A stretch of 64,000 nucleotides of DNA from contig JAIOOV010000004.1 in the NCBI GenBank assembly GCA_021414235.1, positions 254,456 through 318,455 of the forward strand, given 5' to 3'. Of the stretch, positions 1 to 64,000 are shown piece after piece. The notes beneath the pieces are model-generated. The model was not told the origin of the DNA, searched no databases, and saw nothing but the letters and a program-made list of their open reading frames with translations. This DNA comes from Candidatus Parcubacteria bacterium. GTDB taxonomy: Bacteria > Patescibacteriota > Minisyncoccia > Phycocordibacterales > JAKFXT01. A program made the translations under genes and the position numbers. How positions within the stretch are numbered: the first letter of the stretch is position 1; every line of letters starts with the position of its first letter.

Positions 1-2
1 TC

Positions 3-326
3 CTATATCCCTCCGGATATTTCGTCGATACGTTGGCGGTTCTTCTCACCGCGATCCACCTCCACATCCACGAAGGGGATGGGGTAGACGCGTAAGTTTT
101 TACCGAGGAATTCGCGCAGCTCTGCGCGCTGGCGCTTGAAGAAATTAAGCGCCTCTTCCTCCTTGTCTTCTGGAAGCACGGTAAAGAGTACGGTCACGCG
201 CTTCTTGTCTTGGCTTGCGGTGACACGGGTCACTGTGATGAGTGACGTGCGGTTCGAATTGAGGGAGACGAACTCTGCCGCCCTCTGGCGGATCATCTCG
301 AGCATTCTCTCAGTGCGGTCTTCCAT
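3..326 (-). CDS. rbfA: ribosome-binding factor A; the ORF runs to the window edge at its C-terminus
   Basis: 107 aa with RbfA-like sequence; sits immediately downstream of infB, the conserved infB-rbfA order. Confidence 0.8.
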   Translation of the reverse strand: MEDRTERMLEMIRQRAAEFVSLNSNRTSLITVTRVTASQDKKRVTVLFTVLPEDKEEEALNFFKRQRAELREFLGKNLRVYPIPFVDVEVDRGEKNRQRIDEISGGI

Positions 327-327
327 A

Positions 328-1830
328 TTACTTGGTGACGAAGCGGAAACACTCGAGCTTGTCTCCGGCGGCGATAGAGATCTTGGCTTCTACCAGGAGG
401 CCGCACTCTCCCTCCGTCACCTCGGCGACTTTGGCCTTCAACTGCTGGAGTTCTTCGATCGTGCCACTTCCTACAAGCGCGTCACGGCGGATAATGCGGA
501 ATTCCTCGCGATTGTGGAGCGTGCCTGATTCGATGCGGCCGCCCACCACCTGACGGTCTCTGTTCTGGCTGAAGACCTTGAGGATGCGCAGGGTGCCGGT
601 GATTTCTTCGGAGGTCACCTTGGGGGTGCGTTCGATCACGATGGTGGCGAACCACTCTGCGAGCGCGTAGATGATGTCGTAGGAGACGATGGTGATGTTG
701 AGGCGCTCTGCTATCTCTCTTGCTCTCGCATCAGCGTCCACGTTGAAGCCAATGACAATAGCGCCTGGGGTGCCGCTTCCGAGCTTTACGTCGTTCTCGG
801 TGATGGTGCCTACGGACTGCTGGAGTATCTTCACCTTTACGAATTCCGTCTCGAGCTTCTTGAGCTCATGAGCTACTGCCTCGGCGCTTCCGAGTACGTC
901 AGTCTTAATGACCACAGGAATCACTGCGGTCTCGGGAGTGTAGCTCTCGGAGGGTGCGCGTCCGCGGGTGGTCTTGGCGCGCTCATCTTCCGCAAAGGCT
1001 TCCGCTTCCTTCTTGCTTCCGAAAGAGCCGAAACGAAGGCCTACTGCAGGCACGCTGCTCCAGCCGGTGATGACTACGGGAAGTGAAGGGGTAGCGCTCT
1101 CGATCGCGCTCCCTTTGAAGTCTTCTATGTTGCGCACCGGGGTGATGCTCTCGCCTGCGGCGAGGAAGGTACCTTTCTTCAAGGTGCCATTAGTAAGTAT
1201 GAGGGTGGCGGTGATGCCGCGGCGCTTGTCCATGTGGGCTTCCGCCACGATGCCCTCTGCAGGGAGCGAGAGGTCAGAGGTGAGGCCTGCGAGGTCGGCA
1301 GTGAGGAGGATGAGGTCGAGCAGGTTCGGTACGCCCTCTCCGGTCTTGGCCGAGATTGCTGCCCAGGGGATATCGCCGCCGTAGCCTTCGATGTAGATCT
1401 CCTGCTCAGCCAGGTTCTGCTTGGTCTTCTCCACGTTCGCTCCAGGTTTGTCGATCTTGTTGATCGCTACGACGTAGGGGATACCGGCTTCCTTGATGGC
1501 GCGGAGCGCTTCAAGCGTCTGCGGCTTTACGCCGTCTTCTGCAGAGACTACCAGGATGGCTACGTCGGCGACGCGTGCGCCGCGGATGCGCATAGCTTGG
1601 AAGGCTGCGTGCCCTGGGGTGTCGAGGAAGGTGATGCGGCGGTCAGCGCCGTTCTCGCCTTTGTGGAGCACTTCGTAGGCAGAGAGGTGCTGGGTGATGC
1701 CGCCGGCCTCTCCTGCGACCACGTTTGATTTTCGGATGTAGTCGAGCAGTGTTGACTTGCCATGGTCGATATGGCCCATCACCACGACGATGGGGGGACG
1801 CGCGGTAGGCTGGGCTGGGAGGGTAGACAT
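328..1830 (-). CDS. infB: translation initiation factor IF-2, short form (G domain plus C-terminal domains only)
   Basis: Translational GTPase G1 motif [12 protein letters not shown], plus DTPGH and NKID motifs; 500 aa. Confidence 0.9.
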
Positions 1831-1928
1831 GATAAGTGGGAGGTGCCGGGGAGGGGTTCCGGCGTTATAGGCGCAAATTATACTTAAAATCAGCCATTTT
1901 GCAAAAAGGCGGAAGCGAGTAGAATCGG

Positions 1929-3131
1929 ATGATGAGTCTTCTCAGTACCCTCCGTGCACGCTTTTTTGGCTCCTCTCGGATCTATGCGGATTATGCTGCC
2001 GCGACGCCTGTCTCTCCGGAGGTTGTAGAAGAGGTGTCGCGTGCCCTCCGTGATCTCCGCGGTAACCCCGCTTCGGTGCATAGCGGGGGAAGAGCCGCGC
2101 GTACGCTTCTTGAGGCGGCACGCACGCGCGTGGCGCGCGTGCTCTCGGCGCATGCAGACGAGATCGTCTTCACGAGCGGAGGTACTGAGAGCAACAATCT
2201 GGCTCTCCTAGGGGTGGTACACGTTTCGGATACCCCGCGGCCGCATCTCATTAGCTCTGCAATCGAGCATGGGAGCGTGCTCGAACCCCTTCGTCATTTG
2301 GAGAAGGGTGGAGCAGCTCTCACTCTGCTTAGGGTGGATGCGAGCGGCAGGATCTCACTCGAGGATCTCTCTGAGGCGCTTCGTCCTGAGACGCTTCTCG
2401 TCTCTGTCGCCTTCGCGAATGGAGAGATCGGCTCCGTAGAGCGTCTCCGCGATATTTCTCGCGTCCTCAAGGCCTACCGCGAGAAACTCGGGCGAGGGAA
2501 ACATGGCGCTCCGTATCTCCATACGGATGCGAGCCAGGCAGGGCTCTATCTCTCTGTCCACCCTGGGGATTTGGGCGTTGACCTCCTTACGCTCGATGCT
2601 GGTAAGCTCTACGGACCTACGGGAGCAGGACTTCTCTATGTGCGGCGCGGCCTCTCCTTAGAGCCTCTCTTTTATGGCGGAGGACAGGAGAGAGGACTCC
2701 GCTCCGGTACGGAGAATATCCCCGGAGCTGTGGGACTCGCGGCCGCGCTCGAGCGCGCCGCGCTTTCTCGGAAGAATGAGAGCGCACGTCTGCGCAAGCT
2801 CTCGCTTCATTTCAAGAAGCGTCTTAAGGAGCTTCTGCTGGAGGTCGAGTTCAATGGTTCTCCCGAGGAAGGCCTGCCGCATATCGTGAATGTTACGGTG
2901 CCAGGGATCGACGCGGAGTTCGCTCTGGTGAAGCTCGATACTCTGGGCGTGAGTGCGTCGTCTGCAAGCGCCTGCCGCAGCATCGCCGCAGAGGGCGCCT
3001 CTTATGTGATTGAGGCGCTTCCGGGAAGGAAGGGAGCCGGAGTCTCTTCTTTGCGCTTCAGTTTCGGAGGAAGCACCACGCAGGCTGAGGTAGAGAGGAT
3101 TGCCCTCATTCTCAAGGGTATCGTGGGATAG
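1929..3131 (+). CDS. cysteine desulfurase (class V aminotransferase, IscS/NifS-like)
   Basis: SGGTESNN motif, HKLYGPTGAGLLYVRRG PLP-lysine region, conserved active-site Cys region SASSAC; 400 aa. Confidence 0.85.
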   Translation: MMSLLSTLRARFFGSSRIYADYAAATPVSPEVVEEVSRALRDLRGNPASVHSGGRAARTLLEAARTRVARVLSAHADEIVFTSGGTESNNLALLGVVHVSDTPRPHLISSAIEHGSVLEPLRHLEKGGAALTLLRVDASGRISLEDLSEALRPETLLVSVAFANGEIGSVERLRDISRVLKAYREKLGRGKHGAPYLHTDASQAGLYLSVHPGDLGVDLLTLDAGKLYGPTGAGLLYVRRGLSLEPLFYGGGQERGLRSGTENIPGAVGLAAALERAALSRKNESARLRKLSLHFKKRLKELLLEVEFNGSPEEGLPHIVNVTVPGIDAEFALVKLDTLGVSASSASACRSIAAEGASYVIEALPGRKGAGVSSLRFSFGGSTTQAEVERIALILKGIVG

Positions 3132-3179
3132 GCTGTTCCATTCTTTCATTCCTCTTCTGTTCTGCTACTATTCACGCAT

Positions 3180-4007
3180 ATGGATATAGACGATCTTAAT
3201 AAGACGCAGATCATCCTCCTCACTCTCCTCGTGAGCTTCGTCACCTCTATCGCTACCGGCATCGTGACGGTCTCTCTCGTCGAACAGGCGCCCCCGTCCT
3301 TCACCCAGACGGTGAATCGCGTAGTGGAGCGTACTGTGGAGAAAGTGGTGCCCACCGCTACCCCGAAGCCTGGCACGACAGTGAAAGAGACTACGGTGGT
3401 GGTGAAGGAAGAGGATTTGCTCATCAAATCTATCGAGAAGAATCAGCAAGCATTGCACACACTGCGGATGAAAGCAGAGAATGCGGATGGTACCCCTGGA
3501 GAGATATTCCTCGGCTGGGCTACACTGCTCTCTGCAGAGGGGGTAGCCGCTACTGACCTCGCGCTTATCGGAGAGGGCAACAGCTATATCCTCGAGGATG
3601 CAGCGGGGAAGCGGCGTGACGGCACGGTGCTCCTTCGTGACCGCGCTTCGGGCATAGCGCTCCTGAAGATCGCTAAGGCTGAAGGGGACAAGGTGGTGTT
3701 CGCGCCGGTACCCTTCGCGGATGCTTCTTCTGTTCGTCTCGGTCAGAGCGTCATAGCCTTCGGCGGCCGCCTCAAGCCTTCTGTCTCCGTAGGTATCGTC
3801 TCCTCTTCCTCGAAAGGGGAGGAGAATGCGAGCTCCACTGCAATGGTTCTCAAGAGCGTAGACGCGAGCATCAATCCGCCAGGCGGGATCACTGGTGGTC
3901 CGCTCACCAATATCTTTGGCGAACTGGTGGCCCTCTCCGTCTCCGAAGGAGCGGGCACTTCCTACGCTCCGGTGTCCGCTCTCGCAGCGCTCCTGAGAAA
4001 GCTCTAA
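3180..4007 (+). CDS. membrane-anchored HtrA/DegP-like trypsin-fold protein with all three catalytic residues substituted (pseudo-protease), no PDZ domain
   Basis: N-terminal TM helix. S1C-like blocks: GVAATDLALI in place of TNNHVV, SGIALLKI in place of TDIAVLKI, GGITGGPL in place of GNSGGPL. Confidence 0.6.
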   Translation: MDIDDLNKTQIILLTLLVSFVTSIATGIVTVSLVEQAPPSFTQTVNRVVERTVEKVVPTATPKPGTTVKETTVVVKEEDLLIKSIEKNQQALHTLRMKAENADGTPGEIFLGWATLLSAEGVAATDLALIGEGNSYILEDAAGKRRDGTVLLRDRASGIALLKIAKAEGDKVVFAPVPFADASSVRLGQSVIAFGGRLKPSVSVGIVSSSSKGEENASSTAMVLKSVDASINPPGGITGGPLTNIFGELVALSVSEGAGTSYAPVSALAALLRKL

Positions 4008-4023
4008 GTTTTAAATAATCTTT

Positions 4024-4794
4024 ATGCGCATCGGCGTCCTCGGTTGTTTCTATGGATGCGCCGAAGCGCTTCCTAAGGTGCTCGCGCCGTGGCTTTCCGT
4101 TAAAGAAAAAGGGAAGGCAGGGGGGCATGAATTCGTCATCTCCGCAGTGCACGCGCAGTTTAAGGAGTACGCGGATATGGGCATCCCGAATACTGACGAA
4201 GCTACGAGGGCTCTGCTTGAGCAGTACGCGAGGGTGCCTGAGTCTGGCCTCGACTTCTTTCATCACTCCGCTGTCCCGCTCCCTGAGCACGAAGCGCGTA
4301 CTATCCCGCTCAACTATCTTCTCTCAAAAGACGTCGATCTCGTCTGGCTTCTTGATGGCGATGAGTTCTATACGGAAGAGGAGATCGAACGCATCCTCTC
4401 GCATGTCTCCTTCTTCGGGATGTTCGACTACTACCGCCTCTTCCTCAAGACCTATATCTTCGACGGTACTGTGTGGATGGATGACTTCGCGCCTCCTCGG
4501 ATATTCTCAGTAAAGAAGCATGGCGGAGCGCTGGAGTTCTATTGGGACAACAATCTGCGTTTCAAAGATGGTACGGATCACTCTTCCGCGAGCGAGCACC
4601 TCATCCCTAAGGAAGTGGCCTTCGTGCGCCATCTCACTTGGCTCCATGGGGGCGGGGAGAAGAAGGTGGCCTATCAGAAAAAGCGCTTCGGGGATTGCTC
4701 TTTTCGGTTCAATACAGAGAAGGGAGAGCTTGAGTTTGATCCGGAGTATTTTGCCAAATACAAGGAGCCCATTCCGCAACTATTCAAGGATTAG
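4024..4794 (+). CDS. hypothetical protein, possible GT-A-fold glycosyltransferase
   Basis: DGDEF (DxD-like) motif; first gene of a run of glycosylation genes. Weak evidence. Confidence 0.35.
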   Translation: MRIGVLGCFYGCAEALPKVLAPWLSVKEKGKAGGHEFVISAVHAQFKEYADMGIPNTDEATRALLEQYARVPESGLDFFHHSAVPLPEHEARTIPLNYLLSKDVDLVWLLDGDEFYTEEEIERILSHVSFFGMFDYYRLFLKTYIFDGTVWMDDFAPPRIFSVKKHGGALEFYWDNNLRFKDGTDHSSASEHLIPKEVAFVRHLTWLHGGGEKKVAYQKKRFGDCSFRFNTEKGELEFDPEYFAKYKEPIPQLFKD

Positions 4795-4814
4795 GGCTGT
4801 GGTAGTGTGTCCGT

Positions 4815-5597
4815 ATGAAGCCGTCTCTCGAGGTTATCCTGCGCACTCATTCGACGAGCGACGTGCATCCTGGGGTGCGGGTAGTGGGCCCGGAAGTATC
4901 AAAACTTGAGGTCATTAGGCGCTCTCTGCGCTCGCTTGCGTTCTCCCTCTCGGAGGCGCACCGCGCGGGACTCGCGGACATAAAGCTCTCGATCCTGGAC
5001 GATCATTCTTCTCCTGAGACGGTTTCCTTCCTCGAGCATTTCGCGGCCGCGCTCCCGTTCTCAGCAGAGGTGTATCCGCTTGAGGGAGAGGGGAATGCGG
5101 TTTCGCTCGCGGCCTGCTTCGTGCGTGGTCGCGCCTCGAATGCAGACCTCCTCTATTTCGTAGAGGATGACTACCTGCATGTTCCTGAGGCCTTGAGCGA
5201 GATGCTGGAGAGCTATGCGCTCTTCTCCAAGAATCTGGGAGGACGCCCCGTCGCGCTTTTCCCGGCGGACGATCCTTCTTTCTACCGGCCCAACACTTTC
5301 GTACCCTCGCGGGTGGTCACGGGCTCCCATCGTCACTGGCGCACCAACGTGCAGACCACGTGTACGTTCTTCCTTCCTCGTTCTGTACTCGAGATGCACT
5401 ACCCAGTATTCGAAGAGCTCACCAGGAACGGTGTGGATGAGGGGAGCTCCATCAATCGCCTCTGGCAGGGTCCTGTTACGCTCTTCACCCCGCTGCCGAG
5501 CCTCGCGGCGCATCTCCAGTTCTCTGATTGCATCCCGCCGCTCTTCGATTGGAAGAGCCTCTGGGAGCGGTACGCTATCGAACCTCGTTATGTATAA
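4815..5597 (+). CDS. glycosyltransferase family 2-like
   Basis: GT2-like N-terminal block EVILRTHSTSD...ILDDHS and FVEDDY DxD motif. Confidence 0.5.
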   Translation: MKPSLEVILRTHSTSDVHPGVRVVGPEVSKLEVIRRSLRSLAFSLSEAHRAGLADIKLSILDDHSSPETVSFLEHFAAALPFSAEVYPLEGEGNAVSLAACFVRGRASNADLLYFVEDDYLHVPEALSEMLESYALFSKNLGGRPVALFPADDPSFYRPNTFVPSRVVTGSHRHWRTNVQTTCTFFLPRSVLEMHYPVFEELTRNGVDEGSSINRLWQGPVTLFTPLPSLAAHLQFSDCIPPLFDWKSLWERYAIEPRYV

Positions 5598-6138
5598 GCT
5601 CAACCTTGGCTGCGGCTACGACAAGATTCCTGGGTATGAGAACGTGGACTCTGCTCCGGAGTGCGCGCCTGACCGCGTAGTAGATCTTGAGAAGTTTCCT
5701 TGGCCGTGGAAGGACGTGAGCGTAGAGGAAGTGCTTCTCACTCATACGCTCGAGCATCTCGGACGCGAGCCAGAGGTATATATGAAAATCTGGCAGGAGC
5801 TGTGGCGCATTTGTATCCCTGGTGCGCGTATCCATATCGCAGTGCCTCACCCGCGGCACGACAATTTCGCGCATGATCCGACCCATGTGCGCGCGGTGAC
5901 TCCGGAGAGTCTTGTGCTCCTTGATCAGGCCCTGCACCCGCAGGGCTTAGGCGCACGGTATGGCATAGATTTCCGTCTCATACCCGAGAGCGTGGAATTC
6001 TTCTATGTATCTGAAGCGGCGGAAGCAGTTAAGCAGGGGAGGCTCTCGCTCCCGGCGCTCGAGCACCTGCGCGCGCGGCAATATAATGTGTCGAATGAGA
6101 TTCGTATGACCTTGGAAGTGAGGAAGCCTACTCTATGA
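5590..6138 (+). CDS. class I SAM-dependent methyltransferase
   Basis: N-terminal LNLGCG motif I (MYKLNLGCGYD). The ATG at 5590 overlaps the upstream stop codon (ATGTATAA). The longer 5215 ORF is an out-of-frame extension. Confidence 0.6.
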   Translation: MYKLNLGCGYDKIPGYENVDSAPECAPDRVVDLEKFPWPWKDVSVEEVLLTHTLEHLGREPEVYMKIWQELWRICIPGARIHIAVPHPRHDNFAHDPTHVRAVTPESLVLLDQALHPQGLGARYGIDFRLIPESVEFFYVSEAAEAVKQGRLSLPALEHLRARQYNVSNEIRMTLEVRKPTL

Positions 6139-7517
6139 ACGACATCCTTTCCATAATCAATTCCCTCAAGGAGGCAGGAGAGTACACGGCTGCGCGTGAA
6201 GTGGCCTTGGCTGCGCTCAGGCGCTCTCCCAGCTATCCTCCGCTTCTCCAGGCACTCGCGGAGATCACCTTCACTATGAATCGCTACGAAGAAGCGCTCG
6301 AGTGCCTGGAGGCGCTCCGGGCGCAGGGGATAGATAACGCCAATCTCTCTTTTAATCGCGCGCAGTGCCTCTATTTCACTTTCCGCGCGCCGGAGGCGAT
6401 CCCATTGCTTCGCTCTGTCATTGCCGCTCATCCAGGGGAGGCCTCGCTTCTTGCGACGCTCGCTCTCTATCTCGCTTCCGTAGGCGAGAACGAGGAGAGC
6501 TACGCCCTCCTCAAGAGTATCCCTGCTGAGACTCCCGGGGTACGCGCACAGCTCGGCTGGCATATGCTGCGCGAAGGTCATTTCCAGGAAGCCTTCAAGA
6601 ATCTGCAGTTCGAGAAGGGTGTCTGGCACGCGGAGAAGATCTATGACCTGCCTCAAGAGAAGCTCTATGCAGCCGGACTCCCGCTCCAAGGGAAGCGTAT
6701 CTTCGTGGTGAGCGAGGGAGGCCTTGGGGATGAGATCCTCTTCACTCGGTTTATCCAGATTCTTAAAAGCCGCGGCGCGTACGTCATCTTCGGCTGTTCT
6801 CCAGAACTCTGGAGCATCCTCAGAGACTCGCCGTCTGCCCCGCATGAGTTCCGGAAGATAACGGAGGTGAAGGGGCAGGAGTACGATTACTATGCTCCCC
6901 TGATGAGTCTGCCCATCCTCCTTGAATGCACCAACCCATATTCTGGTATCAGTATCCCGTATCTCTCTGCAGATCCGGCATACGTAGAGAAATGGAAGCC
7001 GAAGGTCGCCAAGGTAGCAAACGGCAAACCCGCGATAGCTATTAGGTGGCAGGGCAAGATGGAGCTGGAGTATCGGCAGGCACGTGCGGTTTCTGTACAG
7101 GAGATGCTGCCGCTTGCGGAGCTCGGAGCGCTCTTCTCCATCCAGCGAGACAATGGATTGGAGGAGCTCCGTAAGAATGACCCGGTGTATGATCTCGGCC
7201 CCGATCTCGTCTCCTGGGATGAGACGCTCGGTGTCCTCGCGAATATGGATTACGTGGTGACCTCTTGCACCTCGACCGTGCATATCGCGGGTGCCATGGG
7301 GAAGAAGACCGCGCTCATCGCCGCCTTCTCATACCCGCTCTACTTCCCCTGGGCAGTGCCTGGAGAGAAAACCGATTGGTATCCTTCAGTAAAAGTCTTC
7401 CGACAGACGCGGTATAATGATTGGAAAGGGGCCATACAAGCAGCGTACGAATGGATTAAGAAAGATATAGAAGAAACTCGCAAGGAAAAATTGACAGCAA
7501 CAAAAAACGGGGTATAA
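6135..7517 (+). CDS. TPR-repeat protein fused to a glycosyltransferase family 9 (heptosyltransferase-like) domain
   Basis: N-terminal TPR-like helical repeats; C-terminal block GKRIFVVSEGGLGDEILF ... MDYVVTSCTSTVHIAGAMGKKTALI resembles the GT9 C-terminus; ATGA start/stop overlap with the methyltransferase. Confidence 0.55.
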   Translation: MNDILSIINSLKEAGEYTAAREVALAALRRSPSYPPLLQALAEITFTMNRYEEALECLEALRAQGIDNANLSFNRAQCLYFTFRAPEAIPLLRSVIAAHPGEASLLATLALYLASVGENEESYALLKSIPAETPGVRAQLGWHMLREGHFQEAFKNLQFEKGVWHAEKIYDLPQEKLYAAGLPLQGKRIFVVSEGGLGDEILFTRFIQILKSRGAYVIFGCSPELWSILRDSPSAPHEFRKITEVKGQEYDYYAPLMSLPILLECTNPYSGISIPYLSADPAYVEKWKPKVAKVANGKPAIAIRWQGKMELEYRQARAVSVQEMLPLAELGALFSIQRDNGLEELRKNDPVYDLGPDLVSWDETLGVLANMDYVVTSCTSTVHIAGAMGKKTALIAAFSYPLYFPWAVPGEKTDWYPSVKVFRQTRYNDWKGAIQAAYEWIKKDIEETRKEKLTATKNGV

Positions 7518-7533
7518 TATAGCTAAATACGCC

Positions 7534-10218
7534 ATGCCCCCCTTCCAACACTTTACAACTAAAGCTCGGGATGCCATCCGCAAGGCCCATGAACTGGCCA
7601 TCGAGCGGGGGCAGAACCAGGTAAACCCGCTTCATCTTGCGGCTGCGCTCCTCCTTCAAGAAGAGAGCATGGTGTTTTCCGTACTCGAAGTGCTCGAGGT
7701 AGACGTCGCACATCTCACTGACACCATCCTTGAGACCATGGAGACGCCGGAGACCTCCTCCACGCTCTCTCCTTCATATCAAATCTACCTCACCTCGGAT
7801 CTCGCCCAGGTACTCGAATATTCTTCCAAGGTCGCTTCCGGCATGCGCGATGAGTTCGTCTCCGTGGAGCATCTCTTCGTGGCGCTTCTCGAAGTGCCCT
7901 CTGGCGCGCGCGACGTCTTCTCCCGCTACCGCCTTACTAAAGAAGTCGTTCTTAAAACGCTCCAAGAGTTTCGTAAAGGAAAGGTGGCGGAGACCAAGGA
8001 GCCGAAGAAGGCTCGTGCGCTAGCCAAGTACACCCGCAATCTCACCGAGCTCGCTCAGAAGAACAAGCTTGATCCGGTGATCGGCCGCGACGCAGAGATC
8101 TCTCGCATCATCCAGGTGCTCTCCCGCCGCACTAAGAACAACCCTCTCCTCATCGGTGAAGCGGGCGTCGGTAAGACCGCTATCGCGGAAGGTCTCGCCA
8201 TCCGCATCGCAAACGGCGACGTGCCGGAGTCCCTCAAGGGCAAAGAACTCGTCTCGCTCGACCTCGGTCTCCTCATCGCAGGTACTAAGTATCGTGGAGA
8301 GTTCGAAGAGCGCCTCAAGGGCATCATGAAGGAGATCGAGCGCGCGGAAGGGAAGATCATTGTCTTCATCGACGAGATCCACACCATTGTGGGGGCAGGT
8401 GCTGCCGAGGGTGCTATGGATGCGTCCAACATGCTGAAGCCGGCGCTCGCACGCGGTGAGCTTCGCGCTATTGGCGCCACCACACTCAAGGAGTTCCAGC
8501 GCCACATCGAGAAGGACCCGGCGCTCACCCGCCGCTTCCAGCCGGTCTATGTGCTTGAACCGTCTGTAGAAGACGCCGTCGCCATTCTTCGTGGTCTCAA
8601 GGAGAAGTATGAGCTCTACCACGGCGTGCGTATCACGGATGACGCCATCCTTGCTGCAGTGAACCTCTCCAGCCGCTACATCACCGATCGCTTCCTCCCC
8701 GACAAGGCGGTAGACCTCATCGACGAAGCTGCTTCTGCGCTCCGCATCTCTCTCGAGAACAAGCCGCCCGCGCTCGAAGAGGCGCATCGCAAGATCCTTC
8801 GCCTCGAGATCGAGAAGGAGGCACTCAAGAAGGAGGCTGACAGCTCCGAGGGTAAGAACGCCAAGAGCCGTACCAAGACCATTGACCGCGAGATCGCTGA
8901 GCTCCGCGAGAAGACACATGATCTTGAACTCCGTTGGAACAACGAGAAGGATATCCTCGGTAGTATCCGCTCCATCAAGAAAGAGCTCGAAGAGCTCCGC
9001 ATGGAGGCGGAGCGCACGGAAGCGCGTGCTGATCTCGCGCGTTCTGCCGAGATCCGCTACGGCAAGATCCCGCAGCTTGAGAAGGAGCTCGAAGGGAAGA
9101 ACAAGCGCTTGGAGAAGCTGCAGCGCTCCCGCCGTATCCTCAAAGAAGAGGTCGCAGAGAGCGATATCGCCGACGTGGTGGCACGTTGGACCGGCATCCC
9201 TGTATTCCGCATGCTCGAAGCGGAGGCTTCCAAGCTCTCCCGCATGGAGGATGAGCTTAGGAAGCGCGTGGTGGGCCAGGAGGAGGCCATCCGCAAGGTC
9301 TCCGAGGCCGTACGCCGCTCGCGTGCAGGTATCAGCGATCCGGATCGCCCAATCGGCTCTTTCATCTTCCTCGGCCCTACCGGCGTCGGTAAGACCGAGC
9401 TCACCCGCGCGCTCGCGGAATTCATGTTTGATACCGACAAGGCGCTTATCCGTATCGACATGTCCGAGTACATGGAGAAGCACTCCGTCTCCCGCCTCAT
9501 CGGAGCGCCCCCGGGCTACGTGGGCCATGAGGAGGGCGGCACGCTCACTGAAGTTGTGCGCCACCGTCCTTACTCCGTCCTGCTTTTTGACGAGATAGAG
9601 AAGGCTCATCCGGAAGTCTTCAATATCCTCCTCCAGGTGCTCGACAACGGCCGCCTGACCGATTCCAAGGGCCGCACCGTCAATTTCAAGAACACCATCA
9701 TCATCATGACCTCGAACATCGGGGCGCAATACATCGATAAGATGGAGCAGATCGGCTTCAACACGAGCCGGGGGAGCGCGGACAAGCAGTACAACCTCAC
9801 CAAGGAGAAGGTGCAGGCTGCACTCAAGGACTTCTTCCGTCCTGAGTTCCTCAACCGTCTCGATGACGTCATCATTTTCGACATCTTGAAGCCGGAGATC
9901 GTGCATCAGATCGTCTCCATCCAGGTAGACATCGTACAGAAGCGCCTCGCGGAGAAGGAGATTAATCTGGAGTTCCAGGACGGCGTCATCGACCTCCTCG
10001 CCAAGGAGGGTTACGATCCGCATTACGGCGCACGACCGCTGAAGCGTCTCATCCAGACCAGGATCCTCAATCCGGTGGCCACTCTCATGATCAACAAGGG
10101 CGTCGCCCAAGGTGGCACCATCATCGTCGGCCTCAAGGACAAGGAATTCACTTTCGAGGTGAAGAAAGGGAAGCGCACTGCTGCTACTTTTGTAGATGCA
10201 GACAAGGTGCTCGCATAG
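7534..10218 (+). CDS. clpB: ATP-dependent chaperone ClpB
   Basis: Clp N domain, two AAA+ modules (GEAGVGKT and GPTGVGKT Walker A motifs), long coiled-coil M domain between them; 894 aa. Confidence 0.9.
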
Positions 10219-10271
10219 GCAGGGACTCTAGCTTCCATTTTGCGCCGCTCTGGTGTAATTTAGAGGCCATT

Positions 10272-10354
10272 GCGCAGGTGGTAGAGCGGTCAATTACAAG
10301 AGACTGTAAATCTCTCGCCTTCGGGCTACGGGGGTTCGAATCCCTCCCTGCGCA
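10272..10354 (+). tRNA. tRNA-Tyr (anticodon GUA), type II long variable arm
   Basis: Acceptor GCGCAGG/CCTGCGC, D-loop GAGCGGTCAAT, anticodon loop CTGTAAA, T-arm GGGGGTTCGAATCCCTC, discriminator A. Confidence 0.8.
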
Positions 10355-10363
10355 CACGTAAAC

Positions 10364-10390
10364 AAAGAGCGCCTCCGGGCGCTTTTTGTT
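10364..10390 (+). terminator. rho-independent terminator after tRNA-Tyr
   Basis: Hairpin AGCGCC-tccg-GGCGCT followed by TTTTTGTT. Confidence 0.6.
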
Positions 10391-10409
10391 GTGGTATCAT
10401 GAGCAGACT

Positions 10410-11252
10410 ATGCCACCAGACGGAGGTAGTGGAGAGAAAAAAGTCGTCAATTACGCCGATACTCTGGCGCGGGTTACTTTTGGAGGCGGACGTTTTTCAA
10501 CACAGCCTCCTCCTCTGGATAAACCCCGTATTCGTCCCGAAGTGGTTGATGCTCGAATTAACGAAGGTAAAAAAGAAAAGAGCGAATTGCTTAAACTTGA
10601 AATGCGCAAGTTGTACAATCGCGCGAAAGCCGTACTCACTGAACCGGTACTTAAGAGCAAGATCAAGGGTCAGCTTGAGATGCTTGAGACTGCCCATAAG
10701 AGGGGGACTCTGGAGGAAGATGAGAAGGTGAAGAATCTAGTGCCCCTCGCTGACGGGTATAAGGACTTCGTGCTTTATCGTCTTTTGGAAGAGCTGGTCG
10801 CAGATAAACCAGCGTCTGCTGAAGGATCGACGACTGCACAGGAATATGGAGATAAGTTTGATCTCCCAAGACCGTACTCAATTTACGACTTTCTAAGTAA
10901 GTTAGCTTTAGAGACGGAGAAGGTTTCCACTGAAAAAAAGGCCCAGGAATCATTCTATCAGGGTCGTTCTCAGGAGATGAAGAGAGTTTCTAAAAGAGCA
11001 GAAGAAATCTACGTGTGCCCAAATAACCATGCATTTACTGAAGCAGCGGTGATGGACGGCGGAAAATGTCCCGAATGTAAAACTCAGCTTGGCGTAGATT
11101 CAACAATCAAGTCTAGGCAGCAAAAAGGTCTTTTTCTGGGCACTACTCCTGACGGAGGAGCGGCTCTGGTCACTGTGCGTTCTCCAAAAAGCTTTGAGAT
11201 ACGAGCTTGGACGAGCAAGACAGAGAAGAGCCTGGTAACCGTAATCCCTTAA
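10410..11252 (+). CDS. hypothetical protein with a C-terminal zinc-ribbon (CxxC...CxxC); lower GC than its surroundings
   Basis: ORF track start at 10386 is a TTG inside the terminator T-run; first ATG at 10410 (MPPDGG). CPNNH...CPECK motif. GC roughly 47% vs ~57% flanks. Confidence 0.5.
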   Translation: MPPDGGSGEKKVVNYADTLARVTFGGGRFSTQPPPLDKPRIRPEVVDARINEGKKEKSELLKLEMRKLYNRAKAVLTEPVLKSKIKGQLEMLETAHKRGTLEEDEKVKNLVPLADGYKDFVLYRLLEELVADKPASAEGSTTAQEYGDKFDLPRPYSIYDFLSKLALETEKVSTEKKAQESFYQGRSQEMKRVSKRAEEIYVCPNNHAFTEAAVMDGGKCPECKTQLGVDSTIKSRQQKGLFLGTTPDGGAALVTVRSPKSFEIRAWTSKTEKSLVTVIP

Positions 11253-11262
11253 GAGGCCCGAA

Positions 11263-11291
11263 TTGACCTTTTCCCCGTATTCCGCTATAGT
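11263..11291 (+). promoter_or_regulatory. sigma70-like promoter for rpmG (TTGACC-17-TATAGT), giving a ~4-nt leader
   Basis: TTGACC, 17-nt spacer, TATAGT, then 10 nt to the ATG at 11302. Confidence 0.45.
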
Positions 11292-11301
11292 CCTGGTCAC
11301 C

Positions 11302-11460
11302 ATGTCGCAAGATAGACTCATCAAGCTCGCCTGCAGCAAGTGCAAGCGCGTCAACTATTGGAGCCGCAAGAATAAGAAGAAGGTCGAGCGCAAGATCGAG
11401 CTCGCCAAGTGGTGTAAGTGGTGCAAGAAGAAGACTGCTCACAAGGAGGCCAAGAAATAA
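11302..11460 (+). CDS. rpmG: 50S ribosomal protein L33, Zn-ribbon (C4) form
   Basis: MSQDRLIKLACSKCKRVNYWSRKNKKK...CKWCKKKTAHKEAKK; 52 aa. The tool ORF begins at an upstream TTG. Confidence 0.8.
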   Translation: MSQDRLIKLACSKCKRVNYWSRKNKKKVERKIELAKWCKWCKKKTAHKEAKK

Positions 11461-11462
11461 GC

Positions 11463-11490
11463 AAAAAGGCGCCCTAGGGCGCCTTTTGCA
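11463..11490 (+). terminator. rho-independent terminator after rpmG
   Basis: AAAAGGCGCCC-tag-GGCGCCTTTTGCATT. Confidence 0.7.
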
Positions 11491-11523
11491 TTGGGGCGGG
11501 GGATGCTAGACTCGGTGGCGTAG

Positions 11524-11597
11524 GGCCTATAGTTTCAATGGTAAAACTCCTCTCTCCAAAAGAGGCGTTCCAGGTTCGAGTCCTGGTGGGCCCGCCA
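11524..11597 (+). tRNA. tRNA-Trp (anticodon CCA)
   Basis: Acceptor GGGCCTA/TGGGCCC, D-arm GTTTCAATGGTAAAAC, anticodon loop CTCCAAA, T-arm CCAGGTTCGAGTCCTGG, encoded CCA. Confidence 0.8.
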
Positions 11598-11998
11598 TGC
11601 TAAAAATCCTTTACACCTACCTCCTCTCGCTTCCTGTCCTAGTTGGACTCGACCTTGTTTGGCTCGGAGTCCTGATGACGAATTTCTATAAATCCCGCCT
11701 GGGAGAGATTCTGGCGCCGACGTTCCGTCTCTGGCCTTCCGTCGGCTTTTATCTCATCTACGCGGCAGGGTTACTCTACTTCGTAGCTCTCCCGGCTTTC
11801 GAGAAAGGCTCGCTAAGCATAGCGATACTGAATGGCGCGCTCTACGGTTTCGTGGTCTACAGCCTCTACAATCTCATCAATCAGGCTACGCTCGTGAAGT
11901 GGTCGTATACCGTCCTTCTTGTGGATACCGCCTGGGGAGTATTTCTTGGAGGGATTATGGGTTTCGTCGCTTACAAACTACTTCAGTTTTTCACTTGA
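11597..11998 (+). CDS. hypothetical 4-TM membrane protein, at the position where secE is usually found but not SecE-like
   Basis: 133 aa, four hydrophobic helices; the ATG overlaps the tRNA-Trp 3' end. Confidence 0.5.
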   Translation: MLKILYTYLLSLPVLVGLDLVWLGVLMTNFYKSRLGEILAPTFRLWPSVGFYLIYAAGLLYFVALPAFEKGSLSIAILNGALYGFVVYSLYNLINQATLVKWSYTVLLVDTAWGVFLGGIMGFVAYKLLQFFT

Positions 11999-12888
11999 TC
12001 CGTTAGGAAGCCTTCTGCTACAGCTGCTATTCTCGTATCCTTTCCGTCCTCAAACCACCGTATCTCCTTATTCCTCTTGAACCACGTCTTCTGGCGCTTA
12101 GTGTACTGCCAGATTTCATTTAGAAGCTCTTTCTCAAATTCTTCGCGCGTAATCTTTCCCTGGAGCAGGCGGGCCATGTAGCGATATTCAAGTCCAAGTT
12201 CCTCCATGCGCTCGTAGGAAAGCCCTTCGGCGTGGAGCTTCTCGGCTTCTACAAGCATGCCTTGTTCCAGGCGTTCTTTGATACGTCTAGAAATCTTTTC
12301 CTTCAACACCTCATCTGGAGGCAGGAGGCCGATCTTGAGCACGTCGTATTCTTCTGATGTTTCTACCTTGGGTACTTTCCCGAGGGCTTCCGCGATCTCT
12401 ACGGCACGTATTAGGCGCATGGGGTTGTGTCGATCTATGTCCGCTGCCCGCTTAGGATCGAGCGCTTCCAGTCTCTGGAAAAGTTCCTCCACTGGAAGTT
12501 TTTCCAGTTCCTCTCGTAGTTCTTTGTTCGGCGGAACTTCGGGAAGCACGGTGTTGTTGAGGAGGGTATCCACGTAGAGCCCGGTGCCTCCGCAGATGAT
12601 AGGGAGTTTGCCGCGGGAGAGGATGTCTTCAATCGCTTTCTTTCCGAGCTTTTGGAAGTCCGAAACAGAGAAGCGCTCCTTCGGGTCGGCGACGTCGAGG
12701 AGATGATGGGGAACGCTATTCATCTCCTCTCTGGTTACCTTGCCGGTGCCCAAATCGAGCCCTCGATAGACCTGGCGGGAGTCGGCGGAGATGATCTCGC
12801 CGTTAAGGGCGTGGGCGAGGGCTATGGAGAGGGCCGTCTTTCCGGAGGCGGTGGGACCTATGATGGCTATGAGCTGGGGTTTAGACAT
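11983..12888 (-). CDS. miaA: tRNA dimethylallyltransferase
   Basis: P-loop IIGPTASGKT and the MiaA block ISADSRQVYRGLDLGTGK; 301 aa. Confidence 0.9.
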   Translation of the reverse strand: MSKPQLIAIIGPTASGKTALSIALAHALNGEIISADSRQVYRGLDLGTGKVTREEMNSVPHHLLDVADPKERFSVSDFQKLGKKAIEDILSRGKLPIICGGTGLYVDTLLNNTVLPEVPPNKELREELEKLPVEELFQRLEALDPKRAADIDRHNPMRLIRAVEIAEALGKVPKVETSEEYDVLKIGLLPPDEVLKEKISRRIKERLEQGMLVEAEKLHAEGLSYERMEELGLEYRYMARLLQGKITREEFEKELLNEIWQYTKRQKTWFKRNKEIRWFEDGKDTRIAAVAEGFLTDQVKN

Positions 12889-12943
12889 ACTGAGCGGGGA
12901 AATGCTAGCATGAGGATATCTTACCCGCTAATACTGAAATACC

Positions 12944-13582
12944 ATGAAGCATGAACACGACGAGGAGATGATGTTTGATGATTGCGATATGGGAATGGTG
13001 AGCATCGGCCAGGAAGTACCCAACCTCGAATTTGAGATCTTCCAGAACGACAAGAATAAAACGGTAAAACTTCACGACTACAAAGGGAAGTGGCTTGTCC
13101 TCTTCTTCTATCCCGCCGACTTCACCTTCGTCTGTCCGACCGAGCTCGAAGAGCTCGCCGACCAGTACGATGCCTTTAAGAAAGAGGGTGCAGAAATCGT
13201 CTCTGTGAGCACGGACACGGTCTTCGTGCACAAGGCCTGGCACGATACCTCGGAAGCAATCAAGAAGATCAAGTTCCCGATGGCGGCCGACCCTTCCGGC
13301 AAGATCTCCCGCACTTTCGGCACCTATGTCGAGAACAACGGAGCTGCGTTCACGGACGACGAGGGCCTTTCGCTCCGCGGCACCTTCATCATCAATCCTG
13401 AAGGAGTGCTCAAGTCGATGGAGATCAACGACAACAGCATCGGACGCTCTGCGCGCGAGCTCTTCCGCAAGCTCCAGGCGGCTAAGTACGTCTCTACGCA
13501 TAAGGGCCAGGTATGCCCCGCAAGCTGGGAGCCGGGCAAGGATACACTGAAGCCGGGGATGGATTTGGTGGGGAAGATCTAG
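12944..13582 (+). CDS. 2-Cys peroxiredoxin (AhpC/Tsa family)
   Basis: FFYPADFTFVCPTEL peroxidatic Cys motif and C-terminal resolving Cys (VCPASW). Confidence 0.85.
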   Translation: MKHEHDEEMMFDDCDMGMVSIGQEVPNLEFEIFQNDKNKTVKLHDYKGKWLVLFFYPADFTFVCPTELEELADQYDAFKKEGAEIVSVSTDTVFVHKAWHDTSEAIKKIKFPMAADPSGKISRTFGTYVENNGAAFTDDEGLSLRGTFIINPEGVLKSMEINDNSIGRSARELFRKLQAAKYVSTHKGQVCPASWEPGKDTLKPGMDLVGKI

Positions 13583-13589
13583 ATGAATC

Positions 13590-13624
13590 AAAACAGCCGC
13601 TCCTTAAGGAGCGGCTGTTTTGCA
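13590..13624 (+). terminator. bidirectional intrinsic terminator
   Basis: AAAACAGCCGCTCC-ttaa-GGAGCGGCTGTTTTGC, flanked by an A-run and a T-run. Confidence 0.75.
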
Positions 13625-13627
13625 TTG

Positions 13628-13710
13628 TGGGCGAGGTGGGACTTGAACCCACACTCCTTTAACAGAACACGATTTTGAGTCGTGCGCGTCTACCATTCCG
13701 CCACTCGCCC
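13628..13710 (-). tRNA. tRNA-Leu (anticodon CAA), long variable arm
   Basis: Reverse complement reads GGGCGAG...D-loop GAATGGTAGA...anticodon loop CTCAAAA...variable arm...GTGGGTTCAAGTCCCAC CTCGCCC A. Confidence 0.8.
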
Positions 13711-13761
13711 GTACGCATAGGAGTCTATCCAATAAGCTTCTACCGGGCAAACGGAGAGCTG

Positions 13762-13770
13762 TGCTAAAAT
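13762..13770 (+). promoter_or_regulatory. extended -10 promoter (TGcTAAAAT) positioned 6 nt before the parB ATG, implying a leaderless mRNA
   Basis: tgc TAAAAT gccccc ATG. Confidence 0.45.
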
Positions 13771-13776
13771 GCCCCC

Positions 13777-14775
13777 ATGTCGCAGTATTACGGAGACGCA
13801 ATTTTCTGGATTGAGGTCGAACGGATTAAGCCCAATCCCTACCAGCCGCGGCGTGATTTCGATCAAGCCCGTCTCAAGGACCTGGCCGATTCCATCCGCC
13901 AATACGGCATCCTTCAGCCGCTTGTGGTGACCCGCCATGAGATTGAGACGCCGGAAGGGGGACTTACCACCGAGTATGAGCTCATCGCCGGAGAGCGCCG
14001 CTTGCGCGCTTCTAAGCTCGCTGGTCTCTCTCAGGTACCTGCCATCATCCGCACGAGCAGCACCGCCACGGAGGATCCGCGTCTCAAGCTCGAGCTGGCC
14101 ATCATTGAGAACCTCCAGCGTGAGGATCTCAATCCAGTGGATCGCGCGCGCGCTTTTGAGCGGCTCACTAAGGAGTTCGGCTTCAAGCATGGCCAGATCG
14201 GGGAGAAGATGGGCAAGAGCCGTGAGTATGTGGCCAACACCCTGCGCATCCTCGCTCTGCCCGATTACCTCCTCATGGCCCTCGGGGAAGGGAAGATAAG
14301 CGAGGGACACACCCGCCCGCTCCTCATGCTCTCGGATAGGCCGGAAGAGCAAATGACTCTTTTCAAAGAGATCCTCTACAAGCGCCTTACGGTCCGCGAG
14401 ACGGAGGCTATCGCCCGTCGCATAGCGAACGACAAGGTGCGCAAGAAGGAGTACATCGTCGATCCGGCCCAGCTCGAGCTCGAGCGTAAGCTCACCGAGT
14501 CTCTCGGCACCCGCGTGCAGATCGAGCGCAAGGAGAAGGGCGGCAAGATCCTCATCGACTTCTTCTCTTCCGACGACTTGCAGACTATCCTTGCTGGTCT
14601 CCATCTTGAGGATGGTTCAGTAAAAAAAGCAATTCCCGACAATCCTTCTCTTTCTGCTTCCGAAGTGCCTACCTCAGAACCTGAAGCTGCTCCAGAACTC
14701 ATGGACGACCGCTCCAAGGAAGAAAAAGAAGACGAGGACCCTGACCTCTACTCGGTGAAGAATTTCTCTATTTAA
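13777..14775 (+). CDS. parB: ParB/Spo0J-family partition protein; no parA adjacent
   Basis: ParB box GERRLRASKLAG and HTH region GKSREYVANTLRIL; acidic C-terminal tail. Confidence 0.85.
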   Translation: MSQYYGDAIFWIEVERIKPNPYQPRRDFDQARLKDLADSIRQYGILQPLVVTRHEIETPEGGLTTEYELIAGERRLRASKLAGLSQVPAIIRTSSTATEDPRLKLELAIIENLQREDLNPVDRARAFERLTKEFGFKHGQIGEKMGKSREYVANTLRILALPDYLLMALGEGKISEGHTRPLLMLSDRPEEQMTLFKEILYKRLTVRETEAIARRIANDKVRKKEYIVDPAQLELERKLTESLGTRVQIERKEKGGKILIDFFSSDDLQTILAGLHLEDGSVKKAIPDNPSLSASEVPTSEPEAAPELMDDRSKEEKEDEDPDLYSVKNFSI

Positions 14776-14779
14776 AAAC

Positions 14780-16285
14780 CTAGATCTTCCGCCCCCTGCT
14801 CTCGAGCATGCTGCGGATGTGTCGCTTGGCGAGTGCGGTCTTGCAGTATCCTACCCATTTCTCTGTGGGGTGGCTTGAAGCCTTGGTCATGATCTCTACG
14901 GTGTTGCCGTTGTGGAGCGGGGTATCGATGGAAACCATCTTGCCGTTCACCTTGGCGGCAGAGATGTGGTTGCCGATATCGGAGTGGATCGCGTAGGCGA
15001 AGTCGACAGGCGTGGAGTCGACTGGTAGGTCGACCACGTCGCCCTTCGGGGTGAAGACGAACATGCGATGTCCGAAGAAATCCTCACGCAGGTCTTCCAT
15101 AAAGGCGTCAGGTTGGCTCTCTGCGACATCTTCTGCGAGGTGAGTGATCCACTCCGGTACGTTGCGGAATTCCGCCTTGGTATCCGCAGCGGTCACTTTG
15201 CGCGGGGTGAGGGGAATGAGCTTCCTGATCCAGCTGAGGCCCACGGCGGCCATGCCCCTGCCTTCCTTGTAGCTTAGGTGCGAGGCGATGCCGTACTCAG
15301 CCTCACGGTGCATCTCTTCGGTGCGGATCTGTACTTCGATGATGCTGCCGTCTCCGGTGAACACAGTGGTGTGTATGCCTTGATAGCCGTTCGGCTTCGG
15401 TACGGCGATGTAGTCCTTGATGCGGCCGATGAGGGGGCGCCACAGGTTGTGCACGATGCCGAGCACGCGGTAGCAGTCGGCTACGTTCGTCACGATGATG
15501 CGGATGGCAGAGATGTCGTAGACCTTCTCGATATCCATATCCTTGCGCACCAGCTTACGGTAGAGGCTGTAGAGGCCTTTGATGCGGTAATCGCTGCGGA
15601 ATGCCAGTATGCCTTCCTTGGCGAAGGCTTTCTTGAGCTGGTTCAAGAGCTTGGCGAGGTGCTCTGTCGTATCCTCGCTCTTCTCCCGGAGGAGCTGGTC
15701 GGTCTTCTTGTATTCGTTAGGACGGATGTAGGGAAAGGCGAGGTCTTCGAGCTCACGATTCAGCTTGCGCATGCCGAGGCGGTAGGCGAGGGGAGCGTAG
15801 ACTTCGAGCGTCTCCATGGCGATGCGCTTCTGCTTGGCCTGAGGGACATGCTGGAGCGTCTGCATGTTATGCAGGCGGTCGGTGAGCTTGATGATGAGGA
15901 CGCGGATGTCCTGGGCCATGGCCACGAAGAGCTTGCGGAGACTCTCGGTGTGGCGTTGGGCTCCGCGGTACTTGAGCTTGCCGAGCTTAGTGACGCCTTC
16001 GATGAGGAAAAGAATCTCGGGGCCGAACTCCTGCTCGATGGTCTCGGGAGTGACCCCGGTGTCCTCGATGGTGTCGTGGAGGAGGCCTGCGGCGATGGTG
16101 GTGGCGTCCATCTGGAGTTCCGCCAGGTTCTTAGCGGTCGCCACGAGGTGGACGAAGTACGGCTCTCCGGAGTAGCGCTTCTGGGTGCTGTGGGCTTTCT
16201 CAGCGAAATGATACGCCTTAGTGACAAGGGCTATATCTTCCTTGCTCGGTCTATCCATCAGGCTGATGATATCCTTGACATCCAT
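14780..16285 (-). CDS. bifunctional (p)ppGpp synthetase/hydrolase (RelA/SpoT family), short form with HD, synthetase and TGS domains
   Basis: HD-domain motifs (HLVAT, LLHDTIEDT), synthetase-domain similarity, C-terminal TGS-like region; 501 aa. Confidence 0.85.
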   Translation of the reverse strand: MDVKDIISLMDRPSKEDIALVTKAYHFAEKAHSTQKRYSGEPYFVHLVATAKNLAELQMDATTIAAGLLHDTIEDTGVTPETIEQEFGPEILFLIEGVTKLGKLKYRGAQRHTESLRKLFVAMAQDIRVLIIKLTDRLHNMQTLQHVPQAKQKRIAMETLEVYAPLAYRLGMRKLNRELEDLAFPYIRPNEYKKTDQLLREKSEDTTEHLAKLLNQLKKAFAKEGILAFRSDYRIKGLYSLYRKLVRKDMDIEKVYDISAIRIIVTNVADCYRVLGIVHNLWRPLIGRIKDYIAVPKPNGYQGIHTTVFTGDGSIIEVQIRTEEMHREAEYGIASHLSYKEGRGMAAVGLSWIRKLIPLTPRKVTAADTKAEFRNVPEWITHLAEDVAESQPDAFMEDLREDFFGHRMFVFTPKGDVVDLPVDSTPVDFAYAIHSDIGNHISAAKVNGKMVSIDTPLHNGNTVEIMTKASSHPTEKWVGYCKTALAKRHIRSMLESRGRKI

Positions 16286-16340
16286 GTTATTTAATAGGAT
16301 ACTACGAAGCAGTTAAAATGCAACTTACGAGGGGGTAACT

Positions 16341-16523
16341 ATGGGCGAAGCGCTCGGTAGTGATCAAGGGGACCTTCGTGTTCTGTTACCGGTTCCTACG
16401 GCCGAACGGCGTCGCGAGCTAATTCTTCGCAAGCTCATCCCGGCTTGGAAGGAGGGGCTGGTTAGCGACGACGAGCTCGACTGGTTCTTGCTCACTGGTA
16501 CGGCCTCCTGGGTCGGCCGCTGA
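16341..16523 (+). CDS. hypothetical small protein (60 aa)
   Basis: GAGGGGG SD 5 nt upstream of the ATG; its stop overlaps the start of a second small Zn-ribbon ORF (TGATG). Confidence 0.25.
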   Translation: MGEALGSDQGDLRVLLPVPTAERRRELILRKLIPAWKEGLVSDDELDWFLLTGTASWVGR

Positions 16524-16679
16524 TGTTCCGCTGCACCAATTGCACCCGGCAACTTCATCGGGTGCCCGCCATATGTCCCTACTGCAGGACGTGGCAGGGA
16601 GGAGTTCCTATCCACATGTTCCTCCGCTCGGTACGCCGAGCGAAACGGCCGCCTTCTCGTGAAGGCGGCCGATCTGTTT

Positions 16680-18854
16680 TTATACCTTCTTCTTCTCTAT
16701 CTTATGCGGATTGTGGTTCGGGCACGCTTTGTTCGAACATCTCTCAGGGATTGTCTTGGTTCCCTCCATCATGAGTGAGCCGCAGAGTTCGCAGATCTTG
16801 CCGGTGGGCTTAGCTTTAATCGCGTTCTTACAGGTAGGGTAGTTAGAGCAGCTGTAGAAGATGCCGAAGCGGCCGCGACGCTCCACCATCTCGCCTTTGC
16901 CGCAGGTGGGGCAGGTGACGCCAGTTTTCTTACGTGCCTCCTCTTCCGGACTCTCCTTTATATATTTGCACTTCGGGTAGTTGCTGCAGGCGATGAAGCG
17001 GCCGTAGCGGCCATCGCGCTCCATGAGCTTGCCGTCAGCACAGTCCGGGCACTTCTCTCCGGTGAACTTGGGTCCTTCCATCTCCTTGCCGTCGATGGCG
17101 CGGGCGCCATCACAGTCGGGATAGGTGGAGCAGGAGAGGAACTTACCGTTCTTTCCGAGCTTGATGATCATTTCGCTCCCACACTTAGGGCAGGGGAACT
17201 CCTTGGGGCCGGGACCTAAGTCGGTGAGCTTGTCGATCTTGTCCTTGCTCTTCACGTCCTTGAGGAAGGGGCCGTAGAAATCCTTGAGTGTTTTTAGATA
17301 TGCGGCGTCGCCATTTGCGATGTCGTCGAGCTTGTTCTCCATCTCCGCAGTGAAATCATCCCCGATGTATTGTTCAAAGTTCTTCTCCAGGAAGGAGCTG
17401 ACCACGTCACCGGTGTCGGTGGGGAGGAGCGTCTTGCCGTTCTTCTCCACGTAGCCGCGGTCTTGGATGGTCTTGATGATAGAGGCGTAGGTAGACGGGC
17501 GTCCGATACCGCGCTTCTCCATCTCCTTTACGAGTCCTGCTTCCGTATAGCGGGAAGGCGGCTCTGTGCTCTTCTCCTCTGTAAAGAGGTTGAGGAGATC
17601 GAGTGATTCACCAGCTACCACCTTGGGCAGCTCTACGTCTTCTCCGCGCGCTTCCGGATCTGCCTTGAGCCAGCCATCGAAGAGTACGCGAGAGCCGTTC
17701 GCATGGAAGGCGGGGAAATCTTTCGCTTCCACGCCCGCGGCGATGCGCGTGCGCAGAGTGTTGGCATCCGCCATCTGGGACGAGACGACACGCTCCCAGA
17801 TGAGGTGGTAGAGCTTCTTGGCATCGTCCGTAGCCCCGGCAGATTCCCGCAGTACGTCGGTCACGCGCACGGCTTCGTGGGCTTCCTGCGCGTTCTTGCT
17901 CTTGGTCTTGTACTGGCGGGCTTCTGCATACTTGGCGCCGTACTTCTTGGTGACGAGAGCTATGATGGCAGCCTGGGCGTCTGCACCGATCGTCGTACTA
18001 TCAGTACGCATGTAGGTGATGAGTCCGGCTTCGTAGAGCTTCTGAGCTACGGACATGGTGCGGGAAGGGGAGAAGCCGAGACGAGAGCTCGCCGTCTGCT
18101 GGAGAGTAGAAGTAGTGAAAGGAGCACGAGGAGAGCGCTTGGCTTCGGTCTCGTCCACGGAGAGCACTTTCCAAGGTTTTCCTTTTGCCGTCTCTACTAT
18201 TTTCGCGGTCACCTTCTGATCGCGCGGCTCTTCTTCGCACACCACAGTAAAGGCTGCAGTGCTCTTACCTTTCACCTCTGCGGAGATGACGGAATACGCT
18301 TCCGGTACGAAAGCTCTGATCTCACGCTCGCGCTCCATCAGGATGCGCAGCGCCGGAGATTGCACGCGGCCGGCAGAGAGGCCGTAGCGTACCTTCTTCC
18401 AGATGAGGCCAGAGAGATCGTAGCCTACGAGACGATCCAGGACGCGGCGGGCTTCCTGAGCCTGCTTGAGCTTGTCATCTATATCGCGGGGATGCTTGAG
18501 GGCTTCCCTGATGGCTTTCTCGGTAATCTCGTGGAAAACGACGCGCTTAGGCTTCTTGAGCTTCACCGCCTCTGCGATGTGCCAGGCGATGGCTTCTCCT
18601 TCGCGGTCGGGGTCGGTCGCAAGGAGCACTTCGTCGGCTTTCTCCGCGAGTTCCTTGAGTTCCGCGATGACTCCTTCCTTGCCTTTGCTGATCTCGTAGT
18701 GGGGGATGAAGCCGCCTTCGATGTCGATGGCTTTCTTGTTGCTCTTCGGGAGATCGCGCACGTGTCCTACGCTCGCGCGCACGACATATTCGCTGCCGAG
18801 ATATTTCCCGATTGTCTTTGCTTTTGCTGGAGACTCGACAACAAGTAATTTCAT
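16680..18854 (-). CDS. topA: DNA topoisomerase I with C-terminal zinc-ribbon repeats
   Basis: TOPRIM N-terminus MKLLVVESPAKAKTIGKYLG, topo IA core, several C4 zinc ribbons at the C-terminus; 724 aa. Confidence 0.9.
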   Translation of the reverse strand: MKLLVVESPAKAKTIGKYLGSEYVVRASVGHVRDLPKSNKKAIDIEGGFIPHYEISKGKEGVIAELKELAEKADEVLLATDPDREGEAIAWHIAEAVKLKKPKRVVFHEITEKAIREALKHPRDIDDKLKQAQEARRVLDRLVGYDLSGLIWKKVRYGLSAGRVQSPALRILMEREREIRAFVPEAYSVISAEVKGKSTAAFTVVCEEEPRDQKVTAKIVETAKGKPWKVLSVDETEAKRSPRAPFTTSTLQQTASSRLGFSPSRTMSVAQKLYEAGLITYMRTDSTTIGADAQAAIIALVTKKYGAKYAEARQYKTKSKNAQEAHEAVRVTDVLRESAGATDDAKKLYHLIWERVVSSQMADANTLRTRIAAGVEAKDFPAFHANGSRVLFDGWLKADPEARGEDVELPKVVAGESLDLLNLFTEEKSTEPPSRYTEAGLVKEMEKRGIGRPSTYASIIKTIQDRGYVEKNGKTLLPTDTGDVVSSFLEKNFEQYIGDDFTAEMENKLDDIANGDAAYLKTLKDFYGPFLKDVKSKDKIDKLTDLGPGPKEFPCPKCGSEMIIKLGKNGKFLSCSTYPDCDGARAIDGKEMEGPKFTGEKCPDCADGKLMERDGRYGRFIACSNYPKCKYIKESPEEEARKKTGVTCPTCGKGEMVERRGRFGIFYSCSNYPTCKNAIKAKPTGKICELCGSLMMEGTKTIPERCSNKACPNHNPHKIEKKKV

Positions 18855-18905
18855 GGCGTTATGCGCAGTTATAGTATGGATATTCTCTTATGGCAAACTT
18901 CGATA

Positions 18906-19769
18906 TCAGACACGATGAATTTTTCCCAGACGTTCTGTGACTAAACCTTTGATCTCCAAGAGGGACAAAAGCATGTTCACTTCCATAGTGGATCGTCCTA
19001 GTTCTTCTGCTAGCACATCGCGGGGCAGTGGCTCGGTCAGAATCTCTAAAACAGCGAGTTCCTCCGGTGCACAGTCGCTCAGCAGCGTCCTTTCAGACAC
19101 CTCCATATCTGCATCTATATGTAATGCCTCCAGTACATCCCGCCCGCTCTCTACCGGAGTAGCGCCGAGCCGGATGAGCATATGCGGGCCTTCTGAAGTT
19201 TTGGAGAAGATGGAGCCAGGGATGGTGAGCACGTCGCGGTTGTAATCCGTGGCGAGACGGGAGGTGATGAGGGTACCGGACCGTTTCTCTGCTTCTACCA
19301 CTAACACTGCATGTGACATGCCCGCCATGATGCGATTCCTTCTCGGGAAGCTCCAGAGCGTTGCGCGGAAGTCGGGTGCGTACTCGGAGAGGAGCGCGCC
19401 GCCACTCTCCAGTATCCGCTTGGCGAGTCCTAGGTGCCGCGCAGGGTAGATCACCTCATCACTGATACCTGAGCCAGGCACGGCAACAGTGAGGAGTCCT
19501 GCGTCGAGTGCAGCTACGTGCGCGATGGAGTCGATGCCGAGTGCAAGGCCTGAGACGATGACTACGGGGTAGCCCGCGAGTTCGCGGATTATCTTCTCAA
19601 CTGCCTCCTTGCCGTAGTCTGTATATTTTCGCGTACCTACGACCGAGAGGAATTTGTATTCCTTCTCGTCGGGGAAGGGGCCGCGCAGATACAGCGTCTT
19701 CGGCGGGTTAGGGATCTCGGAAAGGAGCTGCGGGAACTCGATAGGAACGAGCGTGCGTATGCCCTCCAT
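18906..19769 (-). CDS. dprA: DNA-processing protein DprA (Smf)
   Basis: DprA Rossmann block VVSGLALGIDSIAHVAALDAG...VAVPGSGI. The tool ORF extends to 19871 and abuts the serS ATG; the internal ATG at 19769 (MEGIRTL) is more plausible. Confidence 0.75.
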   Translation of the reverse strand: MEGIRTLVPIEFPQLLSEIPNPPKTLYLRGPFPDEKEYKFLSVVGTRKYTDYGKEAVEKIIRELAGYPVVIVSGLALGIDSIAHVAALDAGLLTVAVPGSGISDEVIYPARHLGLAKRILESGGALLSEYAPDFRATLWSFPRRNRIMAGMSHAVLVVEAEKRSGTLITSRLATDYNRDVLTIPGSIFSKTSEGPHMLIRLGATPVESGRDVLEALHIDADMEVSERTLLSDCAPEELAVLEILTEPLPRDVLAEELGRSTMEVNMLLSLLEIKGLVTERLGKIHRV

Positions 19770-19871
19770 ATATATAGGTATATATGGTAGCACCCACTGG
19801 CTCTCGGCGGATAATCCTTTTTGCCCTTGTGCACGCCTGTCTGCTACACTAGTACCCACCGAGAAACCCAT

Positions 19872-21131
19872 ATGTTAGACATCAAATTCATCCTGGAAAC
19901 TAAAGACCTCATTGCGGATGCTGCCCGCCGCAAGCACCTCGATTTCGATGTGGAAGCCCTCATCGCCGTAGACGACCGTCGCAAGGCAGCCCTCCTCTCC
20001 ATCGAGGCGAAGCGAGCTGAGCAGAATGCGGCGTCCCTTAAGATAAGCACTGCTGCGCCTGAGGAGCGCGCTACGCTCATCGCCGAGATGACTACCCTCA
20101 AGGAGGCGCTCGGCAAAGAAGAGGAGGATCTCAAGGAGATCATGAAGGAATGGCAGGGGCTCATGGTGCGCGTACCGAATATCCCGGATATGTCCGTGCC
20201 GGAAGGGGATAGTGATGCGGACAACCAGGAGGTGAAGGTCTGGGGAGAGAAGCCGCAGTTCTCCTTTGCTCCCAAGAGCCATGTGGAACTCATGGAGAAG
20301 CATAAAATGGTGGATCTTGAGCGCGGCTCCAAGGTGGCGGGCTTCCGCGGTTACTTCCTCACGGGTGCAGGAGCGGAACTCAACTTCGCCCTCTGGAAGT
20401 TCATCATCGATTTCTGGAGCAAGAAGGGCTTCACCTTCATGATCGCGCCGTCTCTCGTTAAGCGTGAGTCCTTCATGGGTACCGGGTATCTCCCGCAGAG
20501 CGAGGAGGATTTGTATAAGACGCAGGACGGGGACTATCTCGCGGGTACCGCGGAGGTGGCCACCATGGGCTACTACATGGACGAAGTGGTGGATAAGGCA
20601 GAACTTCCGACCAAGTTCTTCGCCTTCTCTCCCTGCTTCCGCAGGGAAGCAGGGAGCCACGGCAAGGACACCAAGGGCATCATGCGCGTGCATGAGTTCT
20701 TCAAGTTCGAGCAGGTGGTGCTCTGCGAAGCGTCTCACGAGGAGTCTGTGCGTTGGCACGAAGAGCTCACCAAGAATTCCGAGGACTTCATCCAGGCGCT
20801 TGGTCTCCCGTACCATGTGGTGGTGAACTGTGGAGGAGACCTCGGCCTAGGTCAGGTGAAGAAGTATGACATCGAATGTTGGGTCCCCTCGGAAGGTAAA
20901 TACCGCGAGACGCACTCTTCTTCCTATTTCCATGATTTCCAGACGCGCCGTCTCAATATCCGCTACAAGGATGCAGAAGGTAAGACTCGTTTTCCGCACT
21001 CGCTCAACAACACTGCTGCCGCTACTCCGCGCCTCCTCATCTCTCTCATTGAAAACAATCAGCAGGAAGACGGTTCCATCAAGATACCGGAAGCCCTGCG
21101 CCCTTATTTTGGCCGTGACGTAATCTCCTAG
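19872..21131 (+). CDS. serS: serine--tRNA ligase
   Basis: N-terminal coiled-coil arm, class II aaRS motifs (FRRE, GSALAV-type core); the ATG at 19872 follows an upstream alternative-start extension in the ORF track. Confidence 0.9.
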   Translation: MLDIKFILETKDLIADAARRKHLDFDVEALIAVDDRRKAALLSIEAKRAEQNAASLKISTAAPEERATLIAEMTTLKEALGKEEEDLKEIMKEWQGLMVRVPNIPDMSVPEGDSDADNQEVKVWGEKPQFSFAPKSHVELMEKHKMVDLERGSKVAGFRGYFLTGAGAELNFALWKFIIDFWSKKGFTFMIAPSLVKRESFMGTGYLPQSEEDLYKTQDGDYLAGTAEVATMGYYMDEVVDKAELPTKFFAFSPCFRREAGSHGKDTKGIMRVHEFFKFEQVVLCEASHEESVRWHEELTKNSEDFIQALGLPYHVVVNCGGDLGLGQVKKYDIECWVPSEGKYRETHSSSYFHDFQTRRLNIRYKDAEGKTRFPHSLNNTAAATPRLLISLIENNQQEDGSIKIPEALRPYFGRDVIS

Positions 21132-21135
21132 GGAT

Positions 21136-22035
21136 ATGATTCCTTCCCGGGGCAACGTACAGTCCTCCCGGCTGGCTCAGCGCCGCCGGAAGGTTTTTTT
21201 CGTAAAGATCGGGTTCTTCGGCATCCTTTCACTCTTGGTGCTTCTCGGCGCATTCTTCCTCCTGCGTAATGAACGGATCACCATTGTACGCGCCTATACC
21301 GAAGGTAACTCTGCTATCAGCACCGAGGATCTGCAGAGAGTGGTGCGCGAGAAGATCAGTGGTTCTTATTTCTATCTGATCCCGAAGAGCAACATCCTTT
21401 TCTATCCCCGCGCCGAGGTGGAAGCGGCGATCGCGGCGGCTTTCCCACGGGTTGAGAAAGTAGAGGTAGGGAAGCGCGATCTCACCGCGATCACTGTTTC
21501 CGTCGCAGAGAAGCGTCCATACGCACTCTGGTGCGGAGAAGCCTACTCCTCGGCGGATGGCGGCCGCTGCTTCTTCCTCGACAAGAACGGCCAGGTATTC
21601 GCCAAGGCGCCGGATTTCTCCGGTGTCGTATTCATGCGCTACTACGGCGGCGGCCTTGGTGGAGATCCGGTAGGGAAGGGAGTGCTGCCCACGGAGGAGT
21701 TCAAGACGTTTCAATTCTTCTTAGAGACCTTGAAGAGGGAGGGCTTCGCGGTATCTTCCGTAGCGTTCCTCGGGGGCGGAGTCACCGAGGGGTATTTTGA
21801 TAATGGAGGGAAGATACTGTTCAACCGCTCGCAGGATCTGGCGCAGGTGATACAGAACCTCAAGCTCCTCATTGAGAGCAGTAATTTCGCAGGTAAGGAC
21901 TCCTCGGGCAAGTTCCTGGTGGACTATATAGATCTCCAATCCCCCAACAAGATTTTTTATAAGCCGAGGAGCAAAGCGAAGCCGGTAGTGACTACTACGA
22001 CTTCGACGAGTACGGCGACGACGACGCGTCAGTAA
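21136..22035 (+). CDS. FtsQ/DivIB-like cell-division protein (TM anchor plus POTRA-like domain)
   Basis: Single N-terminal TM helix, POTRA-like ITIVRAYTEGNSAIS region, Thr-rich C-terminal tail. Confidence 0.5.
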   Translation: MIPSRGNVQSSRLAQRRRKVFFVKIGFFGILSLLVLLGAFFLLRNERITIVRAYTEGNSAISTEDLQRVVREKISGSYFYLIPKSNILFYPRAEVEAAIAAAFPRVEKVEVGKRDLTAITVSVAEKRPYALWCGEAYSSADGGRCFFLDKNGQVFAKAPDFSGVVFMRYYGGGLGGDPVGKGVLPTEEFKTFQFFLETLKREGFAVSSVAFLGGGVTEGYFDNGGKILFNRSQDLAQVIQNLKLLIESSNFAGKDSSGKFLVDYIDLQSPNKIFYKPRSKAKPVVTTTTSTSTATTTRQ

Positions 22036-22067
22036 AAAAAAAGAATGGCGGACCTTGCGGGTCCGCC
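22036..22067 (-). terminator. intrinsic terminator (mainly for the minus-strand small gene; hairpin shared with the ftsQ-like 3' end)
   Basis: AAAAAAAAAGAAT GGCGGACC-ttgcg-GGTCCGCC. Confidence 0.6.
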
Positions 22068-22081
22068 GAGTGCCGGGGGGC

Positions 22082-22327
22082 TTATTTCTTCTTGTGGGTG
22101 GACGCTTCTTCGCTGAGGGATTGAACGATGAGTTTCAGCCGTTCGCGGAAGCTCATCTTCGTGCGGTTTCGCCATCGCTTCATGGCCCGCTGCAAAGGAT
22201 CCTTGATCCAGTAGTCCCAGATTGGGACGATCGGACCAGCATCCATATTCGCAAGGTCCCGAGCGATGTGGCGCCTGCGAGGACTCTCCTCTGTTTTAAG
22301 GAGAATTTGTCCGAATGCCTTCATCAT
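22082..22327 (-). CDS. hypothetical small basic protein (81 aa)
   Basis: ORF between two convergent/divergent genes with its own terminator. Confidence 0.35.
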   Translation of the reverse strand: MMKAFGQILLKTEESPRRRHIARDLANMDAGPIVPIWDYWIKDPLQRAMKRWRNRTKMSFRERLKLIVQSLSEEASTHKKK

Positions 22328-22378
22328 GAGGCACCTCCCTTTCTGGACGGATTATGGCATACGTGTTTTAACTAGCAA

Positions 22379-23326
22379 ATGTCTTTCTGGCGACAACTTA
22401 AGAAGCCCGTCATGGTGCTCGCGCCTATGGCTGATGTCACGGATACGGCCTTTCGCCGTATCATCGCCAAGTACGGCAAGCCCGACGTCACCTGGACGGA
22501 GTTCGTCTCTGCGGATGGGCTCTGTTCGCCTGGCCGCGAGATCCTTTTGCATGATCTGAAATATACGGAAGCTGAGCGTCCTATTGTCGCTCAGCTCTTC
22601 ACCTCGCATCCCGAGAAGATGGAACAGGCTGCGGCCCTCGCGGAGAAGCTTGGCTTTGATGGTATCGATATCAACATGGGCTGTCCGGATAGGAGTATAG
22701 AGAAGCAGGGTGCAGGTGCGGCCATGATCAAGAATCCTGCCCAGGCCAAGGAAGTCATTCGCGCAGCTAAGCGCGGCACGAAACTGCCCATCTCTGTGAA
22801 GACCCGCGTCGGCTACAACAAGGTAGAGCTCGAAGAGTGGCTGCCCGCGCTTCTTGAAGAGGATATCGCCGTGCTCACGGTACACGCGCGTACTAGGAAG
22901 GAGATGTCGGCGGTGCCTGCTCGTTGGGAGCATGTGAAGCGAGCGGTAGAGATCAGGGATGCGATGGGCAAGGAGACCCTTATATTCGGTAACGGAGACG
23001 TTACTGATCTTGCTGATGCCAGGAAGAAGATATCGGAGACGGGGGCGGATGGAGTAATGCTCGGTCGTGCCATCTTCGGCAATCCGTGGCTCTTCGCTGA
23101 GAAGATCCCTTCGCTCGAAGAGAAGCTGCGGGTGATGGTGGAGCACACCAAGGCCTTTGAAGATCTGCTCGGGGGAGTGAAGAGCTTTTCCATAATGAAG
23201 AAGCACTACAAGGCGTATGTGAACGGCTTCGACGGGGCCAAGGAGCTGCGGGTGGAGCTTATGGAAGCCAAGGACGCGGCGGAGGTGGCGGCGATCACGG
23301 AGAGGTTCTTGAAGAGCGACGCTTGA
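22379..23326 (+). CDS. tRNA-dihydrouridine synthase
   Basis: Dus TIM-barrel motifs LAPMADVTD, GIDINMGCP, catalytic Cys region; 315 aa. Confidence 0.85.
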   Translation: MSFWRQLKKPVMVLAPMADVTDTAFRRIIAKYGKPDVTWTEFVSADGLCSPGREILLHDLKYTEAERPIVAQLFTSHPEKMEQAAALAEKLGFDGIDINMGCPDRSIEKQGAGAAMIKNPAQAKEVIRAAKRGTKLPISVKTRVGYNKVELEEWLPALLEEDIAVLTVHARTRKEMSAVPARWEHVKRAVEIRDAMGKETLIFGNGDVTDLADARKKISETGADGVMLGRAIFGNPWLFAEKIPSLEEKLRVMVEHTKAFEDLLGGVKSFSIMKKHYKAYVNGFDGAKELRVELMEAKDAAEVAAITERFLKSDA

Positions 23327-23384
23327 TTGCCTCCGCTCGGCGGGTGTGGTTAACTTTTCCCGAACTGAACATTGGGAGGCGTAG

Positions 23385-24044
23385 ATGGATGACGGTTCAT
23401 GCGTAGGCCTGTCGGGCGCCGATAAGGCGGCGGTCTTCAAAGCCATGTTCGATGCGGAGGGGTGCATCAGTTTTCCTGCTGAACCCCTGGTCCTCAGTTC
23501 AGGGATCCTCTCTCCGGTCTTCTTCGATATGCAGCGGCTTCCGAGCGTGGCTGCCTGGCGGGGGATCATCGCTCTCTTCGGCCGGGTCATCGATCCCAGC
23601 ATACGCAGGATCGCTGGCGTGTATTCCGGCGGGGTCTTCCATGCCCCGACCATCGGCTACACCCTCGGCAAGGAGCATATCTGCGTGCGTCCCGCGCATG
23701 ACGAGTCGGGGAAGGGGCGTCCTCATGTCTTGTACTCTGGCAACCTCAGCGGTTCCAGCATCATCCTCGTCGAGGACGCGGTGACGACGGCAGGAAGCCT
23801 GACCAGGGCAGCTACCCACTTGCGCAGCCCCGATGTCGGCGCGGTGGTCAAGGAGGCCGTCTCTATCCTGAGCTATGACTTTGCCGAGACGAGGGAGAAC
23901 CTGGTGAAAGCTGGGATCGTCCTGTACTCCCTCGTCACTCTGGCCGAACTCATCAGCGAGATGCTTCGGAGGGAGTTCATCCCCGAGAAGAAGGCGGCAC
24001 TCGTCCGGGAGTGGCACAAGGATCCCCGGGCTTTCCGCTTCTGA
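23385..24044 (+). CDS. phosphoribosyltransferase, orotate PRTase (PyrE)-like
   Basis: PRPP-binding motif IILVEDAVTTAGS; 219 aa. Confidence 0.55.
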   Translation: MDDGSCVGLSGADKAAVFKAMFDAEGCISFPAEPLVLSSGILSPVFFDMQRLPSVAAWRGIIALFGRVIDPSIRRIAGVYSGGVFHAPTIGYTLGKEHICVRPAHDESGKGRPHVLYSGNLSGSSIILVEDAVTTAGSLTRAATHLRSPDVGAVVKEAVSILSYDFAETRENLVKAGIVLYSLVTLAELISEMLRREFIPEKKAALVREWHKDPRAFRF

Positions 24045-24057
24045 CCCCCTATTTCTG

Positions 24058-24094
24058 GCCCAGCCGCTTCGCGCGGCTGGGCCCTTCTTTTTTG
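24058..24094 (+). terminator. intrinsic terminator between the PRTase and dnaX
   Basis: GGCC(C)AGCCGC-ttcgc-GCGGCTGGGCC followed by CTTCTTTTTTGG. Confidence 0.7.
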
Positions 24095-24107
24095 GTATAC
24101 TCTCTCC

Positions 24108-25151
24108 ATGTCCGACGAAGTCCTCTATCGCAAATACCGCCCCAAGGACTTCTCCGAAGTCCGCGGTCAGGATCATGTAGTGAAGCCGCTCCAAGCTGCC
24201 TCCGAGAACAATAAGGTAGCCCATGCCTATCTCTTCTCCGGCTCCCGCGGCACGGGTAAGACCAGCATCGCTCGTATATTTGCCCGCTCTCTCGGGGTTT
24301 CCCCTGAGGATTTCTATGAAATAGACGGTGCGTCGAACCGCGGTATCGATGAAGTGCGCGAGCTCCGCGAGGCCGTGCACACGCTGCCGTTCCGCTCTCC
24401 CTACAAGGTGTACCTCATCGACGAGGCGCACATGCTCACGCCGCAGGCCTGGAATGCGCTCCTTAAGACCCTGGAAGAACCGCCTGCGCATGTGATCTTC
24501 ATGTTCGCCACCACCGAGCTCGACAAGGTGCTAGAGACAGTCATCTCCCGTTGTCAGGTATTTACGCTGAAGAAGCCGCCCCTCTCTGTGCTCAAGGATA
24601 CGGTGCTTCATGTAGCCAAGGCGGAAGGCTTTACGCTCGAAGCTGCTTCTGCGGAACTGGTGGCGCTCATGGGTGATGGTTCTTTCCGCGATACGCTCGG
24701 GATATTGCAGAAGGTGATCGGGGCTTCGGGGGACAAGAGGATAAGCAAGGAGGAGGTGGAGATGGTTACAGGTGCTCCGCGTGGGAGCCTCTTAAACGAT
24801 GTGCTTCTTGGTATCGAGGAGGCGGATCTCGGCCGTGCGCTTGGAGCTATCCGTACTGCCGCGAGCCAGAACATTGATTTCTCCGTATTTACGAGGCTTC
24901 TCTTGGAGCGTATGCGTGCGCTCCTCTTCCTCCGCTTCGTGAAGTCTTCTGAAGAAGAGTTGCGCCAGACCTTCGGGGAAGAGGATTTTAAGGTGCTCTC
25001 GGAGCTAGCAGGGAAGAAGGGTTCTCGTATTACTTCGGCGACACTCTCTGAGTTCCTCTCCGCGAGTGCTCAAGTGGGCTATGTGGCCGTGCCTGAGCTA
25101 CCCTTACAGCTCGCGCTGATGAGGGTCATAGGGGAGGGGAAACAGGCGTAA
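24108..25151 (+). CDS. dnaX: DNA polymerase III subunit gamma/tau, short form
   Basis: YRPKDFSEVRGQDHVV, Walker A SGSRGTGKTS, DEAH box LIDEAHML; 347 aa. Confidence 0.8.
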   Translation: MSDEVLYRKYRPKDFSEVRGQDHVVKPLQAASENNKVAHAYLFSGSRGTGKTSIARIFARSLGVSPEDFYEIDGASNRGIDEVRELREAVHTLPFRSPYKVYLIDEAHMLTPQAWNALLKTLEEPPAHVIFMFATTELDKVLETVISRCQVFTLKKPPLSVLKDTVLHVAKAEGFTLEAASAELVALMGDGSFRDTLGILQKVIGASGDKRISKEEVEMVTGAPRGSLLNDVLLGIEEADLGRALGAIRTAASQNIDFSVFTRLLLERMRALLFLRFVKSSEEELRQTFGEEDFKVLSELAGKKGSRITSATLSEFLSASAQVGYVAVPELPLQLALMRVIGEGKQA

Positions 25152-25181
25152 GCCTGTGCTAGGCTAGCAGAGTCAGGATAT

Positions 25182-25252
25182 TGGGGGATCGTCTAACGGC
25201 AGGACCGTGGCCTTTGAAGCCATGAATTTTGGTTCGAATCCAAATCCCCCAG
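25182..25252 (+). tRNA. tRNA-Gln (anticodon UUG)
   Basis: TGGGGGA...anticodon loop CTTTGAA...T-arm TTTGGTTCGAATCCAAA TCCCCCA G; resembles E. coli tRNA-Gln ends (UGGGG...CCCCAG). Confidence 0.75.
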
Positions 25253-25418
25253 CAAAGTTGAGATAGGTTCGGAGTCGTTTCTCAAATATTGATCCTTCGG
25301 TAAGGGTTGTATTTTGTATGGATAACCCGGTATGGATTTCGTATCTCAGATGCTACTGTTTATTCAGGCTCATCGAGCCGGAAGTCTAGTCATTCAAACT
25401 GATTACGGAGGTTTCGTC

Positions 25419-25826
25419 ATGAAGAGACTCGGCATTCTCATGCTCCTCGTGGGCGTGATGTTCCTTTCGAGCGTTGGCGTCGCCAGCGCAACGAGCCACG
25501 GCGGCGCTCCTGCGAGCATGAGCCTCGTGGCGATGCTGATGTTCGAGATCGAACACTTCATCATCCACATGGGGCTGACCATGCAGGCGCTCCTGCTGTG
25601 CATCCTCTCGCCGTCATATGGCTGGACGATGCTCGGCGACCAGACGCTCTGCGCGTCCGTCACGCCGCTCGTCGGCCTGCTGTTCGGCTCGGCCGCGGGC
25701 GCTCTCGCGACCTTCGTGCTCACGATCGTCGCTGCTGCGCTGCTTTTCGTCTGGCTCGTGGAGAAGGCGTGGTTCGCCCTTCTGCGCGTGTCATCCAGGC
25801 AGCGGATCATTTCGACCGCCGCCTGA
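25419..25826 (+). CDS. small secreted/membrane protein, His/Met-rich after the signal peptide
   Basis: GGAGG SD 8 nt upstream of the ATG; signal-peptide-like N-terminus MKRLGILMLLVGVMFLSSVGVASA; two further hydrophobic segments. Confidence 0.5.
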   Translation: MKRLGILMLLVGVMFLSSVGVASATSHGGAPASMSLVAMLMFEIEHFIIHMGLTMQALLLCILSPSYGWTMLGDQTLCASVTPLVGLLFGSAAGALATFVLTIVAAALLFVWLVEKAWFALLRVSSRQRIISTAA

Positions 25827-25895
25827 GCATCTGTGGCGGCGTCGGTATGGAGGCCGGGATTCGTCCCGGCCTCTTTCCTTTTGTATACTTCGTGC

Positions 25896-26753
25896 ATGTC
25901 GATCGACAGTCTCTTTAAAGGCAAACTCGATCTTACGGGGTGGGAGCGTTACCGCGTCACTGAAGATTTTTCGTACGAAGGGGTTCCTATTCCTGGACTC
26001 CGTCAGGAAGCCTACCAGCGCCTGATTGACGGCGTGCTAGTGTCGATCGGTGTTTTCCATTACCGCGGCGTCCCTGCGTATATCGCATGGGGAGAGAAGG
26101 CCGCCTATCACTGCGGTTTCCACGCGCCTCTCTCGCCGGAGGCGATCGTGTTCGATACGCGCATCAGCTGCCCCGAAGTGAAGCCGATGAAGGATTTCCA
26201 GGGTCAGGTGACGGGGTTTGTACTCGATGGAAAAGAGACGTTTGGAAGCGGGTCGCTCGTTCCAGAGATCGTGAGTATGAAGGATATAAAGAGATTCCTT
26301 CCTCTTGTTCTCGCGCTCGCCCTTGTCACCGGATGGGCGACGGTCAGGAACTTCCCGCTCGGCGATTCCCATGCGTGGCACGGATGGATGATCGACTTTA
26401 TGGCGGGCTTCTTCCTCCTGTTCGGCGGGTTGAAGGTCGCGGATATCCGCGGCTTCGCCAGGGCGTACGGTAAGTACGATCTTATCGCCATGCGGTTCCC
26501 CGCATGGGGTTACCTCTATGCGCTGCTCGAGGTGGGGCTCGGGGTGCTTTACCTCACCAGGTCTTTCCTGGTCGCTGCGAACGTGGGGACCATCTTCCTT
26601 CTTGGTATCGCTTCTATCGGGGTGTATCGGAAATTACGTAAAAAGGACGATACGGCGTGCGCGTGCCTCGGCGCTTTCTTCTCTGTCCCTATTACCTGGC
26701 TCACTCTCGCTGAGAATATCCTGATGATCGGGATGGCGGTCGCGATGCTCTAG
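25896..26753 (+). CDS. two-domain membrane protein: N-terminal soluble domain plus C-terminal MauE/DoxX-like 4-TM domain with a CxC motif
   Basis: TATACT 6 nt upstream of the ATG; C-terminal TM domain with a conserved ACACLG Cys pair typical of MauE-like thiol-redox membrane proteins. Confidence 0.55.
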   Translation: MSIDSLFKGKLDLTGWERYRVTEDFSYEGVPIPGLRQEAYQRLIDGVLVSIGVFHYRGVPAYIAWGEKAAYHCGFHAPLSPEAIVFDTRISCPEVKPMKDFQGQVTGFVLDGKETFGSGSLVPEIVSMKDIKRFLPLVLALALVTGWATVRNFPLGDSHAWHGWMIDFMAGFFLLFGGLKVADIRGFARAYGKYDLIAMRFPAWGYLYALLEVGLGVLYLTRSFLVAANVGTIFLLGIASIGVYRKLRKKDDTACACLGAFFSVPITWLTLAENILMIGMAVAML

Positions 26754-26834
26754 CGTCCATGACTCCCTCCGAGCCAGAGGAGCCTCATTGAATTAACCAC
26801 AGGGGCATATCGATGCAGGCGGTATACTTGTTGT

Positions 26835-27302
26835 ATGAATAAAAAAGACTGGCTCGCGCTTGCGGGATTCGTGGCCCTCGCGCAGGGTGCGGGCATCCTC
26901 GGATCACTATTCACTGCGCCCTCAATCGGCACATGGTACGCCACTCTCGTGCGTCCGGAGCTCTCTCCACCCAACTGGGTATTCGCCCCGGTGTGGACGA
27001 CGCTCTTCCTCCTCATGGGTATCGCCGCGTTCCTGGTGTGGCGGCAGGGAAGGAAGGGGAGAGTGGCGCTCGGCATCTTCCTCCTCCAGCTCGTGCTCAA
27101 TACGCTCTGGTCCATACTCTTCTTCGGTCTACAGAGCCCGGGTGCTGCTCTCGTCGATATCGTCTTCCTCTGGTTGGCTATAGTGGCGACGATCATCGCT
27201 TTTGCGCGGGTCTCCACTCCTGCCGCCTGGCTCCTTGCACCCTACATCGCCTGGGTCTCCTTCGCTGCCTACCTCAACTACGCGATCTGGACGCTGAATT
27301 AG
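26835..27302 (+). CDS. tspO: TspO/MBR family tryptophan-rich sensory protein
   Basis: WYATLVRPELSPPNWVFAPVWTTLFLLMG and five TM helices; 155 aa. Confidence 0.85.
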   Translation: MNKKDWLALAGFVALAQGAGILGSLFTAPSIGTWYATLVRPELSPPNWVFAPVWTTLFLLMGIAAFLVWRQGRKGRVALGIFLLQLVLNTLWSILFFGLQSPGAALVDIVFLWLAIVATIIAFARVSTPAAWLLAPYIAWVSFAAYLNYAIWTLN

Positions 27303-27348
27303 ACTCTGGGCGTTCCTGCGGGGTTCCTCCTTGCGCTATACTACCGGC

Positions 27349-27819
27349 ATGAATACATCATCGCTTCTCGCTACGCTCCGTATCGCGATAGGGTGCTTCT
27401 TTTTCTATGCCGGTATCGTAAAAGTGATGAATCCCGCCTGGTCTGCCGCGGGGTTCTTGAATAACGCGAAGACATTTCCGGAATTCTATGCCTGGTTTGC
27501 ACAGCCCGGCATCCTCCCGTGGACGAACCTGCTGAACGAATGGAGTCTGACCCTGGTCGGGGTAGCGCTCATCCTTGGCATCGGCGTCCGCTTGGCCTCC
27601 TTCGGCGGCATCCTCCTTATGGCTCTCTACTACTTCCCGTCGCTCTCATTCCCGTACGCAGGGGATCACGCCTACATCGTAGACGAGCACGTCATCTATG
27701 CTCTGCTTCTCGCATATCTCGCGGCAATGAAGGCTGGACGAGTATGGGGACTCGAACGCTGGTGCGCGAACCTGTCGCTGTGCACCCGTTTCCCGAAACT
27801 GCGCGCATTGCTCGGATAA
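27349..27819 (+). CDS. DoxX-family membrane protein
   Basis: DoxX-like TM helices (FFYAGIVKV...); start chosen at the ATG preceded by TATACT-N6. Confidence 0.65.
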   Translation: MNTSSLLATLRIAIGCFFFYAGIVKVMNPAWSAAGFLNNAKTFPEFYAWFAQPGILPWTNLLNEWSLTLVGVALILGIGVRLASFGGILLMALYYFPSLSFPYAGDHAYIVDEHVIYALLLAYLAAMKAGRVWGLERWCANLSLCTRFPKLRALLG

Positions 27820-27822
27820 TTT

Positions 27823-29358
27823 TTAGCGGAAAGAAGCCAGATCCTTGGGATCCTGGAGGGCTGTCCACATACCTATATCCTGCGCTCCGCCGAGGCTGAA
27901 GACGGCGATACCTCGTACGCCGAGTTCGCGGGCGAGCGCTACCTTGTCGGCGATAGCTGTCGCATCACTCCAGGTGAGGTAGTTGAATGGCTTGGTGGTG
28001 TCTACTTGGGAGCCGAGGTTCTGGGCAACTGAAGTCGAGGGCGTGGTTTGTGCCTGCTGGAGCTCTGTAGAGTTGTCTCCGCTCGGAGCGATCGCGGCGA
28101 GCTTGGCCGGATCGTAAGTGAAGCCCATCTCGTTGGCGCTCGTTCTCATCGGAGTGATGCCGAGCTGAGCCGCTATCTGCTTCCCATAGTTGGGATTGAA
28201 GGCCCAGAGCCTCTTGTAGCTGAAGCCGCCGCTGAGGAGGGGAGTGACCTCGTATTCATAGCCATAGGTGGGCACGCCGATGATGATCTTGTCCTTGGCA
28301 ATACTTTGCGCGGCGAGCTGGACGAGCACGCCTACCCAGCCTGGATCGGCGACAGGAGCATAGGGAGCGGAGCGGGCGGCATTCAGGCGCTTGTCGATTG
28401 TGCCCTGATCGTAGGCCATGATCTCTACGCGGTCACAGTAGCGATTGAGCGCATTGTAGTCATTGGCATAGTCCATGGCATCCGGGGGAATGGTCTGCCC
28501 AGGGAGATAGCGGCTCTCAAGCGGCATGCGCGCCTCGATGGTGCAGTAGATGAGTTTCTCTCCCATGCGCATGTCGAGTCCTTTGAGGAAGGTGGAGAAA
28601 TAGTCGATGGTCTCGTGTTTCTTGGCCTCGAAATCGATGTCGATACCATCGAAGTTGTTGTCTTTCACTAGCGCAGCGATCTCGTCTTCGAGTGCGATGC
28701 GGGCTCTCTGGTTGCTCAGTACGTTGTGGATAGGTCCACCTTCGAGCCAGACGACGGTGGGTACTACTTTGACGCCCCGGGCCTTGGCGGCAGCGATGAG
28801 TCCGGTCCAGGGATCCTGTGAGAACTTGTCCTTGCCGAGGAGCTTGCCCGTATCGGACACCTTGTAGCCGAAGGGCATGATGGAAGAGAGCTTGCTGAGG
28901 TTAGGGATGACATCCTTGGTGCCGGAGGCAGCGCGCCAATCAGGAACCCAACCGGAGAACTCCAGAGGGCCAGTGTAGGGGCCAGTGAGAGATTTGCCAG
29001 TGAGGTTTCCAGGATTCTGGGTGCCATCCGCAGGTCCTTCTGCTACGCCGCCGAGTACTGCGCGGGTCTTGGGTCCGTAGACGCCATAGCCTGCTGTGCG
29101 TGAGCCTGCGCAGACTATTTTCTTTTCGCACTGGAACTTCTTGAGGGCGGCTTCCGTGAGGGCTCCGAAGTAGCTGGTGGCCTTACCTTGAGCCAGATAT
29201 CCTCCAGCGATGAGCTTATTCTGCATCGCGGTAACGTCGGCTCCGGAGTGGCCGAGCCAGAGGGAGCGTACGGCTGCTTCTGCGCTTATGGGCGCAAAAG
29301 CGAAGCTGGCGAGGATAAATAAAGAAACAGAGAATATGAATGAGCGTGTCATGTTCAT
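27823..29358 (-). CDS. secreted glycoside hydrolase family 18 protein with an N-terminal peptidoglycan-binding (PG_binding_1) domain
   Basis: Signal peptide; PGBD-like SLWLGHSGADVTAMQNKLIAGGYL...FGALTEAALKKFQ; GH18 catalytic motif DGIDIDFE. Confidence 0.75.
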   Translation of the reverse strand: MNMTRSFIFSVSLFILASFAFAPISAEAAVRSLWLGHSGADVTAMQNKLIAGGYLAQGKATSYFGALTEAALKKFQCEKKIVCAGSRTAGYGVYGPKTRAVLGGVAEGPADGTQNPGNLTGKSLTGPYTGPLEFSGWVPDWRAASGTKDVIPNLSKLSSIMPFGYKVSDTGKLLGKDKFSQDPWTGLIAAAKARGVKVVPTVVWLEGGPIHNVLSNQRARIALEDEIAALVKDNNFDGIDIDFEAKKHETIDYFSTFLKGLDMRMGEKLIYCTIEARMPLESRYLPGQTIPPDAMDYANDYNALNRYCDRVEIMAYDQGTIDKRLNAARSAPYAPVADPGWVGVLVQLAAQSIAKDKIIIGVPTYGYEYEVTPLLSGGFSYKRLWAFNPNYGKQIAAQLGITPMRTSANEMGFTYDPAKLAAIAPSGDNSTELQQAQTTPSTSVAQNLGSQVDTTKPFNYLTWSDATAIADKVALARELGVRGIAVFSLGGAQDIGMWTALQDPKDLASFR

Positions 29359-29432
29359 ATAATATCAGACGCATCGGGAGCCGCCTTCTGTCAGCTTCTT
29401 CTTTTGTTGGTGTGCGCGGGTATAATTAACCC

Positions 29433-30320
29433 ATGAGTACTCAAAAAATAACCCCGCATCTCTGGTTCGACAAAGAAGCCAAGGAGGCCACCGCCTTCTA
29501 CGCTACTCTCTTTCCGGATTCCAAGGTGAATAGCGTGAATACTATTACCGGTACTCCTTCGGGAGACTGTGACATCGTCTCCTTCACGCTCGCGGGAGAG
29601 GATTTCATGGCAATCAGTGCGGGTCCCTACTTCAAGCTCAATCCCTCCATCTCGCTCTTTGTCGTCTTCGACAACGAAGCAGATATCAAGGCAACCTGGG
29701 ACAAACTCATCGAAGGAGGCAAGGCACTCATGGCCTACGACACGTATCCGTGGGCCAAGAAGTACGGCTGGCTGCAGGATAAGTATGGACTCACCTGGCA
29801 GCTCTCCTGGAGCGAGAATCACCAGCTCTCCCAGAAGATCACGCCTCTCCTCATGTTCACCAAAGAGTTCGCCGGCAAGGCAGAGCAGGCGATTAAGACC
29901 TACACGGAACTCTTCCCGGATTCTAAGATAGAGATGTCTGTGCCCTACGCAGCGGGCGAAGGCGACAAGGAAGGCTACATCAAGCATGCCCGCTTCACGC
30001 TCTGTGGGCAGGGCTTCATGGCGATGGACAGCTCAGGTCCTCACGAGTTCGTCTTTAATGAAGCTTTCTCACTCATCGTGCACTGCGATACCCAGGAGGA
30101 GATCGATCGCTACTGGGTGGCGCTCTCCGCAGTGCCTGAGTCGGAGCAGTGTGGCTGGCTCAAGGATAAGTTCGGAGTGTCTTGGCAGATCGTCCCCACG
30201 GTCATGAACGAGATGCTCGCGAGCGGGGACACAGAGAAGGTGAAGCGGGTTACAGAGGCTTTCCTCAAGATGAAGAAGTTCGACATCGCGGAGCTTGAGC
30301 GTGCTGCGAAAGGAGAATAG
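29433..30320 (+). CDS. tandem VOC-superfamily protein (PhnB/3-demethylubiquinone-9 3-methyltransferase-like domains x2)
   Basis: Two repeats of an HLWFD...GWLKDKFG(V/L)SWQ(L/I)-type fold; TATAAT 6 nt upstream of the ATG. Confidence 0.65.
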   Translation: MSTQKITPHLWFDKEAKEATAFYATLFPDSKVNSVNTITGTPSGDCDIVSFTLAGEDFMAISAGPYFKLNPSISLFVVFDNEADIKATWDKLIEGGKALMAYDTYPWAKKYGWLQDKYGLTWQLSWSENHQLSQKITPLLMFTKEFAGKAEQAIKTYTELFPDSKIEMSVPYAAGEGDKEGYIKHARFTLCGQGFMAMDSSGPHEFVFNEAFSLIVHCDTQEEIDRYWVALSAVPESEQCGWLKDKFGVSWQIVPTVMNEMLASGDTEKVKRVTEAFLKMKKFDIAELERAAKGE

Positions 30321-30340
30321 TTAAATATATAAAATTAAAT

Positions 30341-30709
30341 ATGACCAAAGGAAAATACGTAGACGGATTCGTACTGGTGGTGCCGAAGAAGAACGTGGAG
30401 GCCTACAAGAAGATGGCCAAGGAAGGAGCGAGGGCGTGGATGAAGCACGGAGCGCTTGATTATAAAGAGTGCATGATGGACGACGCCACTCCTCCGAATG
30501 TCAGCCTCACGTTCCCTAAGATGACCAAGGCAAAAGAAGATGAGACCGTCTTCTTCTCCTATATCGTCTTCAATTCGAGGAAGCATCGCGACCAGGTGAA
30601 TGCCAAGGTGATGAAGGAAATGGAGACTAAATACGACAAAGACTTCAAGATGCCGTTCGATATGAAGCGTATGGCGTACGGTGGCTTTACGGTGGAAGTG
30701 AGCGCTTAG
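30341..30709 (+). CDS. DUF1428-family protein
   Basis: 122 aa; YVDGFVLVVPKKNVEAYKKMA...MAYGGF conserved DUF1428 pattern. Confidence 0.65.
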   Translation: MTKGKYVDGFVLVVPKKNVEAYKKMAKEGARAWMKHGALDYKECMMDDATPPNVSLTFPKMTKAKEDETVFFSYIVFNSRKHRDQVNAKVMKEMETKYDKDFKMPFDMKRMAYGGFTVEVSA

Positions 30710-30742
30710 CGTTACGGAGCGGGCGGTGTAGAGTACTGCAAC

Positions 30743-31999
30743 ATGCCTTCCGTTGAAACCAAATACGACCTGATTGTAGTGGGTGGCGGCGCCTCTGGCC
30801 TCATGGCTGCGGGGCGGGCGGCTGAGCGCGGCCTACGTGTTCTTCTGTTGGAGAAGAATCGCAAGGTAGGGGAGAAGCTGCGTATCTCCGGCGGCGGCCG
30901 TTGCAATATCACTAACGCGGAGCTTGATGAGCGTGTGCTTCTCAAGGCCTACGGCAAAGCCGAGCAATTTCTCTACTCGCTCTTCTCACAGTTCGGTGTA
31001 CAGGACACTTTTAATTTCTTCGAGTCCCGCGGGCTTCCGCTCGTAGTACAGGCGCGTAAGCGTGCGTTCCCTGCGACCGAGAAAGCAGAGGATGTGGTGC
31101 GACTGCTTCAGAAGTATGCGGGTGATGGGGGAGTCAGGGTTATGACAGCCTCACCTGTTACTCAGGTCTTGGGGGACAAGAAAGGTATCACCGGTATCGT
31201 CTGCGGTACGAATACCTATCAGGCGGACAACTATCTCTTCTCCACTGGCAGTGTCTCGCATCCGGAGACTGGCTCAACGGGAGATGGACTCTCCTGGCTC
31301 AAGGGACTCGGGCATACCGTGCTTCAACCGACGCCTACCATCGTGCCGCTTGCGGTGAAGGAGGCGTGGAGTAAGACGCTCGCGGGTGTCTCTCTTTCCT
31401 TCATGAAGATCACCTTTTTCGTGGAGGGTAAGAAAGCATTTTCTGAGACAGGTAAGATCCTGTTCACTCATTTCGGTCTCTCGGGTCCTTTGATATTGAA
31501 TAGCGCGAACAAGGTCGCCGATCTGATCCACGATGGACTAGTGACTGCGACCATTGACGCATATCCGCATACCGACCTGGGAGCGCTCGAGAAGAGCATC
31601 ATTTCGGTCTTTGATGCCAACAAGAACAAGACGTTCAAGAACATCATCTCTGAATTCGTGCCCAAGGGAACAGCAAAGGGGATACTGCTTCTCCTTGCGG
31701 AGCATATGGATATCACTACCAAGGTTCACTCGGTGAGCAAGGAGGATCGTAAGAAAGTCGTACGGCTACTCAAAGCTCTCCCGCTCACTATCGAAGGACT
31801 CATGGGATTCGATAGGGCGGTGATCGCGGATGGCGGTGTAGCGCTCGAGGAGATAGACATGCGCACTATGCGATCGAAGATTGTACCCAATCTTTTTGTG
31901 ACCGGTGACCTGCTTCACATCACCCGGCCTTCTGGTGGCTTCTCTCTCCAGCTCTGCTGGTCTACTGGTTATGTGGCAGGAAGTAGTGTCGGAATGTAG
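30743..31999 (+). CDS. HI0933-like FAD-dependent flavoprotein (BaiN / aminoacetone oxidase family)
   Basis: Rossmann motif DLIVVGGGASGLMAA; GGGRCNITN signature of the HI0933 family. Confidence 0.8.
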   Translation: MPSVETKYDLIVVGGGASGLMAAGRAAERGLRVLLLEKNRKVGEKLRISGGGRCNITNAELDERVLLKAYGKAEQFLYSLFSQFGVQDTFNFFESRGLPLVVQARKRAFPATEKAEDVVRLLQKYAGDGGVRVMTASPVTQVLGDKKGITGIVCGTNTYQADNYLFSTGSVSHPETGSTGDGLSWLKGLGHTVLQPTPTIVPLAVKEAWSKTLAGVSLSFMKITFFVEGKKAFSETGKILFTHFGLSGPLILNSANKVADLIHDGLVTATIDAYPHTDLGALEKSIISVFDANKNKTFKNIISEFVPKGTAKGILLLLAEHMDITTKVHSVSKEDRKKVVRLLKALPLTIEGLMGFDRAVIADGGVALEEIDMRTMRSKIVPNLFVTGDLLHITRPSGGFSLQLCWSTGYVAGSSVGM

Positions 32000-32003
32000 A
32001 CGC

Positions 32004-32513
32004 TTACTCTTTTGTATTCAAATTAGCTTCGAAGTAGACACTATCCACCCACTCGTCTCCGACCTGCATAGTGCGCTCCTTCCTACCAGTTTCTACAAAG
32101 CCATTCTTGGTGAGTAGACGGATGCTACGTTCATTGCGAGGATCTACGTCTGCCAAGACCTTGGGGATACCTCTCTCTGCTGCACGCTTCAGAATCGCTT
32201 GTACCGCTTCGCTCGCTATGCCCATGCCCCAGACGCTGGGGGAGAAGATGAACCCAATCTCCTGATTGTCCCAGAGGCCAGCTTTACCCACGACTCTGTT
32301 CTGGTAGAGGACGACGAAGTCGTCTCCACGTCCTTCTTCTGTGGTCTTGATCGTATTTCGTACGAATTTTTCTGTTTCCGCAATGCTCTGGTGGGGAGGG
32401 GTGGACCAGAAACGCATCGCTTCTTTGTCCGCGAAGATGGGATGGAGAAAGGCAGCGCCCTCTTCTTTGAAGTGACGTAGCGTCAGGCGAGCTGTGGTAA
32501 GAGTGTCTTCCAA
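32004..32513 (-). CDS. GNAT-family N-acetyltransferase (RimJ/RimL-like); probable TTG start
   Basis: LTTARLTLRHF N-terminal pattern and GNAT core motifs; 4-nt gap to the upstream C39-like gene. Confidence 0.7.
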   Translation of the reverse strand: MEDTLTTARLTLRHFKEEGAAFLHPIFADKEAMRFWSTPPHQSIAETEKFVRNTIKTTEEGRGDDFVVLYQNRVVGKAGLWDNQEIGFIFSPSVWGMGIASEAVQAILKRAAERGIPKVLADVDPRNERSIRLLTKNGFVETGRKERTMQVGDEWVDSVYFEANLNTKE

Positions 32514-32517
32514 GATC

Positions 32518-33645
32518 TTATTCTAGCGAAGCGAGAGCTTCTTTGGCTGCAGGCAGGTTCTTGTGATACAGAAGAGCCTTCTCGAACTCCGCGCGGGCTA
32601 GGTCAGACTTACCTTGCTTTTGGTAGCTTTTGCCTTTGAAGAGGTAGAGCTCGCTGTAGGCCCGGTTGCCGTCGTTCAATATATTGTCCGAGAGGGAGAA
32701 GACGCGAGCGTAGTTGCCGACATGATAGTAGGCCTCGATCGGTTCCATCTGGTACCACATGGTGCGGCGGGCGAGTTTGCTCTCGACTTTCTCATACTCC
32801 GCTACTGAGCGGGCGTAGTCGCCGAGGTAGTAGTAAGCGGTGGCGAGATTGAAGCGGGCCTTGGTGTCATTGGCATTCGTAGCGAGTTGGCTCTCGGCAA
32901 TCTTGATCGCCTTCTGCCAGGATGCTTTTGCATCTTTGCTCTCGCCGAGCGCGGCGTCTAAGCTCGCCTTATCCTTGGGATCAGCCATGACCACATACGC
33001 GTAGTTGAACGGTTTCCAAATCGCATTGAATTCGGCGTAGGTGTACGCCTTGTCCTTGCCTTGATATGAATCGTCCTGGATGATCACGCCACGTGCATCA
33101 TCGTAGCCGCGGATGACGCGATAGTGTGCGAAATCTTCGGTGGAATTGAGGAGGGTGCGGATGAGGACGGGATGGCCAGCAGCTAAGATTCTTTTGAGAG
33201 TATCGATATCGCCGCCGCCACGGTAATAGGCGACTAGGCCACGACGCTCTGCTTCCGCTGCGAGTTCGGGAGGAGGTGTGGACTTGTCGTCGTCGATACC
33301 CTGGAGATTGTTGTTGGGGCGGAGTACTGCTGCGAGCTTCTCCTGGCTGACATTTATATCGTAATAGGAGAGGGCGATGGAGAGACCTGCTGCGGCGCAG
33401 TTATTAAACGTCTGGAAGACATGGTAGCCGCTCGTAAGGAGTTTCTGCTTGGGAAGCGGGCCGCCAGAGGTTGCAGGCTTGCCGGATCCTGGCATCTCTG
33501 CGGCAGGAGTACCTCCGATGGTGAAGGTAGGCTCGGACCGGGCTCGCTCCTTGCCCTGGGCGAGGAAATAGAAAGCGCCACCGAAGCATAAGCTCAGGAA
33601 TACGCTGAGAGTGATAGCTATCTGTTTGAAGCTCATATCCTGCAT
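32518..33645 (-). CDS. peptidase C39-like domain protein with C-terminal TPR repeats, TM-anchored
   Basis: N-terminal TM helix; C39-like block NNCAAAGLSIALSYY...HYRVIRGYD; TPR repeats at the C-terminus; TAGTAT 6 nt upstream of the ATG on the minus strand. Confidence 0.6.
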   Translation of the reverse strand: MQDMSFKQIAITLSVFLSLCFGGAFYFLAQGKERARSEPTFTIGGTPAAEMPGSGKPATSGGPLPKQKLLTSGYHVFQTFNNCAAAGLSIALSYYDINVSQEKLAAVLRPNNNLQGIDDDKSTPPPELAAEAERRGLVAYYRGGGDIDTLKRILAAGHPVLIRTLLNSTEDFAHYRVIRGYDDARGVIIQDDSYQGKDKAYTYAEFNAIWKPFNYAYVVMADPKDKASLDAALGESKDAKASWQKAIKIAESQLATNANDTKARFNLATAYYYLGDYARSVAEYEKVESKLARRTMWYQMEPIEAYYHVGNYARVFSLSDNILNDGNRAYSELYLFKGKSYQKQGKSDLARAEFEKALLYHKNLPAAKEALASLE

Positions 33646-33729
33646 GCGCCTATACTACCTTTACCTAAGCGGGGACGTAAGTGGGTCAGATTTCTTTCCC
33701 TGGAGCGTCAAAATGCTAGACTAAATACT

Positions 33730-33948
33730 ATGAATACACAGACCATCTCTCTTGGGGTAATAGTGCTACTTGCTCTCGGTATCGTAGGCTACTTTGTCTA
33801 CAAGGATGGTGCTACCAAGGAGATCACTACGTTCGAGGAATGTGCGGCGGCGGGCTACCCCATTATGGAGTCATATCCAGAACAGTGTCGCACACCGGAT
33901 GGTAAGACCTTCGCGCGCTTCACGCAGCAGGTCATCCCGAGCCTATGA
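33730..33948 (+). CDS. small membrane-anchored protein with two Cys (72 aa)
   Basis: N-terminal TM helix, CxxxG...C pattern. Confidence 0.4.
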   Translation: MNTQTISLGVIVLLALGIVGYFVYKDGATKEITTFEECAAAGYPIMESYPEQCRTPDGKTFARFTQQVIPSL

Positions 33949-33963
33949 GCGGGAAGGAACGTC

Positions 33964-34350
33964 ATGACCCTAGAGCGATTCGAAGAAGCTGCTGCCGAAG
34001 CCTTTGAGAAGATCCCGGAGAAGTTCCGGAAACAAATGAAGAACGTGGCGCTCCTCGTAGAGAGTGAGCCGGACGAAGAGACTCTGCGCGAAGAGGGATT
34101 GGAAGAGGGAGGTACGCTCCTCGGACTCTATCGCGGCATTCCCAATACGGAGCGCGGCGCCTACTACGGGGTAGGGCCGACGTTGCCGGATACCATCACG
34201 CTCTATCAGCTACCTATCGAGGAAGAGGCGGAGTTCTCTCAAAAATCAATCGAGCAAGTGCTCTATGAGACGCTCTGGCACGAGATCGCACATTACTTCG
34301 GCTTTGACGAGGGGTCCGTGAGAGAAGAAGAGGGGAAGCGATTCAACTGA
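33964..34350 (+). CDS. zincin-like metallopeptidase-family small protein
   Basis: HEIAHYFG HExxH motif near the C-terminus; 128 aa; GGAAGGAA SD. Confidence 0.55.
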   Translation: MTLERFEEAAAEAFEKIPEKFRKQMKNVALLVESEPDEETLREEGLEEGGTLLGLYRGIPNTERGAYYGVGPTLPDTITLYQLPIEEEAEFSQKSIEQVLYETLWHEIAHYFGFDEGSVREEEGKRFN

Positions 34351-34373
34351 TTTCCTTTTGCTACAATTACGCC

Positions 34374-35465
34374 ATGATCGAATATCTCAAATCCCATCCA
34401 CGTGTGAGAGAGTGGCTCGCTCTCGCGGAGCGTTATGAGCGGCACATCGGCGTGGGGGCGCTCCTCTTCGGCTTTGTCTTCGACACGCTCACCCTGGGAC
34501 GCCCCGACCAGCTTTTTGGGAACGTTACCCTCACTGCATACTTGCTCATCTCCGCAGGCTGCATCCTTTATCTCACTCTGGCAGCTAGGCGGGGAGTAGA
34601 AGTGCCGCCTGTTCTGGCGCTTATCCTGCTCCAGTTCTGTTTCGGTAACCTGGCTGGCGGACTCCTGGTGCTTTACGGACAGAGCGGCACGTTCGAGGGA
34701 AGCCTGCTCTTCTTCATCGTCCTTGGCGCCTTCATCCTGGGGAATGAGATGTTGCGCCAGCGCTACGCGCGTCTCAATTTCAATATCTCTGCCTGGTTCT
34801 TCCTCTTGCTCGCGTACCTTGCTTTGGTGGTTCCCATTCTTGTTGGACGTCTCGGGACGCTGGTCTTCCTCCTCTCGGGTTTCTTGTCGGTAGCCCTTCT
34901 TGCGGGCCTTCTCTTCTTGCTCTACAAGCTCTCGCCCATGAGTTTTGAAGGCATGAAGCGCAAGCTAGCTGTTTACCTCGGTAGCGTCTTCGTGGCGTAC
35001 AACGCATTGTATTTCCTCAACATCATCCCGCCGGTCCCGCTCTCGCTCCAGGCGATCGGTATCTATCACTCGGTCACGCATACGGGAGGGGAGTACGTAG
35101 TCGAATATGAGAAGCCGCGCTGGTATGAATTCTTCCGCAGCACGCACCGCACCTATGGCTACGTTCCGGGGAAGCCGGCGTATTGCTTTAGCTCCGTGTT
35201 CGCGCCCTCCGGCCTCTCTACTCCTATCAGCCATCGCTGGGAGCGCTACGATGAAGTAGTCGGGAAATGGCAGACTGCGACCCTACTCTCCTTCTCCATC
35301 AGTGGCGGACGGAATAACGGGTATCGCGGCTACAGTCAGAAATATGGCTTAAGCCCTGGTAAGTGGCGCTGCTCCGTGGAGACGGCGCGCGGTGCGCTCA
35401 TCGGGCGTACGACCTTCACGGTGACGGAAGCGCCGCCTGAGAGGCTAACTACTGAGAGCATCTGA
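34374..35465 (+). CDS. hypothetical polytopic membrane protein with a C-terminal soluble beta-rich domain
   Basis: About 6 TM helices then ~150-aa C-terminal domain; TGcTACAAT 6 nt upstream of the ATG. Confidence 0.5.
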   Translation: MIEYLKSHPRVREWLALAERYERHIGVGALLFGFVFDTLTLGRPDQLFGNVTLTAYLLISAGCILYLTLAARRGVEVPPVLALILLQFCFGNLAGGLLVLYGQSGTFEGSLLFFIVLGAFILGNEMLRQRYARLNFNISAWFFLLLAYLALVVPILVGRLGTLVFLLSGFLSVALLAGLLFLLYKLSPMSFEGMKRKLAVYLGSVFVAYNALYFLNIIPPVPLSLQAIGIYHSVTHTGGEYVVEYEKPRWYEFFRSTHRTYGYVPGKPAYCFSSVFAPSGLSTPISHRWERYDEVVGKWQTATLLSFSISGGRNNGYRGYSQKYGLSPGKWRCSVETARGALIGRTTFTVTEAPPERLTTESI

Positions 35466-35467
35466 TT

Positions 35468-36046
35468 ATGTCTGATTTCTTCAATCGCTTGACCCTGTGG
35501 CACTACGCAGCTCTCGCACTCGGGCTTTTTGTGCTGCAGGCTCTGGTGCTTCATTTCATGGGGCAGCCGGCCATCTGTACTTGTGGCTACGTGAAGCTCT
35601 GGGAGAATGTGGTGCTCTCCCCGGGCAATTCTCAGCACCTGAGTGACTGGTATACCTTCTCGCATCTGGCGCACGGGGTCATCTTCTACTACCTCCTCTC
35701 CCGCTTCGCTCCGCGGGTTCCACTCGGTGCACGTCTCTTGCTCGCTTTCGGTATAGAACTCTCTTGGGAGATCTTTGAGAATACGGATATGATCATTAAC
35801 CGCTATCGCGAGAGCGCGCTCGCTCAGGGGTACATAGGGGACAGCATCCTCAATTCGCTCATGGATTCTATTGCCATGGTCTTAGGCTTCTTCGCCGCCT
35901 GGCGCTTCCCGGTATGGGTCACGGTGGCGCTCCTTATCGGCGTAGAGCTTTTTGTGGGCTACATGATCCGCGACAATCTCCTTCTTAACGTCATCCAGCT
36001 CCTCCATCCGTTCGATTTCATAAACGAGTGGCAGACTGCTGGTTGA
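35468..36046 (+). CDS. DUF2585 (UPF0314)-family membrane protein
   Basis: 192 aa; conserved HxxxL...WEIFEN pattern resembling UPF0314. Confidence 0.5.
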   Translation: MSDFFNRLTLWHYAALALGLFVLQALVLHFMGQPAICTCGYVKLWENVVLSPGNSQHLSDWYTFSHLAHGVIFYYLLSRFAPRVPLGARLLLAFGIELSWEIFENTDMIINRYRESALAQGYIGDSILNSLMDSIAMVLGFFAAWRFPVWVTVALLIGVELFVGYMIRDNLLLNVIQLLHPFDFINEWQTAG

Positions 36047-36072
36047 TCTTCCGGACGTAGCTCCGCATCGTC

Positions 36073-36657
36073 ATGTCCATCCATACTATCCGTATAGCGG
36101 CGATGATCATTTGGGGGAGCCTCTTGTCCGTCACTCTCTACGCCTACTTCTTCCATACGGAGGCATTCCACGTGCTGATTGAGAGTGCGGTGGGCGTGCA
36201 TCTGTGGTGGGCGTATCTGGTTTTCTTCCTGCTCGGTTCTCTGCGGGGCTTCACCTTCATACCCTCTACCTACCTCATCGTATTAGGCTTCTTCTTTTTC
36301 GATCCGCTGCCGCTCTACCTCTTCCTCATCGCGGGCATCATGGTCTCCTCCGCCTCGATATATCACTTTTCGCACCTCTTAGGGCTCGATGACTTCTTCG
36401 AGAAGAAGCACTTTGCTCAGATCACCTGGATCAAGAAGAAGCTTACGGAATATGAGCTGCCCATCATCATCGGATGGAGTTTTATGCTTTTTCTGCCTAC
36501 GGATCTCCTCTCGTATGTATGCGGTAGCCTCCGGATCAATTTCCACAAATTCCTCCTCGGCGTGTTTATAGGGGAATCGCTCGTGTGTGCCGTCTACATA
36601 TTTGGCGCACAGTACTTCCTAGATATCTGCGGGGGATATTCCTGGTGCTTCCTCTAA
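36073..36657 (+). CDS. DedA/VTT-domain (TVP38/TMEM64) family membrane protein
   Basis: VTT-domain-like helices (FFLLGSLRGFTFIPSTYLIVLGFFF...). Confidence 0.65.
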   Translation: MSIHTIRIAAMIIWGSLLSVTLYAYFFHTEAFHVLIESAVGVHLWWAYLVFFLLGSLRGFTFIPSTYLIVLGFFFFDPLPLYLFLIAGIMVSSASIYHFSHLLGLDDFFEKKHFAQITWIKKKLTEYELPIIIGWSFMLFLPTDLLSYVCGSLRINFHKFLLGVFIGESLVCAVYIFGAQYFLDICGGYSWCFL

Positions 36658-36660
36658 TTG

Positions 36661-37413
36661 TTAAAGTCCGAGGCTCGCGAGAAAGGTCTTGAGCTCTTCG
36701 CCCTCAAGACGGCGGTAGCTTCCGGCGGGGGTGTTGCCGAGTTCCACGTTCATGATGCGGATGCGGGTGAGCGTCTCCACGTCGTTGCCGAGTGCCGCGC
36801 ACATGCGTCTGATCTGGTGCTTCTTGCCTTCGGTGAGGATGATTTTGAAAGTGCGTTCGTCTACGATTTCTACTTTGCACTCTTTGGTCGTGTAGTCTTC
36901 GATAAATACGCCGCGTTCCATGCGGGTCTTCCAGTTGTTGGCCAAGGTCTTGCGCACGGTGACTACGTACTCCTTGTCGTGCTCGTATTCTGGATTGAGC
37001 AGGCGGTCGGTGATGCGACCGTCGTTGGTGAGGATGAGGAGGCCACTCGAATCCTTGTCGAGGCGTCCTACAGGGAAGACGGAAGAGAGGGGGATGGAGC
37101 TCCTAATGTCCTTCTCGCCCTTCTGCGGGGAGTGGGTGATGATGCCGACCGGCTTGTGGTAGGCGAGGTAGATGTGCTCTTTGGGCTTCTTGTTATCCCT
37201 CACTTCCACAAGGTCGTCCTCTTCTACCTTGGCGCCGAGCACGGCGAGCTCGCCGTTTAAGTACACTTTCTTAGCTTCGATGAGGGCGTCCGCACCCGTG
37301 CGGGTGGCGTACCCCTTGTGGGCCAAGTATTTGTTGATGCGCATGGGGAAGAGGGGCTTCTCCAGAGCCTTGGGTGCCTCTCTGCGGGGGAATCGGGGGG
37401 CGCTTCCTTTCAT
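36661..37413 (-). CDS. pseudouridine synthase, RsuA/RluB family (S4 domain plus catalytic domain); true start may be the ATG at 37344 (MRINKYLA)
   Basis: S4 RNA-binding N-terminus RINKYLAHKGYATR; catalytic motif GRLDKDSSGLLILTNDG. Confidence 0.85.
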   Translation of the reverse strand: MKGSAPRFPRREAPKALEKPLFPMRINKYLAHKGYATRTGADALIEAKKVYLNGELAVLGAKVEEDDLVEVRDNKKPKEHIYLAYHKPVGIITHSPQKGEKDIRSSIPLSSVFPVGRLDKDSSGLLILTNDGRITDRLLNPEYEHDKEYVVTVRKTLANNWKTRMERGVFIEDYTTKECKVEIVDERTFKIILTEGKKHQIRRMCAALGNDVETLTRIRIMNVELGNTPAGSYRRLEGEELKTFLASLGL

Positions 37414-37434
37414 GCGGGGGAGTATAGCATAACG

Positions 37435-37463
37435 TTGACATTTAAGGCGATTTTTGGTACTAT
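37435..37463 (+). promoter_or_regulatory. strong sigma70-type promoter TTGACA-17-TGgTACTAT for the DEAD-box helicase, with a ~165-nt leader
   Basis: TTGACA, 17-nt spacer, extended -10 TGgTACTAT. Confidence 0.55.
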
Positions 37464-37629
37464 ACGGGAGTAAGCATATCTCATTTTTCGGCCTAGTTAA
37501 GGGACGGAAGGGCGCTCGCCCTCCAAGCGAAATGGTGAGATTCTCGTCACCTTACGTTTATTACAGACAGACGAGCTTCTCTCGAAGGGAAGGAAGAGCG
37601 GACATAACGGTCCGCTTGCAGCAGAGTTT

Positions 37630-38832
37630 ATGTACCAACAGCGACACACAGGTTTCCGCGGAGGTTCCCGCCCTACACACAATCGTGGCTACGCACCGCG
37701 TGGCGGCGCTCGCCGTGGTGCGCCGAAAGGCGACCGCATCGACGTCTCCAAGTTCATCAATAAGGCGGTCATCACCGAGGAGATTGAGCATTTCGTACCT
37801 GAGCACCAGATCAGTGATTTCGTCATTGATGAGCGTCTCAAGGCGAACATCATGGCCAAGGGCTACAAGCAGCCGACCCCTATCCAGGACCGCGCCATCC
37901 CGCATGCGCTCCGTGGCTCTGACATCGTGGGTATCGCTAACACCGGCACCGGCAAGACCGCAGCCTTCCTCATTCCGCTCATCGACAAGGTTCTGAAGGA
38001 CCCCAAGCAGAACATACTCGTGGTGGCTCCTACCCGCGAACTCGCGGTTCAGATCCAGTCCGAGCTCCGCGGCTTCACCACCAAGCTCAACATCTTCTCC
38101 GTTTGTTGCGTGGGAGGGGCGCCCATCGGCCGCCAGCTCTCCGAGCTCCGCTACAAGAATAACTTCATTATCGGTACCCCAGGACGCCTCAAGGACCTCA
38201 TCGAGCGCGGCGCCATCAACCTGGGCACCTTTAGCACCATCGTGCTCGACGAAGCGGACCGCATGCTCGATATGGGCTTCATCAACGACATGAAGTACCT
38301 CATGGAGAAGATGCCTAAGCCTCGCCACACGCTCTTCTTCTCCGCGACTCTATCGCGCGAGATCGAAGCGCTCATCGGTGCGTTCCTCTTTGAACCGGTA
38401 CGTATCTCCGTGAAGACCCGCGATACCTCCAAGAACATCGACCAGGACATCGTGCGCGTGAAGGGTACGGAGAAGATGGACGTGCTCCACGATCTCCTCT
38501 CTCAGGAGGGCTTCCACAAGGTGCTCGTCTTCGGACGTACCAAGCATGGCGTGGAGAAGCTCGCCATGGAACTCAACAAGCGCGGCTTCAAGGCTGATTC
38601 CATCCATGGCAACAAGAGCTTCTCTCAGCGCGTGCGCGCCCTCACCGCGTTCAAGACGCACAAGGTGCAGGTGCTCGTGGCGACCGACGTGGCTGCTCGT
38701 GGCCTCGACATCGCGGACGTGAGCCATGTGATCAACTACGACCTTCCGACCACCTACGACGATTACGTGCACCGCATCGGCCGTACTGGCCGCGGCGACA
38801 AGACCGGCAAAGCCCTCACCTTCGTCGACTAA
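37630..38832 (+). CDS. DEAD-box ATP-dependent RNA helicase with an N-terminal Arg/Gly-rich tail
   Basis: Q motif region, GTGKT Walker A, DEAD (VLDEADRMLDMGF), SAT, HRIGRTGRG. Confidence 0.9.
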   Translation: MYQQRHTGFRGGSRPTHNRGYAPRGGARRGAPKGDRIDVSKFINKAVITEEIEHFVPEHQISDFVIDERLKANIMAKGYKQPTPIQDRAIPHALRGSDIVGIANTGTGKTAAFLIPLIDKVLKDPKQNILVVAPTRELAVQIQSELRGFTTKLNIFSVCCVGGAPIGRQLSELRYKNNFIIGTPGRLKDLIERGAINLGTFSTIVLDEADRMLDMGFINDMKYLMEKMPKPRHTLFFSATLSREIEALIGAFLFEPVRISVKTRDTSKNIDQDIVRVKGTEKMDVLHDLLSQEGFHKVLVFGRTKHGVEKLAMELNKRGFKADSIHGNKSFSQRVRALTAFKTHKVQVLVATDVAARGLDIADVSHVINYDLPTTYDDYVHRIGRTGRGDKTGKALTFVD

Positions 38833-38856
38833 ACGGCAGTAATTAACCCTTGCTTT

Positions 38857-39036
38857 ATGAACAACGCACCTAAGATCTCGAAGACCTTCCAGAAGGACGG
38901 CCACTGGATCGAAAAGCCCTCCCGCACGGAGATCCTGGTGTGCACCTGCGGAAGCAAGTACATCAAGACTCGTCCGGAACAGAACCTCTGCCTCCGTTGC
39001 TTCGGCGGCAAGGTGCCCCCGCAGAAAGTGAAGTAA
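38857..39036 (+). CDS. small C4 zinc-ribbon protein (59 aa), absent from the ORF track
   Basis: MNNAPKISKTFQKDGHWIEKPSRTEILVCTCGSKYIKTRPEQNLCLRCFGGKVPPQKVK; followed by a strong terminator. Confidence 0.35.
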   Translation: MNNAPKISKTFQKDGHWIEKPSRTEILVCTCGSKYIKTRPEQNLCLRCFGGKVPPQKVK

Positions 39037-39049
39037 CTCCTGGTAATTT

Positions 39050-39098
39050 AAAAGAAAGGAAGCCCCGGCGCGCATCGCGTGCCGGGGCTTCTTCGTCT
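39050..39098 (+). terminator. bidirectional intrinsic terminator
   Basis: AAAAGAAAGGA AGCCCCGGC-gcgcatcgcgt-GCCGGGGCT TCTTCGTCTC. Confidence 0.7.
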
Positions 39099-39700
39099 CA
39101 GCTTCCGTAAGATTCAGCTATCCGGATGACTCCGCGAGGATACCAATGGGTGTAGGGAGCCCAGGGGTTTCCTTCGACGATCTTGCGCATCCGTGCCGGG
39201 CCGACGAGGTACGCGAGAAGCATCTGGTGCGGATCGCAGATCTCCAGCTCTTCGCAGAGATAGGAGAGGTACGTGGTTCCGCAGAGAAGGTTTTTCTCGG
39301 GGGTGTTGATCGGGCCGCAGCCGACTTGCTCCTGGGCGATGGGAGTCACTCCCATGAGTCCAGAGGCGCGGCTTTCCTCGTTCATCGCCTTAGGGTCGCA
39401 CCGCGATTCCTTATAGACGATGCCCTGTATCAAGCCCTTGTCTACGCCGACCCTCGCTGCAACCTTGTTGATCAGGGCTTCGAGCTTGACGCACTTCTTC
39501 AGCCGCGCGACCGGCTTGGGAGCGGACGCGTCTGGTTTCTGCGGGATAGCGGTGATAGGGAAGGCTTCTTCCGTCGGAAGAAGCTGGTCGCTCGTTGTTG
39601 TCTGCACCGGGTTTCCCCAGGCAGCGGCCAGGGGATTCAGGATCAGTAGGGCTACGAACACAAACGGTACGGGTGTAGGCAACAGTGAACGAAACATCAC
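39098..39700 (-). CDS. secreted lytic transglycosylase (SLT domain)
   Basis: Signal peptide; SLT motifs VYKESRCDPKAMNE (catalytic Glu-Ser) and GLMGVTP. Confidence 0.7.
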   Translation of the reverse strand: MMFRSLLPTPVPFVFVALLILNPLAAAWGNPVQTTTSDQLLPTEEAFPITAIPQKPDASAPKPVARLKKCVKLEALINKVAARVGVDKGLIQGIVYKESRCDPKAMNEESRASGLMGVTPIAQEQVGCGPINTPEKNLLCGTTYLSYLCEELEICDPHQMLLAYLVGPARMRKIVEGNPWAPYTHWYPRGVIRIAESYGS

Positions 39701-39761
39701 TTAAGCTCCTCAAAGGACTACGCTATCTTTAAAAAACATTTTCCACAGGCTTTGTCAAGCA

Positions 39762-40361
39762 TTGGTGCTATACTTCCTTCATCTCACAGTTTCCTTGATG
39801 GCAAAAATCCCCCGAAAGCTCAAACGGAATCTCCTGGTCGACCTACTCCTGGTCGCAGGGAGCGGTGTCGCTGCGGTCCTCATCGTCGAGTCCGGCGTGC
39901 TCGAGACGTTCTTCGCTTCTACCGCGGGCTCCGGTCTCATCGGGAGCTTCATAGCGGGTTTCTTCTTCACCTCCGTCTTCACGGTGGCTCCGGCGACGGC
40001 TGTCTTTGCGGAGATACTCCATACGAGCCCGCTCCTGCCTACGATGCTCATTGGCGCCCTTGGTGCGCTCCTCGGGGACTTCATCTTGTTCCGCTTCGTG
40101 CGTGATCGCCTGGCCGAGGATATTCTGGCGCTTTTCAAGCATAGGAAGCCGGGGCGCGCCAAGGCTTTCTATCGCTCCCCGATCTTCCATTGGGTCATGC
40201 CGGCGCTCGGCGCCCTCATCATCGCTTCTCCGCTTCCGGATGAGCTGGGGCTGGCCCTCCTCGGGACCGCGCGGGTAGGCACTCTGGCTTTCATTCCTAT
40301 CTCCTACGTCTTCAATGCTTTAGGTATCGTCCTTGTGGCGCTTGTGGTAGGGGTTGTCTAG
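39762..40361 (+). CDS. hypothetical polytopic membrane protein (probable start MAKIPRK at 39798)
   Basis: About 6 hydrophobic helices. Confidence 0.45.
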   Translation: MVLYFLHLTVSLMAKIPRKLKRNLLVDLLLVAGSGVAAVLIVESGVLETFFASTAGSGLIGSFIAGFFFTSVFTVAPATAVFAEILHTSPLLPTMLIGALGALLGDFILFRFVRDRLAEDILALFKHRKPGRAKAFYRSPIFHWVMPALGALIIASPLPDELGLALLGTARVGTLAFIPISYVFNALGIVLVALVVGVV

Positions 40362-40414
40362 CTCCTGGGTTTCAAGAAGGTATACTGGAATCATTACTAT
40401 TCTGATTTTTCTGC

Positions 40415-41497
40415 ATGGCCAAGAAGATACGCGTTGCTGTTGTTTTCGGAGGTAAATCTGCTGAACACGAAGTCTCTCTCCGTTCTGCGGCGAATGTCGC
40501 GGAGGCGATCGACAAGAGCAAGTACGAGGTGGTGCCGATTGCTATCGATAAGTATGGGAAGTGGCTTCTTCCAGATTCTGCCAAGGCGCTCCTCGGTGGC
40601 ACTGGGCAGAGCCTCTCTATTTCCGGTCGGGAGGTTATGCTGCGGCCCCAGAGCGGGGGAGCCGTGTCTCTTCTCTCCGGCGGCACCCCGGGCGGGGTAG
40701 ACGTAGTTTTTCCCATTCTTCATGGTCCTCTCGGGGAAGATGGTACGGTGCAAGGGCTCCTCACCCTCGCGGATGTGCCGTTTGTAGGCTCAGGGGTACT
40801 TGGCTCTGCGGTGGGTATGGATAAGGAAATAATGAAGCGGCTCCTGCGGGATGCAGGGCTCCCTATCGCGCGGTTCATCACTGTGCGTGCGAGTGAGAAG
40901 CGGCCCGCCTACGCGGCGGTTACTAAGAAGCTCGGGAAGGTCCTTTTCGTGAAGCCTGCCAATATGGGCTCCTCCGTAGGGGTGAGTAAAGTAAAGAGTG
41001 CGAAAGACTATACGACCGCGCTGGACAAGGCGTTTGAATACGACGACAAGATATTGATAGAGGAATTCATTCCGGCGCGGGAGGTGGAGTGTGCGGTATT
41101 GGGGAACGAGAATCCTATAGCTTCCGTGGTGGGGGAGATCATCCCGTCCCATGAGTTCTATTCCTACGAAGCCAAGTATCTGGATGAGAAGGGGGCTGCG
41201 CTTGAGGTGCCGGCAAAGATCCCTAAAGCGCTCTCAGACAAGATCAGAAAGATGGCGATAGAGGTATTTAAAGCCCTCTCCTGTGAGGGGCTCGGACGGG
41301 TGGATTTCTTCCTTACGAAGAGGGGAAAGATATATGTGAATGAGATCAATACCATTCCTGGCTTCACCTCGGTGAGCATGTATCCGCGGCTTTTTGGGGC
41401 GAGCGGCATCTCATACCCAGAGCTCATAGATAGGCTCATCCAACTAGCGCTCGATAGGCATTTAAAGAAAGCAAAATTGAAGACGACGCGGGTATAA
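40415..41497 (+). CDS. ddl: D-alanine--D-alanine ligase
   Basis: MAKKIRVAVVFGGKSAEHEVSL N-terminus, ATP-grasp motifs; 360 aa. Confidence 0.9.
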   Translation: MAKKIRVAVVFGGKSAEHEVSLRSAANVAEAIDKSKYEVVPIAIDKYGKWLLPDSAKALLGGTGQSLSISGREVMLRPQSGGAVSLLSGGTPGGVDVVFPILHGPLGEDGTVQGLLTLADVPFVGSGVLGSAVGMDKEIMKRLLRDAGLPIARFITVRASEKRPAYAAVTKKLGKVLFVKPANMGSSVGVSKVKSAKDYTTALDKAFEYDDKILIEEFIPAREVECAVLGNENPIASVVGEIIPSHEFYSYEAKYLDEKGAALEVPAKIPKALSDKIRKMAIEVFKALSCEGLGRVDFFLTKRGKIYVNEINTIPGFTSVSMYPRLFGASGISYPELIDRLIQLALDRHLKKAKLKTTRV

Positions 41498-41504
41498 AAA
41501 GAAG

Positions 41505-41547
41505 AAGGCCCACTCAGTCCCGATGGTTTGGGATTGAGTGGGCCTTG
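41505..41547. terminator. bidirectional terminator hairpin between convergent genes
   Basis: AAGGCCCACTCA-(18-nt loop)-TGAGTGGGCCTT, 12-bp perfect stem. Confidence 0.6.
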
Positions 41548-41570
41548 TGAGGTTGCTGCGAAGAACTAGA

Positions 41571-42632
41571 TCAGTTGGCCTTGTTCTCCTCCGGCGGGAA
41601 GTCCTCCGCTTTCGGGGCGCGCGGCTCGGGGATGACTCCCGGATTCATGACCCCCATCTTCATGAGATCGGAGGTCGTTTTCCGTTCGTCGGTCCTGTAG
41701 AAAGCCATGGCGACGTCGGCGCTCGACGAAGCGATGGTGGTCGCCGGCCCCTGGTAGGTGACGCTCTTGCCCGACGCCTGGTCGAGGTACTGGACGATGA
41801 CTGCGCAGCTGCCGATGCCGGTCGAAACCGTCCCGGAGCAGTTGAGCCAGCCGATCGTCTTGTCGCCCAGGGTGACTCGGGCATTCGCGAAGTTCGTGAA
41901 GCCGGAGGTTGCCCTCAGCTTCACGGCCAGATTGTTCGCCATCTCCGAGTAGGAGCTGACGTCGGTGTCGCTGTTGTTCGCGAAGTTCGTCTTGAAGCCG
42001 GCGTAGAGATCGGGAGCAGCGAAGCCGAGCTTTTCGATGGCGTCGAGGGCGTGCGCGCCGATCGACGAGATGGGGTTCGCGATGATGTTCGCCGACTGCC
42101 AGAAGTGGTCGAGCAGGTTCGGCGTCGTCGTCGTGTTCGTCCTGACGGTACGGTACGCTCGTCCGTCCGGCGACCAGATCGTCGGGGTCGTCACGCGCGG
42201 ATTGAACCACTCCCTCCCGGTGGGGAGGATGCGGAGCGACCGCGCGGTCGCCACGACCTTGTTGCTGACGGAGGTGTTGCCGCGCGCCATGAAGTGGAGC
42301 CGGTAGGCGACGTTCGCCTGGTTGGAGCCGGTGTCGTGGGTGACCGAGCCGTTGGGTTCGGTCACCGAGGTCCAGCTATTGATCGAGCCGGCGCCGAGGC
42401 CGAACTGATCGATCTCCGCCGACCAGAAGTTGGTCAGCGTTCCGGTGGTGTTTTCGCCGACGCAGGTGTAGTTGGTGCTGCTCTGCTTGGCGGCCGGGAC
42501 GACGGTCATGGGGAGGCCGTTGATGCCGCAGTCGAACGTCGCAGTCTGTGCCTTGGCCGGCACCGTGAGGAGGGTGAGGGGCAGAGCGACGATCAGGGCA
42601 GCAAGCGGAACGCGCTGACTTCTCGGAATCAT
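41571..42632 (-). CDS. secreted hypothetical protein, S/T/N-rich, higher GC than its surroundings
   Basis: Signal peptide MIPRSQRVPLAALIVALPLTLLTVPAKA; AAGGAG SD; roughly 62% GC. Confidence 0.5.
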   Translation of the reverse strand: MIPRSQRVPLAALIVALPLTLLTVPAKAQTATFDCGINGLPMTVVPAAKQSSTNYTCVGENTTGTLTNFWSAEIDQFGLGAGSINSWTSVTEPNGSVTHDTGSNQANVAYRLHFMARGNTSVSNKVVATARSLRILPTGREWFNPRVTTPTIWSPDGRAYRTVRTNTTTTPNLLDHFWQSANIIANPISSIGAHALDAIEKLGFAAPDLYAGFKTNFANNSDTDVSSYSEMANNLAVKLRATSGFTNFANARVTLGDKTIGWLNCSGTVSTGIGSCAVIVQYLDQASGKSVTYQGPATTIASSSADVAMAFYRTDERKTTSDLMKMGVMNPGVIPEPRAPKAEDFPPEENKAN

Positions 42633-42767
42633 GGTGAGCTCCTTGCTCAGGTGATGCCCGCCACGCGGGCGGGGTTGTTTACGACAAAGGCCAAACTGGC
42701 TGCTTATATATGTATCATATTATTTGCCTCTTGTCAAATAGGTATCGGACAGGTTTAGGGAAGGGGA

Positions 42768-42797
42768 GTTGACAGAGAGGGGTGTAGCGTGTTAGAC
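42768..42797 (+). promoter_or_regulatory. candidate promoter for the giant surface-protein gene (TTGACA-18-TAGACT)
   Basis: TTGACAgagaggggtgtagcgtgtTAGACT, ~230 nt upstream of the ATG at 43033. Confidence 0.3.
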
Positions 42798-43032
42798 TCA
42801 ATTAACTGCTCAAAAGCGAGCGTATAAATATGGCCTAACAAGGCCATTTATCTTGTCCCTTAAAAATATGTCCTAAACGATTTTTCGAAGCTTCTCTTCC
42901 GTTTACGCAAGTATCTGGAAGGGAAACTAGAATGTCCTTTAGGTGTCCTTTAAGCCGAAAAATCGCGATGTCGCGTCTCGGCTCTGGTTGTTTCCGTATC
43001 TCTTTACCCAATTTTATTTCGTGGAAAAGAGT

Positions 43033-46000
43033 ATGGAACACCCACTCTTCAAGGGGTCTTTCGGGACTTCCTACAACCACATAGCTTCCGCTAAGAACTT
43101 TTTCAAAGGGTTTGTTTTTGCTGTTTTTGTACTCACCGCTTTTTCCCCTTTCTCTACGCTTGCAGAAGCTTCGGTTGTCTTGGAGAAGTCGGAGATTGTC
43201 GCTTCCCAGAGCACCTCTGTGGGAGCGCAGATCAGCCATGTTTTTGAGACGATTTACGCTGGTATTTCTACCGTCGGAAGCGATCTCCTGGACGTGCTTG
43301 AGGTTCCCGCTGCAGCCGCTGGCGTGAAGCTTATTCTCATCGTCGCCATGCTCCTCTCGGCGCTCGCCGGATTTGAGAAAATGCTGGCTCTGCTCAAGGG
43401 TTTTGGTCAGGCGGTGCGGGGCCGTAACCGCTCTCTCCTCGTGCCGGTTTTGAAGGTCGCTTTGATCATGATCGTAGTCTTTGCAAACGTCGGTGTGGTG
43501 CCGGCACTTTTCCCGGCAGTGGCGGTTCAGGTGGCACACGCAGACGATGATTTTGCTCCTCCTCCGCCGCCACCTCCTCCGCCACCCCCACCACCGCCGG
43601 TGGAGGTGTGTACGGATCCTACCGCTACGAACTACAACGGTTCTCTTCCGTGTACGTATCCGCCGACGACCTGTACAGACTCTGCTGCCAATAACTTTGG
43701 TGGGGCCTTGCCGTGTACGTACAACCCGCCTCCGGCGACCTCTTTCACCATCAGCGCTTCTGCTTCTGGTCTCGGTTCCATCTCTCCGTCTGGCTCTGTG
43801 TCCGTGACGCAGGGTAGCGCACAAACCTTCACCTTCACCCCGAACGCAGGGCATGAGGTGAGCTCTGTCATGGTGAATGGCGCGGCAGTGGCTACTTCTA
43901 CGAGCTACACGTTCTCGAACGTGCAGGCGAATGGCACCATCGCGGTGACTTTTGCAGCGACTCCGGGAGCGCCTACCTTCCCGGTAGTCGCGAGCGTCTC
44001 CGGCTTCGGTACCATCACACCTTCCGGTACTACGAGCGTAGCTTTGGGTACTTCACAGAGCTATACCTTCGCTGCGTCTGCTTCGAGCACGCTCACGGAC
44101 GTGCTGGTGGATGGAGTCTCTGTGGGTGCAGTCTCGACCTATTCCTTCTCTGACGTAGCCGCTACTCACACTATTTCTGCGATCTTCTCTTCGTACGTCA
44201 TCACCGTTTCTTCGAGCGGCAACGGCTCGGCAAATCCGACTGGTTCCGTGTATGTCGCAAATGGTGCCAGCGAGACCATCAATTTCCTCCCGAATGCAGG
44301 TAACACTGTTTCCTCCCTCATCGTGGATGGTCTTGCGACTGCCACCTCGACTTCCTACACTTTCAGCAACGTCACCCAGGATCACACCCTCGCAGTGACC
44401 TTCGCTCCGGGTTCGAGCGCAGCCAGCTTCCAGGTGGTAGCTACTTCTACCGGAAATGGCTCGATCAGCCCTTCGGCCACCACTTCTGTGACTCAGGGGG
44501 CAACGCAGTCCGTCACTATCACTGCTAACAGCGGCAACGAGATCGCTTCCATTCTCGTGGATGGGGCAGCCTTCGCGACCACTTCTGCCACCACCACGAC
44601 CGTCACTTTCTCTAACATCCAGGCTAACCACAGCGTGGGTGCGACTTTCCAGGTCATTCCGGGTGCAGCCACTTTCCCGATCACAGTCACTTCCTCTGGA
44701 AACGGTACGACTACTCCGAGCGGAATCACGACGGTAAGCCAGGGTGCAACTGCTTCCTTCGCCCTCACCCCGAACGCGGGGAATACCCTGAGCCAGCTTC
44801 TCGTGGATGGTGTCTCTGTCGCTACTACCTCGGTTTATACGTTTAATAATGTAACTGCTTCTCATACTCTCGCGGCCATTTATTCCTCGACTGGTGCCGC
44901 AACTTTCTCTATAGTCGCTACTTCTACCGGCAACGGCTCCGTCACGCCTGCTGCAACGACTACCGTCTCGCAGGGCGGTAGCCAGTCTGTAGTGATCACC
45001 GCTAACTCCGGCAATGAAATCGCATCTATTCTTGTCGATGGGGCAGTGGTAGCAACGACTTCTGCAACTACCACTACGATTTCCTTCAGCAACGTGCAGG
45101 CTGATCACACAGTCGGTGTCACTTTCGCACCTATTGCTGGAGTCGCTACTTTCCCGATCATCGTTACCTCGACAGGGAATGGCACCACGACTCCTTCTGG
45201 CACTACTACGGTCGCCCAGGGGTCTTCTGCATCTTTCACTCTGACTCCGAACGCAGGCAACACCCTTAACTTCCTTCTTATAGACGGGGCTGCGGTCGCG
45301 ACTACTTCTCTCTATACGTTTAATAACGTTCAGGCGACGCACACCCTCGAAGCTGTCTACTCTACGAGCGGTGCGGCTTCATATCAGATAGTGGCGACGT
45401 CCACTGGCAACGGCTCGGTGAATCCTTCTGCAACGACTACTGTTTCGCAGGGAGCGACGCAGTCTGTCGTCATTACCGCTAATAGCGGCAACGAGATCTC
45501 TTCGATTCTCGTAGATGGTGCGATGTATGCGACTACTTCCGCTACCACCACTACGGTGACTTTCTCTGATGTGCAGGCGAACCACACCGTGGGTGCGACC
45601 TTCGCTCCTATAGTCGGAGCCCCGACCTACTCTATATATGTATCCTCCACAGGGAACGGAACTACCACTCCCTCTGGAACCTCGACGATCTCTCAGGGCT
45701 CTTCGGCTTCCTTCACTCTCACTCCGAACGCAGGCAATACCCTTACTCAGCTCCTCATCGACGGAGCTTCTGTCGCCACGACCTCTGTCTATACCTTTAG
45801 TAATGTCACAGCCTCTCATACTCTTGAAGCAATCTACTCTTCTACTGGCGCTACCTCCTTCCAGGTCGTAGCAACCTCGACTGGTAACGGTTCGGTGAGT
45901 CCTTCTGCTACCTCGACGGTTGCCCAGGGAGCTTCGATCTCTGTCACCGTGACAGCGAATGCGGGCAACGAGATCGCATCCATCCTTGTAGACGGAGCGA

Positions 46001-49000
46001 CTGTCGCTACGACTTCGGCTACTTCCACCACGATTACGTTTGCTGACGTGCAGGCGAATCACACGGTAGGTGCGACCTTCCAGCTTGCTGCAGGTGCACC
46101 GGTGTTCCCGATCACGGTTACTTCTTCTGGCAACGGCACGACGACCCCGTCTGGCACCTCGACTATTAGTCAGGGTTCTTCTGCGAGCTTCACGCTCACC
46201 CCGAACGCAGGTAACGTCTTGAACCAGCTTCTCGTAGATGGAGTTTCCGTCGCGACGACTTCTGTCTATGCGTTTAATAATGTAAATGCGACGCACACGC
46301 TCCACGCGATCTACTCTTCGACTGGTGCTTCTACTTTCTCTATCATTGCTACCTCTACCGGGAATGGGGGAGTGAGCCCGGCAGCCACCTCGACTGTCTC
46401 TCAGGGTTCTGCCTTCTCGGTAACCGTCACCGCAAATGTGGGAAATGAAATCGCTTCTCTCCTCGTGGATGGAGTTTCCTACGCCACTACCTCTCCGACT
46501 TCCACGGTGGTGACCTTCTCTGATATCCAGGCTGATCACACCGTTGGTGTCACTTTTCAGACTGCGGTCGGCGCACCGACGTTCCTGATCGTCGTAACTT
46601 CGACGGGTAATGGCACCACCACTCCGAGCGGTACTACTACCGTGACTCAAGGTGCTTCCTCCTCCTTTACTCTTACCCCGAATGCAGGCAACACTCTCAC
46701 TCAGCTCCTCATTGATGGCGCCTCTGTAGCGACGACGAGCGTCTACACTTTCTCTAATGTCACCGCGAGCCATACTCTCGAGGCTATCTATTCCACTGGC
46801 GGCGGCACCACCTTCCAGGTAGTCGCTACTTCTACTGGTAATGGCTCCGTCACGCCTGCTGCAACGACTACTGTCTCGCAGGGCTCTAGCCAGTCGATTG
46901 TCATCACTGCCAACTCTGGCAATGAAATAGCCTCTATCCTCGTCGATGGAGTCTCTGTAGCGACGACTTCGGCAACGACTACCACGATCATGTTTGCTGA
47001 TATCCAGGCAAATCACACGGTCGGCGTGACTTTTGCCGCTATCGCAGGCGCACCTACATACGCCATCAGCGTGACCTCTGCGGGTAATGGCACCACCACT
47101 CTGAGCGGCACCTCGACCGTCAGCCAGGGAAGTTCTGCTTCCTTCACTCTCACGCCGAACGCCGGTAACACCCTGTCGCAGCTTCTCGTAGACGGAGTCT
47201 CTGTTGCGACCACCTCTATATATACGTTCTCGAACGTGACGGCCTCGCACACCCTCCATGCGGTTTACTCTTCGACCGGTCTCGCTACCTTTAGCGTAAT
47301 CGCCACTTCTACGGCGGGCGGTTCCGTGACGCCTTCTGCAACGAGTACGGTCTCCCAGGGTTCTAACTTCTCGGTGACGGTGACTGCAAACAACGGCAAC
47401 GAGATCGCTTCTCTCCTCGTGGACGGAGCCGTTGTCGCCACTACTTCCGCCACCACCACGACGGTAACCTTCTCGAACGTGCAGGCAAATCACACGGTCG
47501 GCGTGGTCTTCCAGCCTCTCGTCGGTGCACCTACCTATCCGATTACGGTGACCTCGGCAGGGAACGGTACCACCACGCCGTCTGGTACGACTATCGTCAC
47601 TCAGGGCGGATCGGCTACCTTTACTCTCACCCCGAATGCGGGCAATGTCTTGAGCCAGCTTCTCGTAGACGGATCTTCCGTCGCGACCACCTCTGCCTAC
47701 ACTTTCTCTGACGTGACGGCGACGCACACGCTCCACGCAATCTACTCTTCGACGGGTGCCGCGAACTTCCAGATAGTTGCTACCTCTACCGGCAACGGTT
47801 CCGTAACGCCTTCCGCCACTTCCGCTGTCTCCCAGGGCTCTGCCTTCTCTGTGACAGTGACTGCAAACGCGGGAAATGAGATCGCGTCCATCCTCGTCGA
47901 TGGCGCACTCGTTGCGACGACGTCGGCTACGACGACCACTATAAATTTCACTAACGTCCAGGCTAATCACACTGTAGGTGCCACTTTCCAGGTAATCACT
48001 GGAGCTTCGACTTATCCCATCACCGTGACCTCGGCAGGGAACGGTACTACTACGCCTTCAGGCACCAGCACAATCGCACAGGGCTCTTCTGCCTCCTTCA
48101 TCCTGACTCCGAATGCAGGTAATACTCTCGACCAGCTCCTCATCGATGGTGTTGCGGTTGCGACCACTACTCTCTATACGTTCAATAATGTAAATGCGAC
48201 GCACACCCTCCATGCGATCTATTCCTCGACTGGTCTCACGAGCTTCCAGATAGTCGCCACTTCGACCGGCAACGGCTCGGTGACTCCGGCTGCCACTACT
48301 ACCGTATCGCAGGGCTCTAGCCAGTCTGTCGTCATTACGGCGAACGCGGGTAATGAGATCACCTCCATTCTCGTGGATGGGGCAGCCTTCGCGACCACTT
48401 CTGCCACCACCACGACCGTAACGTTCGCTGATGTTCAGGCGAATCACACGTTGGGTGTGGTGTTTGCGGCTGCGCCTTCCGCAGTTACTTTCCCGATCAC
48501 TGTCACTTCTACCGGTAACGGAGCTGCTACTCCCTCTGGCACGACCGCTGTGCTCCAGGGCAATTCTTTCTCTGTGACGCTTATGCCGAATGCCGGCAAT
48601 ACCCTTGATTCTCTCCTTGTAGATGGAGTATCTGTGGCTACCACTTCCGTCTATACCTTCACGAACGTTCAGGCGACGCATACCCTCCAGGCTATCTACT
48701 CCGCTACGGGCGCAACTTCCTTCCAGGTGGTGGCCACCTCGACGGGGAACGGATCTGTTTCTCCTTCTGCCACCACCACGGTCTCTCAGGGGGCATCGCA
48801 GTCTGTGATCATCACTGCGAACGCGGGTAATGAGATCACCTCCATTCTCGTGGATGGCGCTTCCTACGCTACGACCTCGGCCACTACCACGACGGTGACT
48901 TTTGCGAACATGCAGGCCAATCACACGGTCGGCGTAGTCTTCGCTCCTGCGGTACCTGTGGTTTCGTTCCCGATTACCATAACTTCGACCGGTAATGGCA

Positions 49001-52000
49001 CGACGACTCCGAGCGGTACCACTACTGTCACCCAGGGTGCTTCTGTCTCTTTCGCTCTGACTCCGAATGCAGGAAATACTCTCAATCAGATTCTCATCGA
49101 TGGTGTAGCGGTTGCAACCTCGAGTGTCTACACATTCACGAACGTACAGGCGACGCACACCCTCGAAGCGATTTACTCCACGAGCGGCGTTGCCTCATAC
49201 CAGATCGTCGCCACTTCTACTGGTAACGGGGGAGTGAGCCCGGCTGCCACTTCCACTGTCTCTCAGGGATCTAACTTCTCTGTGACGGTGACTGCAAACT
49301 CTGGTAACGAGATTTCTTCCATCCTTGTTGATGGCGTTTCCTATGCAACGACCTCGCCGACTTCGACGGTGGTTTCCTTCTCTGACGTTCAGGCGAACCA
49401 CACTGTAGGTGTGACCTTCGCAGCCATCACTGGCGCTCCGACTTTCCCGATCGTAGTCACCTCGACTGGTAATGGTACGGCGACTCCATCTGGCACCTCT
49501 ACTATCAGCCAGGGTGCTTCTGCTTCTTTTAATCTCACCCCGAACGCAGGCAACACCCTCACCCAGCTCCTCATTGATGGTGCCTCTGTCGCTACGACTT
49601 CGGTATATACGTTCAGCAACGTAACTGCTTCCCATACCCTTGAGGCCATCTACTCCACGACGGGTGCAGTGAGCTTCCAGATAGTGGCAACTTCGACTGG
49701 TTATGGCACGACTACACCTGCGGCGACTTCTACTGTCTCTCAGGGTTCTAGCTTCTCCGTCACGGTGACGGCGAACGCTGGTCAGGAAATCGCTTCTCTT
49801 CTTGTGGATGGAGCTGCATACGCCACCACCTCTCCGACTTCCACTATTGTGACCTTCACTAATGTGCAGGCTGACCACACGGTAGGTGCTACGTTCCAGA
49901 CTGCCGCTGATGCACTCTCGTTCCCGATCATCATCACTTCGACCGGTAACGGCACAACGACTCCCTCGGGCACCTCTACGGTTGCTCAGGGTACTTCGGC
50001 TTCCTTTGCTCTCACTCCGAACGCAGGTAACACGCTGACTCAGCTTGTCGTTGATAATGTGTCTGTACCGACGACTTCTCTCTATACGTTCACCAACGTC
50101 CAGGCAACGCATACTCTCCACGCGATCTACTCTTCGACGGGAGCCGCGAACTTCCAGGTCGTAGCCATCTCGACTGGCAATGGTTCTGTATCACCGGCCG
50201 CGACTTCTACAGTGAGCCAGGGTTCCAGCTTCTCCGTCACTGTGACCGCTAACAGCGGCAACGAGATCGCCTCGATTCTCGTTGATGGTGCCCTCGTTGC
50301 GACGACCTCGGCTACCACTACGACCATCACCTTCACTAATGTGCAGGCTGACCACACGGTTGGTGCTACGTTCCAGGGTGTCGTCGGAGCGCCGACGTAT
50401 CCCATCACGGTAACCTCGGCAGGGAACGGCACCACTACTCCGTCTGGCACGACGACTGTGGCAGAGGGGAGTGCGGCCTCTTTCACTCTGACTCCGAACG
50501 CGGGTAATACCATTGATCAGCTCTTGATCGACGGTGTTTCCGTGGCGACCACCACTCTCTATACCTTCTCTAATGTCACCGCCTCCCATACTGTTCATGC
50601 GATCTACTCTTCGACCGGCGCCTCTTCCTTCCAGGTTGTGGCCACTTCGACTGGAAGCGGCAGCGTAAGTCCGTCTGCCACCAGCACGGTTTCGCAGGGT
50701 GCATCCCAGTCTGTGGTCATCACCGCCAATGTGGGCAACGAAATCGCCTCCATCCTCGTGGATGGTGCAGCAGTTGCTACCACTTCTGCTACCACCACTA
50801 CGGTGACCTTCACGAACGTACAGGCTGACCATACGGTGGGCGTGACCTTCGCACCCATCTCCGGGGCTCCTACCTACGCTATTCTTGTGACTTCTACCGG
50901 CAACGGAACCTCGACTCCGTCTGGTACCACTACCGTGACTCAGGGTGCGTCCGCCTCTTTCAATCTCACCCCGAACGCTGGTAACACCCTCACCCAGCTC
51001 CTCATTGATGGAGCGGCGGTTGCCACCACCTCTCTCTATACCTTCTCCAGCGTAACGGCCTCTCATACCCTCGAAGCGATTTACTCTTCGACGGGCGTTG
51101 CGAACTTCCAGCTTGTCGCTACCTCCACGGGTAATGGCTCGGTGACTCCGTCTGCTACCACCACGGTTTCGCAGGGTACGACTCAGACCGTTACAATTAC
51201 TGCGAATAGCGGTAATGAGATCGCTTCCATCCTTGTGGATGGCGTGACCTACGCCACCACGTCTCCGACTTCTACGGTCGTGGCCTTTGCTGATGTCCAG
51301 GCGAATCACACGGTGGGTGTGGTGTTTGCTCCGGCTGCGAGTGCGCTCGCGTTTCCGATCACTGTCACCTCGACGGGGAACGGCACCACTACACCTTCTG
51401 GTACGACGACCGTAACCCAGGGTGGATCCGCAACCTTCACCATCTCTCCTAACGTCGGAAATACCATCCAGTCTGTCACGGTGAACGGCTCGGTCATCGC
51501 CACGACCACTTCCTATACCTTCTCTAATGTCCAGGCGACGGGTACACTCGCGGTCGTCTTTGCGACGATCAGTGGCGCGCCTTCCTTCGATATCGTAGCG
51601 ACTTCCTCTGTAAACGGTTCCGTAAGTCCTACCGGCACGACTACGCTCGCACAGGGCGGCAGCCAGACCTATGTCTTCACTCCGGATTCCGGATATATGG
51701 TGACGGGTCTCATGGTGGATGGGGGAGCGGTCTCCACTTCGACTTCGTATACCTTCTCTGATGTGCAGGCAGGTCACACCCTCTCCGTGACCTTCGGTCT
51801 TGCCCCTGATTTCAGTCTTCCTTCCACGCCGAACATCGTCTCTTCTTCGCATGCGACCGCCACTCTCTCGAATGTCGCGTCCATCTCCGTGACCTGGTCT
51901 GATGCGACGGATGTAGGCTCCGGTATCGCCGGCTATTCCTATATCTTCGACACCGCGAGCACGACAGTACCAGATGACATCGTGGATATTGCTGCGACCA

Positions 52001-54285
52001 CCACTTCTACTTCCACTCTTGCGTACGGCACCTACTACTTCCACGTGAAGGCGATCGATGCTTCTGGAAATGTCTCTACGACGACCCACTACGGACCGAT
52101 CGTGACCTCGAATGCGGATGTCTTCATCGTGAATTCGACTCTTGGCGGCATCTACTACGATTTCTATGCGCCGACTCTCGCAAGTTCGACTGCAGCGTCC
52201 ACTACCGGCAGCACCCGCATCACGGATTCCACTCTCACCACCTGGTGGCAGATTGCGAGCTCCTCGCTCTATGGCGTGACGCTCGACAATGCTGAGCTGA
52301 CCCTTACGAACGCGACCAGCTCGTCCATCACCAATTCCATACTCACGAGCTGTTCCGTGATCAATTCCACGGTCAAGAACTACATGGGCTCGAACTGCAC
52401 CATCAGCAATTCCATCGTCGACCCTCCGTCAGGCTTCAACAATCTCACTGGCTCCACGGTGACCAATTCGCCGGTGTATGCCTCGGACGTCCTCTACTCG
52501 AACGTGACCGATTCCTCGGTCTCTACTTCGACGGTGACTAACTCGACCCTTACGAACGCCACGACTACGTTCTCGAGCATCGCTACTTCCACGGTGACGA
52601 ACAGCACTTTCGCGACAGCGACTTCGACCAACAGCACGATCACCGGCGCAACTCTCGCTGATGCGAATGTGGCTACCTCGACCGTCTCTAACGCGAACGT
52701 AGCTACGAGCACCATTGCTCTCTCCACTATTTCCGGAGGCTCCGTCTCGAGCTCTACGGTTTCCTCTGTCTCTGCGACTAACAGCACTATCGCAAGCTCC
52801 ACGCTCTCGAATGCGACGACGACCTCTTCGACTCTCACGAACGTCGAAGTGACGAACGGCACGACTACGGGCAGCACCATTACTGGCGGCACTCTCTCCA
52901 ATGCATCCGTCTCTTCTTCTACTCTGACTGATGCGGTTATCAACAACGGAAGTACGACCAACAGCACGATCACTGGTGGCTCAGTAACGAACGCATCCGT
53001 CTCTTCTTCGACCATCTCGAATACCACGGTTGCTACCTCCACTCTGACTAACGTGACTCTGGCTTCCACCACAGTGACCAATTCGACCATGTCGAGTTCC
53101 ACGCTCTCGGATGCGACCGTTACAGACTCGACTCTCTCGAACGTGACCATCATCGGCACGGGCTCCGTGATCACCAACTCCAACCTGGCCTCGACCACGG
53201 TCTCTAACGCGGTCATCATCGATGGCGTCATGAGTTCTGGTACCATCACGCTTCCGTCGGGAGCTACGACTACCATCACGAGCTCTACCTCGCTTACGAA
53301 CCTGGTCAACTACGCTCCGGCCGCAGGCTTCACTGCTTCCGCAAGTGACCTCACGGGCACGTTTACGGATACGAGCACTGACTCGAACTCTGGCACTTCT
53401 CTCGGGGATAGCTGGACGTATGTCTGGAGCTTCGGCGACGGCTCCTACGCGACTACCTCAAACTCTGCCTCTCTCGGTCAGAACAAGAGTCATGCGTACG
53501 CTTCTGCAGGAACTTACACTGTCCTCCTCACGCTCACTGATGCATACGGCGGCGTGTCTACTTCCTCGGCTTCCGTCACGGTCACTGCTCCAGTGGTGGT
53601 CACGCCCGCTCCTTCAGGCGGTGGTGGCGGCGGGGGCAATCCTTCCGGCAACCTCGGGGCATACTTCAATCCGAACTTCGTAAATCCGAACGCTCCGGTA
53701 GTCCCTGTTGTGCCACCGGTGACCCCTGTGACTCCGTCTGTTCCCGCTGTTCCTCCCATCATTGTCACTCCCGGACTCACTCCTGATGTCTTCACTCGCA
53801 CTCTCAAGGTCGGCACCCGCGGCGAGGATGTCACCATCCTCCAGAGGCAGCTGATCCGTGAGGGCGTGTATGCAGGCCCGGTGACCGGCTACTTCGGAGC
53901 CCTCACGCAGGCGGCTGTGCGCCGCTACCAGCTGAAGCAGGCTATCCCTGTCATCGGCATCGTGGACTTCCTCACCCGCAGCATTCTCAACGAAGCCATT
54001 GCTCTTGAGGGCCTTCCGACCGGGAATCCCGTCATTGTCACTCCAGTTGCTCCGACGCCTGTAGAACCCAAGCCGGCAGCACCGGTCACTCCTAAGGCTC
54101 CGACGATACCTTCGAAGCCGCTTGCTCCTGCCGCACCGGTCACTCCTCCTGTGGTAGCGAAGCCTTCCGTTCCGCCTACCTCTGCTTCCATCTTTGAGGG
54201 AGTGAAGAGCGGCGCTTCGTCTCTCTTCAAGAAGGTGAAGGATGCCAAGACTCGCTTCGACAATCTCTTCATCATCGAACCGTAA
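43033..54285 (+). CDS. giant multidomain cell-surface protein (~3750 aa), domain architecture as given in the evidence field
   Basis: Single uninterrupted ORF (the tool ORF starts at GTG 42943; first in-frame ATG at 43033 with a GGAAAAGAG SD). N-terminus has a signal-like segment plus two further hydrophobic segments and a polyproline tract. Repeat modules match the pattern V..S.GNG.V.P.G...V.QG....T.TANAGNEI.S..VDG.....S.T...TF.NV.A.HTV...F. FN3-like segment: ISVTWSDATD...GYSY...YYFHVKAIDASGN. S/T/N-rich decapeptide-repeat (beta-helix-like) region. PKD motif WSFGDGSYATTSN...HAYASAGTYTVLLTLTDAYG. PG_binding_1 domain: GTRGEDVTILQRQLIREGVYAGPVTGYFGALTQAAVRRYQL. Confidence 0.85.
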   Translation: MEHPLFKGSFGTSYNHIASAKNFFKGFVFAVFVLTAFSPFSTLAEASVVLEKSEIVASQSTSVGAQISHVFETIYAGISTVGSDLLDVLEVPAAAAGVKLILIVAMLLSALAGFEKMLALLKGFGQAVRGRNRSLLVPVLKVALIMIVVFANVGVVPALFPAVAVQVAHADDDFAPPPPPPPPPPPPPPVEVCTDPTATNYNGSLPCTYPPTTCTDSAANNFGGALPCTYNPPPATSFTISASASGLGSISPSGSVSVTQGSAQTFTFTPNAGHEVSSVMVNGAAVATSTSYTFSNVQANGTIAVTFAATPGAPTFPVVASVSGFGTITPSGTTSVALGTSQSYTFAASASSTLTDVLVDGVSVGAVSTYSFSDVAATHTISAIFSSYVITVSSSGNGSANPTGSVYVANGASETINFLPNAGNTVSSLIVDGLATATSTSYTFSNVTQDHTLAVTFAPGSSAASFQVVATSTGNGSISPSATTSVTQGATQSVTITANSGNEIASILVDGAAFATTSATTTTVTFSNIQANHSVGATFQVIPGAATFPITVTSSGNGTTTPSGITTVSQGATASFALTPNAGNTLSQLLVDGVSVATTSVYTFNNVTASHTLAAIYSSTGAATFSIVATSTGNGSVTPAATTTVSQGGSQSVVITANSGNEIASILVDGAVVATTSATTTTISFSNVQADHTVGVTFAPIAGVATFPIIVTSTGNGTTTPSGTTTVAQGSSASFTLTPNAGNTLNFLLIDGAAVATTSLYTFNNVQATHTLEAVYSTSGAASYQIVATSTGNGSVNPSATTTVSQGATQSVVITANSGNEISSILVDGAMYATTSATTTTVTFSDVQANHTVGATFAPIVGAPTYSIYVSSTGNGTTTPSGTSTISQGSSASFTLTPNAGNTLTQLLIDGASVATTSVYTFSNVTASHTLEAIYSSTGATSFQVVATSTGNGSVSPSATSTVAQGASISVTVTANAGNEIASILVDGATVATTSATSTTITFADVQANHTVGATFQLAAGAPVFPITVTSSGNGTTTPSGTSTISQGSSASFTLTPNAGNVLNQLLVDGVSVATTSVYAFNNVNATHTLHAIYSSTGASTFSIIATSTGNGGVSPAATSTVSQGSAFSVTVTANVGNEIASLLVDGVSYATTSPTSTVVTFSDIQADHTVGVTFQTAVGAPTFLIVVTSTGNGTTTPSGTTTVTQGASSSFTLTPNAGNTLTQLLIDGASVATTSVYTFSNVTASHTLEAIYSTGGGTTFQVVATSTGNGSVTPAATTTVSQGSSQSIVITANSGNEIASILVDGVSVATTSATTTTIMFADIQANHTVGVTFAAIAGAPTYAISVTSAGNGTTTLSGTSTVSQGSSASFTLTPNAGNTLSQLLVDGVSVATTSIYTFSNVTASHTLHAVYSSTGLATFSVIATSTAGGSVTPSATSTVSQGSNFSVTVTANNGNEIASLLVDGAVVATTSATTTTVTFSNVQANHTVGVVFQPLVGAPTYPITVTSAGNGTTTPSGTTIVTQGGSATFTLTPNAGNVLSQLLVDGSSVATTSAYTFSDVTATHTLHAIYSSTGAANFQIVATSTGNGSVTPSATSAVSQGSAFSVTVTANAGNEIASILVDGALVATTSATTTTINFTNVQANHTVGATFQVITGASTYPITVTSAGNGTTTPSGTSTIAQGSSASFILTPNAGNTLDQLLIDGVAVATTTLYTFNNVNATHTLHAIYSSTGLTSFQIVATSTGNGSVTPAATTTVSQGSSQSVVITANAGNEITSILVDGAAFATTSATTTTVTFADVQANHTLGVVFAAAPSAVTFPITVTSTGNGAATPSGTTAVLQGNSFSVTLMPNAGNTLDSLLVDGVSVATTSVYTFTNVQATHTLQAIYSATGATSFQVVATSTGNGSVSPSATTTVSQGASQSVIITANAGNEITSILVDGASYATTSATTTTVTFANMQANHTVGVVFAPAVPVVSFPITITSTGNGTTTPSGTTTVTQGASVSFALTPNAGNTLNQILIDGVAVATSSVYTFTNVQATHTLEAIYSTSGVASYQIVATSTGNGGVSPAATSTVSQGSNFSVTVTANSGNEISSILVDGVSYATTSPTSTVVSFSDVQANHTVGVTFAAITGAPTFPIVVTSTGNGTATPSGTSTISQGASASFNLTPNAGNTLTQLLIDGASVATTSVYTFSNVTASHTLEAIYSTTGAVSFQIVATSTGYGTTTPAATSTVSQGSSFSVTVTANAGQEIASLLVDGAAYATTSPTSTIVTFTNVQADHTVGATFQTAADALSFPIIITSTGNGTTTPSGTSTVAQGTSASFALTPNAGNTLTQLVVDNVSVPTTSLYTFTNVQATHTLHAIYSSTGAANFQVVAISTGNGSVSPAATSTVSQGSSFSVTVTANSGNEIASILVDGALVATTSATTTTITFTNVQADHTVGATFQGVVGAPTYPITVTSAGNGTTTPSGTTTVAEGSAASFTLTPNAGNTIDQLLIDGVSVATTTLYTFSNVTASHTVHAIYSSTGASSFQVVATSTGSGSVSPSATSTVSQGASQSVVITANVGNEIASILVDGAAVATTSATTTTVTFTNVQADHTVGVTFAPISGAPTYAILVTSTGNGTSTPSGTTTVTQGASASFNLTPNAGNTLTQLLIDGAAVATTSLYTFSSVTASHTLEAIYSSTGVANFQLVATSTGNGSVTPSATTTVSQGTTQTVTITANSGNEIASILVDGVTYATTSPTSTVVAFADVQANHTVGVVFAPAASALAFPITVTSTGNGTTTPSGTTTVTQGGSATFTISPNVGNTIQSVTVNGSVIATTTSYTFSNVQATGTLAVVFATISGAPSFDIVATSSVNGSVSPTGTTTLAQGGSQTYVFTPDSGYMVTGLMVDGGAVSTSTSYTFSDVQAGHTLSVTFGLAPDFSLPSTPNIVSSSHATATLSNVASISVTWSDATDVGSGIAGYSYIFDTASTTVPDDIVDIAATTTSTSTLAYGTYYFHVKAIDASGNVSTTTHYGPIVTSNADVFIVNSTLGGIYYDFYAPTLASSTAASTTGSTRITDSTLTTWWQIASSSLYGVTLDNAELTLTNATSSSITNSILTSCSVINSTVKNYMGSNCTISNSIVDPPSGFNNLTGSTVTNSPVYASDVLYSNVTDSSVSTSTVTNSTLTNATTTFSSIATSTVTNSTFATATSTNSTITGATLADANVATSTVSNANVATSTIALSTISGGSVSSSTVSSVSATNSTIASSTLSNATTTSSTLTNVEVTNGTTTGSTITGGTLSNASVSSSTLTDAVINNGSTTNSTITGGSVTNASVSSSTISNTTVATSTLTNVTLASTTVTNSTMSSSTLSDATVTDSTLSNVTIIGTGSVITNSNLASTTVSNAVIIDGVMSSGTITLPSGATTTITSSTSLTNLVNYAPAAGFTASASDLTGTFTDTSTDSNSGTSLGDSWTYVWSFGDGSYATTSNSASLGQNKSHAYASAGTYTVLLTLTDAYGGVSTSSASVTVTAPVVVTPAPSGGGGGGGNPSGNLGAYFNPNFVNPNAPVVPVVPPVTPVTPSVPAVPPIIVTPGLTPDVFTRTLKVGTRGEDVTILQRQLIREGVYAGPVTGYFGALTQAAVRRYQLKQAIPVIGIVDFLTRSILNEAIALEGLPTGNPVIVTPVAPTPVEPKPAAPVTPKAPTIPSKPLAPAAPVTPPVVAKPSVPPTSASIFEGVKSGASSLFKKVKDAKTRFDNLFIIEP
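43743..51800 (+). repeat. coding tandem repeat array (~16 units of ~480 nt, each unit being two ~80-aa domains) inside the giant gene
   Basis: Recurring nucleotide blocks such as ttccaggt(c/g)gt(a/g)gc(c/a)ac(t/c)tc(g/t)ac(t/c)gg(c/t)aa(c/t)gg and actccgaacgcaggcaa; all antisense ORFs across this span are artifacts. Confidence 0.85.
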
Positions 54286-54293
54286 TCAAAAAG

Positions 54294-54330
54294 AAAAAGC
54301 CCCGCGCACTGCGCGGGGCTTTTTCTTTTC
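54294..54330. terminator. bidirectional intrinsic terminator, copy 1 of a repeated 30-nt element
   Basis: AAGAAAAAGCCCCGCGCA-ct-GCGCGGGGCTTTTTCTTTTC. Confidence 0.8.
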
Positions 54331-54332
54331 AG

Positions 54333-55049
54333 TTACTTTATCAACGTCTCCACGACCTCCTTCATGTCTGCGTAGGGAAGCGCTCCTTCAAGCGGGATCT
54401 TGTCACCGTTCTTGGTGAGGATCACACTGTAGGGCGTACCACGGGTTCCTGCGGAGATTCCATCCGCATGGTCAGCGTCCACCTTGGCTTTGGTGCGGCG
54501 CTCGCTAGTGCACTTGGCGAAGGCGGCTGCGTCGAGGCCAGCATATGCGGCGATCTTGGGGAGTTCCGCGGCGTCCAAGCCGTCATTTGAGGGGGTGATT
54601 TCGTAGAGGCGATCAGCGTACTTCCAGAAGGCAGTATTGCCTCCGAGCTCGGCGGCGCATTCGATGGCTTCGGCTTCCGCCTGGGCTTTAGTGTGAAGTT
54701 CTGGGATGGGGAAGTGGCGATACACCCAAGCGACGGATCCGTTCGCTCCGTACTCGCTCATGATGCGCTTCATGGTGGCATGGAAGCTCTTACAGAACGG
54801 ACACTCGGGGTCGGAATATTCTACGATCACTACCTTGGCATCCGGGTTTCCGAGGATGTGCTCATTCGCGCTGACTGCGCGAAGAGATATCTCCTGAGGA
54901 GTGCCCGGGGTCACTCCGGTAGAAGGAGTGCTGCGGGTGTAGAGGACAGAACCGGCGATGAGGACGCCGGCAAGCACGATGGCGATGGGGATTCCGAGCG
55001 AACTTTTAGTCTCTGGCATAGGGGTCGAAAAGCGATTAATGGACTGCAT
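54333..55049 (-). CDS. DsbA-like thiol:disulfide oxidoreductase, membrane-anchored
   Basis: TM anchor then thioredoxin fold with a CPFC active site; the tool ORF start (55115) is TTG; ATG candidates at 55049 and 55019. Confidence 0.7.
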   Translation of the reverse strand: MQSINRFSTPMPETKSSLGIPIAIVLAGVLIAGSVLYTRSTPSTGVTPGTPQEISLRAVSANEHILGNPDAKVVIVEYSDPECPFCKSFHATMKRIMSEYGANGSVAWVYRHFPIPELHTKAQAEAEAIECAAELGGNTAFWKYADRLYEITPSNDGLDAAELPKIAAYAGLDAAAFAKCTSERRTKAKVDADHADGISAGTRGTPYSVILTKNGDKIPLEGALPYADMKEVVETLIK

Positions 55050-55077
55050 TATATCATGCGCTATACTGAGCCTAATT

Positions 55078-55554
55078 ATGAAGGATTTACTCAATAAGAA
55101 GGCCCCGGATTTCAATCTGCTTGATCAGGATGGGAAGAAACACAAGCTCTCGGGGTACCGTGGGCAGCCAGTCCTCCTCTATTTCTACCCCAAGGACATG
55201 ACGCCGGGATGTACCATAGAGGCTGAGACATTTCAGGATCGCTCTAAGGAATATGCCAAAGCGGGTATCGTCATCCTCGGGATGAGTCCGGATACGCCGG
55301 AATCTCACAAGAAATTCTGTGATAAGCACAAGCTCTCTTTCACTCTCCTTGCGGACAAGGATCATCTGGTCGCGGAGAAGTATGGCGTTTGGGTAGAGAA
55401 GAGCATGTACGGTAAGAAATACTGGGGTGTGGAGCGTGATTCCTACCTCATCGACAAAGAAGGTAAGGTAGTCGCTCAGTATCAGAAAGTGAAGCCAGAA
55501 GAGCATCCGGAAGAGGTGCTCGCTGATGCCAAGCGTCTCGGGCTTACGAAATAA
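55078..55554 (+). CDS. bcp: thioredoxin-dependent thiol peroxidase Bcp (peroxiredoxin Q)
   Basis: APDFNLLDQDGKKHKLSGYRGQPVLLYFYPKDMTPGCT motif; 158 aa from MKDLLNKK. Confidence 0.85.
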   Translation: MKDLLNKKAPDFNLLDQDGKKHKLSGYRGQPVLLYFYPKDMTPGCTIEAETFQDRSKEYAKAGIVILGMSPDTPESHKKFCDKHKLSFTLLADKDHLVAEKYGVWVEKSMYGKKYWGVERDSYLIDKEGKVVAQYQKVKPEEHPEEVLADAKRLGLTK

Positions 55555-55557
55555 TCC

Positions 55558-56361
55558 ATGGATCTCTTTCAAGCGCTGATACTCGGCGTCGTCCAAGGGC
55601 TCACTGAGTTCCTGCCGGTCTCTTCTACGGGCCATCTTATTCTTGCTCGGGATATCCTCGGCATCAATGTGCCCTCAGGCCTTGCGGTGGACGCGGTGCT
55701 GCAGCTTGCCACTATCCTTGCGGTGGGAGTGTATTTTGCGCGCGATCTCTGGCGTCTCTTCCTTACTGGAGCGAAGTGGATCATGCGCCGAGCAGTATCG
55801 GATGAAGATCGTACGCTCCTCCTTGCTGTCATCTACGGCACCATCCCAGCCATCATTATCGGGTTGCTCCTCGAGAGCTATATGGAAACTGTCTTCCGGA
55901 GTGCGGGGCTGGTGGCGCTCATGCTTGTTGTAGGAAGTTTTCTGTTCCTCTTTGCTGAAAGGATCGCTACGCAGGCAGGCGCACTTACGCCCGGGAAGGG
56001 CTTCCTCATCGGTTTGTTTCAATGTCTCGCCCTCATCCCTGGTATGTCGCGCTCCGGCTCCACTATCGCCGGAGGCCTTATCCTCGGGCTTACTCGGGAG
56101 GCGGCCGCTCGCTTCTCCTTCATCCTCTCTTTTCCCATCATCGTAGGCTCTGGAGCCAAGAAATTCCTGGAGCTCTCTAACGAACACCTACTCGGTGCCA
56201 TGGGAGTGCCTCTCCTCATGGGCTCATTCGTTGCCTTCCTCGTGGGGCTCGCGGCGATTCATTTCCTCATCCGCTACCTGCGCACGCACAGCTTGGCCGT
56301 ATTTACGTACTATCGTTTCGCGCTCGCAGCTGCGGTCATCGCGTTTCTCTTTTTCCGCTAA
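55558..56361 (+). CDS. uppP: undecaprenyl-diphosphatase
   Basis: MDLFQALILGVVQGLTEFLPVSSTGHLIL and 8 TM helices. Confidence 0.9.
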   Translation: MDLFQALILGVVQGLTEFLPVSSTGHLILARDILGINVPSGLAVDAVLQLATILAVGVYFARDLWRLFLTGAKWIMRRAVSDEDRTLLLAVIYGTIPAIIIGLLLESYMETVFRSAGLVALMLVVGSFLFLFAERIATQAGALTPGKGFLIGLFQCLALIPGMSRSGSTIAGGLILGLTREAAARFSFILSFPIIVGSGAKKFLELSNEHLLGAMGVPLLMGSFVAFLVGLAAIHFLIRYLRTHSLAVFTYYRFALAAAVIAFLFFR

Positions 56362-56933
56362 AAGGGGAGGGTATAGGTGAGAGCGTTCTTCTCCTGGTTC
56401 TCCCATTTTGATGCATCGAGCTTTATCTCATTATTCACGCCTCCTTCCCTGAAGAAGAGCTTGTTGTTGGTGCGGGCGTACTCATACACCTCTTTGGTGA
56501 TCTTCACGTCTTCCAGGCAGTATTTGCGGAGGCTGTCCATGTCGCCCTGTTTCCACCAGGTGATGGCTTGGAGTCCGTGTCCGATCTTCTTCTTGCCGAG
56601 GGTGCCTTCGGCGACCTGGTCCAGGCTCATGCGACGACCGTAGTTATTCTTTATCTCCTTGAGGATATCGAGGCTCTTGATGGCAGTGAGGTCGCCGGGA
56701 TAGTATTTGTTAAGCAGTGGAACATCGAAGTGGTCGGAGTTGTAGCCAATGAGCATGTCTGCTTTCTCCAATATCTTCCAGAGCTTAGGAAAATCCGCTT
56801 CAAAGAAGCTCTCGTAGGAGTCGGTCTCTGAATCGTGGATGCAGACGATGGAGATATCAAGGAGAGCAGGGTCGTTGCGGCCGACGTCCTGGAAGAGATT
56901 CTTGGTTTCGATATCGAATACGATCTTGCGCAT
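56358..56933 (-). CDS. DEDD-type 3'-5' exonuclease (DnaQ/RNase D-like fold)
   Basis: Exo I VFDIETKN, Exo II ...LIGYNSDHFDVPLL..., Exo III-like C-terminal YxxxD region; 191 aa. Confidence 0.55.
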   Translation of the reverse strand: MRKIVFDIETKNLFQDVGRNDPALLDISIVCIHDSETDSYESFFEADFPKLWKILEKADMLIGYNSDHFDVPLLNKYYPGDLTAIKSLDILKEIKNNYGRRMSLDQVAEGTLGKKKIGHGLQAITWWKQGDMDSLRKYCLEDVKITKEVYEYARTNNKLFFREGGVNNEIKLDASKWENQEKNALTYTLPF

Positions 56934-56981
56934 GGAATATTAAAAGAAACACCAGTGTAGCATGAGCTACATTCGTTTGGG

Positions 56982-58301
56982 CTAGGACTTGAAGAAGGAG
57001 GCTAGTTCGGTGCGGGAGAGCTTGGTTTCGGTGCCGGAAGCGAGCTCTTTGACGGCGAAGATGCCGCTCGTTAGCTCGCGTTCACCGACCACGAGTACAT
57101 AGGGGATGCGCTGCTTGTCGGCAGCACCAATCTGGTCACCGATCTTGCGAGAGGTGAAGTCGACGGCGACATTCACTCCCTGCGCCCGTAGTTCGGAGGC
57201 GAGAGCCGCGAGTGCAGCAGATTCTGCGCCGTCTGCGCGGCAGATATAGAGGGTGGTCGCTGGTTTGTATTCTGGGATAAGGCCGTGCACGTCGAGGAAG
57301 TCACGTAGGGTCACGTCACCCATGCCGAAGCCTACGGCAGGCATCTTTTCTGCGCCGAAGATGGAGAGGAGGTCGTCATAGCGGCCGCCGCCGAAGAGTG
57401 ACCGGCGATTCTCCGGAGAGGTATCGAAGAGTTCGAAGACGATCCCTGTGTAGTAATCAAAGCCGCGCATGAGGGAGGGGCTGAAACGCGCATTCCTTAT
57501 TCCTGAGGCAGAGAGTCCGCGAAGGACTTCCTCGAGTTCTGTCACCGCTTTGTGTGCACTTAGGGCAGGCACCTCTCTGAGGAAGCTCTCGAGGTCTTCG
57601 CTCGCCAGTACTTTCTCTATTGTTTCGCTAGCCTCTCCCGCTATCTCCCTCGCTGCAGCGCTCCAAGCAGCCGCTTCCATCTTGTTCTTGCGATCGATGA
57701 GCTTGAAGAGCTTGTGAGACTGCTCTTCAGAGAGGCCGAGCTCAAGGGTGAGTGCATTCATGAGGGCGCGATGGTTCACCAGGATGTTGAAATCTGCGTC
57801 CGTTGCGCCAAGGTGCTTCATGATGCCCGAGGCTACCGAGATGACCTCGATCTCTGCTTCGGTACCTTCTACTCCGAATATGTCCACGTTCAATTGATAG
57901 TGCTCGCGCAGGCGGCCGCGCTGCGGCTGCTCATATCTGAAAAGATTGGGGATGGAATACCAACGTAGGGGGAGGGCCAGTTCGCGGCGCTTGCCGGCGA
58001 CCATGCGGGCTACGGTCGGAGTCATCTCCGGGCGGAGGGTCACTTCGCGGCCGCCGCGGTCGGTGAAGGTGTAGGTCTGCTCGTTTACGATCTCTTCGCC
58101 GCTCTTGGCTTTGTAGAGCTCGGTGGATTCGAGGGGGGAGGCGGTATATTCGAGATAGCCGAAGCGCTCCGAGACGGTGCGCATGCCTCCCAGGATGTGG
58201 TTGAGGACGGACATGTCCTCGGGATAGAAGTCACGGGTGCCCTTGTAGGGGTCAGTAGAGAGGGAGGTGGGATCGGCCATGGATAGGCCAGATAGTAGCA
58301 A
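56982..58301 (-). CDS. hisS: histidine--tRNA ligase (start either TTG 58301 with an AGGAGG SD, or ATG 58280)
   Basis: Class II aaRS HisS motifs YKGTRDFYPEDM, TLRPEMT, anticodon-binding C-terminal domain. Confidence 0.9.
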   Translation of the reverse strand: MLLSGLSMADPTSLSTDPYKGTRDFYPEDMSVLNHILGGMRTVSERFGYLEYTASPLESTELYKAKSGEEIVNEQTYTFTDRGGREVTLRPEMTPTVARMVAGKRRELALPLRWYSIPNLFRYEQPQRGRLREHYQLNVDIFGVEGTEAEIEVISVASGIMKHLGATDADFNILVNHRALMNALTLELGLSEEQSHKLFKLIDRKNKMEAAAWSAAAREIAGEASETIEKVLASEDLESFLREVPALSAHKAVTELEEVLRGLSASGIRNARFSPSLMRGFDYYTGIVFELFDTSPENRRSLFGGGRYDDLLSIFGAEKMPAVGFGMGDVTLRDFLDVHGLIPEYKPATTLYICRADGAESAALAALASELRAQGVNVAVDFTSRKIGDQIGAADKQRIPYVLVVGERELTSGIFAVKELASGTETKLSRTELASFFKS

Positions 58302-58500
58302 ATATCCCTCCTCCTACCAAGCTGGAATGGCGGGGGAAGCTGTGTAGAGGCTCGCTTGTCGGGAGAGTTAAAGAGTGCTATAAAACGGGCAAGTAGTTGA
58401 TTCTTGTAGGGTCCGCGATTGGAAAGGAGAAGTTTCTTCCAGAGCCATCGTTCGGGTTTGAAGAGAGGGTCGCGCTACTTTAGAAATCAATTCGATTACG

Positions 58501-58830
58501 ATGGCAAAGAAACTCTATGTCGGTGGTCTGCCGTACTCTACGACGGACTCCGAGCTTCGCGATGCGTTCGCTACGGTTGGCGTAGTGGAAGCTGCTTCGA
58601 TCGTTATGGACAAGATGACGGGCCGCTCTCGCGGTTTCGGATTCGTGACCATGCCGAACGACGCTGAAGCAGACAAGGCAATCGAGACGATGAATGGTGC
58701 AGACCTCGGTGGTCGCGCTATCACCGTCAACGAGGCACGTCCTCTCACTGATCGTCCTCCCCGACGCGACGCAGGTCGTGGCGGATATGGCGGCAACGGT
58801 GGTGGTATGGGCGGTCGCGGCGGCTACTAA
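58501..58830 (+). CDS. RRM-domain RNA-binding protein with a Gly/Arg-rich C-terminal tail
   Basis: RNP-2 LYVGGL, RNP-1 RGFGFVTM; C-terminal RGGYGGNGGGMGGRGGY. Confidence 0.85.
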   Translation: MAKKLYVGGLPYSTTDSELRDAFATVGVVEAASIVMDKMTGRSRGFGFVTMPNDAEADKAIETMNGADLGGRAITVNEARPLTDRPPRRDAGRGGYGGNGGGMGGRGGY

Positions 58831-58840
58831 GTCGACGCAA

Positions 58841-58881
58841 AACAAAAGACCCTGTCCGAAAGGACAGGGTCTTTTGTTTTC
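58841..58881. terminator. bidirectional intrinsic terminator
   Basis: AAAAGACCCTGTCC-gaaa-GGACAGGGTCTTTTGTTTTC. Confidence 0.8.
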
Positions 58882-58882
58882 A

Positions 58883-59230
58883 TTACTTGGTCCTATCCTG
58901 CCGGAAGAGCGTCATGAAGAATTCGAAGAGGTGTCCCTTGCGTTTGAAATGCTTGCCTTTCACTACTGCATACGTGCCGACGCCGTTGCCAAGCGCGTAG
59001 GCGAGGATGATGCCGAGCTGCTGGCCTTCCAGATCGCCGAGGATCTCGTAGAGCACCAGGATACCGACTACGGTGACTACGAAAGAGAGGAAACCGGAGC
59101 GGAGGGGGTAGTCCTTGGAGATCGCTTGGTAATAGAGGGTGATGAGGAGGTCCTGGAAGAAGCCGACACTGAAGAAGAGCAGATACTGGCTCCAGGCTGC
59201 GCCTTGAAAGATCGACAGGAGAGAATCCAT
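58883..59230 (-). CDS. hypothetical 3-4 TM membrane protein
   Basis: 115 aa, hydrophobic helices; terminator immediately downstream. Confidence 0.45.
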   Translation of the reverse strand: MDSLLSIFQGAAWSQYLLFFSVGFFQDLLITLYYQAISKDYPLRSGFLSFVVTVVGILVLYEILGDLEGQQLGIILAYALGNGVGTYAVVKGKHFKRKGHLFEFFMTLFRQDRTK

Positions 59231-59321
59231 GAAATCAGTATACTACGCGTCTCTTTTGGGGGATGTGGATGAAGGGGATAAGAGCATTCATTGTAGTCCT
59301 CTGCTCCTGTAAGATAGAGGC

Positions 59322-59504
59322 ATGAGAGGATACTCCAGAGGGTTCGCAGCGCCGGGCGCCGTAATTTTTCTGGCGGTCATCGGCATCGTCGTGTGGTATC
59401 GCAATCACAACGACCCCCAGGCTACTTCTTCCGCTACTACGACCGTCTCTGTTCGGGCTGAAGCCAAGCTTTCAGGCGAAGGCAAGACTTCTTCAATTCG
59501 CTAG
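59322..59504 (+). CDS. hypothetical small single-TM protein (60 aa)
   Basis: One hydrophobic helix; weak. Confidence 0.2.
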   Translation: MRGYSRGFAAPGAVIFLAVIGIVVWYRNHNDPQATSSATTTVSVRAEAKLSGEGKTSSIR

Positions 59505-59549
59505 TCGCTATCAACAACCAAGAGTATCTTCCTGAGGTATACTTTTTGT

Positions 59550-60164
59550 ATGAAAAAACACATCGCTCTGGGTGTCGCGGTGGTAGCGGCTCTCTCCGTA
59601 GTCATCCTCATGTTCACCTCGCTTCTGCCGCTTCCTGGGACAGAGCGTCCTGTGGTGCCGTCTCCGACAGTTACCCCCTCCGGCACCCCGGTAGGCATAG
59701 AGACCTATGACGCGCCAGAGTTCGGCTTGAGTTTTGATTACCCATCTCACTACATGGTCTGGGAAGAAGAGGTGGGTACGGCACAGCGCGGCCACTATCA
59801 TATCCAGCTGGTTGAGGATACGCAGGAGAATCGCAATCTGAAACTAGGGCTCTCGCCGGGCCGCGAAGGGCCGACAGCCATTTCCTTCGAAGTATTTCAG
59901 AATAATCGGGATAAGACGGGTCTTCTTGATTGGGTGAAGGGGAATGCTAATTCCAATTTCAAGCTAGGGGACGGCACTTACGAGGAGGCGGAGATCGGTG
60001 GAACATCTGCCATCTTCTATCGCCATAGCGGGCTCTACGAAGCCAATGCCTTCGTCTTTGCGCACGGGGGAAACATCATCAAAGCGACGGTTACATACCT
60101 CACGCCGGAAGATCCCATCATCGACGATTTCTCCACGGTGCTCTCTTCTGTCGATCTCTACTAA
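59550..60164 (+). CDS. secreted/membrane-anchored hypothetical protein
   Basis: N-terminal anchor MKKHIALGVAVVAALSVVILMF; Pro/Thr linker; TATACT 6 nt upstream of the ATG. Confidence 0.5.
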   Translation: MKKHIALGVAVVAALSVVILMFTSLLPLPGTERPVVPSPTVTPSGTPVGIETYDAPEFGLSFDYPSHYMVWEEEVGTAQRGHYHIQLVEDTQENRNLKLGLSPGREGPTAISFEVFQNNRDKTGLLDWVKGNANSNFKLGDGTYEEAEIGGTSAIFYRHSGLYEANAFVFAHGGNIIKATVTYLTPEDPIIDDFSTVLSSVDLY

Positions 60165-60165
60165 G

Positions 60166-60199
60166 AAAAAGCCCCGCGCAGTGCGCGGGGCTTTTTCTT
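60166..60199. terminator. bidirectional intrinsic terminator, copy 2 of the repeated 30-nt element
   Basis: AAGAAAAAGCCCCGCGCA-gt-GCGCGGGGCTTTTTCTTA. Confidence 0.8.
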
Positions 60200-60680
60200 A
60201 GACCTCGAAGCGAAGTTCCAAGGTCTCGCCATATGGCGTGCTCTTCCATTGGCCCCAGAGGTTCTGGAAGCGGTTCTTTATTTTCGTAACCGCTTCTTTG
60301 GTGAGCCACTCCGGCATCGGCTCATGGTAGGCATCAAAGGCATTCTGCATCGCGGCGAGGAAATCTTCCGGAGTGAGCGCGTCGCGGATTACTCCGGTGA
60401 GGCCGCCGACAAGCCTCTCCGTGACACCTCGCTCTCCGGTCATAAGTTCCTCTCCCATAGCTTCCGGTGTCATGGTGTCGTAAGAGTTCCCTGCGGCGAG
60501 CATCCCATAGAAAGAATGGGCTAGCTTGGCCTCGCTCTCGAGAGCGAGATGGATGAAATCGTGGAGAAGGAACGCTTTGCTCTCAAGCTCAAGGCTCTCT
60601 CCGGAGCCATCCTCGCGGCGATATTCGAAGCGGTGATGAATCGCAGAGATTTTGGTGAAGCGGAGGGTGAGCGAGGTCAT
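60198..60680 (-). CDS. hypothetical cytoplasmic protein (160 aa)
   Basis: ORF adjacent to the DUF1360 gene with a 1-nt gap (operon). Confidence 0.45.
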   Translation of the reverse strand: MTSLTLRFTKISAIHHRFEYRREDGSGESLELESKAFLLHDFIHLALESEAKLAHSFYGMLAAGNSYDTMTPEAMGEELMTGERGVTERLVGGLTGVIRDALTPEDFLAAMQNAFDAYHEPMPEWLTKEAVTKIKNRFQNLWGQWKSTPYGETLELRFEV

Positions 60681-60681
60681 G

Positions 60682-61188
60682 TCAGATCATGCGCTCCTTT
60701 TCTCCGACTTTAAGCTTTTGCAGTTCTGCGCTCCAGCCGAGGAGGTTCGCTCCGAGCTGAAGCAGGGTGGCGACTCCAGAGAGCGCGAGCACTAGGATGA
60801 GGTACCAGCTCCAGGAGGCAAGGAAATACAGAGTAGTCGTAAACAGTGCGAACCAGACACCGAGGCACCAGGGGCAGGAGAGGAGATCAGAGATAGTGCG
60901 TCGCGGGCCGTCTTGCGGTACTGAACGCTCTACGTACGTGATGCCGTCGAGGGTGGTCTCACGGCTCTCCTTGAAGAGGTCTCGGAACCAAGCAGTGATC
61001 TTGTCGTAGACGAAGAGGCGGGTGAGGCGGAAAGTGGCGAGCGCGATGAGGCTGAAGTCAGCCAGGGGAATTGATTGGGGGAGGGAGCCCACATTCCGGT
61101 AAAGGATATACATCGCTCCTCCAAGGAGGGCGAGAAAGAGAAGGCTGAAGAGGAAGTTCCAGGAGTGCTGGTTATTTTTAGGTTCCAT
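60682..61188 (-). CDS. DUF1360-family membrane protein
   Basis: CPWCLGVW motif and flanking TM helices. Confidence 0.6.
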   Translation of the reverse strand: MEPKNNQHSWNFLFSLLFLALLGGAMYILYRNVGSLPQSIPLADFSLIALATFRLTRLFVYDKITAWFRDLFKESRETTLDGITYVERSVPQDGPRRTISDLLSCPWCLGVWFALFTTTLYFLASWSWYLILVLALSGVATLLQLGANLLGWSAELQKLKVGEKERMI

Positions 61189-61220
61189 AGTCCCATTATC
61201 CTACTCTTCGTGTATCTCGC

Positions 61221-61260
61221 AAGAAAAGGAAACGCCGCCCACGCATGATGCGTGGGCGGC
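61221..61260 (-). terminator. intrinsic terminator with a perfect 13-bp palindrome
   Basis: GCCGCCCACGCAT-g-ATGCGTGGGCGGC; on the minus strand it is followed by GTTTCCTTTTCTTG. Confidence 0.65.
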
Positions 61261-61275
61261 TGGCTCCGAAGAGCT

Positions 61276-61887
61276 TTAGGGTTGGGAGTCCGAAGTTGCT
61301 CCAGCCGCGACGAACGTGCGGCGGTTGACCAGGAAGCGTACCCAGGCCGTGGCGGCGAGTTCCAGGGCGGTTGCGAAGACGAACGCGGTGAGACAGGTGC
61401 CGGTGAAGGCCCCCATCCGATACGCGCCCTGCTGCCAGAGCACGAGCAGGATCAGGGTCATGCCGAACGCGGTGACGAAGGTGATCAGAGACCAGAGCAT
61501 GTCCTTCATGCCGATCTGCTCCGAGCGCTCCGCCGACTTGAGGAGGAGCATGACCTGGCCTGCGAAATAGCAGAAGGCCATCGCCCATGGGACCGACCAG
61601 ACCCAGGGCCGGATGGGTTCGTAGGCGGGGTTCCACAGGTAAGCCCCGATCAGCCAGAGGGGCACGAGCCAGGCGCAGTGGCCAGCCAGGAAACAGCTCC
61701 AGTCGTCGGCCGTGCGCGGGAGGAAGCGGAAGGGGCGGCGGTGGGTAGCGGCGATGACTCCCACTTCGTTGAGGGTACGCGCGGGTTGCGTCGTCATTGC
61801 GGGGACTTTCTTGGTTGTGGAAGGGCTAGGCGTACTGAGGAAAGCATACTTCATTTGTAGTATATTGTCAACTGATGTATTTGACAA
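61276..61887 (-). CDS. hypothetical Trp-rich polytopic membrane protein (real start probably internal, e.g. 61854 or 61797)
   Basis: Multiple TM helices; the 5' end overlaps the divergent promoter region. Confidence 0.4.
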   Translation of the reverse strand: MSNTSVDNILQMKYAFLSTPSPSTTKKVPAMTTQPARTLNEVGVIAATHRRPFRFLPRTADDWSCFLAGHCAWLVPLWLIGAYLWNPAYEPIRPWVWSVPWAMAFCYFAGQVMLLLKSAERSEQIGMKDMLWSLITFVTAFGMTLILLVLWQQGAYRMGAFTGTCLTAFVFATALELAATAWVRFLVNRRTFVAAGATSDSQP

Positions 61888-61909
61888 TACATATTTATAC
61901 TGCTATAAT
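61864..61909 (+). promoter_or_regulatory. consensus sigma70 promoter TTGACA-17-TATAAT overlapped by an 8-bp inverted repeat ATTGTCAA-N9-TTGACAAT (putative operator)
   Basis: TTGACA and TATAAT with an exact 17-nt spacer; the palindrome's right half is the -35 element; downstream gene starts GTG 61947 with a GGGAGG SD. Confidence 0.55.
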
Positions 61910-61946
61910 TAAGACCGCAAATTAACCCTGATCCTGGGAGGAAAAA

Positions 61947-62708
61947 GTGAAAAGAATCTCGACTCGTACCAAGCTTGTGGGCTTGGTTGCGGCGGGGTTC
62001 CTTCTCCTGGGGCTCGCTGCGTACTTTTACAATCCAGAAGAATGGAGTCCCGAATGGGCGCTGCTCAGCGTCGCCGGCCTCCTCTTCGCGGAAGGTGCCG
62101 CTGTGGCTACTGTCACGAGTTTCTTACGAGGCTTTGTGGTCCGCTACGGAGTCATGAAGCTCCTGCCCTTCATCCTGGTTATCGCCGTACCTATCCTGTG
62201 GCGCAGGGCAGCGCGGACACGCTTCCTCCGGTCTTCTCAGAAGGCGAAGGAACTCCACGCAATCGCGTGGGAATATTGGCAAAGCTTGCCTTGGCTCTTG
62301 CGCTTGTTGTTGGTGGGCGGGTCTTGCGTCTTCATGGTCATCGTCGCGCTCGTGGCAGGATCCATCCTCGGTATCGTCACCATCTTCGGAGTCCGTATCG
62401 CGGTGTCTAGTTCGGTGATGTCCTGGCTTTGGTACAAGACCATCGCTTTCCTCGCGCGACTCGCGCTCGGGAAGTGGGTGGAGCGTAACTGCTCCATGGT
62501 CTGGAACTATCTGCCGGAAGACAAGCGGGCTCGGATCCGCAAGAGGTACCGGGAGCTCTGGTGGCTCACGCTCCGCCGTACCGTGCGTAGGAAGCTTGTC
62601 TATGGGAGGCGAGCTCGCGTGGTTCTTGAGCAGCATATGCGCGAGGCAGCTCGCCAGCGCATTCTTGGAAACCGCCTGCCGCACCCTCGCGAGCACGGCA
62701 TTCAATGA
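61947..62708 (+). CDS. hypothetical membrane protein with a basic C-terminal tail
   Basis: GTG start with a GGGAGG SD; 4-5 TM helices, Arg-rich C-terminus. Confidence 0.5.
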   Translation: MKRISTRTKLVGLVAAGFLLLGLAAYFYNPEEWSPEWALLSVAGLLFAEGAAVATVTSFLRGFVVRYGVMKLLPFILVIAVPILWRRAARTRFLRSSQKAKELHAIAWEYWQSLPWLLRLLLVGGSCVFMVIVALVAGSILGIVTIFGVRIAVSSSVMSWLWYKTIAFLARLALGKWVERNCSMVWNYLPEDKRARIRKRYRELWWLTLRRTVRRKLVYGRRARVVLEQHMREAARQRILGNRLPHPREHGIQ

Positions 62709-62720
62709 AGGAGGAAATCG

Positions 62721-62953
62721 TGAACAACCCCGGACTTTGGTTCCTCGGAATCTCGGTCATCGCAAACCTCTTCCTGCTTCCCTGGTCTTTCAAGAAGATG
62801 CGTTTGGCATCGTCGACGAAGTACGCGAATGGGGAATATCGTCGCGGGTTCAGGAGTGATCGAAATCGCGAGACGTACCTTTTCGCTCTCTCAGTCATGA
62901 TGCTCGTGCTTCTCGTCAGCCTCTTCGTCAACGAGCTGATCGGAGGGCGCTAA
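62721..62953 (+). CDS. small 2-TM membrane protein (GTG start after an AAGGAGG SD; the tool ORF starts at ATG 62705)
   Basis: AAGGAGGaaatcGTG; hydrophobic helices. Confidence 0.4.
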
Positions 62954-62978
62954 GCGTAGTATAAGCACTTCAAAACCT

Positions 62979-63020
62979 TCGGCCGCTGCGTCCTCGACGC
63001 GGCGGCCGATTTCTTTTGCT
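62979..63020 (+). terminator. intrinsic terminator
   Basis: CGGCCGCTGCG-tcctcgac-GCGGCGGCCG ATTTCTTTTG. Confidence 0.6.
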
Positions 63021-63045
63021 CATAAAACCAACTTAGATCACCCTC

Positions 63046-63074
63046 TTGACAGATTTAATTAATTAGGTTAATAT
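63046..63074 (+). promoter_or_regulatory. promoter TTGACA-17-TAATAT for the last gene
   Basis: TTGACAgatttaattaattaggtTAATAT. Confidence 0.4.
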
Positions 63075-63132
63075 GTTCAACGGACTGCTTTTTGGCAGAC
63101 CTTCTTCCAACCACTGGATAAGAGGACTACAG

Positions 63133-64000
63133 ATGCTTATTCGCTCCCTCCGCGGGCTCGTGGCGGCCGCCCTCCTGGCGCTCGCCCTGCCTGTCTCGGC
63201 CTTCGCACAGGCTGTCCCGGCCTCCTACACGGAGCCCTTCAGCCTCGAGAAAGCCATCTCCGGGACGATGTCGGCGACCTTCAACACCCGGACCAACAAG
63301 GACCGTACCGGCAAGCTGCCGGCGGGTAGCCCGGCCATCGGCCAGCAGGACATCTACCAGGTGAACCTGCAGGTCGCCAAGTCCACCTTCTTCGACGGTA
63401 CCATCAAGCGCCAGCCCTGGATTCCCACGGCGACGCTCGGCACCACCGCCCAGGTCGGCTTCCTCGAATACACTCTGCGCACCGGCGTCATCAACCCGGC
63501 GAATCCGACCCAGACGCGCGTTCTCGGCTCCTTGATCGGTGGCCTTTCCCTCGACAACGAGGGCAAGTACCACCTCACCAAGCCGCCCGCGGGCATGGGC
63601 GAGTTGCGTATGGCCATCGAGTCGGCTGGCCCCGTCCCCGGCTTCGTCTCGAAGTTCGGTGGCGAGATCGAAGGGCGCGTGCCCGAGAGCGCAGGGGCGC
63701 TCGGCTTCCTCGCCAAGGCCAAGGCCAAGGGCGAGAAGCACTTCGCCCTCTACGTCGAAGGTCGTCCGGTGAAGGCCACGATCAAGAACTCCGATCCGGT
63801 CGGGTTCCAGAACGTGAAGCTCGCCTCCGGGCCGGTCGCCGGTTATCCGGAGGTCATCCTGAACGGGTCCATGGACTTCGATCCGGAGAACAGCGTCTGG
63901 TATCTCGACCTCCAGGCGAACTACGGCCAGAAGCCGGATCGCTTCAGCGGCACCATCCGCTGGATCGACGACCCGAAGCGGGCCCAGAACGGGCTCGGCT
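63133..64000 (+). CDS. secreted hypothetical protein, partial (runs off the window end), high GC (~66%); absent from the ORF track
   Basis: Hand translation: MLIRSLRGLVAAALLALALPVSAFAQAVPASYTEPFSLEKAISG... with no stop to the window end; AAGAGGA SD 7 nt upstream of the ATG. Confidence 0.55.
   Translation, partial: MLIRSLRGLVAAALLALALPVSAFAQAVPASYTEPFSLEKAISGTMSATFNTRTNKDRTGKLPAGSPAIGQQDIYQVNLQVAKSTFFDGTIKRQPWIPTATLGTTAQVGFLEYTLRTGVINPANPTQTRVLGSLIGGLSLDNEGKYHLTKPPAGMGELRMAIESAGPVPGFVSKFGGEIEGRVPESAGALGFLAKAKAKGEKHFALYVEGRPVKATIKNSDPVGFQNVKLASGPVAGYPEVILNGSMDFDPENSVWYLDLQANYGQKPDRFSGTIRWIDDPKRAQNGLG

Follow-up and report, generated by a model that had tools for sequence, protein, structure and literature searches.

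The closest described systems to the one considered here are the leaderless-rich genomes of GeneMarkS-2 group C (Mycobacterium tuberculosis, Streptomyces, Corynebacterium, Deinococcus deserti and some Mycoplasma), in which 25-50% of operons have a TANNNT Pribnow box at a distance of 6-8 nt from the start (PMC6028130). In these genomes, Shine-Dalgarno (SD) sequences are used for the remaining and internal genes, and AUG dominates as the start codon (PMC6028130; bioRxiv 2022.07.25.500264). Archaea of group D (Haloferax, Sulfolobus and Halobacterium) likewise keep a constant distance between a promoter element and the start codon, and a high share of their genes have mRNAs beginning at AUG; their promoter consists of a TATA box/BRE some 26 nt upstream and is recognised by TBP/TFB. 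The taxa given as group C do not include Patescibacteria/Paceibacteria. Much of bacterial diversity falls within the CPR, or Patescibacteria, whose ribosomes are unusually small. We know of no explanation so far for how start codons are selected in those Parcubacteria that lack the anti-SD sequence. Within Parcubacteria, the CCTCCT anti-SD is present in only 48%, bS21 is often lost and bS1 is short, as found in a study that does not address mRNA selection (Tsurumaki et al. 2022, RNA 28:1041, PMC9297842). In the literature on leaderless mRNAs and SD sequences in CPR we found no report of leaderless genes, and promoters and UTRs go unmentioned in a preprint on the TM7x transcriptome. The leaderless strategy itself is already known, but it seems not to have been described for CPR or Parcubacteria.

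Here, we describe a 64,000-nucleotide stretch of contig JAIOOV010000004.1 (hereafter the window). By its genes the window belongs to Patescibacteria (CPR), class Paceibacteria/Parcubacteria: its ParB is 56-68% identical to those of Yonath-, Nomura-, Taylor-, Adlerbacteria and Paceibacterota MAGs, and its gene content is typical of CPR, with a short dnaX (347 aa) and an IF-2 of 500 aa. An earlier note on this DNA had listed nine genes in which a -10-like hexamer ends 5 or 6 nt before the ATG, and had read them as leaderless. On rechecking, all nine sites were found with the coordinates, hexamers and spacings given there; Pfam agrees with the gene names, and the profile coordinates fit the proposed ATGs. 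We also found at least ten sites absent from that list, namely 1932, 4815, 24108, 29352(-), 30743, 33730, 37413(-), 59230(-), 61188(-) and 59322. The pattern is confirmed as real and is stronger than had been described. The sites are as follows, with N6 and the like giving the number of nucleotides between hexamer and start codon:

1917..1934, plus strand: class-V aminotransferase; TAGAAT 1920-1925, N6, second ATG 1932
3163..3182, plus strand: Trypsin_2/HtrA-like gene; TGcTACTAT (hexamer 3166-3171), N8, ATG 3180
4800..4817, plus strand: 260-aa gene, function unassigned; TGgTAGTGT (hexamer 4803-4808), N6, ATG 4815
13762..13779, plus strand: parB; extended -10 TGcTAAAAT (hexamer 13765-13770), N6, ATG 13777
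24057..24110, plus strand: dnaX; TGgTATACT (hexamer 24096-24101), N6, ATG 24108; a terminator hairpin (24057-24083) with a T-tract lies 5' of TGgTATACT
25881..25898, plus strand: MauE-like gene (285 aa); TATACT 25884-25889, N6, ATG 25896; the hexamer comes straight after a terminator hairpin at 25849-25874
26820..26837, plus strand: tspO (155 aa); TATACT 26823-26828, N6, ATG 26835
27334..27351, plus strand: DoxX gene (156 aa); TATACT 27337-27342, N6, ATG 27349
29350..29367, minus strand: GH18/PG-binding gene; TGaTATTAT (hexamer 29364-29359), N6, second ATG 29352
29418..29435, plus strand: VOC/3-dmu-9_3-mt protein; TATAAT 29421-29426, N6, ATG 29433
30327..30343, plus strand: DUF1428; TAAAAT 30330-30335, N5, ATG 30341
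30726..30745, plus strand: HI0933-like flavoprotein; TAGAGT 30729-30734, N8, ATG 30743
33643..33660, minus strand: C39-peptidase/TPR gene; TAGTAT 33657-33652, N6, ATG 33645
33714..33732, plus strand: 72-aa membrane protein; TGcTAGACT (hexamer 33717-33722), N7, ATG 33730
34359..34376, plus strand: DUF2914; TGcTACAAT (hexamer 34362-34367), N6, ATG 34374
37411..37429, minus strand: RluA-type pseudouridine synthase; TGcTATACT (hexamer 37426-37421), N7, ATG 37413
59228..59245, minus strand: 115-aa gene; TATACT 59242-59237, N6, ATG 59230
59307..59504, plus strand: candidate 60-aa membrane ORF without a Pfam family; TAAGAT 59310-59315, N6, ATG 59322
59535..59552, plus strand: 204-aa protein with a signal-peptide-like N-terminus; TATACT 59538-59543, N6, ATG 59550
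61186..61260, minus strand: DUF1360; TTGCGA-16-GATAAT (hexamer 61200-61195), N6, ATG 61188; a terminator (61260-61234) precedes the promoter

Two pairs of these genes diverge with a box on both sides: VOC 29433 (+) and GH18/PG-binding 29352 (-) form an 80-bp divergent promoter pair, and 33730 (+) and the C39-TPR gene 33645 (-) have divergent promoters across 84 bp. Altogether, 19-20 of about 63 genes in the window carry TANNNT 5-8 nt before the ATG. Three further candidates were set aside: 61276-61887(-), with TATACT-N4-ATG, is ambiguous; the GNAT gene at 32513, with TAGAAT-N6-TTG, is probably better explained by translational coupling than by leaderless initiation; and 16258(-), an alternative relA start, is contradicted by orthologue N-termini.

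The enrichment over shuffled controls that this pattern predicts is borne out in the window, where TANNNT-N6-ATG has 26 occurrences; dinucleotide shuffles give 12.6±3.4, and none of 100 reaches 26. Nevertheless, AT-rich intergenic DNA could by chance give TANNNT near ATGs while mis-called starts hide true starts elsewhere. TANNNT is indeed loose (958 sites in the window), and the total count of TGNTANNNT is not above that in shuffles (51 against 58), so that only its placement is informative. Our gene calls were moreover home-made, and the starts at 1932, 29352, 25896 and 27349 were refined after the motif had been seen; even so, the unbiased longest-ORF test was already significant, with TANNNT at N6 before 10 of 61 longest-ORF gene starts but before only 17 of 1752 other ATGs (Fisher p = 5e-9). 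The tighter motif TAHAMT-N6-ATG is found nine times against 0.79±0.96 in shuffles, each of the nine matches being a gene start. When the distance from the tight -10 to ATG is varied, the counts peak at N6 alone (9 against about 1 at other spacings); in the window GTG, TTG and CTG show no such peak, and a 50-kb E. coli control shows none at N6. The starts themselves are fixed by Pfam profile ends, by an independent gene call on the identical public contig, which picked the same starts, and by conserved N-termini such as MSQ.Y of ParB, which recurs in most species compared. The N6/N7 peak also recurs in orthologues with GC from 31 to 57%. Chance and mis-calling are thus largely refuted, and we give them hardly any credence. 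As regards gene calling in general, longest-ORF calls in the window mis-start the MauE-like gene, DoxX, hisS, rpmG and others.

The hexamer has the features of a promoter. Positions T1, A2 and T6 are invariant, as in a -10 box; the extended -10 element TGn (TG at -15/-14) occurs at 8 of 19 sites against a background of 5% (p = 3e-6); and position -1 is a pyrimidine in 18 of 19, which makes a Y-R-Y triplet whose centre, the A of ATG, is 7 nt past the -10. The start codon is ATG in 19 of 19 leaderless-type genes against 7 of 11 SD-led genes (p = 0.012), and only one of the 19 has an SD-like match (59550, GAGGT, overlapping the -10 flank). The hexamer might still be a translation signal, that is, an AT-rich non-SD ribosome-binding or mRNA-unfolding element within a longer leader, as in Bacteroidota "group B". 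In keeping with such a signal, SD is scarce in relatives, where the words most enriched immediately 5' of non-leaderless-type genes are the AT-rich 4-mers TAAT and TAAA, and several sites lie only 20-80 nt past a same-strand upstream gene, which makes read-through transcripts possible. The promoter-like positions and TGn enrichment speak against it, as does the 6-nt spacer beside the ATG, which is not AT-rich (55% GC, the genome average). Strong terminators separate upstream gene and hexamer at dnaX, the MauE-like gene and DUF1360, where the hairpins end 2-12 nt before the hexamer, so that a leader could have no more than about 14 nt. Furthermore, the same hexamers stand 10-16 nt upstream of 4 of 4 tRNA genes (Trp, Tyr, Leu and Gln), which are not translated. 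In group B the motif precedes all genes, including operon-internal ones, on leadered mRNAs; in the window, operon-internal genes in tight coupling, for example 35468, 21136 and 326(-), lack it. The evidence therefore supports a hexamer that acts as a promoter, and a translation signal appears quite improbable.

Full -35/-10 scans with the E. coli-type consensus found no enrichment (5 matches against 8.3 expected within 20-40 kb), so that -35 is not a general feature and the promoter rules of this lineage are only partly known. The scans were useful for individual promoters only (clpB, rpmG, 61947, 63133 and 37435). Genes with wider spacing, a tRNA gene and a leadered contrast gene are given below:

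7491..7536, plus strand: clpB; perfect TTGACA-16-TATAAT (7491-7518), N15, ATG 7534
10365..10412, plus strand: gene at ATG 10410; TGgTATCAT (hexamer 10395-10400), N9; a hairpin with a T-tract follows tRNA-Tyr, and then comes the hexamer
11263..11304, plus strand: rpmG, near-leaderless; TTGACC-17-TATAGT (hexamer 11286-11291), N10, ATG 11302
11504..11523, plus strand: tRNA-Trp; TGcTAGACT 10 nt upstream, a promoter of the same type as at the ATG sites, on an untranslated gene
58278..58300, minus strand: hisS, near-leaderless; TGcTACTAT (hexamer 58297-58292), N11, ATG 58280; the GGAGGAGG run lies 5' of the -10 and would therefore not be transcribed
61881..61949, plus strand: leadered SD contrast gene; TTGACA-17-TGcTATAAT (61881-61909), GGGAGG, GTG 61947

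About six near-leaderless genes (N9-15) add to those with N5-8, and the near-leaderless spacings previously proposed for the HtrA-like gene 3180 (N8), rpmG 11302 (N10) and hisS 58280 (N11) are real. For clpB the predicted leader is 8-9 nt, without SD. The coexistence of two initiation modes also held: SD sequences do precede 25419 (GGAGG), 61947 (GGGAGG-GTG), 62721 (AAGGAGG-GTG), 63133 (AAGAGGA) and 33964 (GGAAGGA). The promoter of SD-led genes lies about 30-50 nt further upstream; at 61947 the canonical promoter predicts a leader of about 31 nt. The view in the earlier note that SD serves mostly membrane or secreted proteins did not survive, as hydrophobic N-termini occur in 9 of 20 leaderless-type and 5 of 11 SD-led genes.

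The spacings form a continuum from N5 to N15 (rpmG N10, hisS N11 and clpB N15). This favours a reading in which the promoters are real but RNA polymerase starts nearer to or farther from the -10 than in E. coli, giving leaders of 2-6 nt or a start inside the ATG. It is in line with N. lyticus, the only CPR species with inferred transcription start sites (TSSs), in which the -10 to TSS distance is unusually variable, these TSSs coming from indirect RNA-seq mapping (PMC12641261). What tells against a shifted start is that the spacings have a sharp mode at N6, followed by N7, and that the pyrimidine at -1, A at +1 and T at +2 fit a start on the A; we regard such a shift as unlikely. TSS studies, for their part, count mRNAs with leaders of 5 nt or less as functionally leaderless.

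The comparison was extended to loci of 80 related species of Paceibacteria. TANNNT at N6/N7 is kept in 76-88% of the orthologues of five genes: parB (60 of 79), relA/spoT (51 of 58), dnaX (22 of 26), serS (38 of 50) and the HtrA-like gene (20 of 24). These loci contain 885 ORFs of 150 aa or more, of which 189 have the box at N6 and 84 at N7, against about 35 at other spacings; the leaderless signature at an early start is seen in 407 of the 885 genes as against 24 at control positions. The signature is thereby estimated for about 25-45% of the genes of these species (gene-level excess about 25% by one count and about 43% by the other), a rough figure because the chance background of TANNNT is high in AT-rich relatives. 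ATG accounts for 252 of the 273 N6/N7 sites, and GTG and TTG have no spacing peak in the relatives. SD sequences precede 90 of the 885 genes against 94 controls and are therefore not enriched in the 80 loci; a gene-call-free test of GGAG-to-start distance was abandoned, since codon periodicity inside genes swamps the signal, and gene-anchored SD tests were used instead. The tspO homologues came from mixed metagenomes, among which the box is at N6 in only 13 of 74, with a weak N6 peak, and synteny with MauE and DoxX is not conserved in these tspO-centred loci of mixed taxa, which are therefore of no help for the focal genes. On the five-gene and whole-locus comparisons, the leaderless-type architecture is common to the related species, as a clade-level property.

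Every sequence-level test that we ran favours the leaderless-type placement of the -10, and we consider it likely that sigma-70-type -10 boxes at the ATG give leaderless mRNAs; the arrangement itself is conserved gene by gene across the class. The promoters would be of the housekeeping (sigma-70-type) kind, relying mainly on the -10, often extended as TGnTAnnnT, with little or no -35, and the hexamer would end 6 (sometimes 5-8) nt before the ATG. If the -10 to TSS distance follows the E. coli rule, as we assume, RNA polymerase would start 7 nt past the hexamer, where the A of a Y-A-T start element lies; an mRNA made in this way would begin with AUG, without 5' UTR or SD, and we infer that ribosomes with initiator tRNA bind this 5'-terminal AUG directly. 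The triplet fits the YRY "start" element, whose purine at +1 is flanked by pyrimidines at -1 and +2 and which is centred 7 bp past the -10; in about 93% of library variants, E. coli RNA polymerase starts there (Kuo et al. 2025, NAR, PMC12641261). Here it reads C/T-A-T, its A being the A of ATG; the element overlaps the start codon, so that one triplet would fix both transcription and translation starts. By this account, about 30% of the genes in the window would be leaderless, about 10% would have leaders of 3-9 nt, too short for SD, and about 17% would be classical leadered SD genes, the remainder being mostly operon-internal with tiny gaps.

The window matches group C in the position of the Pribnow box, in the first-in-operon genes concerned, in the share of units, in the use of SD elsewhere and in the dominance of AUG. 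There are also distinguishable differences. The first is in the promoter, which often has the extended -10 TGn and has a weak -35. The second is that most relatives show no SD enrichment; in Actinobacteria, by contrast, the majority of leadered genes retain SD. The third is base composition, as the relatives reach down to low GC (31-48%), while code-11 group C genomes are mostly high-GC. Unlike archaea, the window has a -10 box of bacterial type, with TGn, at positions -12 to -7, in agreement with a sigma-70-type holoenzyme. The absence of SD enrichment in the 80 loci is consistent with the ribosomal features reported for the same taxon (PMC9297842), and leaderless or near-leaderless mRNAs are offered here as an answer to the question of mRNA selection. 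No 16S 3' end from which the anti-SD could be read is present in the window or the fetched loci; the clear GGAGG-led genes suggest that the window organism probably retains its anti-SD.

Were the architecture confined to one genome, it would be an ordinary example of a known phenomenon. A broader interpretation, to which we give even chances, is that leaderless and near-leaderless mRNAs are not a minority mode but the main recognisable translation-start mechanism of the whole Paceibacteria, in which the -10 and Y-A-T set both starts for a quarter to nearly half of genes and SD pairing is largely replaced; this would explain the loss of the anti-SD and bS21 and the shortening of bS1 in about half of Parcubacteria. 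In practice, a promoter-at-minus-10 model is the one to use when starts are called in CPR MAGs, and expression cassettes of the design -10 box, N6, ATG could be made for those few CPR that can be cultivated. A leaderless architecture conserved throughout the class would, if true, explain start-codon selection in Parcubacteria and would bring a deep-branching bacterial lineage into the discussion of leaderless initiation as a possibly ancestral trait.

The arrangement at issue is a -10-like hexamer directly before the ATG, and the nine sites at which the earlier note had described it, with spacers of five or six nucleotides (N5 or N6; other spacings are written likewise), are all present as described. 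In the focal interval, three genes in a row carry TATACT-N6-ATG:

MauE-like gene: hexamer TATACT 25884-25889 (+), N6, ATG 25896
tspO: hexamer TATACT 26823-26828 (+), N6, ATG 26835
DoxX gene: hexamer TATACT 27337-27342 (+), N6, ATG 27349

The gene names first proposed are backed by Pfam, and the proposed ATGs are compatible with the profile coordinates: residues 12-152 of TspO correspond to profile positions 1-144, residues 5-108 of DUF1428 to 1-102, and ParB_N begins at residue 11. Independent gene calls on an identical public contig (Logan SRR15633504_87471) use the same starts, 25896 and 27349 among them. With alternative starts checked, 19 window genes have TANNNT (in one case GATAAT) 5-8 nt before the ATG, here termed leaderless-type; counting a candidate 60-aa membrane ORF (59322) would bring the number to 20. 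Several had been overlooked, namely dnaX (24108), the RluA-type synthase gene (37413, -) and those at 59230 (-), 33730, 4815, 1932, 29352 (-), 30743 and 61188 (-). The candidate ORF (59307-59504, +; TAAGAT-N6-ATG) encodes one transmembrane helix, sits in a 319-bp gap separating two leaderless-type genes and was left uncalled by a motif-blind gene caller. In six more genes the box stands 9-15 nt before the start, with predicted leaders of about 2-9 nt and no Shine-Dalgarno sequence (SD):

rpmG: ATG 11302, N10
hisS: ATG 58280, N11
gene at 10410: ATG 10410, N9
miaA: ATG 12888 (-), N13
relA/spoT: ATG 16285 (-), N13
clpB: ATG 7534, N15, downstream of a perfect TTGACA-16-TATAAT

The first two had already been called near-leaderless, which their spacings bear out. 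An SD-like run at hisS, GGAGGAGG, precedes the -10 box and so would stay untranscribed. Adjoining hisS is a gene (58501-58830, +) whose 109-aa product has an RNA-recognition motif (RRM_1) of eukaryote type.

Chance or mis-called starts might in principle yield such sites, and shuffled sequence does contain the loose motif. The comparison with shuffled controls suggested in the earlier note was run on both strands of the window (100 dinucleotide-preserving shuffles): TANNNT-N6-ATG occurs 26 times versus 12.6±3.4, a count reached in 0/100 shuffles, and the tight form TAHAMT-N6-ATG nine times versus 0.79±0.96, all nine being predicted gene starts. Independently of gene calls, the window's 62 tight -10 hexamers are followed by an ATG nine times at spacing 6 and about once at each other spacing, while GTG, TTG and CTG show no spacing peak after them. 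When starts were taken from a crude, codon-usage-based, motif-blind gene caller, TANNNT at N6 preceded 10/61 of them versus 17/1752 other ATGs (p = 5e-9). Identical scripts applied to a 50-kb E. coli control gave clear SD enrichment and no N6 peak. We regard chance or mis-calling as extremely unlikely; the -10 box at N6 before the ATG is confirmed.

Five independent features point to the hexamer being a promoter and not a translation signal. TGn, the extended -10 element, precedes 8/19 sites versus 5% of TANNNT occurrences across the window (p = 3e-6). AT-richness is limited to the hexamer, the spacer on the ATG side being 55% GC and thus genome-like. Position -1 is a pyrimidine at 18/19 sites versus 29/42 other window genes and, in relatives, at 76% of the N6 sites that a long ORF follows versus 39% of ORF-less N6 sites. 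With the A and T of the ATG this pyrimidine forms a Y-R-Y 'start' element, and a Y-R-Y centred 7 bp past the -10 sets the transcription start in about 93% of E. coli library variants (PMC12641261). At dnaX (24057-24083), the MauE-like gene (25849-25874) and the DUF1360 gene (61260-61234, -), the box comes just after a strong intrinsic terminator with a T-tract and a stem of 11-12 bp, so that a new transcript has to begin in the 14 nt or fewer that are left; the 10410 box is also preceded by a hairpin and T-tract. Genes for tRNAs are untranslated, and all four in the window (10272, 11523, 13710 (-) and 25182) are preceded by a TANNNT hexamer that lies 10-16 nt before the mature 5' end (TGcTAGACT, TGcTAGGCT, TAGACT and TAATTT), so that RNase P would have very short 5' leaders to remove. 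The tRNA, terminator and TGn evidence contradicts a non-SD translation signal acting on a longer leader, and we consider that reading very unlikely.

The divergent pairs 29352/29433 and 33645/33730, only 80-84 bp apart, have a box on both sides, leaving no space for leaders. The start codons of dprA (-) and serS (+) stand back to back (CAT/ATG; 19842-19874), and each promoter therefore lies inside the opposite gene; for serS, the box TGcTACACT (19842-19850) stands 21 nt ahead of the start. In the 55-bp divergent region between miaA (-) and an AhpC-like gene (+) (12889-12943), the palindrome ATGCTAGCAT at 12902-12911 reads as an extended -10, TGcTAGCAT, on either strand.

The best ParB matches (56-68% identity) are in Parcubacteria/Paceibacterota MAGs (Yonath-, Nomura-, Taylor- and Adlerbacteria), which places the window in the CPR/Patescibacteria. 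We compared it with loci from 80 Paceibacteria species, one per species (1.28 Mb in total, GC 31-57%). There, the spacing of tight -10 hexamers to ATG has maxima at N6 (234) and N7 (165), compared with a background near 105, and other codons give no peak. Upstream of parB, TANNNT is at N6 (42) or N7 (18) in 60/79 species, mostly as TRTGnTAAAAT, and the ParB N-terminus MSQ.Y is conserved from residue 1. Orthologues of relA/spoT (51/58), dnaX (22/26), the HtrA-like gene (20/24) and serS (38/50, 76%) likewise show sharp N6/N7 peaks. In a set of 885 ORFs 150 aa or longer, TANNNT stands at N6 in 189 and N7 in 84 versus about 35 at other spacings, an excess equivalent to about 25% of genes; the signature is found in 407/885 genes versus 24 at internal control positions (any start in the first 30 codons). 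In the 80 loci, the regions upstream of genes show no enrichment of SD words (90 genes versus 94 controls), which agrees with published evidence that many Parcubacteria have lost the anti-SD. The 20 nt preceding starts are poor in G and dominated by -10-like words, and in the remaining genes the top enriched words resemble pieces of a -10 box, not runs of purines. Homologues of TspO (52-73% identity) occur widely across metagenome contigs that vary in GC, with neither MauE nor DoxX as neighbours; the box is at N6 in only 13/74, which suggests that tspO moves between lineages and takes on the local promoter type.

About 11 window genes are instead SD-led: 22327 (-), 23385, 25419, 61947, 62721, 63133, 42632 (-), 39700 (-), 33964, 6135 and the small ORF at 16341. 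Their layout is the converse, with the promoter further upstream, as at 61947 (canonical TTGACA-17-TGcTATAAT about 31 nt upstream); that of 63133 is at 63046-63074. GTG or TTG starts 4/11 of them, whereas ATG starts 19/19 leaderless-type genes (p = 0.012). The earlier association of SDs with membrane or secreted proteins did not hold, hydrophobic N-termini occurring in 9/20 leaderless-type versus 5/11 SD-led genes. The GNAT acetyltransferase gene (32004-32528, -) has to start at TTG 32513, which gives Pfam profile positions 1-138 and 93 bits versus only 72 for the ATG call; its TAGAAT-N6-TTG overlaps the stop codon that ends the C39-TPR gene upstream, and translational coupling is more likely than a rare non-AUG leaderless start.

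The 394-nt relA/spoT-topA gap (both genes -) contains an unannotated plus-strand unit (16286-16774):

16291-16319 (+): promoter TTAATA-17-TAAAAT
16341-16523 (+): 60-aa ORF with GAGGGGG SD
16523-16774 (+): CxxC...CxxC ORF, overlapping the former
16646-16671: strong hairpin

Both ORFs lack a Pfam family. About 160 nt ahead of the ATG (37630) of the DEAD-box helicase gene stands an extended promoter close to consensus, TTGACA-17-(TGg)TACTAT; this leader (37435-37632, +) has no Rfam match, folds moderately better than shuffles (z = -2.2) and may be a regulatory 5' UTR or unannotated small RNA. IF-2 (328-1905, -) has only 500 aa, without the N-terminal region; its canonical promoter (TTTGCA-17-TATAAT) is followed by a leader of about 45 nt that is rich in C and lacks an SD. 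A 3780-aa ORF (42943-54285, +) with Flg_new_2/InlB B-repeat, PKD, BiPBP_C and C-terminal PG_binding_1 domains, atypical codon-position GC (0.49/0.59/0.62) and very long antisense ORFs is probably a CPR giant surface protein; a bidirectional terminator with a 19-bp stem follows (54289-54329).

RNA polymerase would start on the A of the ATG, and the resulting 5'-AUG mRNAs would be translated without SD pairing, as is established for leaderless mRNAs of other bacteria. Slightly different start distances from real promoters, giving 2-6-nt leaders, are unlikely and, if true, would be functionally near-equivalent. The leaderless interpretation is supported, and the rest of the earlier reading stands, as far as sequence analysis can go. 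In every feature the architecture is that of GeneMarkS-2 'group C', with a Pribnow box TANNNT 6-8 nt from the start in 25-50% of operons (PMC6028130), which makes the mechanism one of a known kind; the lineage differs, group C being known from Actinobacteria, Deinococcus-Thermus and some Mollicutes (PMC6028130). Our search turned up no description of leaderless genes in CPR (Patescibacteria, Parcubacteria, Saccharibacteria, TM7x), which is absence of evidence only, as subscription literature lay mostly outside it. No 16S gene was found in the window or fetched loci; the window organism probably keeps its anti-SD, because clear GGAGG-led genes are present. Only 48% of Parcubacteria have a detectable anti-SD motif, bS21 is frequently absent and bS1 short, and no alternative initiation mechanism was proposed (Tsurumaki et al., 2022; PMC9297842). 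The leaderless architecture is a plausible alternative initiation mechanism for anti-SD-poor Parcubacteria, and would be of wider interest if class-wide replacement of SDs by leaderless initiation were confirmed and tied to anti-SD loss.

Follow-up and report, generated by a model that had tools for sequence, protein, structure and literature searches.

A giant protein with an alternating Flg_new_2 array and candidate anchors at both ends in a Candidatus Parcubacteria bacterium

In the fibrillar adhesins, Flg_new is treated as a stalk domain (PMC9210967; Monzon et al.; also bioRxiv 10.1101/2020.12.07.414375). The giant protein described here is encoded in a 64,000-nucleotide stretch of a Candidatus Parcubacteria contig, referred to as the window. 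Like the fibrillar adhesins and FA-like proteins, it is predicted to be a long secreted protein with a tandem stalk of small beta-sandwiches (InlB B-repeat lineage), non-stalk domains and an envelope anchor. Unlike them, it has no recognised adhesive Pfam domain and carries anchor features at both ends. A solenoid-PKD cassette in its C-terminal block is only a candidate adhesive domain.

An exhaustive phmmer search of a representative library finds 29,760 relatives. Giant arrays of Flg_new_2 abound among them; 1,938 representatives pass E<=1e-30. The giant arrays (P0015-P0164) belong to the same module family and are 29-52% identical to the giant protein. They are 1,000-7,490 aa long with up to ~50 modules, and many are T9SS cargo. 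Period-2 alternation is also present in P0022, P0025, P0027, P0046 and P0087, and period-4 alternation in P0017. Unlike the giant protein, these arrays begin with one signal peptide and carry a T9SS sorting domain or a TM anchor at the C-terminus. A T9SS sorting domain (TIGR04183) is C-terminal in 7 of the 8 high-scoring array relatives tested. Of the best 150 relatives, 14 end in a hydrophobic, TM-like stretch, in many cases with a basic tail behind it. The N-termini of the relatives are mostly a single signal peptide. Neither the three-segment N-terminus, nor PG_binding_1, nor the tail of the giant protein is found among the best 150 of the 29,760 relatives.

The solenoid-PKD cassette also stands behind other stalks (L007, L008, P0019, P0032, P0043, P0045, P0069 and P0109). 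It is followed by Dockerin_1 in P0069 and P0109 and by a TM helix in L008. The C-terminus of P0019 is dockerin-like by eye only, and P0032 is named a YjbI-like pentapeptide-repeat protein by IMG. A reading of the DNA made without database searches (the sequence-only reading) had called the domain combination undescribed, which is too strong a claim in view of these common arrays, their alternation and the recurring cassette.

The giant protein and its orthologues are absent from the representative library, where the best identity is 52%. An 'orphan' status is not inferable from the databases, since the orthologues too are unlisted there. Word-index homology searches returned no matches for aa 1-175, two for one A-B pair and none for the cassette start. 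These negatives were set aside as uninformative because the searches missed a known 3,932-aa orthologue and phmmer found relatives in great number. A scan with an A-B profile of a genome contig collection that excludes the source genome finds two distant arrays only, one in an Eisenbacteria MAG and one in a Gammaproteobacteria MAG.

Within the CPR, giant surface or membrane proteins are described in Vampirococcus lugosii (1,392-4,163 aa; PMC8080830) and in Strigamonas (PMC13059738). A role in host recognition or attachment is proposed for them in both papers, so the host-attachment idea of the sequence-only reading is not novel. The giant protein resembles them in that it comes from an ultrasmall-genome member of the Patescibacteria, is among the largest of its genome, is predicted to lie at the surface and has PKD and Ig-like adhesion-type domains. 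Those proteins, judged by their descriptions, are from Absconditabacteria and have another domain set; the lineage here is Parcubacteria/Paceibacteria. The sole cultured Parcubacteria are parasites of methanogenic archaea (PMC12281837). No paper was retrieved by a literature search on accession, locus tag or run identifiers.

The RTX-type giant adhesin MpIBP of Marinomonas is anchored by its N-terminus, continues as an Ig-like extender and binds its ligand through a C-terminal region with a beta-solenoid. The giant protein follows the same overall plan, in which an anchor is joined by a very long Ig-like stretch to an end of several domains, a beta-solenoid among them. It is unlike MpIBP in lacking RTX repeats and a T1SS signal (no HemolysinCabind or related Pfam match), in its monoderm-type CPR host and in its uncertain polarity.

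The gene, its orthologues and its integrity

The gene and its flanking signals are as follows.

43033..54285, + strand: giant gene, monocistronic (3,750 codons and a stop)
42769..42798, + strand: promoter-like site TTGACA-18-TAGACT with TG extension, ~235 nt 5' of the ATG (consensus scan only)
54289..54329, no strand assigned: palindromic terminator with a 19-bp stem, common to the giant gene and the convergent DsbA gene

The stop-free frame spans 42943-54285, and the ATG at 43033 gives a protein of 3,750 aa. This ATG is also the start called by gene callers in L001, L004 and L005 (two other assemblies). The N-terminal start of the orthologue is identical (MEHPLFKGSFGT). The earlier description of a single uninterrupted ORF at 43033-54285 for an exported giant protein is upheld by these data. 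The gene makes up 2.07% of the 544-kb contig of this Parcubacteria/CPR MAG, and the gene is indeed large relative to the genome, as had been claimed.

Because the upstream gene is divergently oriented, the giant gene must have a promoter to itself. The downstream DsbA gene is a conserved neighbour in the orthologous contigs. The wall hydrolases that had been cited as neighbours do exist, as an SLT gene and a GH18+PG_binding_1 gene, but they are not operonic. The first lies 3.3 kb upstream on the opposite strand and the second 14 kb off, and neither is co-transcribed with the giant gene. A + strand ORF at 41538-42758 was considered as a partner gene and rejected as Arg-rich antisense noise; over this region, the true gene is encoded on the minus strand, and its product carries a signal peptide. 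Long antisense ORFs within the giant gene were likewise rejected, as by-products of codon composition. The N-terminal region and the C-terminal tail occur in no other ORF of the window or of the orthologous contigs.

In an independent JGI assembly the gene has an uninterrupted syntenic orthologue; its full 3,932 aa were pieced together from L004 and L013. This orthologue has 16 A-B pairs, compared with 15 here. Units 1-7 and the last 3 are positionally orthologous between the two proteins, and the central units are without 1:1 orthology. The C-terminus of a third orthologue is present in Logan contig L014. The dN/dS ratio is ~0.07 for the array, close to the 0.04 of Ddl. On sequence comparison, the giant gene is real and functional. 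It is under strong purifying selection over its full length, and such selection has kept it in three or more related genomes.

It is hardly credible that the ORF arose in assembly from collapsed or chimeric repeats, or that it is a non-functional relic. The Logan contigs, built from short reads of the same run, would fit such an origin, as they break at both gene ends (L001 at the polyproline tract, another right after the terminator). Such an origin would also fit the lack of any record of the exact protein in the protein collections searched. However, the repeat copies are only 60-74% identical in nucleotides and the longest exact in-register run between them is 56 nt, which makes repeat collapse unlikely. 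The uninterrupted syntenic orthologue and the low dN/dS argue in the same direction.

The repeat array

A custom module HMM finds 34 Flg_new_2 modules, of which 3 are degenerate, 30 form pairs and 1 is again degenerate.

43741..44427, + strand: three degenerate Flg_new_2-like modules (aa 237-465; alignment and custom HMM)
44428..51582, + strand: 15 canonical A-B pairs (aa 466-2850), 159 aa each
51583..51807, + strand: module 34, degenerate (aa 2851-2925; alignment and custom HMM)

In the paired part of the array, the anchor motifs recur 15 times at a spacing of exactly 159 aa, and the alignment of the 15 pairs contains zero indels. Lys and Arg are absent from its 2,385 residues and the array is acidic. 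The Pfam family Flg_new_2 (PF18998) matches in 10 stretches with 136.9 bits against a cut-off of 23.6 (E 2e-40). An AF2 model of one A-B pair has a pLDDT of 91.8 and consists of two beta-sandwiches. The alternating, two-type array of InlB-B/Flg_new_2 modules that was read from the DNA is borne out by these results, as are the module endings quoted for it (...ANHTVGVTF and ...ASHTLEAIYSSTG).

Modules of the same type are ~73% identical in amino acids and neighbouring modules ~47%. The A-B pairs are on average 68% identical in nucleotides and 73% in amino acids, and identity by codon position is 78/86/40%. By these measures, the array repeats are old and saturated at synonymous sites. The A/B alternation plausibly limits inter-domain misfolding. 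Recombination is plausibly limited too, since the DNA copies are just 68% alike.

In the periscope proteins (SasG, Rib and SHIRT-domain proteins), the repeats are near-identical at the DNA level. As in those proteins, the number of stalk repeats varies between the giant protein and its orthologue. The giant protein is unlike them in the divergence of its copies, the saturation of their synonymous sites and the positional orthology of units between species. Periscope proteins are mentioned in PMC9210967. The array is a clean example of an ancient tandem array that changes only by whole two-module units, in which neighbouring domains are kept dissimilar and same-type domains similar. There are precedents for this kind of protein, for its domains, for the alternation and for the role proposed; the protein is a good specimen and involves no new principle.

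The two ends of the protein

The N-terminal region contains three hydrophobic segments by hydropathy (aa ~26-46, ~93-114 and ~135-170), followed by a polyproline tract and two Cys loops.

43108..43170, + strand: hydrophobic segment 1, signal-peptide-like (aa 26-46), ending AEA|S; AEA site conserved in the orthologue
43309..43374, + strand: hydrophobic segment 2 (aa 93-114), followed by the basic loop EKMLALLKGFGQAVRGRNRS
43435..43542, + strand: hydrophobic segment 3 (aa 135-170), ending AHA|DDD (AYA|DDD in the orthologue)
43558..43599, + strand: polyproline tract of 14 P (aa 176-189); 33 P in the orthologue
43609..43716, + strand: two C-x13-C loops, CTDPTATNYNGSLPC and CTDSAANNFGGALPC, the fastest-evolving part of the protein

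The charge pattern around segment 2, as read from the sequence, is consistent with the positive-inside rule. The three-segment region is 87% identical to the orthologue (dN/dS 0.10-0.20), a conservation equal to that of the rest of the protein. The Cys-loop region is 70% identical (dN/dS 0.25) and evolves three times faster than the protein average. The polyproline tract lies after the hydrophobic segments as described earlier, but it has 14 prolines and not 15.

The C-terminal block begins with a single Ig-like module and ends with a tail rich in basic and aromatic residues.

51808..52152, + strand: Ig/E-set-like module (aa 2926-3040; weak Y_Y_Y and TcfC matches)
52153..52479, + strand: conserved solenoid N-cap (three-way alignment with L007 and L008)
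52480..53247, + strand: probable pentapeptide-type beta-solenoid, ~50 pentapeptides, consensus N-S-T-[VLI]-[TSA]
53248..53607, + strand: PKD domain, PKD_4 (Pfam match aa 3447-3517)
53608..53799, + strand: Gly run and Pro-rich linker (read from the sequence)
53818..53988, + strand: PG_binding_1 domain (aa 3596-3652; Pfam)
53998..54177, + strand: second Pro-rich linker (read from the sequence)
54178..54282, + strand: basic/aromatic amphipathic tail SASIFEGVKSGASSLFKKVKDAKTRFDNLFIIEP, near-invariant in both orthologues with a C-terminus

The module at aa 2926-3040 had been taken for an FN3-like segment. Pfam gives no fn3 match to it at E<=1, nor to the whole protein at E<=0.1. Its best Pfam matches are Y_Y_Y (0.12) and TcfC (0.15), and it has a single weak match in the PDB (2yuw, E 0.32). 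Its counterparts in relatives are tandem modules called Big_13 or Y_Y_Y. The module is a generic Ig/E-set-like sandwich.

The N-cap carries the Cys pair C3107/C3122 and the motif VKNY..C..S.S.VDP....LTG. In the Thr/Ser-rich solenoid behind it, 45 pentapeptides are in register, which makes the earlier description of a beta-helix-like region more specific. V, L or I occupies position 4 in 37 of the 45 (39 if all hydrophobic residues are counted), and S, A or G occupies position 2 in 39. The hydrophobicity autocorrelation is 0.33-0.40 at lags 5/10/15/20/25. Profile matches in the PDB are to designed pentapeptide solenoids (5e-5). Pfam Pentapeptide_4 (18.5 bits, cut-off 38) and NCBIfam HetL (22.8 bits, cut-off 260) both stay under their cut-offs. 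A single-sequence AF2 model of the cassette is poor overall (mean pLDDT 38); only aa ~3255-3325 reach 70-76, with the pattern EEE-- once per five residues. Periodicity and weak profile matches thus point to a probable beta-solenoid.

The five-residue period is shared with Rfr-fold pentapeptide proteins and Thr-ladder solenoids (4yei/4yfo; Np275/276, 2j8k; budworm antifreeze, 1l0s). As in the Rfr-fold proteins, the inward hydrophobic residue is at i and a small residue at i-2. Unlike those proteins, this solenoid is predicted to be extracellular, is extremely Thr/Ser-rich, is sub-threshold in Pfam, lies inside a conserved cap-solenoid-PKD cassette and has no confident model.

The PKD and PG_binding_1 domains of the sequence-only reading are both recovered by Pfam. 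For the PKD domain (PF18911/PF00801), PKD_4 matches at 9e-13 (48.6 bits, cut-off 27); in the PDB, the cassette profile also picks up the PKD domains of collagenases (1e-16). PG_binding_1 (PF01471) matches over profile positions 1-57 of 57 at 6e-13 (49.3 bits, cut-off 23), and the NCBIfam SleB N-terminal region also matches this stretch. It is the most constrained segment of the protein (dN/dS 0.034). Tails analogous to SASIFEGVKSGASSLFKKVKDAKTRFDNLFIIEP are present in cassette-bearing relatives. The giant protein contains no LPXTG motif and no T9SS C-terminal sorting domain; its last 229 aa match only SleB-like/PGB profiles and low-complexity sequence. In Pfam and NCBIfam scans, no adhesive (ligand-binding) domain family is recognised. 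Candidate anchors are the hydrophobic segments at the N-terminus and PG_binding_1, and the anchor-like features claimed for the membrane and peptidoglycan ends are both present.

Polarity and possible role

No CPR branch is larger or less cultured than the Parcubacteria, whose way of contacting other cells is at stake here. The giant gene takes up ~2% of a ~0.5-Mb genome and is itself under housekeeping-grade selection, which makes it a sensible target for antibodies, cryo-ET and metaproteomics.

Our preferred reading, tentative and just short of probable, is that the giant protein is an envelope-tethered, fibrillar-adhesin-like fibre with a cell-proximal C-terminal block and a role in attachment. 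The protein would be exported by Sec and tethered in the parcubacterial envelope. From typical domain dimensions, a stalk of 34 Flg_new_2 beta-sandwich modules would measure ~120-140 nm, which is on the scale of the radius or diameter of such cells. The C-terminal block would be the cell-proximal end, the weakest step of the reading. PG_binding_1, the Pro-rich linkers and the tail would hold non-covalently to the organism's own wall and membrane surface. The stalk would be pushed outward during export with the N-terminus leading. Cleavage at AHA|DDD would then leave a free distal tip with the variable Cys loops; alternatively, the N-terminal segment would stay in the membrane and give a looped fibre tethered at both ends. 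In either form, the fibres may build a surface layer that contacts other cells or surfaces and so serves attachment. The identity of the distal end and the binding of a host are both inferred.

C-terminal anchoring is argued by analogy with relatives, whose C-termini bear TM helices, dockerins or T9SS sorting domains and whose N-termini are mostly plain signal peptides. The constraint on PG_binding_1 and the near-invariant tail also argue for it. The fast-evolving Cys loops, the conserved DsbA gene next door and the literature on Flg_new stalks and on giant CPR proteins likewise count in favour of the preferred reading. We know of no precedent for a cleaved 170-aa leader with three hydrophobic segments. 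The N-terminus is conserved, polytopic and arranged by the positive-inside rule, and the polyproline tract comes directly after segment 3. These features point to a retained membrane anchor, which speaks against the preferred reading and for the opposite polarity.

In that arrangement, which is near to the sequence-only reading and to the RTX adhesin layout, the N-terminal segments would be the anchor, the polyproline tract would span the wall, the stalk of 34 modules would point away from the cell and the C-terminal block would be a distal head. The head would bind wall glycan or peptidoglycan, perhaps also membrane, of another cell (a host or a sibling). Domains with binding precedents are indeed confined to the C-terminal block (PKD, PG_binding_1 and a solenoid with T-x-T-like ladders), and MpIBP offers an analogy with an N-terminal anchor and a C-terminal ligand-binding region. 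We nevertheless consider this polarity unlikely. All recognisable anchors in the relatives are C-terminal and follow the same cassette. In a monoderm, a PG-binding domain that leaves SecYEG last would meet its own wall first. The difference of 14 and 33 prolines between close orthologues indicates that the tract is not tuned to wall thickness. The methanogenic hosts of the cultured Parcubacteria, to our knowledge, lack murein, so that host binding by a PG-binding tip is no safe default.

A bolder variant is a long shot. In it, the Cys-capped Thr/Ser-ladder solenoid and the PKD domain form an unrecognised extracellular module that binds glycan or crystalline surfaces and is common to surface proteins whose stalks and anchors are unrelated. 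On a ~130-nm fibre, this module and PG_binding_1 would make up the far end, with which the episymbiont would grapple the wall of its host, and the polyproline tract would be a spacer or a translational pause.

The giant repeat protein Ebh of S. aureus contributes to envelope integrity. By analogy, the giant protein may be a structural component and not an adhesin, with its N-terminus in the membrane and its C-terminus on its own peptidoglycan. It would then be a protective, protease-resistant fibrous coat or a tether or spacer between membrane and wall. The anchor features at both ends are consistent with such a role. An acidic array free of Lys and Arg is typical of inert or protease-resistant surface layers. 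Purifying selection like that on housekeeping enzymes, over the whole length and between species, is unusual for a host-facing adhesin; this conservation and the lack of a recognised adhesive Pfam domain count against the preferred reading and in favour of a structural one. We regard a purely structural role as distinctly improbable all the same. A stalk of ~130 nm far exceeds any distance between membrane and wall, and architectures of a stalk plus a cassette are projecting fibres by precedent (PMC9210967). The rapid evolution of the Cys-loop region also suggests an exposed interaction site.

The giant open reading frame and its repeat array

The frame at 42943–54285 (+) translates without a stop and gives a giant protein of 3,750 residues from the ATG at 43033, as the sequence-only reading had claimed. 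The same ATG is chosen in gene calls on the Logan contig from the same sample and on the JGI contig of a related organism. The gene takes up 2.07% of its 544,218-bp contig. The composition of the protein is extreme (T 19%, S 14%, A 12%, V 11%). This accounts for a GC skew of −0.15 to −0.20 along the gene, a by-product of its richness in ACN/TCN/GCN/CCN codons, and for long spurious antisense ORFs. The several antisense ORFs of 300–860 aa at 44053–52089 (−) are by-products of the same codons and are rejected as genes.

Two anchor motifs occur 15 times each at a spacing of exactly 159 residues. They mark 15 A-B pairs (aa 466–2850) that align without any indel. The array is flanked by three degenerate modules on its N-terminal side and one on its C-terminal side, and an HMM trained on its modules counts 34 in total. 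The alternation of two ~80-aa module types noted earlier holds, with 15 canonical pairs rather than about 16. Adjacent modules are 45–47% identical and modules two apart ~70% identical, a period-2 pattern. An AF2 model of one pair, with the 15 pairs as alignment, gives two beta-sandwiches (pLDDT 91.8). The array (44428–51582, 2,385 residues) contains zero Lys, Arg, Cys or Trp and 68 Asp+Glu. It is thus acidic and without trypsin sites, and Lys-based isopeptide bonds are impossible within it.

The pairs share a mean identity of 73% in protein and 68% in DNA. The three codon positions are 78/86/40% identical, and pS between paralogous units averages 0.68. The copies are therefore old, and it is protein-level selection that maintains their likeness; recent duplication and gene conversion do not account for it. 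They are too divergent for an assembler to collapse. An assembly artefact is hardly credible: the repeats are only 68% alike in DNA, none of their in-register exact runs exceeds 56 nt, and an uninterrupted syntenic orthologue is present in a JGI contig. In the source run, SRR15633504, Logan contigs end at the polyproline tract (~43593) and just past the terminator hairpin (54298). These breaks reflect short-k-mer assembly difficulty and do not contradict the window.

Gene order in the JGI contig (Ga0502764_0000271, 140 kb) matches that of the window. The orthologue there, rebuilt from two overlapping loci (L004 and L013; identical overlap of 3,332 nt), is uninterrupted at 3,932 aa. It has 16 A-B pairs against 15 in the window, and 33 prolines against 14. 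Pairs 1–7 and the last three are positional orthologues (81–94% identity, against 55–82% off the diagonal). One-to-one correspondence is lost in the centre of the array (window units 8–12). The two arrays differ by exactly one 159-aa pair and their centres no longer correspond pair for pair, so copy number shifts in whole pairs in mid-array. A third orthologue, from another run, is represented by its last 461 residues at the end of a Logan contig. It has 75% identity and the same order of parts, and its tail is nearly identical to that of the giant protein.

dN/dS against the JGI orthologue, by region
N-terminal segments: 0.10–0.20
Array: 0.07
Cys loops: 0.25 (fastest region, 70% identity)
Solenoid: 0.06
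PG_binding_1: 0.034
Neighbouring gene Ddl, for comparison: 0.04

Termini and C-terminal domains

The N-terminus has three hydrophobic segments with flanking charges consistent with the positive-inside rule. Two A-x-A sites are present, AEA|S behind segment 1 and AHA|DDD behind segment 3. Downstream of the latter are 14 prolines and then two C-x13-C loops. The protein has six cysteines, as three local pairs.

The Pfam search returned Flg_new_2 (2e-40), PKD_4 (9e-13) and PG_binding_1 (6e-13), the domains expected from sequence, and a sub-threshold pentapeptide match. NCBIfam contributes only partial matches, SleB-like in the peptidoglycan-binding domain and HetL-like in the pentapeptide region. 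The segment read as FN3-like (aa 2926–3040) has no fn3 match in Pfam; in relatives the module occurs in tandem and is annotated as Big_13 or Y_Y_Y. The S/T/N-rich region, described as beta-helix-like, follows a strict period of five residues. Its hydrophobicity autocorrelation is 0.33–0.40 at lags 5/10/15/20/25 and negative at others, and 45 pentapeptides lie in register (consensus N-S-T-[VLI]-[TSA]). A profile of the cassette formed by this predicted solenoid and the PKD domain matches designed pentapeptide solenoids (5e-5) and collagenase PKD domains (1e-16) in the PDB. Modelled by AF2 without an alignment, the cassette has an overall pLDDT of 38, with ~70 residues at 70–76 that show EEE-- every five residues. 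That the Thr/Ser-ladder cassette is an unrecognised binding module at the fibre tip, grappling a host wall, is a long shot.

Beyond the PKD domain come a Gly run, a Pro-rich linker, PG_binding_1, a second Pro-rich linker and a basic/aromatic amphipathic tail. An LPXTG motif was searched for in the giant protein and a T9SS sorting domain at its C-terminus, and both are absent.

Relatives and the proposed orientation of the fibre

An exhaustive phmmer search with aa 2692–3750 retrieves 29,760 representatives at E≤1e-3, of which 1,938 pass E≤1e-30. A word-index protein search with segments of the giant protein finds only 0–2 matches, against ~30,000 by HMMER. Both protein collections lack the giant protein and its orthologues, though they contain neighbouring genes.

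Among the best 150 of the 29,760 matches, 143 are built as arrays of the giant protein's module, reaching ~50 copies and 7,490 aa. Most of the arrays are uniform; period-2 arrays occur in P0022, P0025, P0027, P0046 and P0087 and a period-4 array in P0017. Most of their N-termini have single signal peptides. A T9SS type A sorting domain ends seven of the eight relatives tested, and 14 of the 150 finish in a hydrophobic, TM-like segment, to which a basic tail is often added. A smaller set (relatives P0019, P0032, P0043, P0045, P0069 and P0109; metagenomic loci L007 and L008) shares the Ig/E-set-like module (the segment read as FN3-like), Cys-capped solenoid and PKD at 41–52% identity. Its stalks differ (Bact_surface_Ig-like, MBG_2), as do its ends: Dockerin_1 (P0069, P0109), a TM helix (L008) or amphipathic basic tails (P0032, P0043, P0045). 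The building blocks, and the way they are shuffled, are thus nothing unusual. Among the best 150 of 29,760 relatives, the N-terminal region, PG_binding_1 and tail of the giant protein are all absent. The three-segment N-terminus, the polyproline with Cys loops and the PG_binding_1 inserted ahead of the tail appear to be lineage-specific.

With high confidence, the giant protein is exported and attached to the envelope as a fibre, with 34 small beta-sandwiches strung together as its stalk. From typical domain lengths, the stalk is estimated at ~120–140 nm. Comparison with relatives favours anchoring of the C-terminus on the cell's own wall. On this reading the C-terminal block would be tethered to that wall and the stalk would project outward from it, an arrangement proposed tentatively, at close to an even chance. 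The N-terminus is conserved and polytopic and runs into polyproline, features that favour its retention as an anchor. A reversed polarity, with a distal head that binds a wall, is somewhat unlikely. Both anchors may hold, giving a doubly tethered fibre.

A role in contact or adhesion is inferred from the fibrillar-adhesin layout (PMC9210967), from what has been proposed for giant CPR surface proteins (PMC8080830, PMC13059738) and from the episymbiotic lifestyle of cultured relatives (PMC12281837). Service as a non-adhesive structural coat or tether is distinctly unlikely. The observations of the sequence-only reading are confirmed and its interpretation is partly supported: the repeat array, PKD and PG_binding_1 stand, FN3 does not, and the case for neighbouring wall hydrolases is weak.

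Short basic/aromatic amphipathic C-terminal tails recur in P0032, P0043, P0045, P0054, P0057 and the giant protein (54178–54282). The relatives with such tails are cassette- or array-bearing proteins without TM, T9SS or dockerin ends. The tails may act in sorting or envelope association, as a signal not yet recognised.

Genomic neighbourhood

The flanking proteins are deposited at NCBI under Candidatus Parcubacteria bacterium (MCE9644056-103). The rest of the window holds housekeeping genes (IF-2, SerRS, HisRS, TopA, DnaX, ParB, RelA/SpoT, Ddl, UppP).

Features near the giant gene
27823–29358 (−): GH18 protein with N-terminal PG_binding_1, 511 aa
41571–42632 (−): divergent upstream hypothetical, 353 aa, clear signal peptide, without Pfam match
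54289–54329: terminator with perfect palindromic 19-bp stem, between the convergent giant gene and DsbA gene
54333–56361: DsbA-family thioredoxin (convergent), AhpC/Redoxin peroxidase and UppP, directly downstream of the giant gene

The divergent upstream gene and the convergent DsbA gene behind a terminator make the giant gene monocistronic. The order DsbA, AhpC/Redoxin, UppP is kept in three genomes (window, L013 and L014, the contig of the third orthologue). DsbA could serve the giant protein, with its only six cysteines in close pairs, and is a candidate link. The neighbouring wall hydrolases noted earlier exist, as one SLT and one GH18 gene, but lie 3.3 kb upstream on the opposite strand and 14 kb away. 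The PG_binding_1 of the GH18 protein is the only other one in the window and is similar to that of the giant protein (2e-9).

The SLT has 37% identity to its JGI counterpart. The upstream secreted hypothetical has 26% identity to its own, with dN/dS ~0.9, so this secreted protein either evolves fast or its gene has been replaced. A 406-aa ORF at 41538–42758 (+) is rejected as Arg-rich noise antisense to the real, minus-strand gene. At 32518–33645 (−), a secreted-type Peptidase_C39_2 (papain-like) is fused to TPR repeats and is conserved in the syntenic contigs L004 and L005. SET-domain genes occur in the orthologous contigs, two adjacent in L013 (64–956, 2537–2995) and one in L014 (10990–11409). 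L013 also contains a GcrA-like gene downstream of the stretch that matches the window's end.
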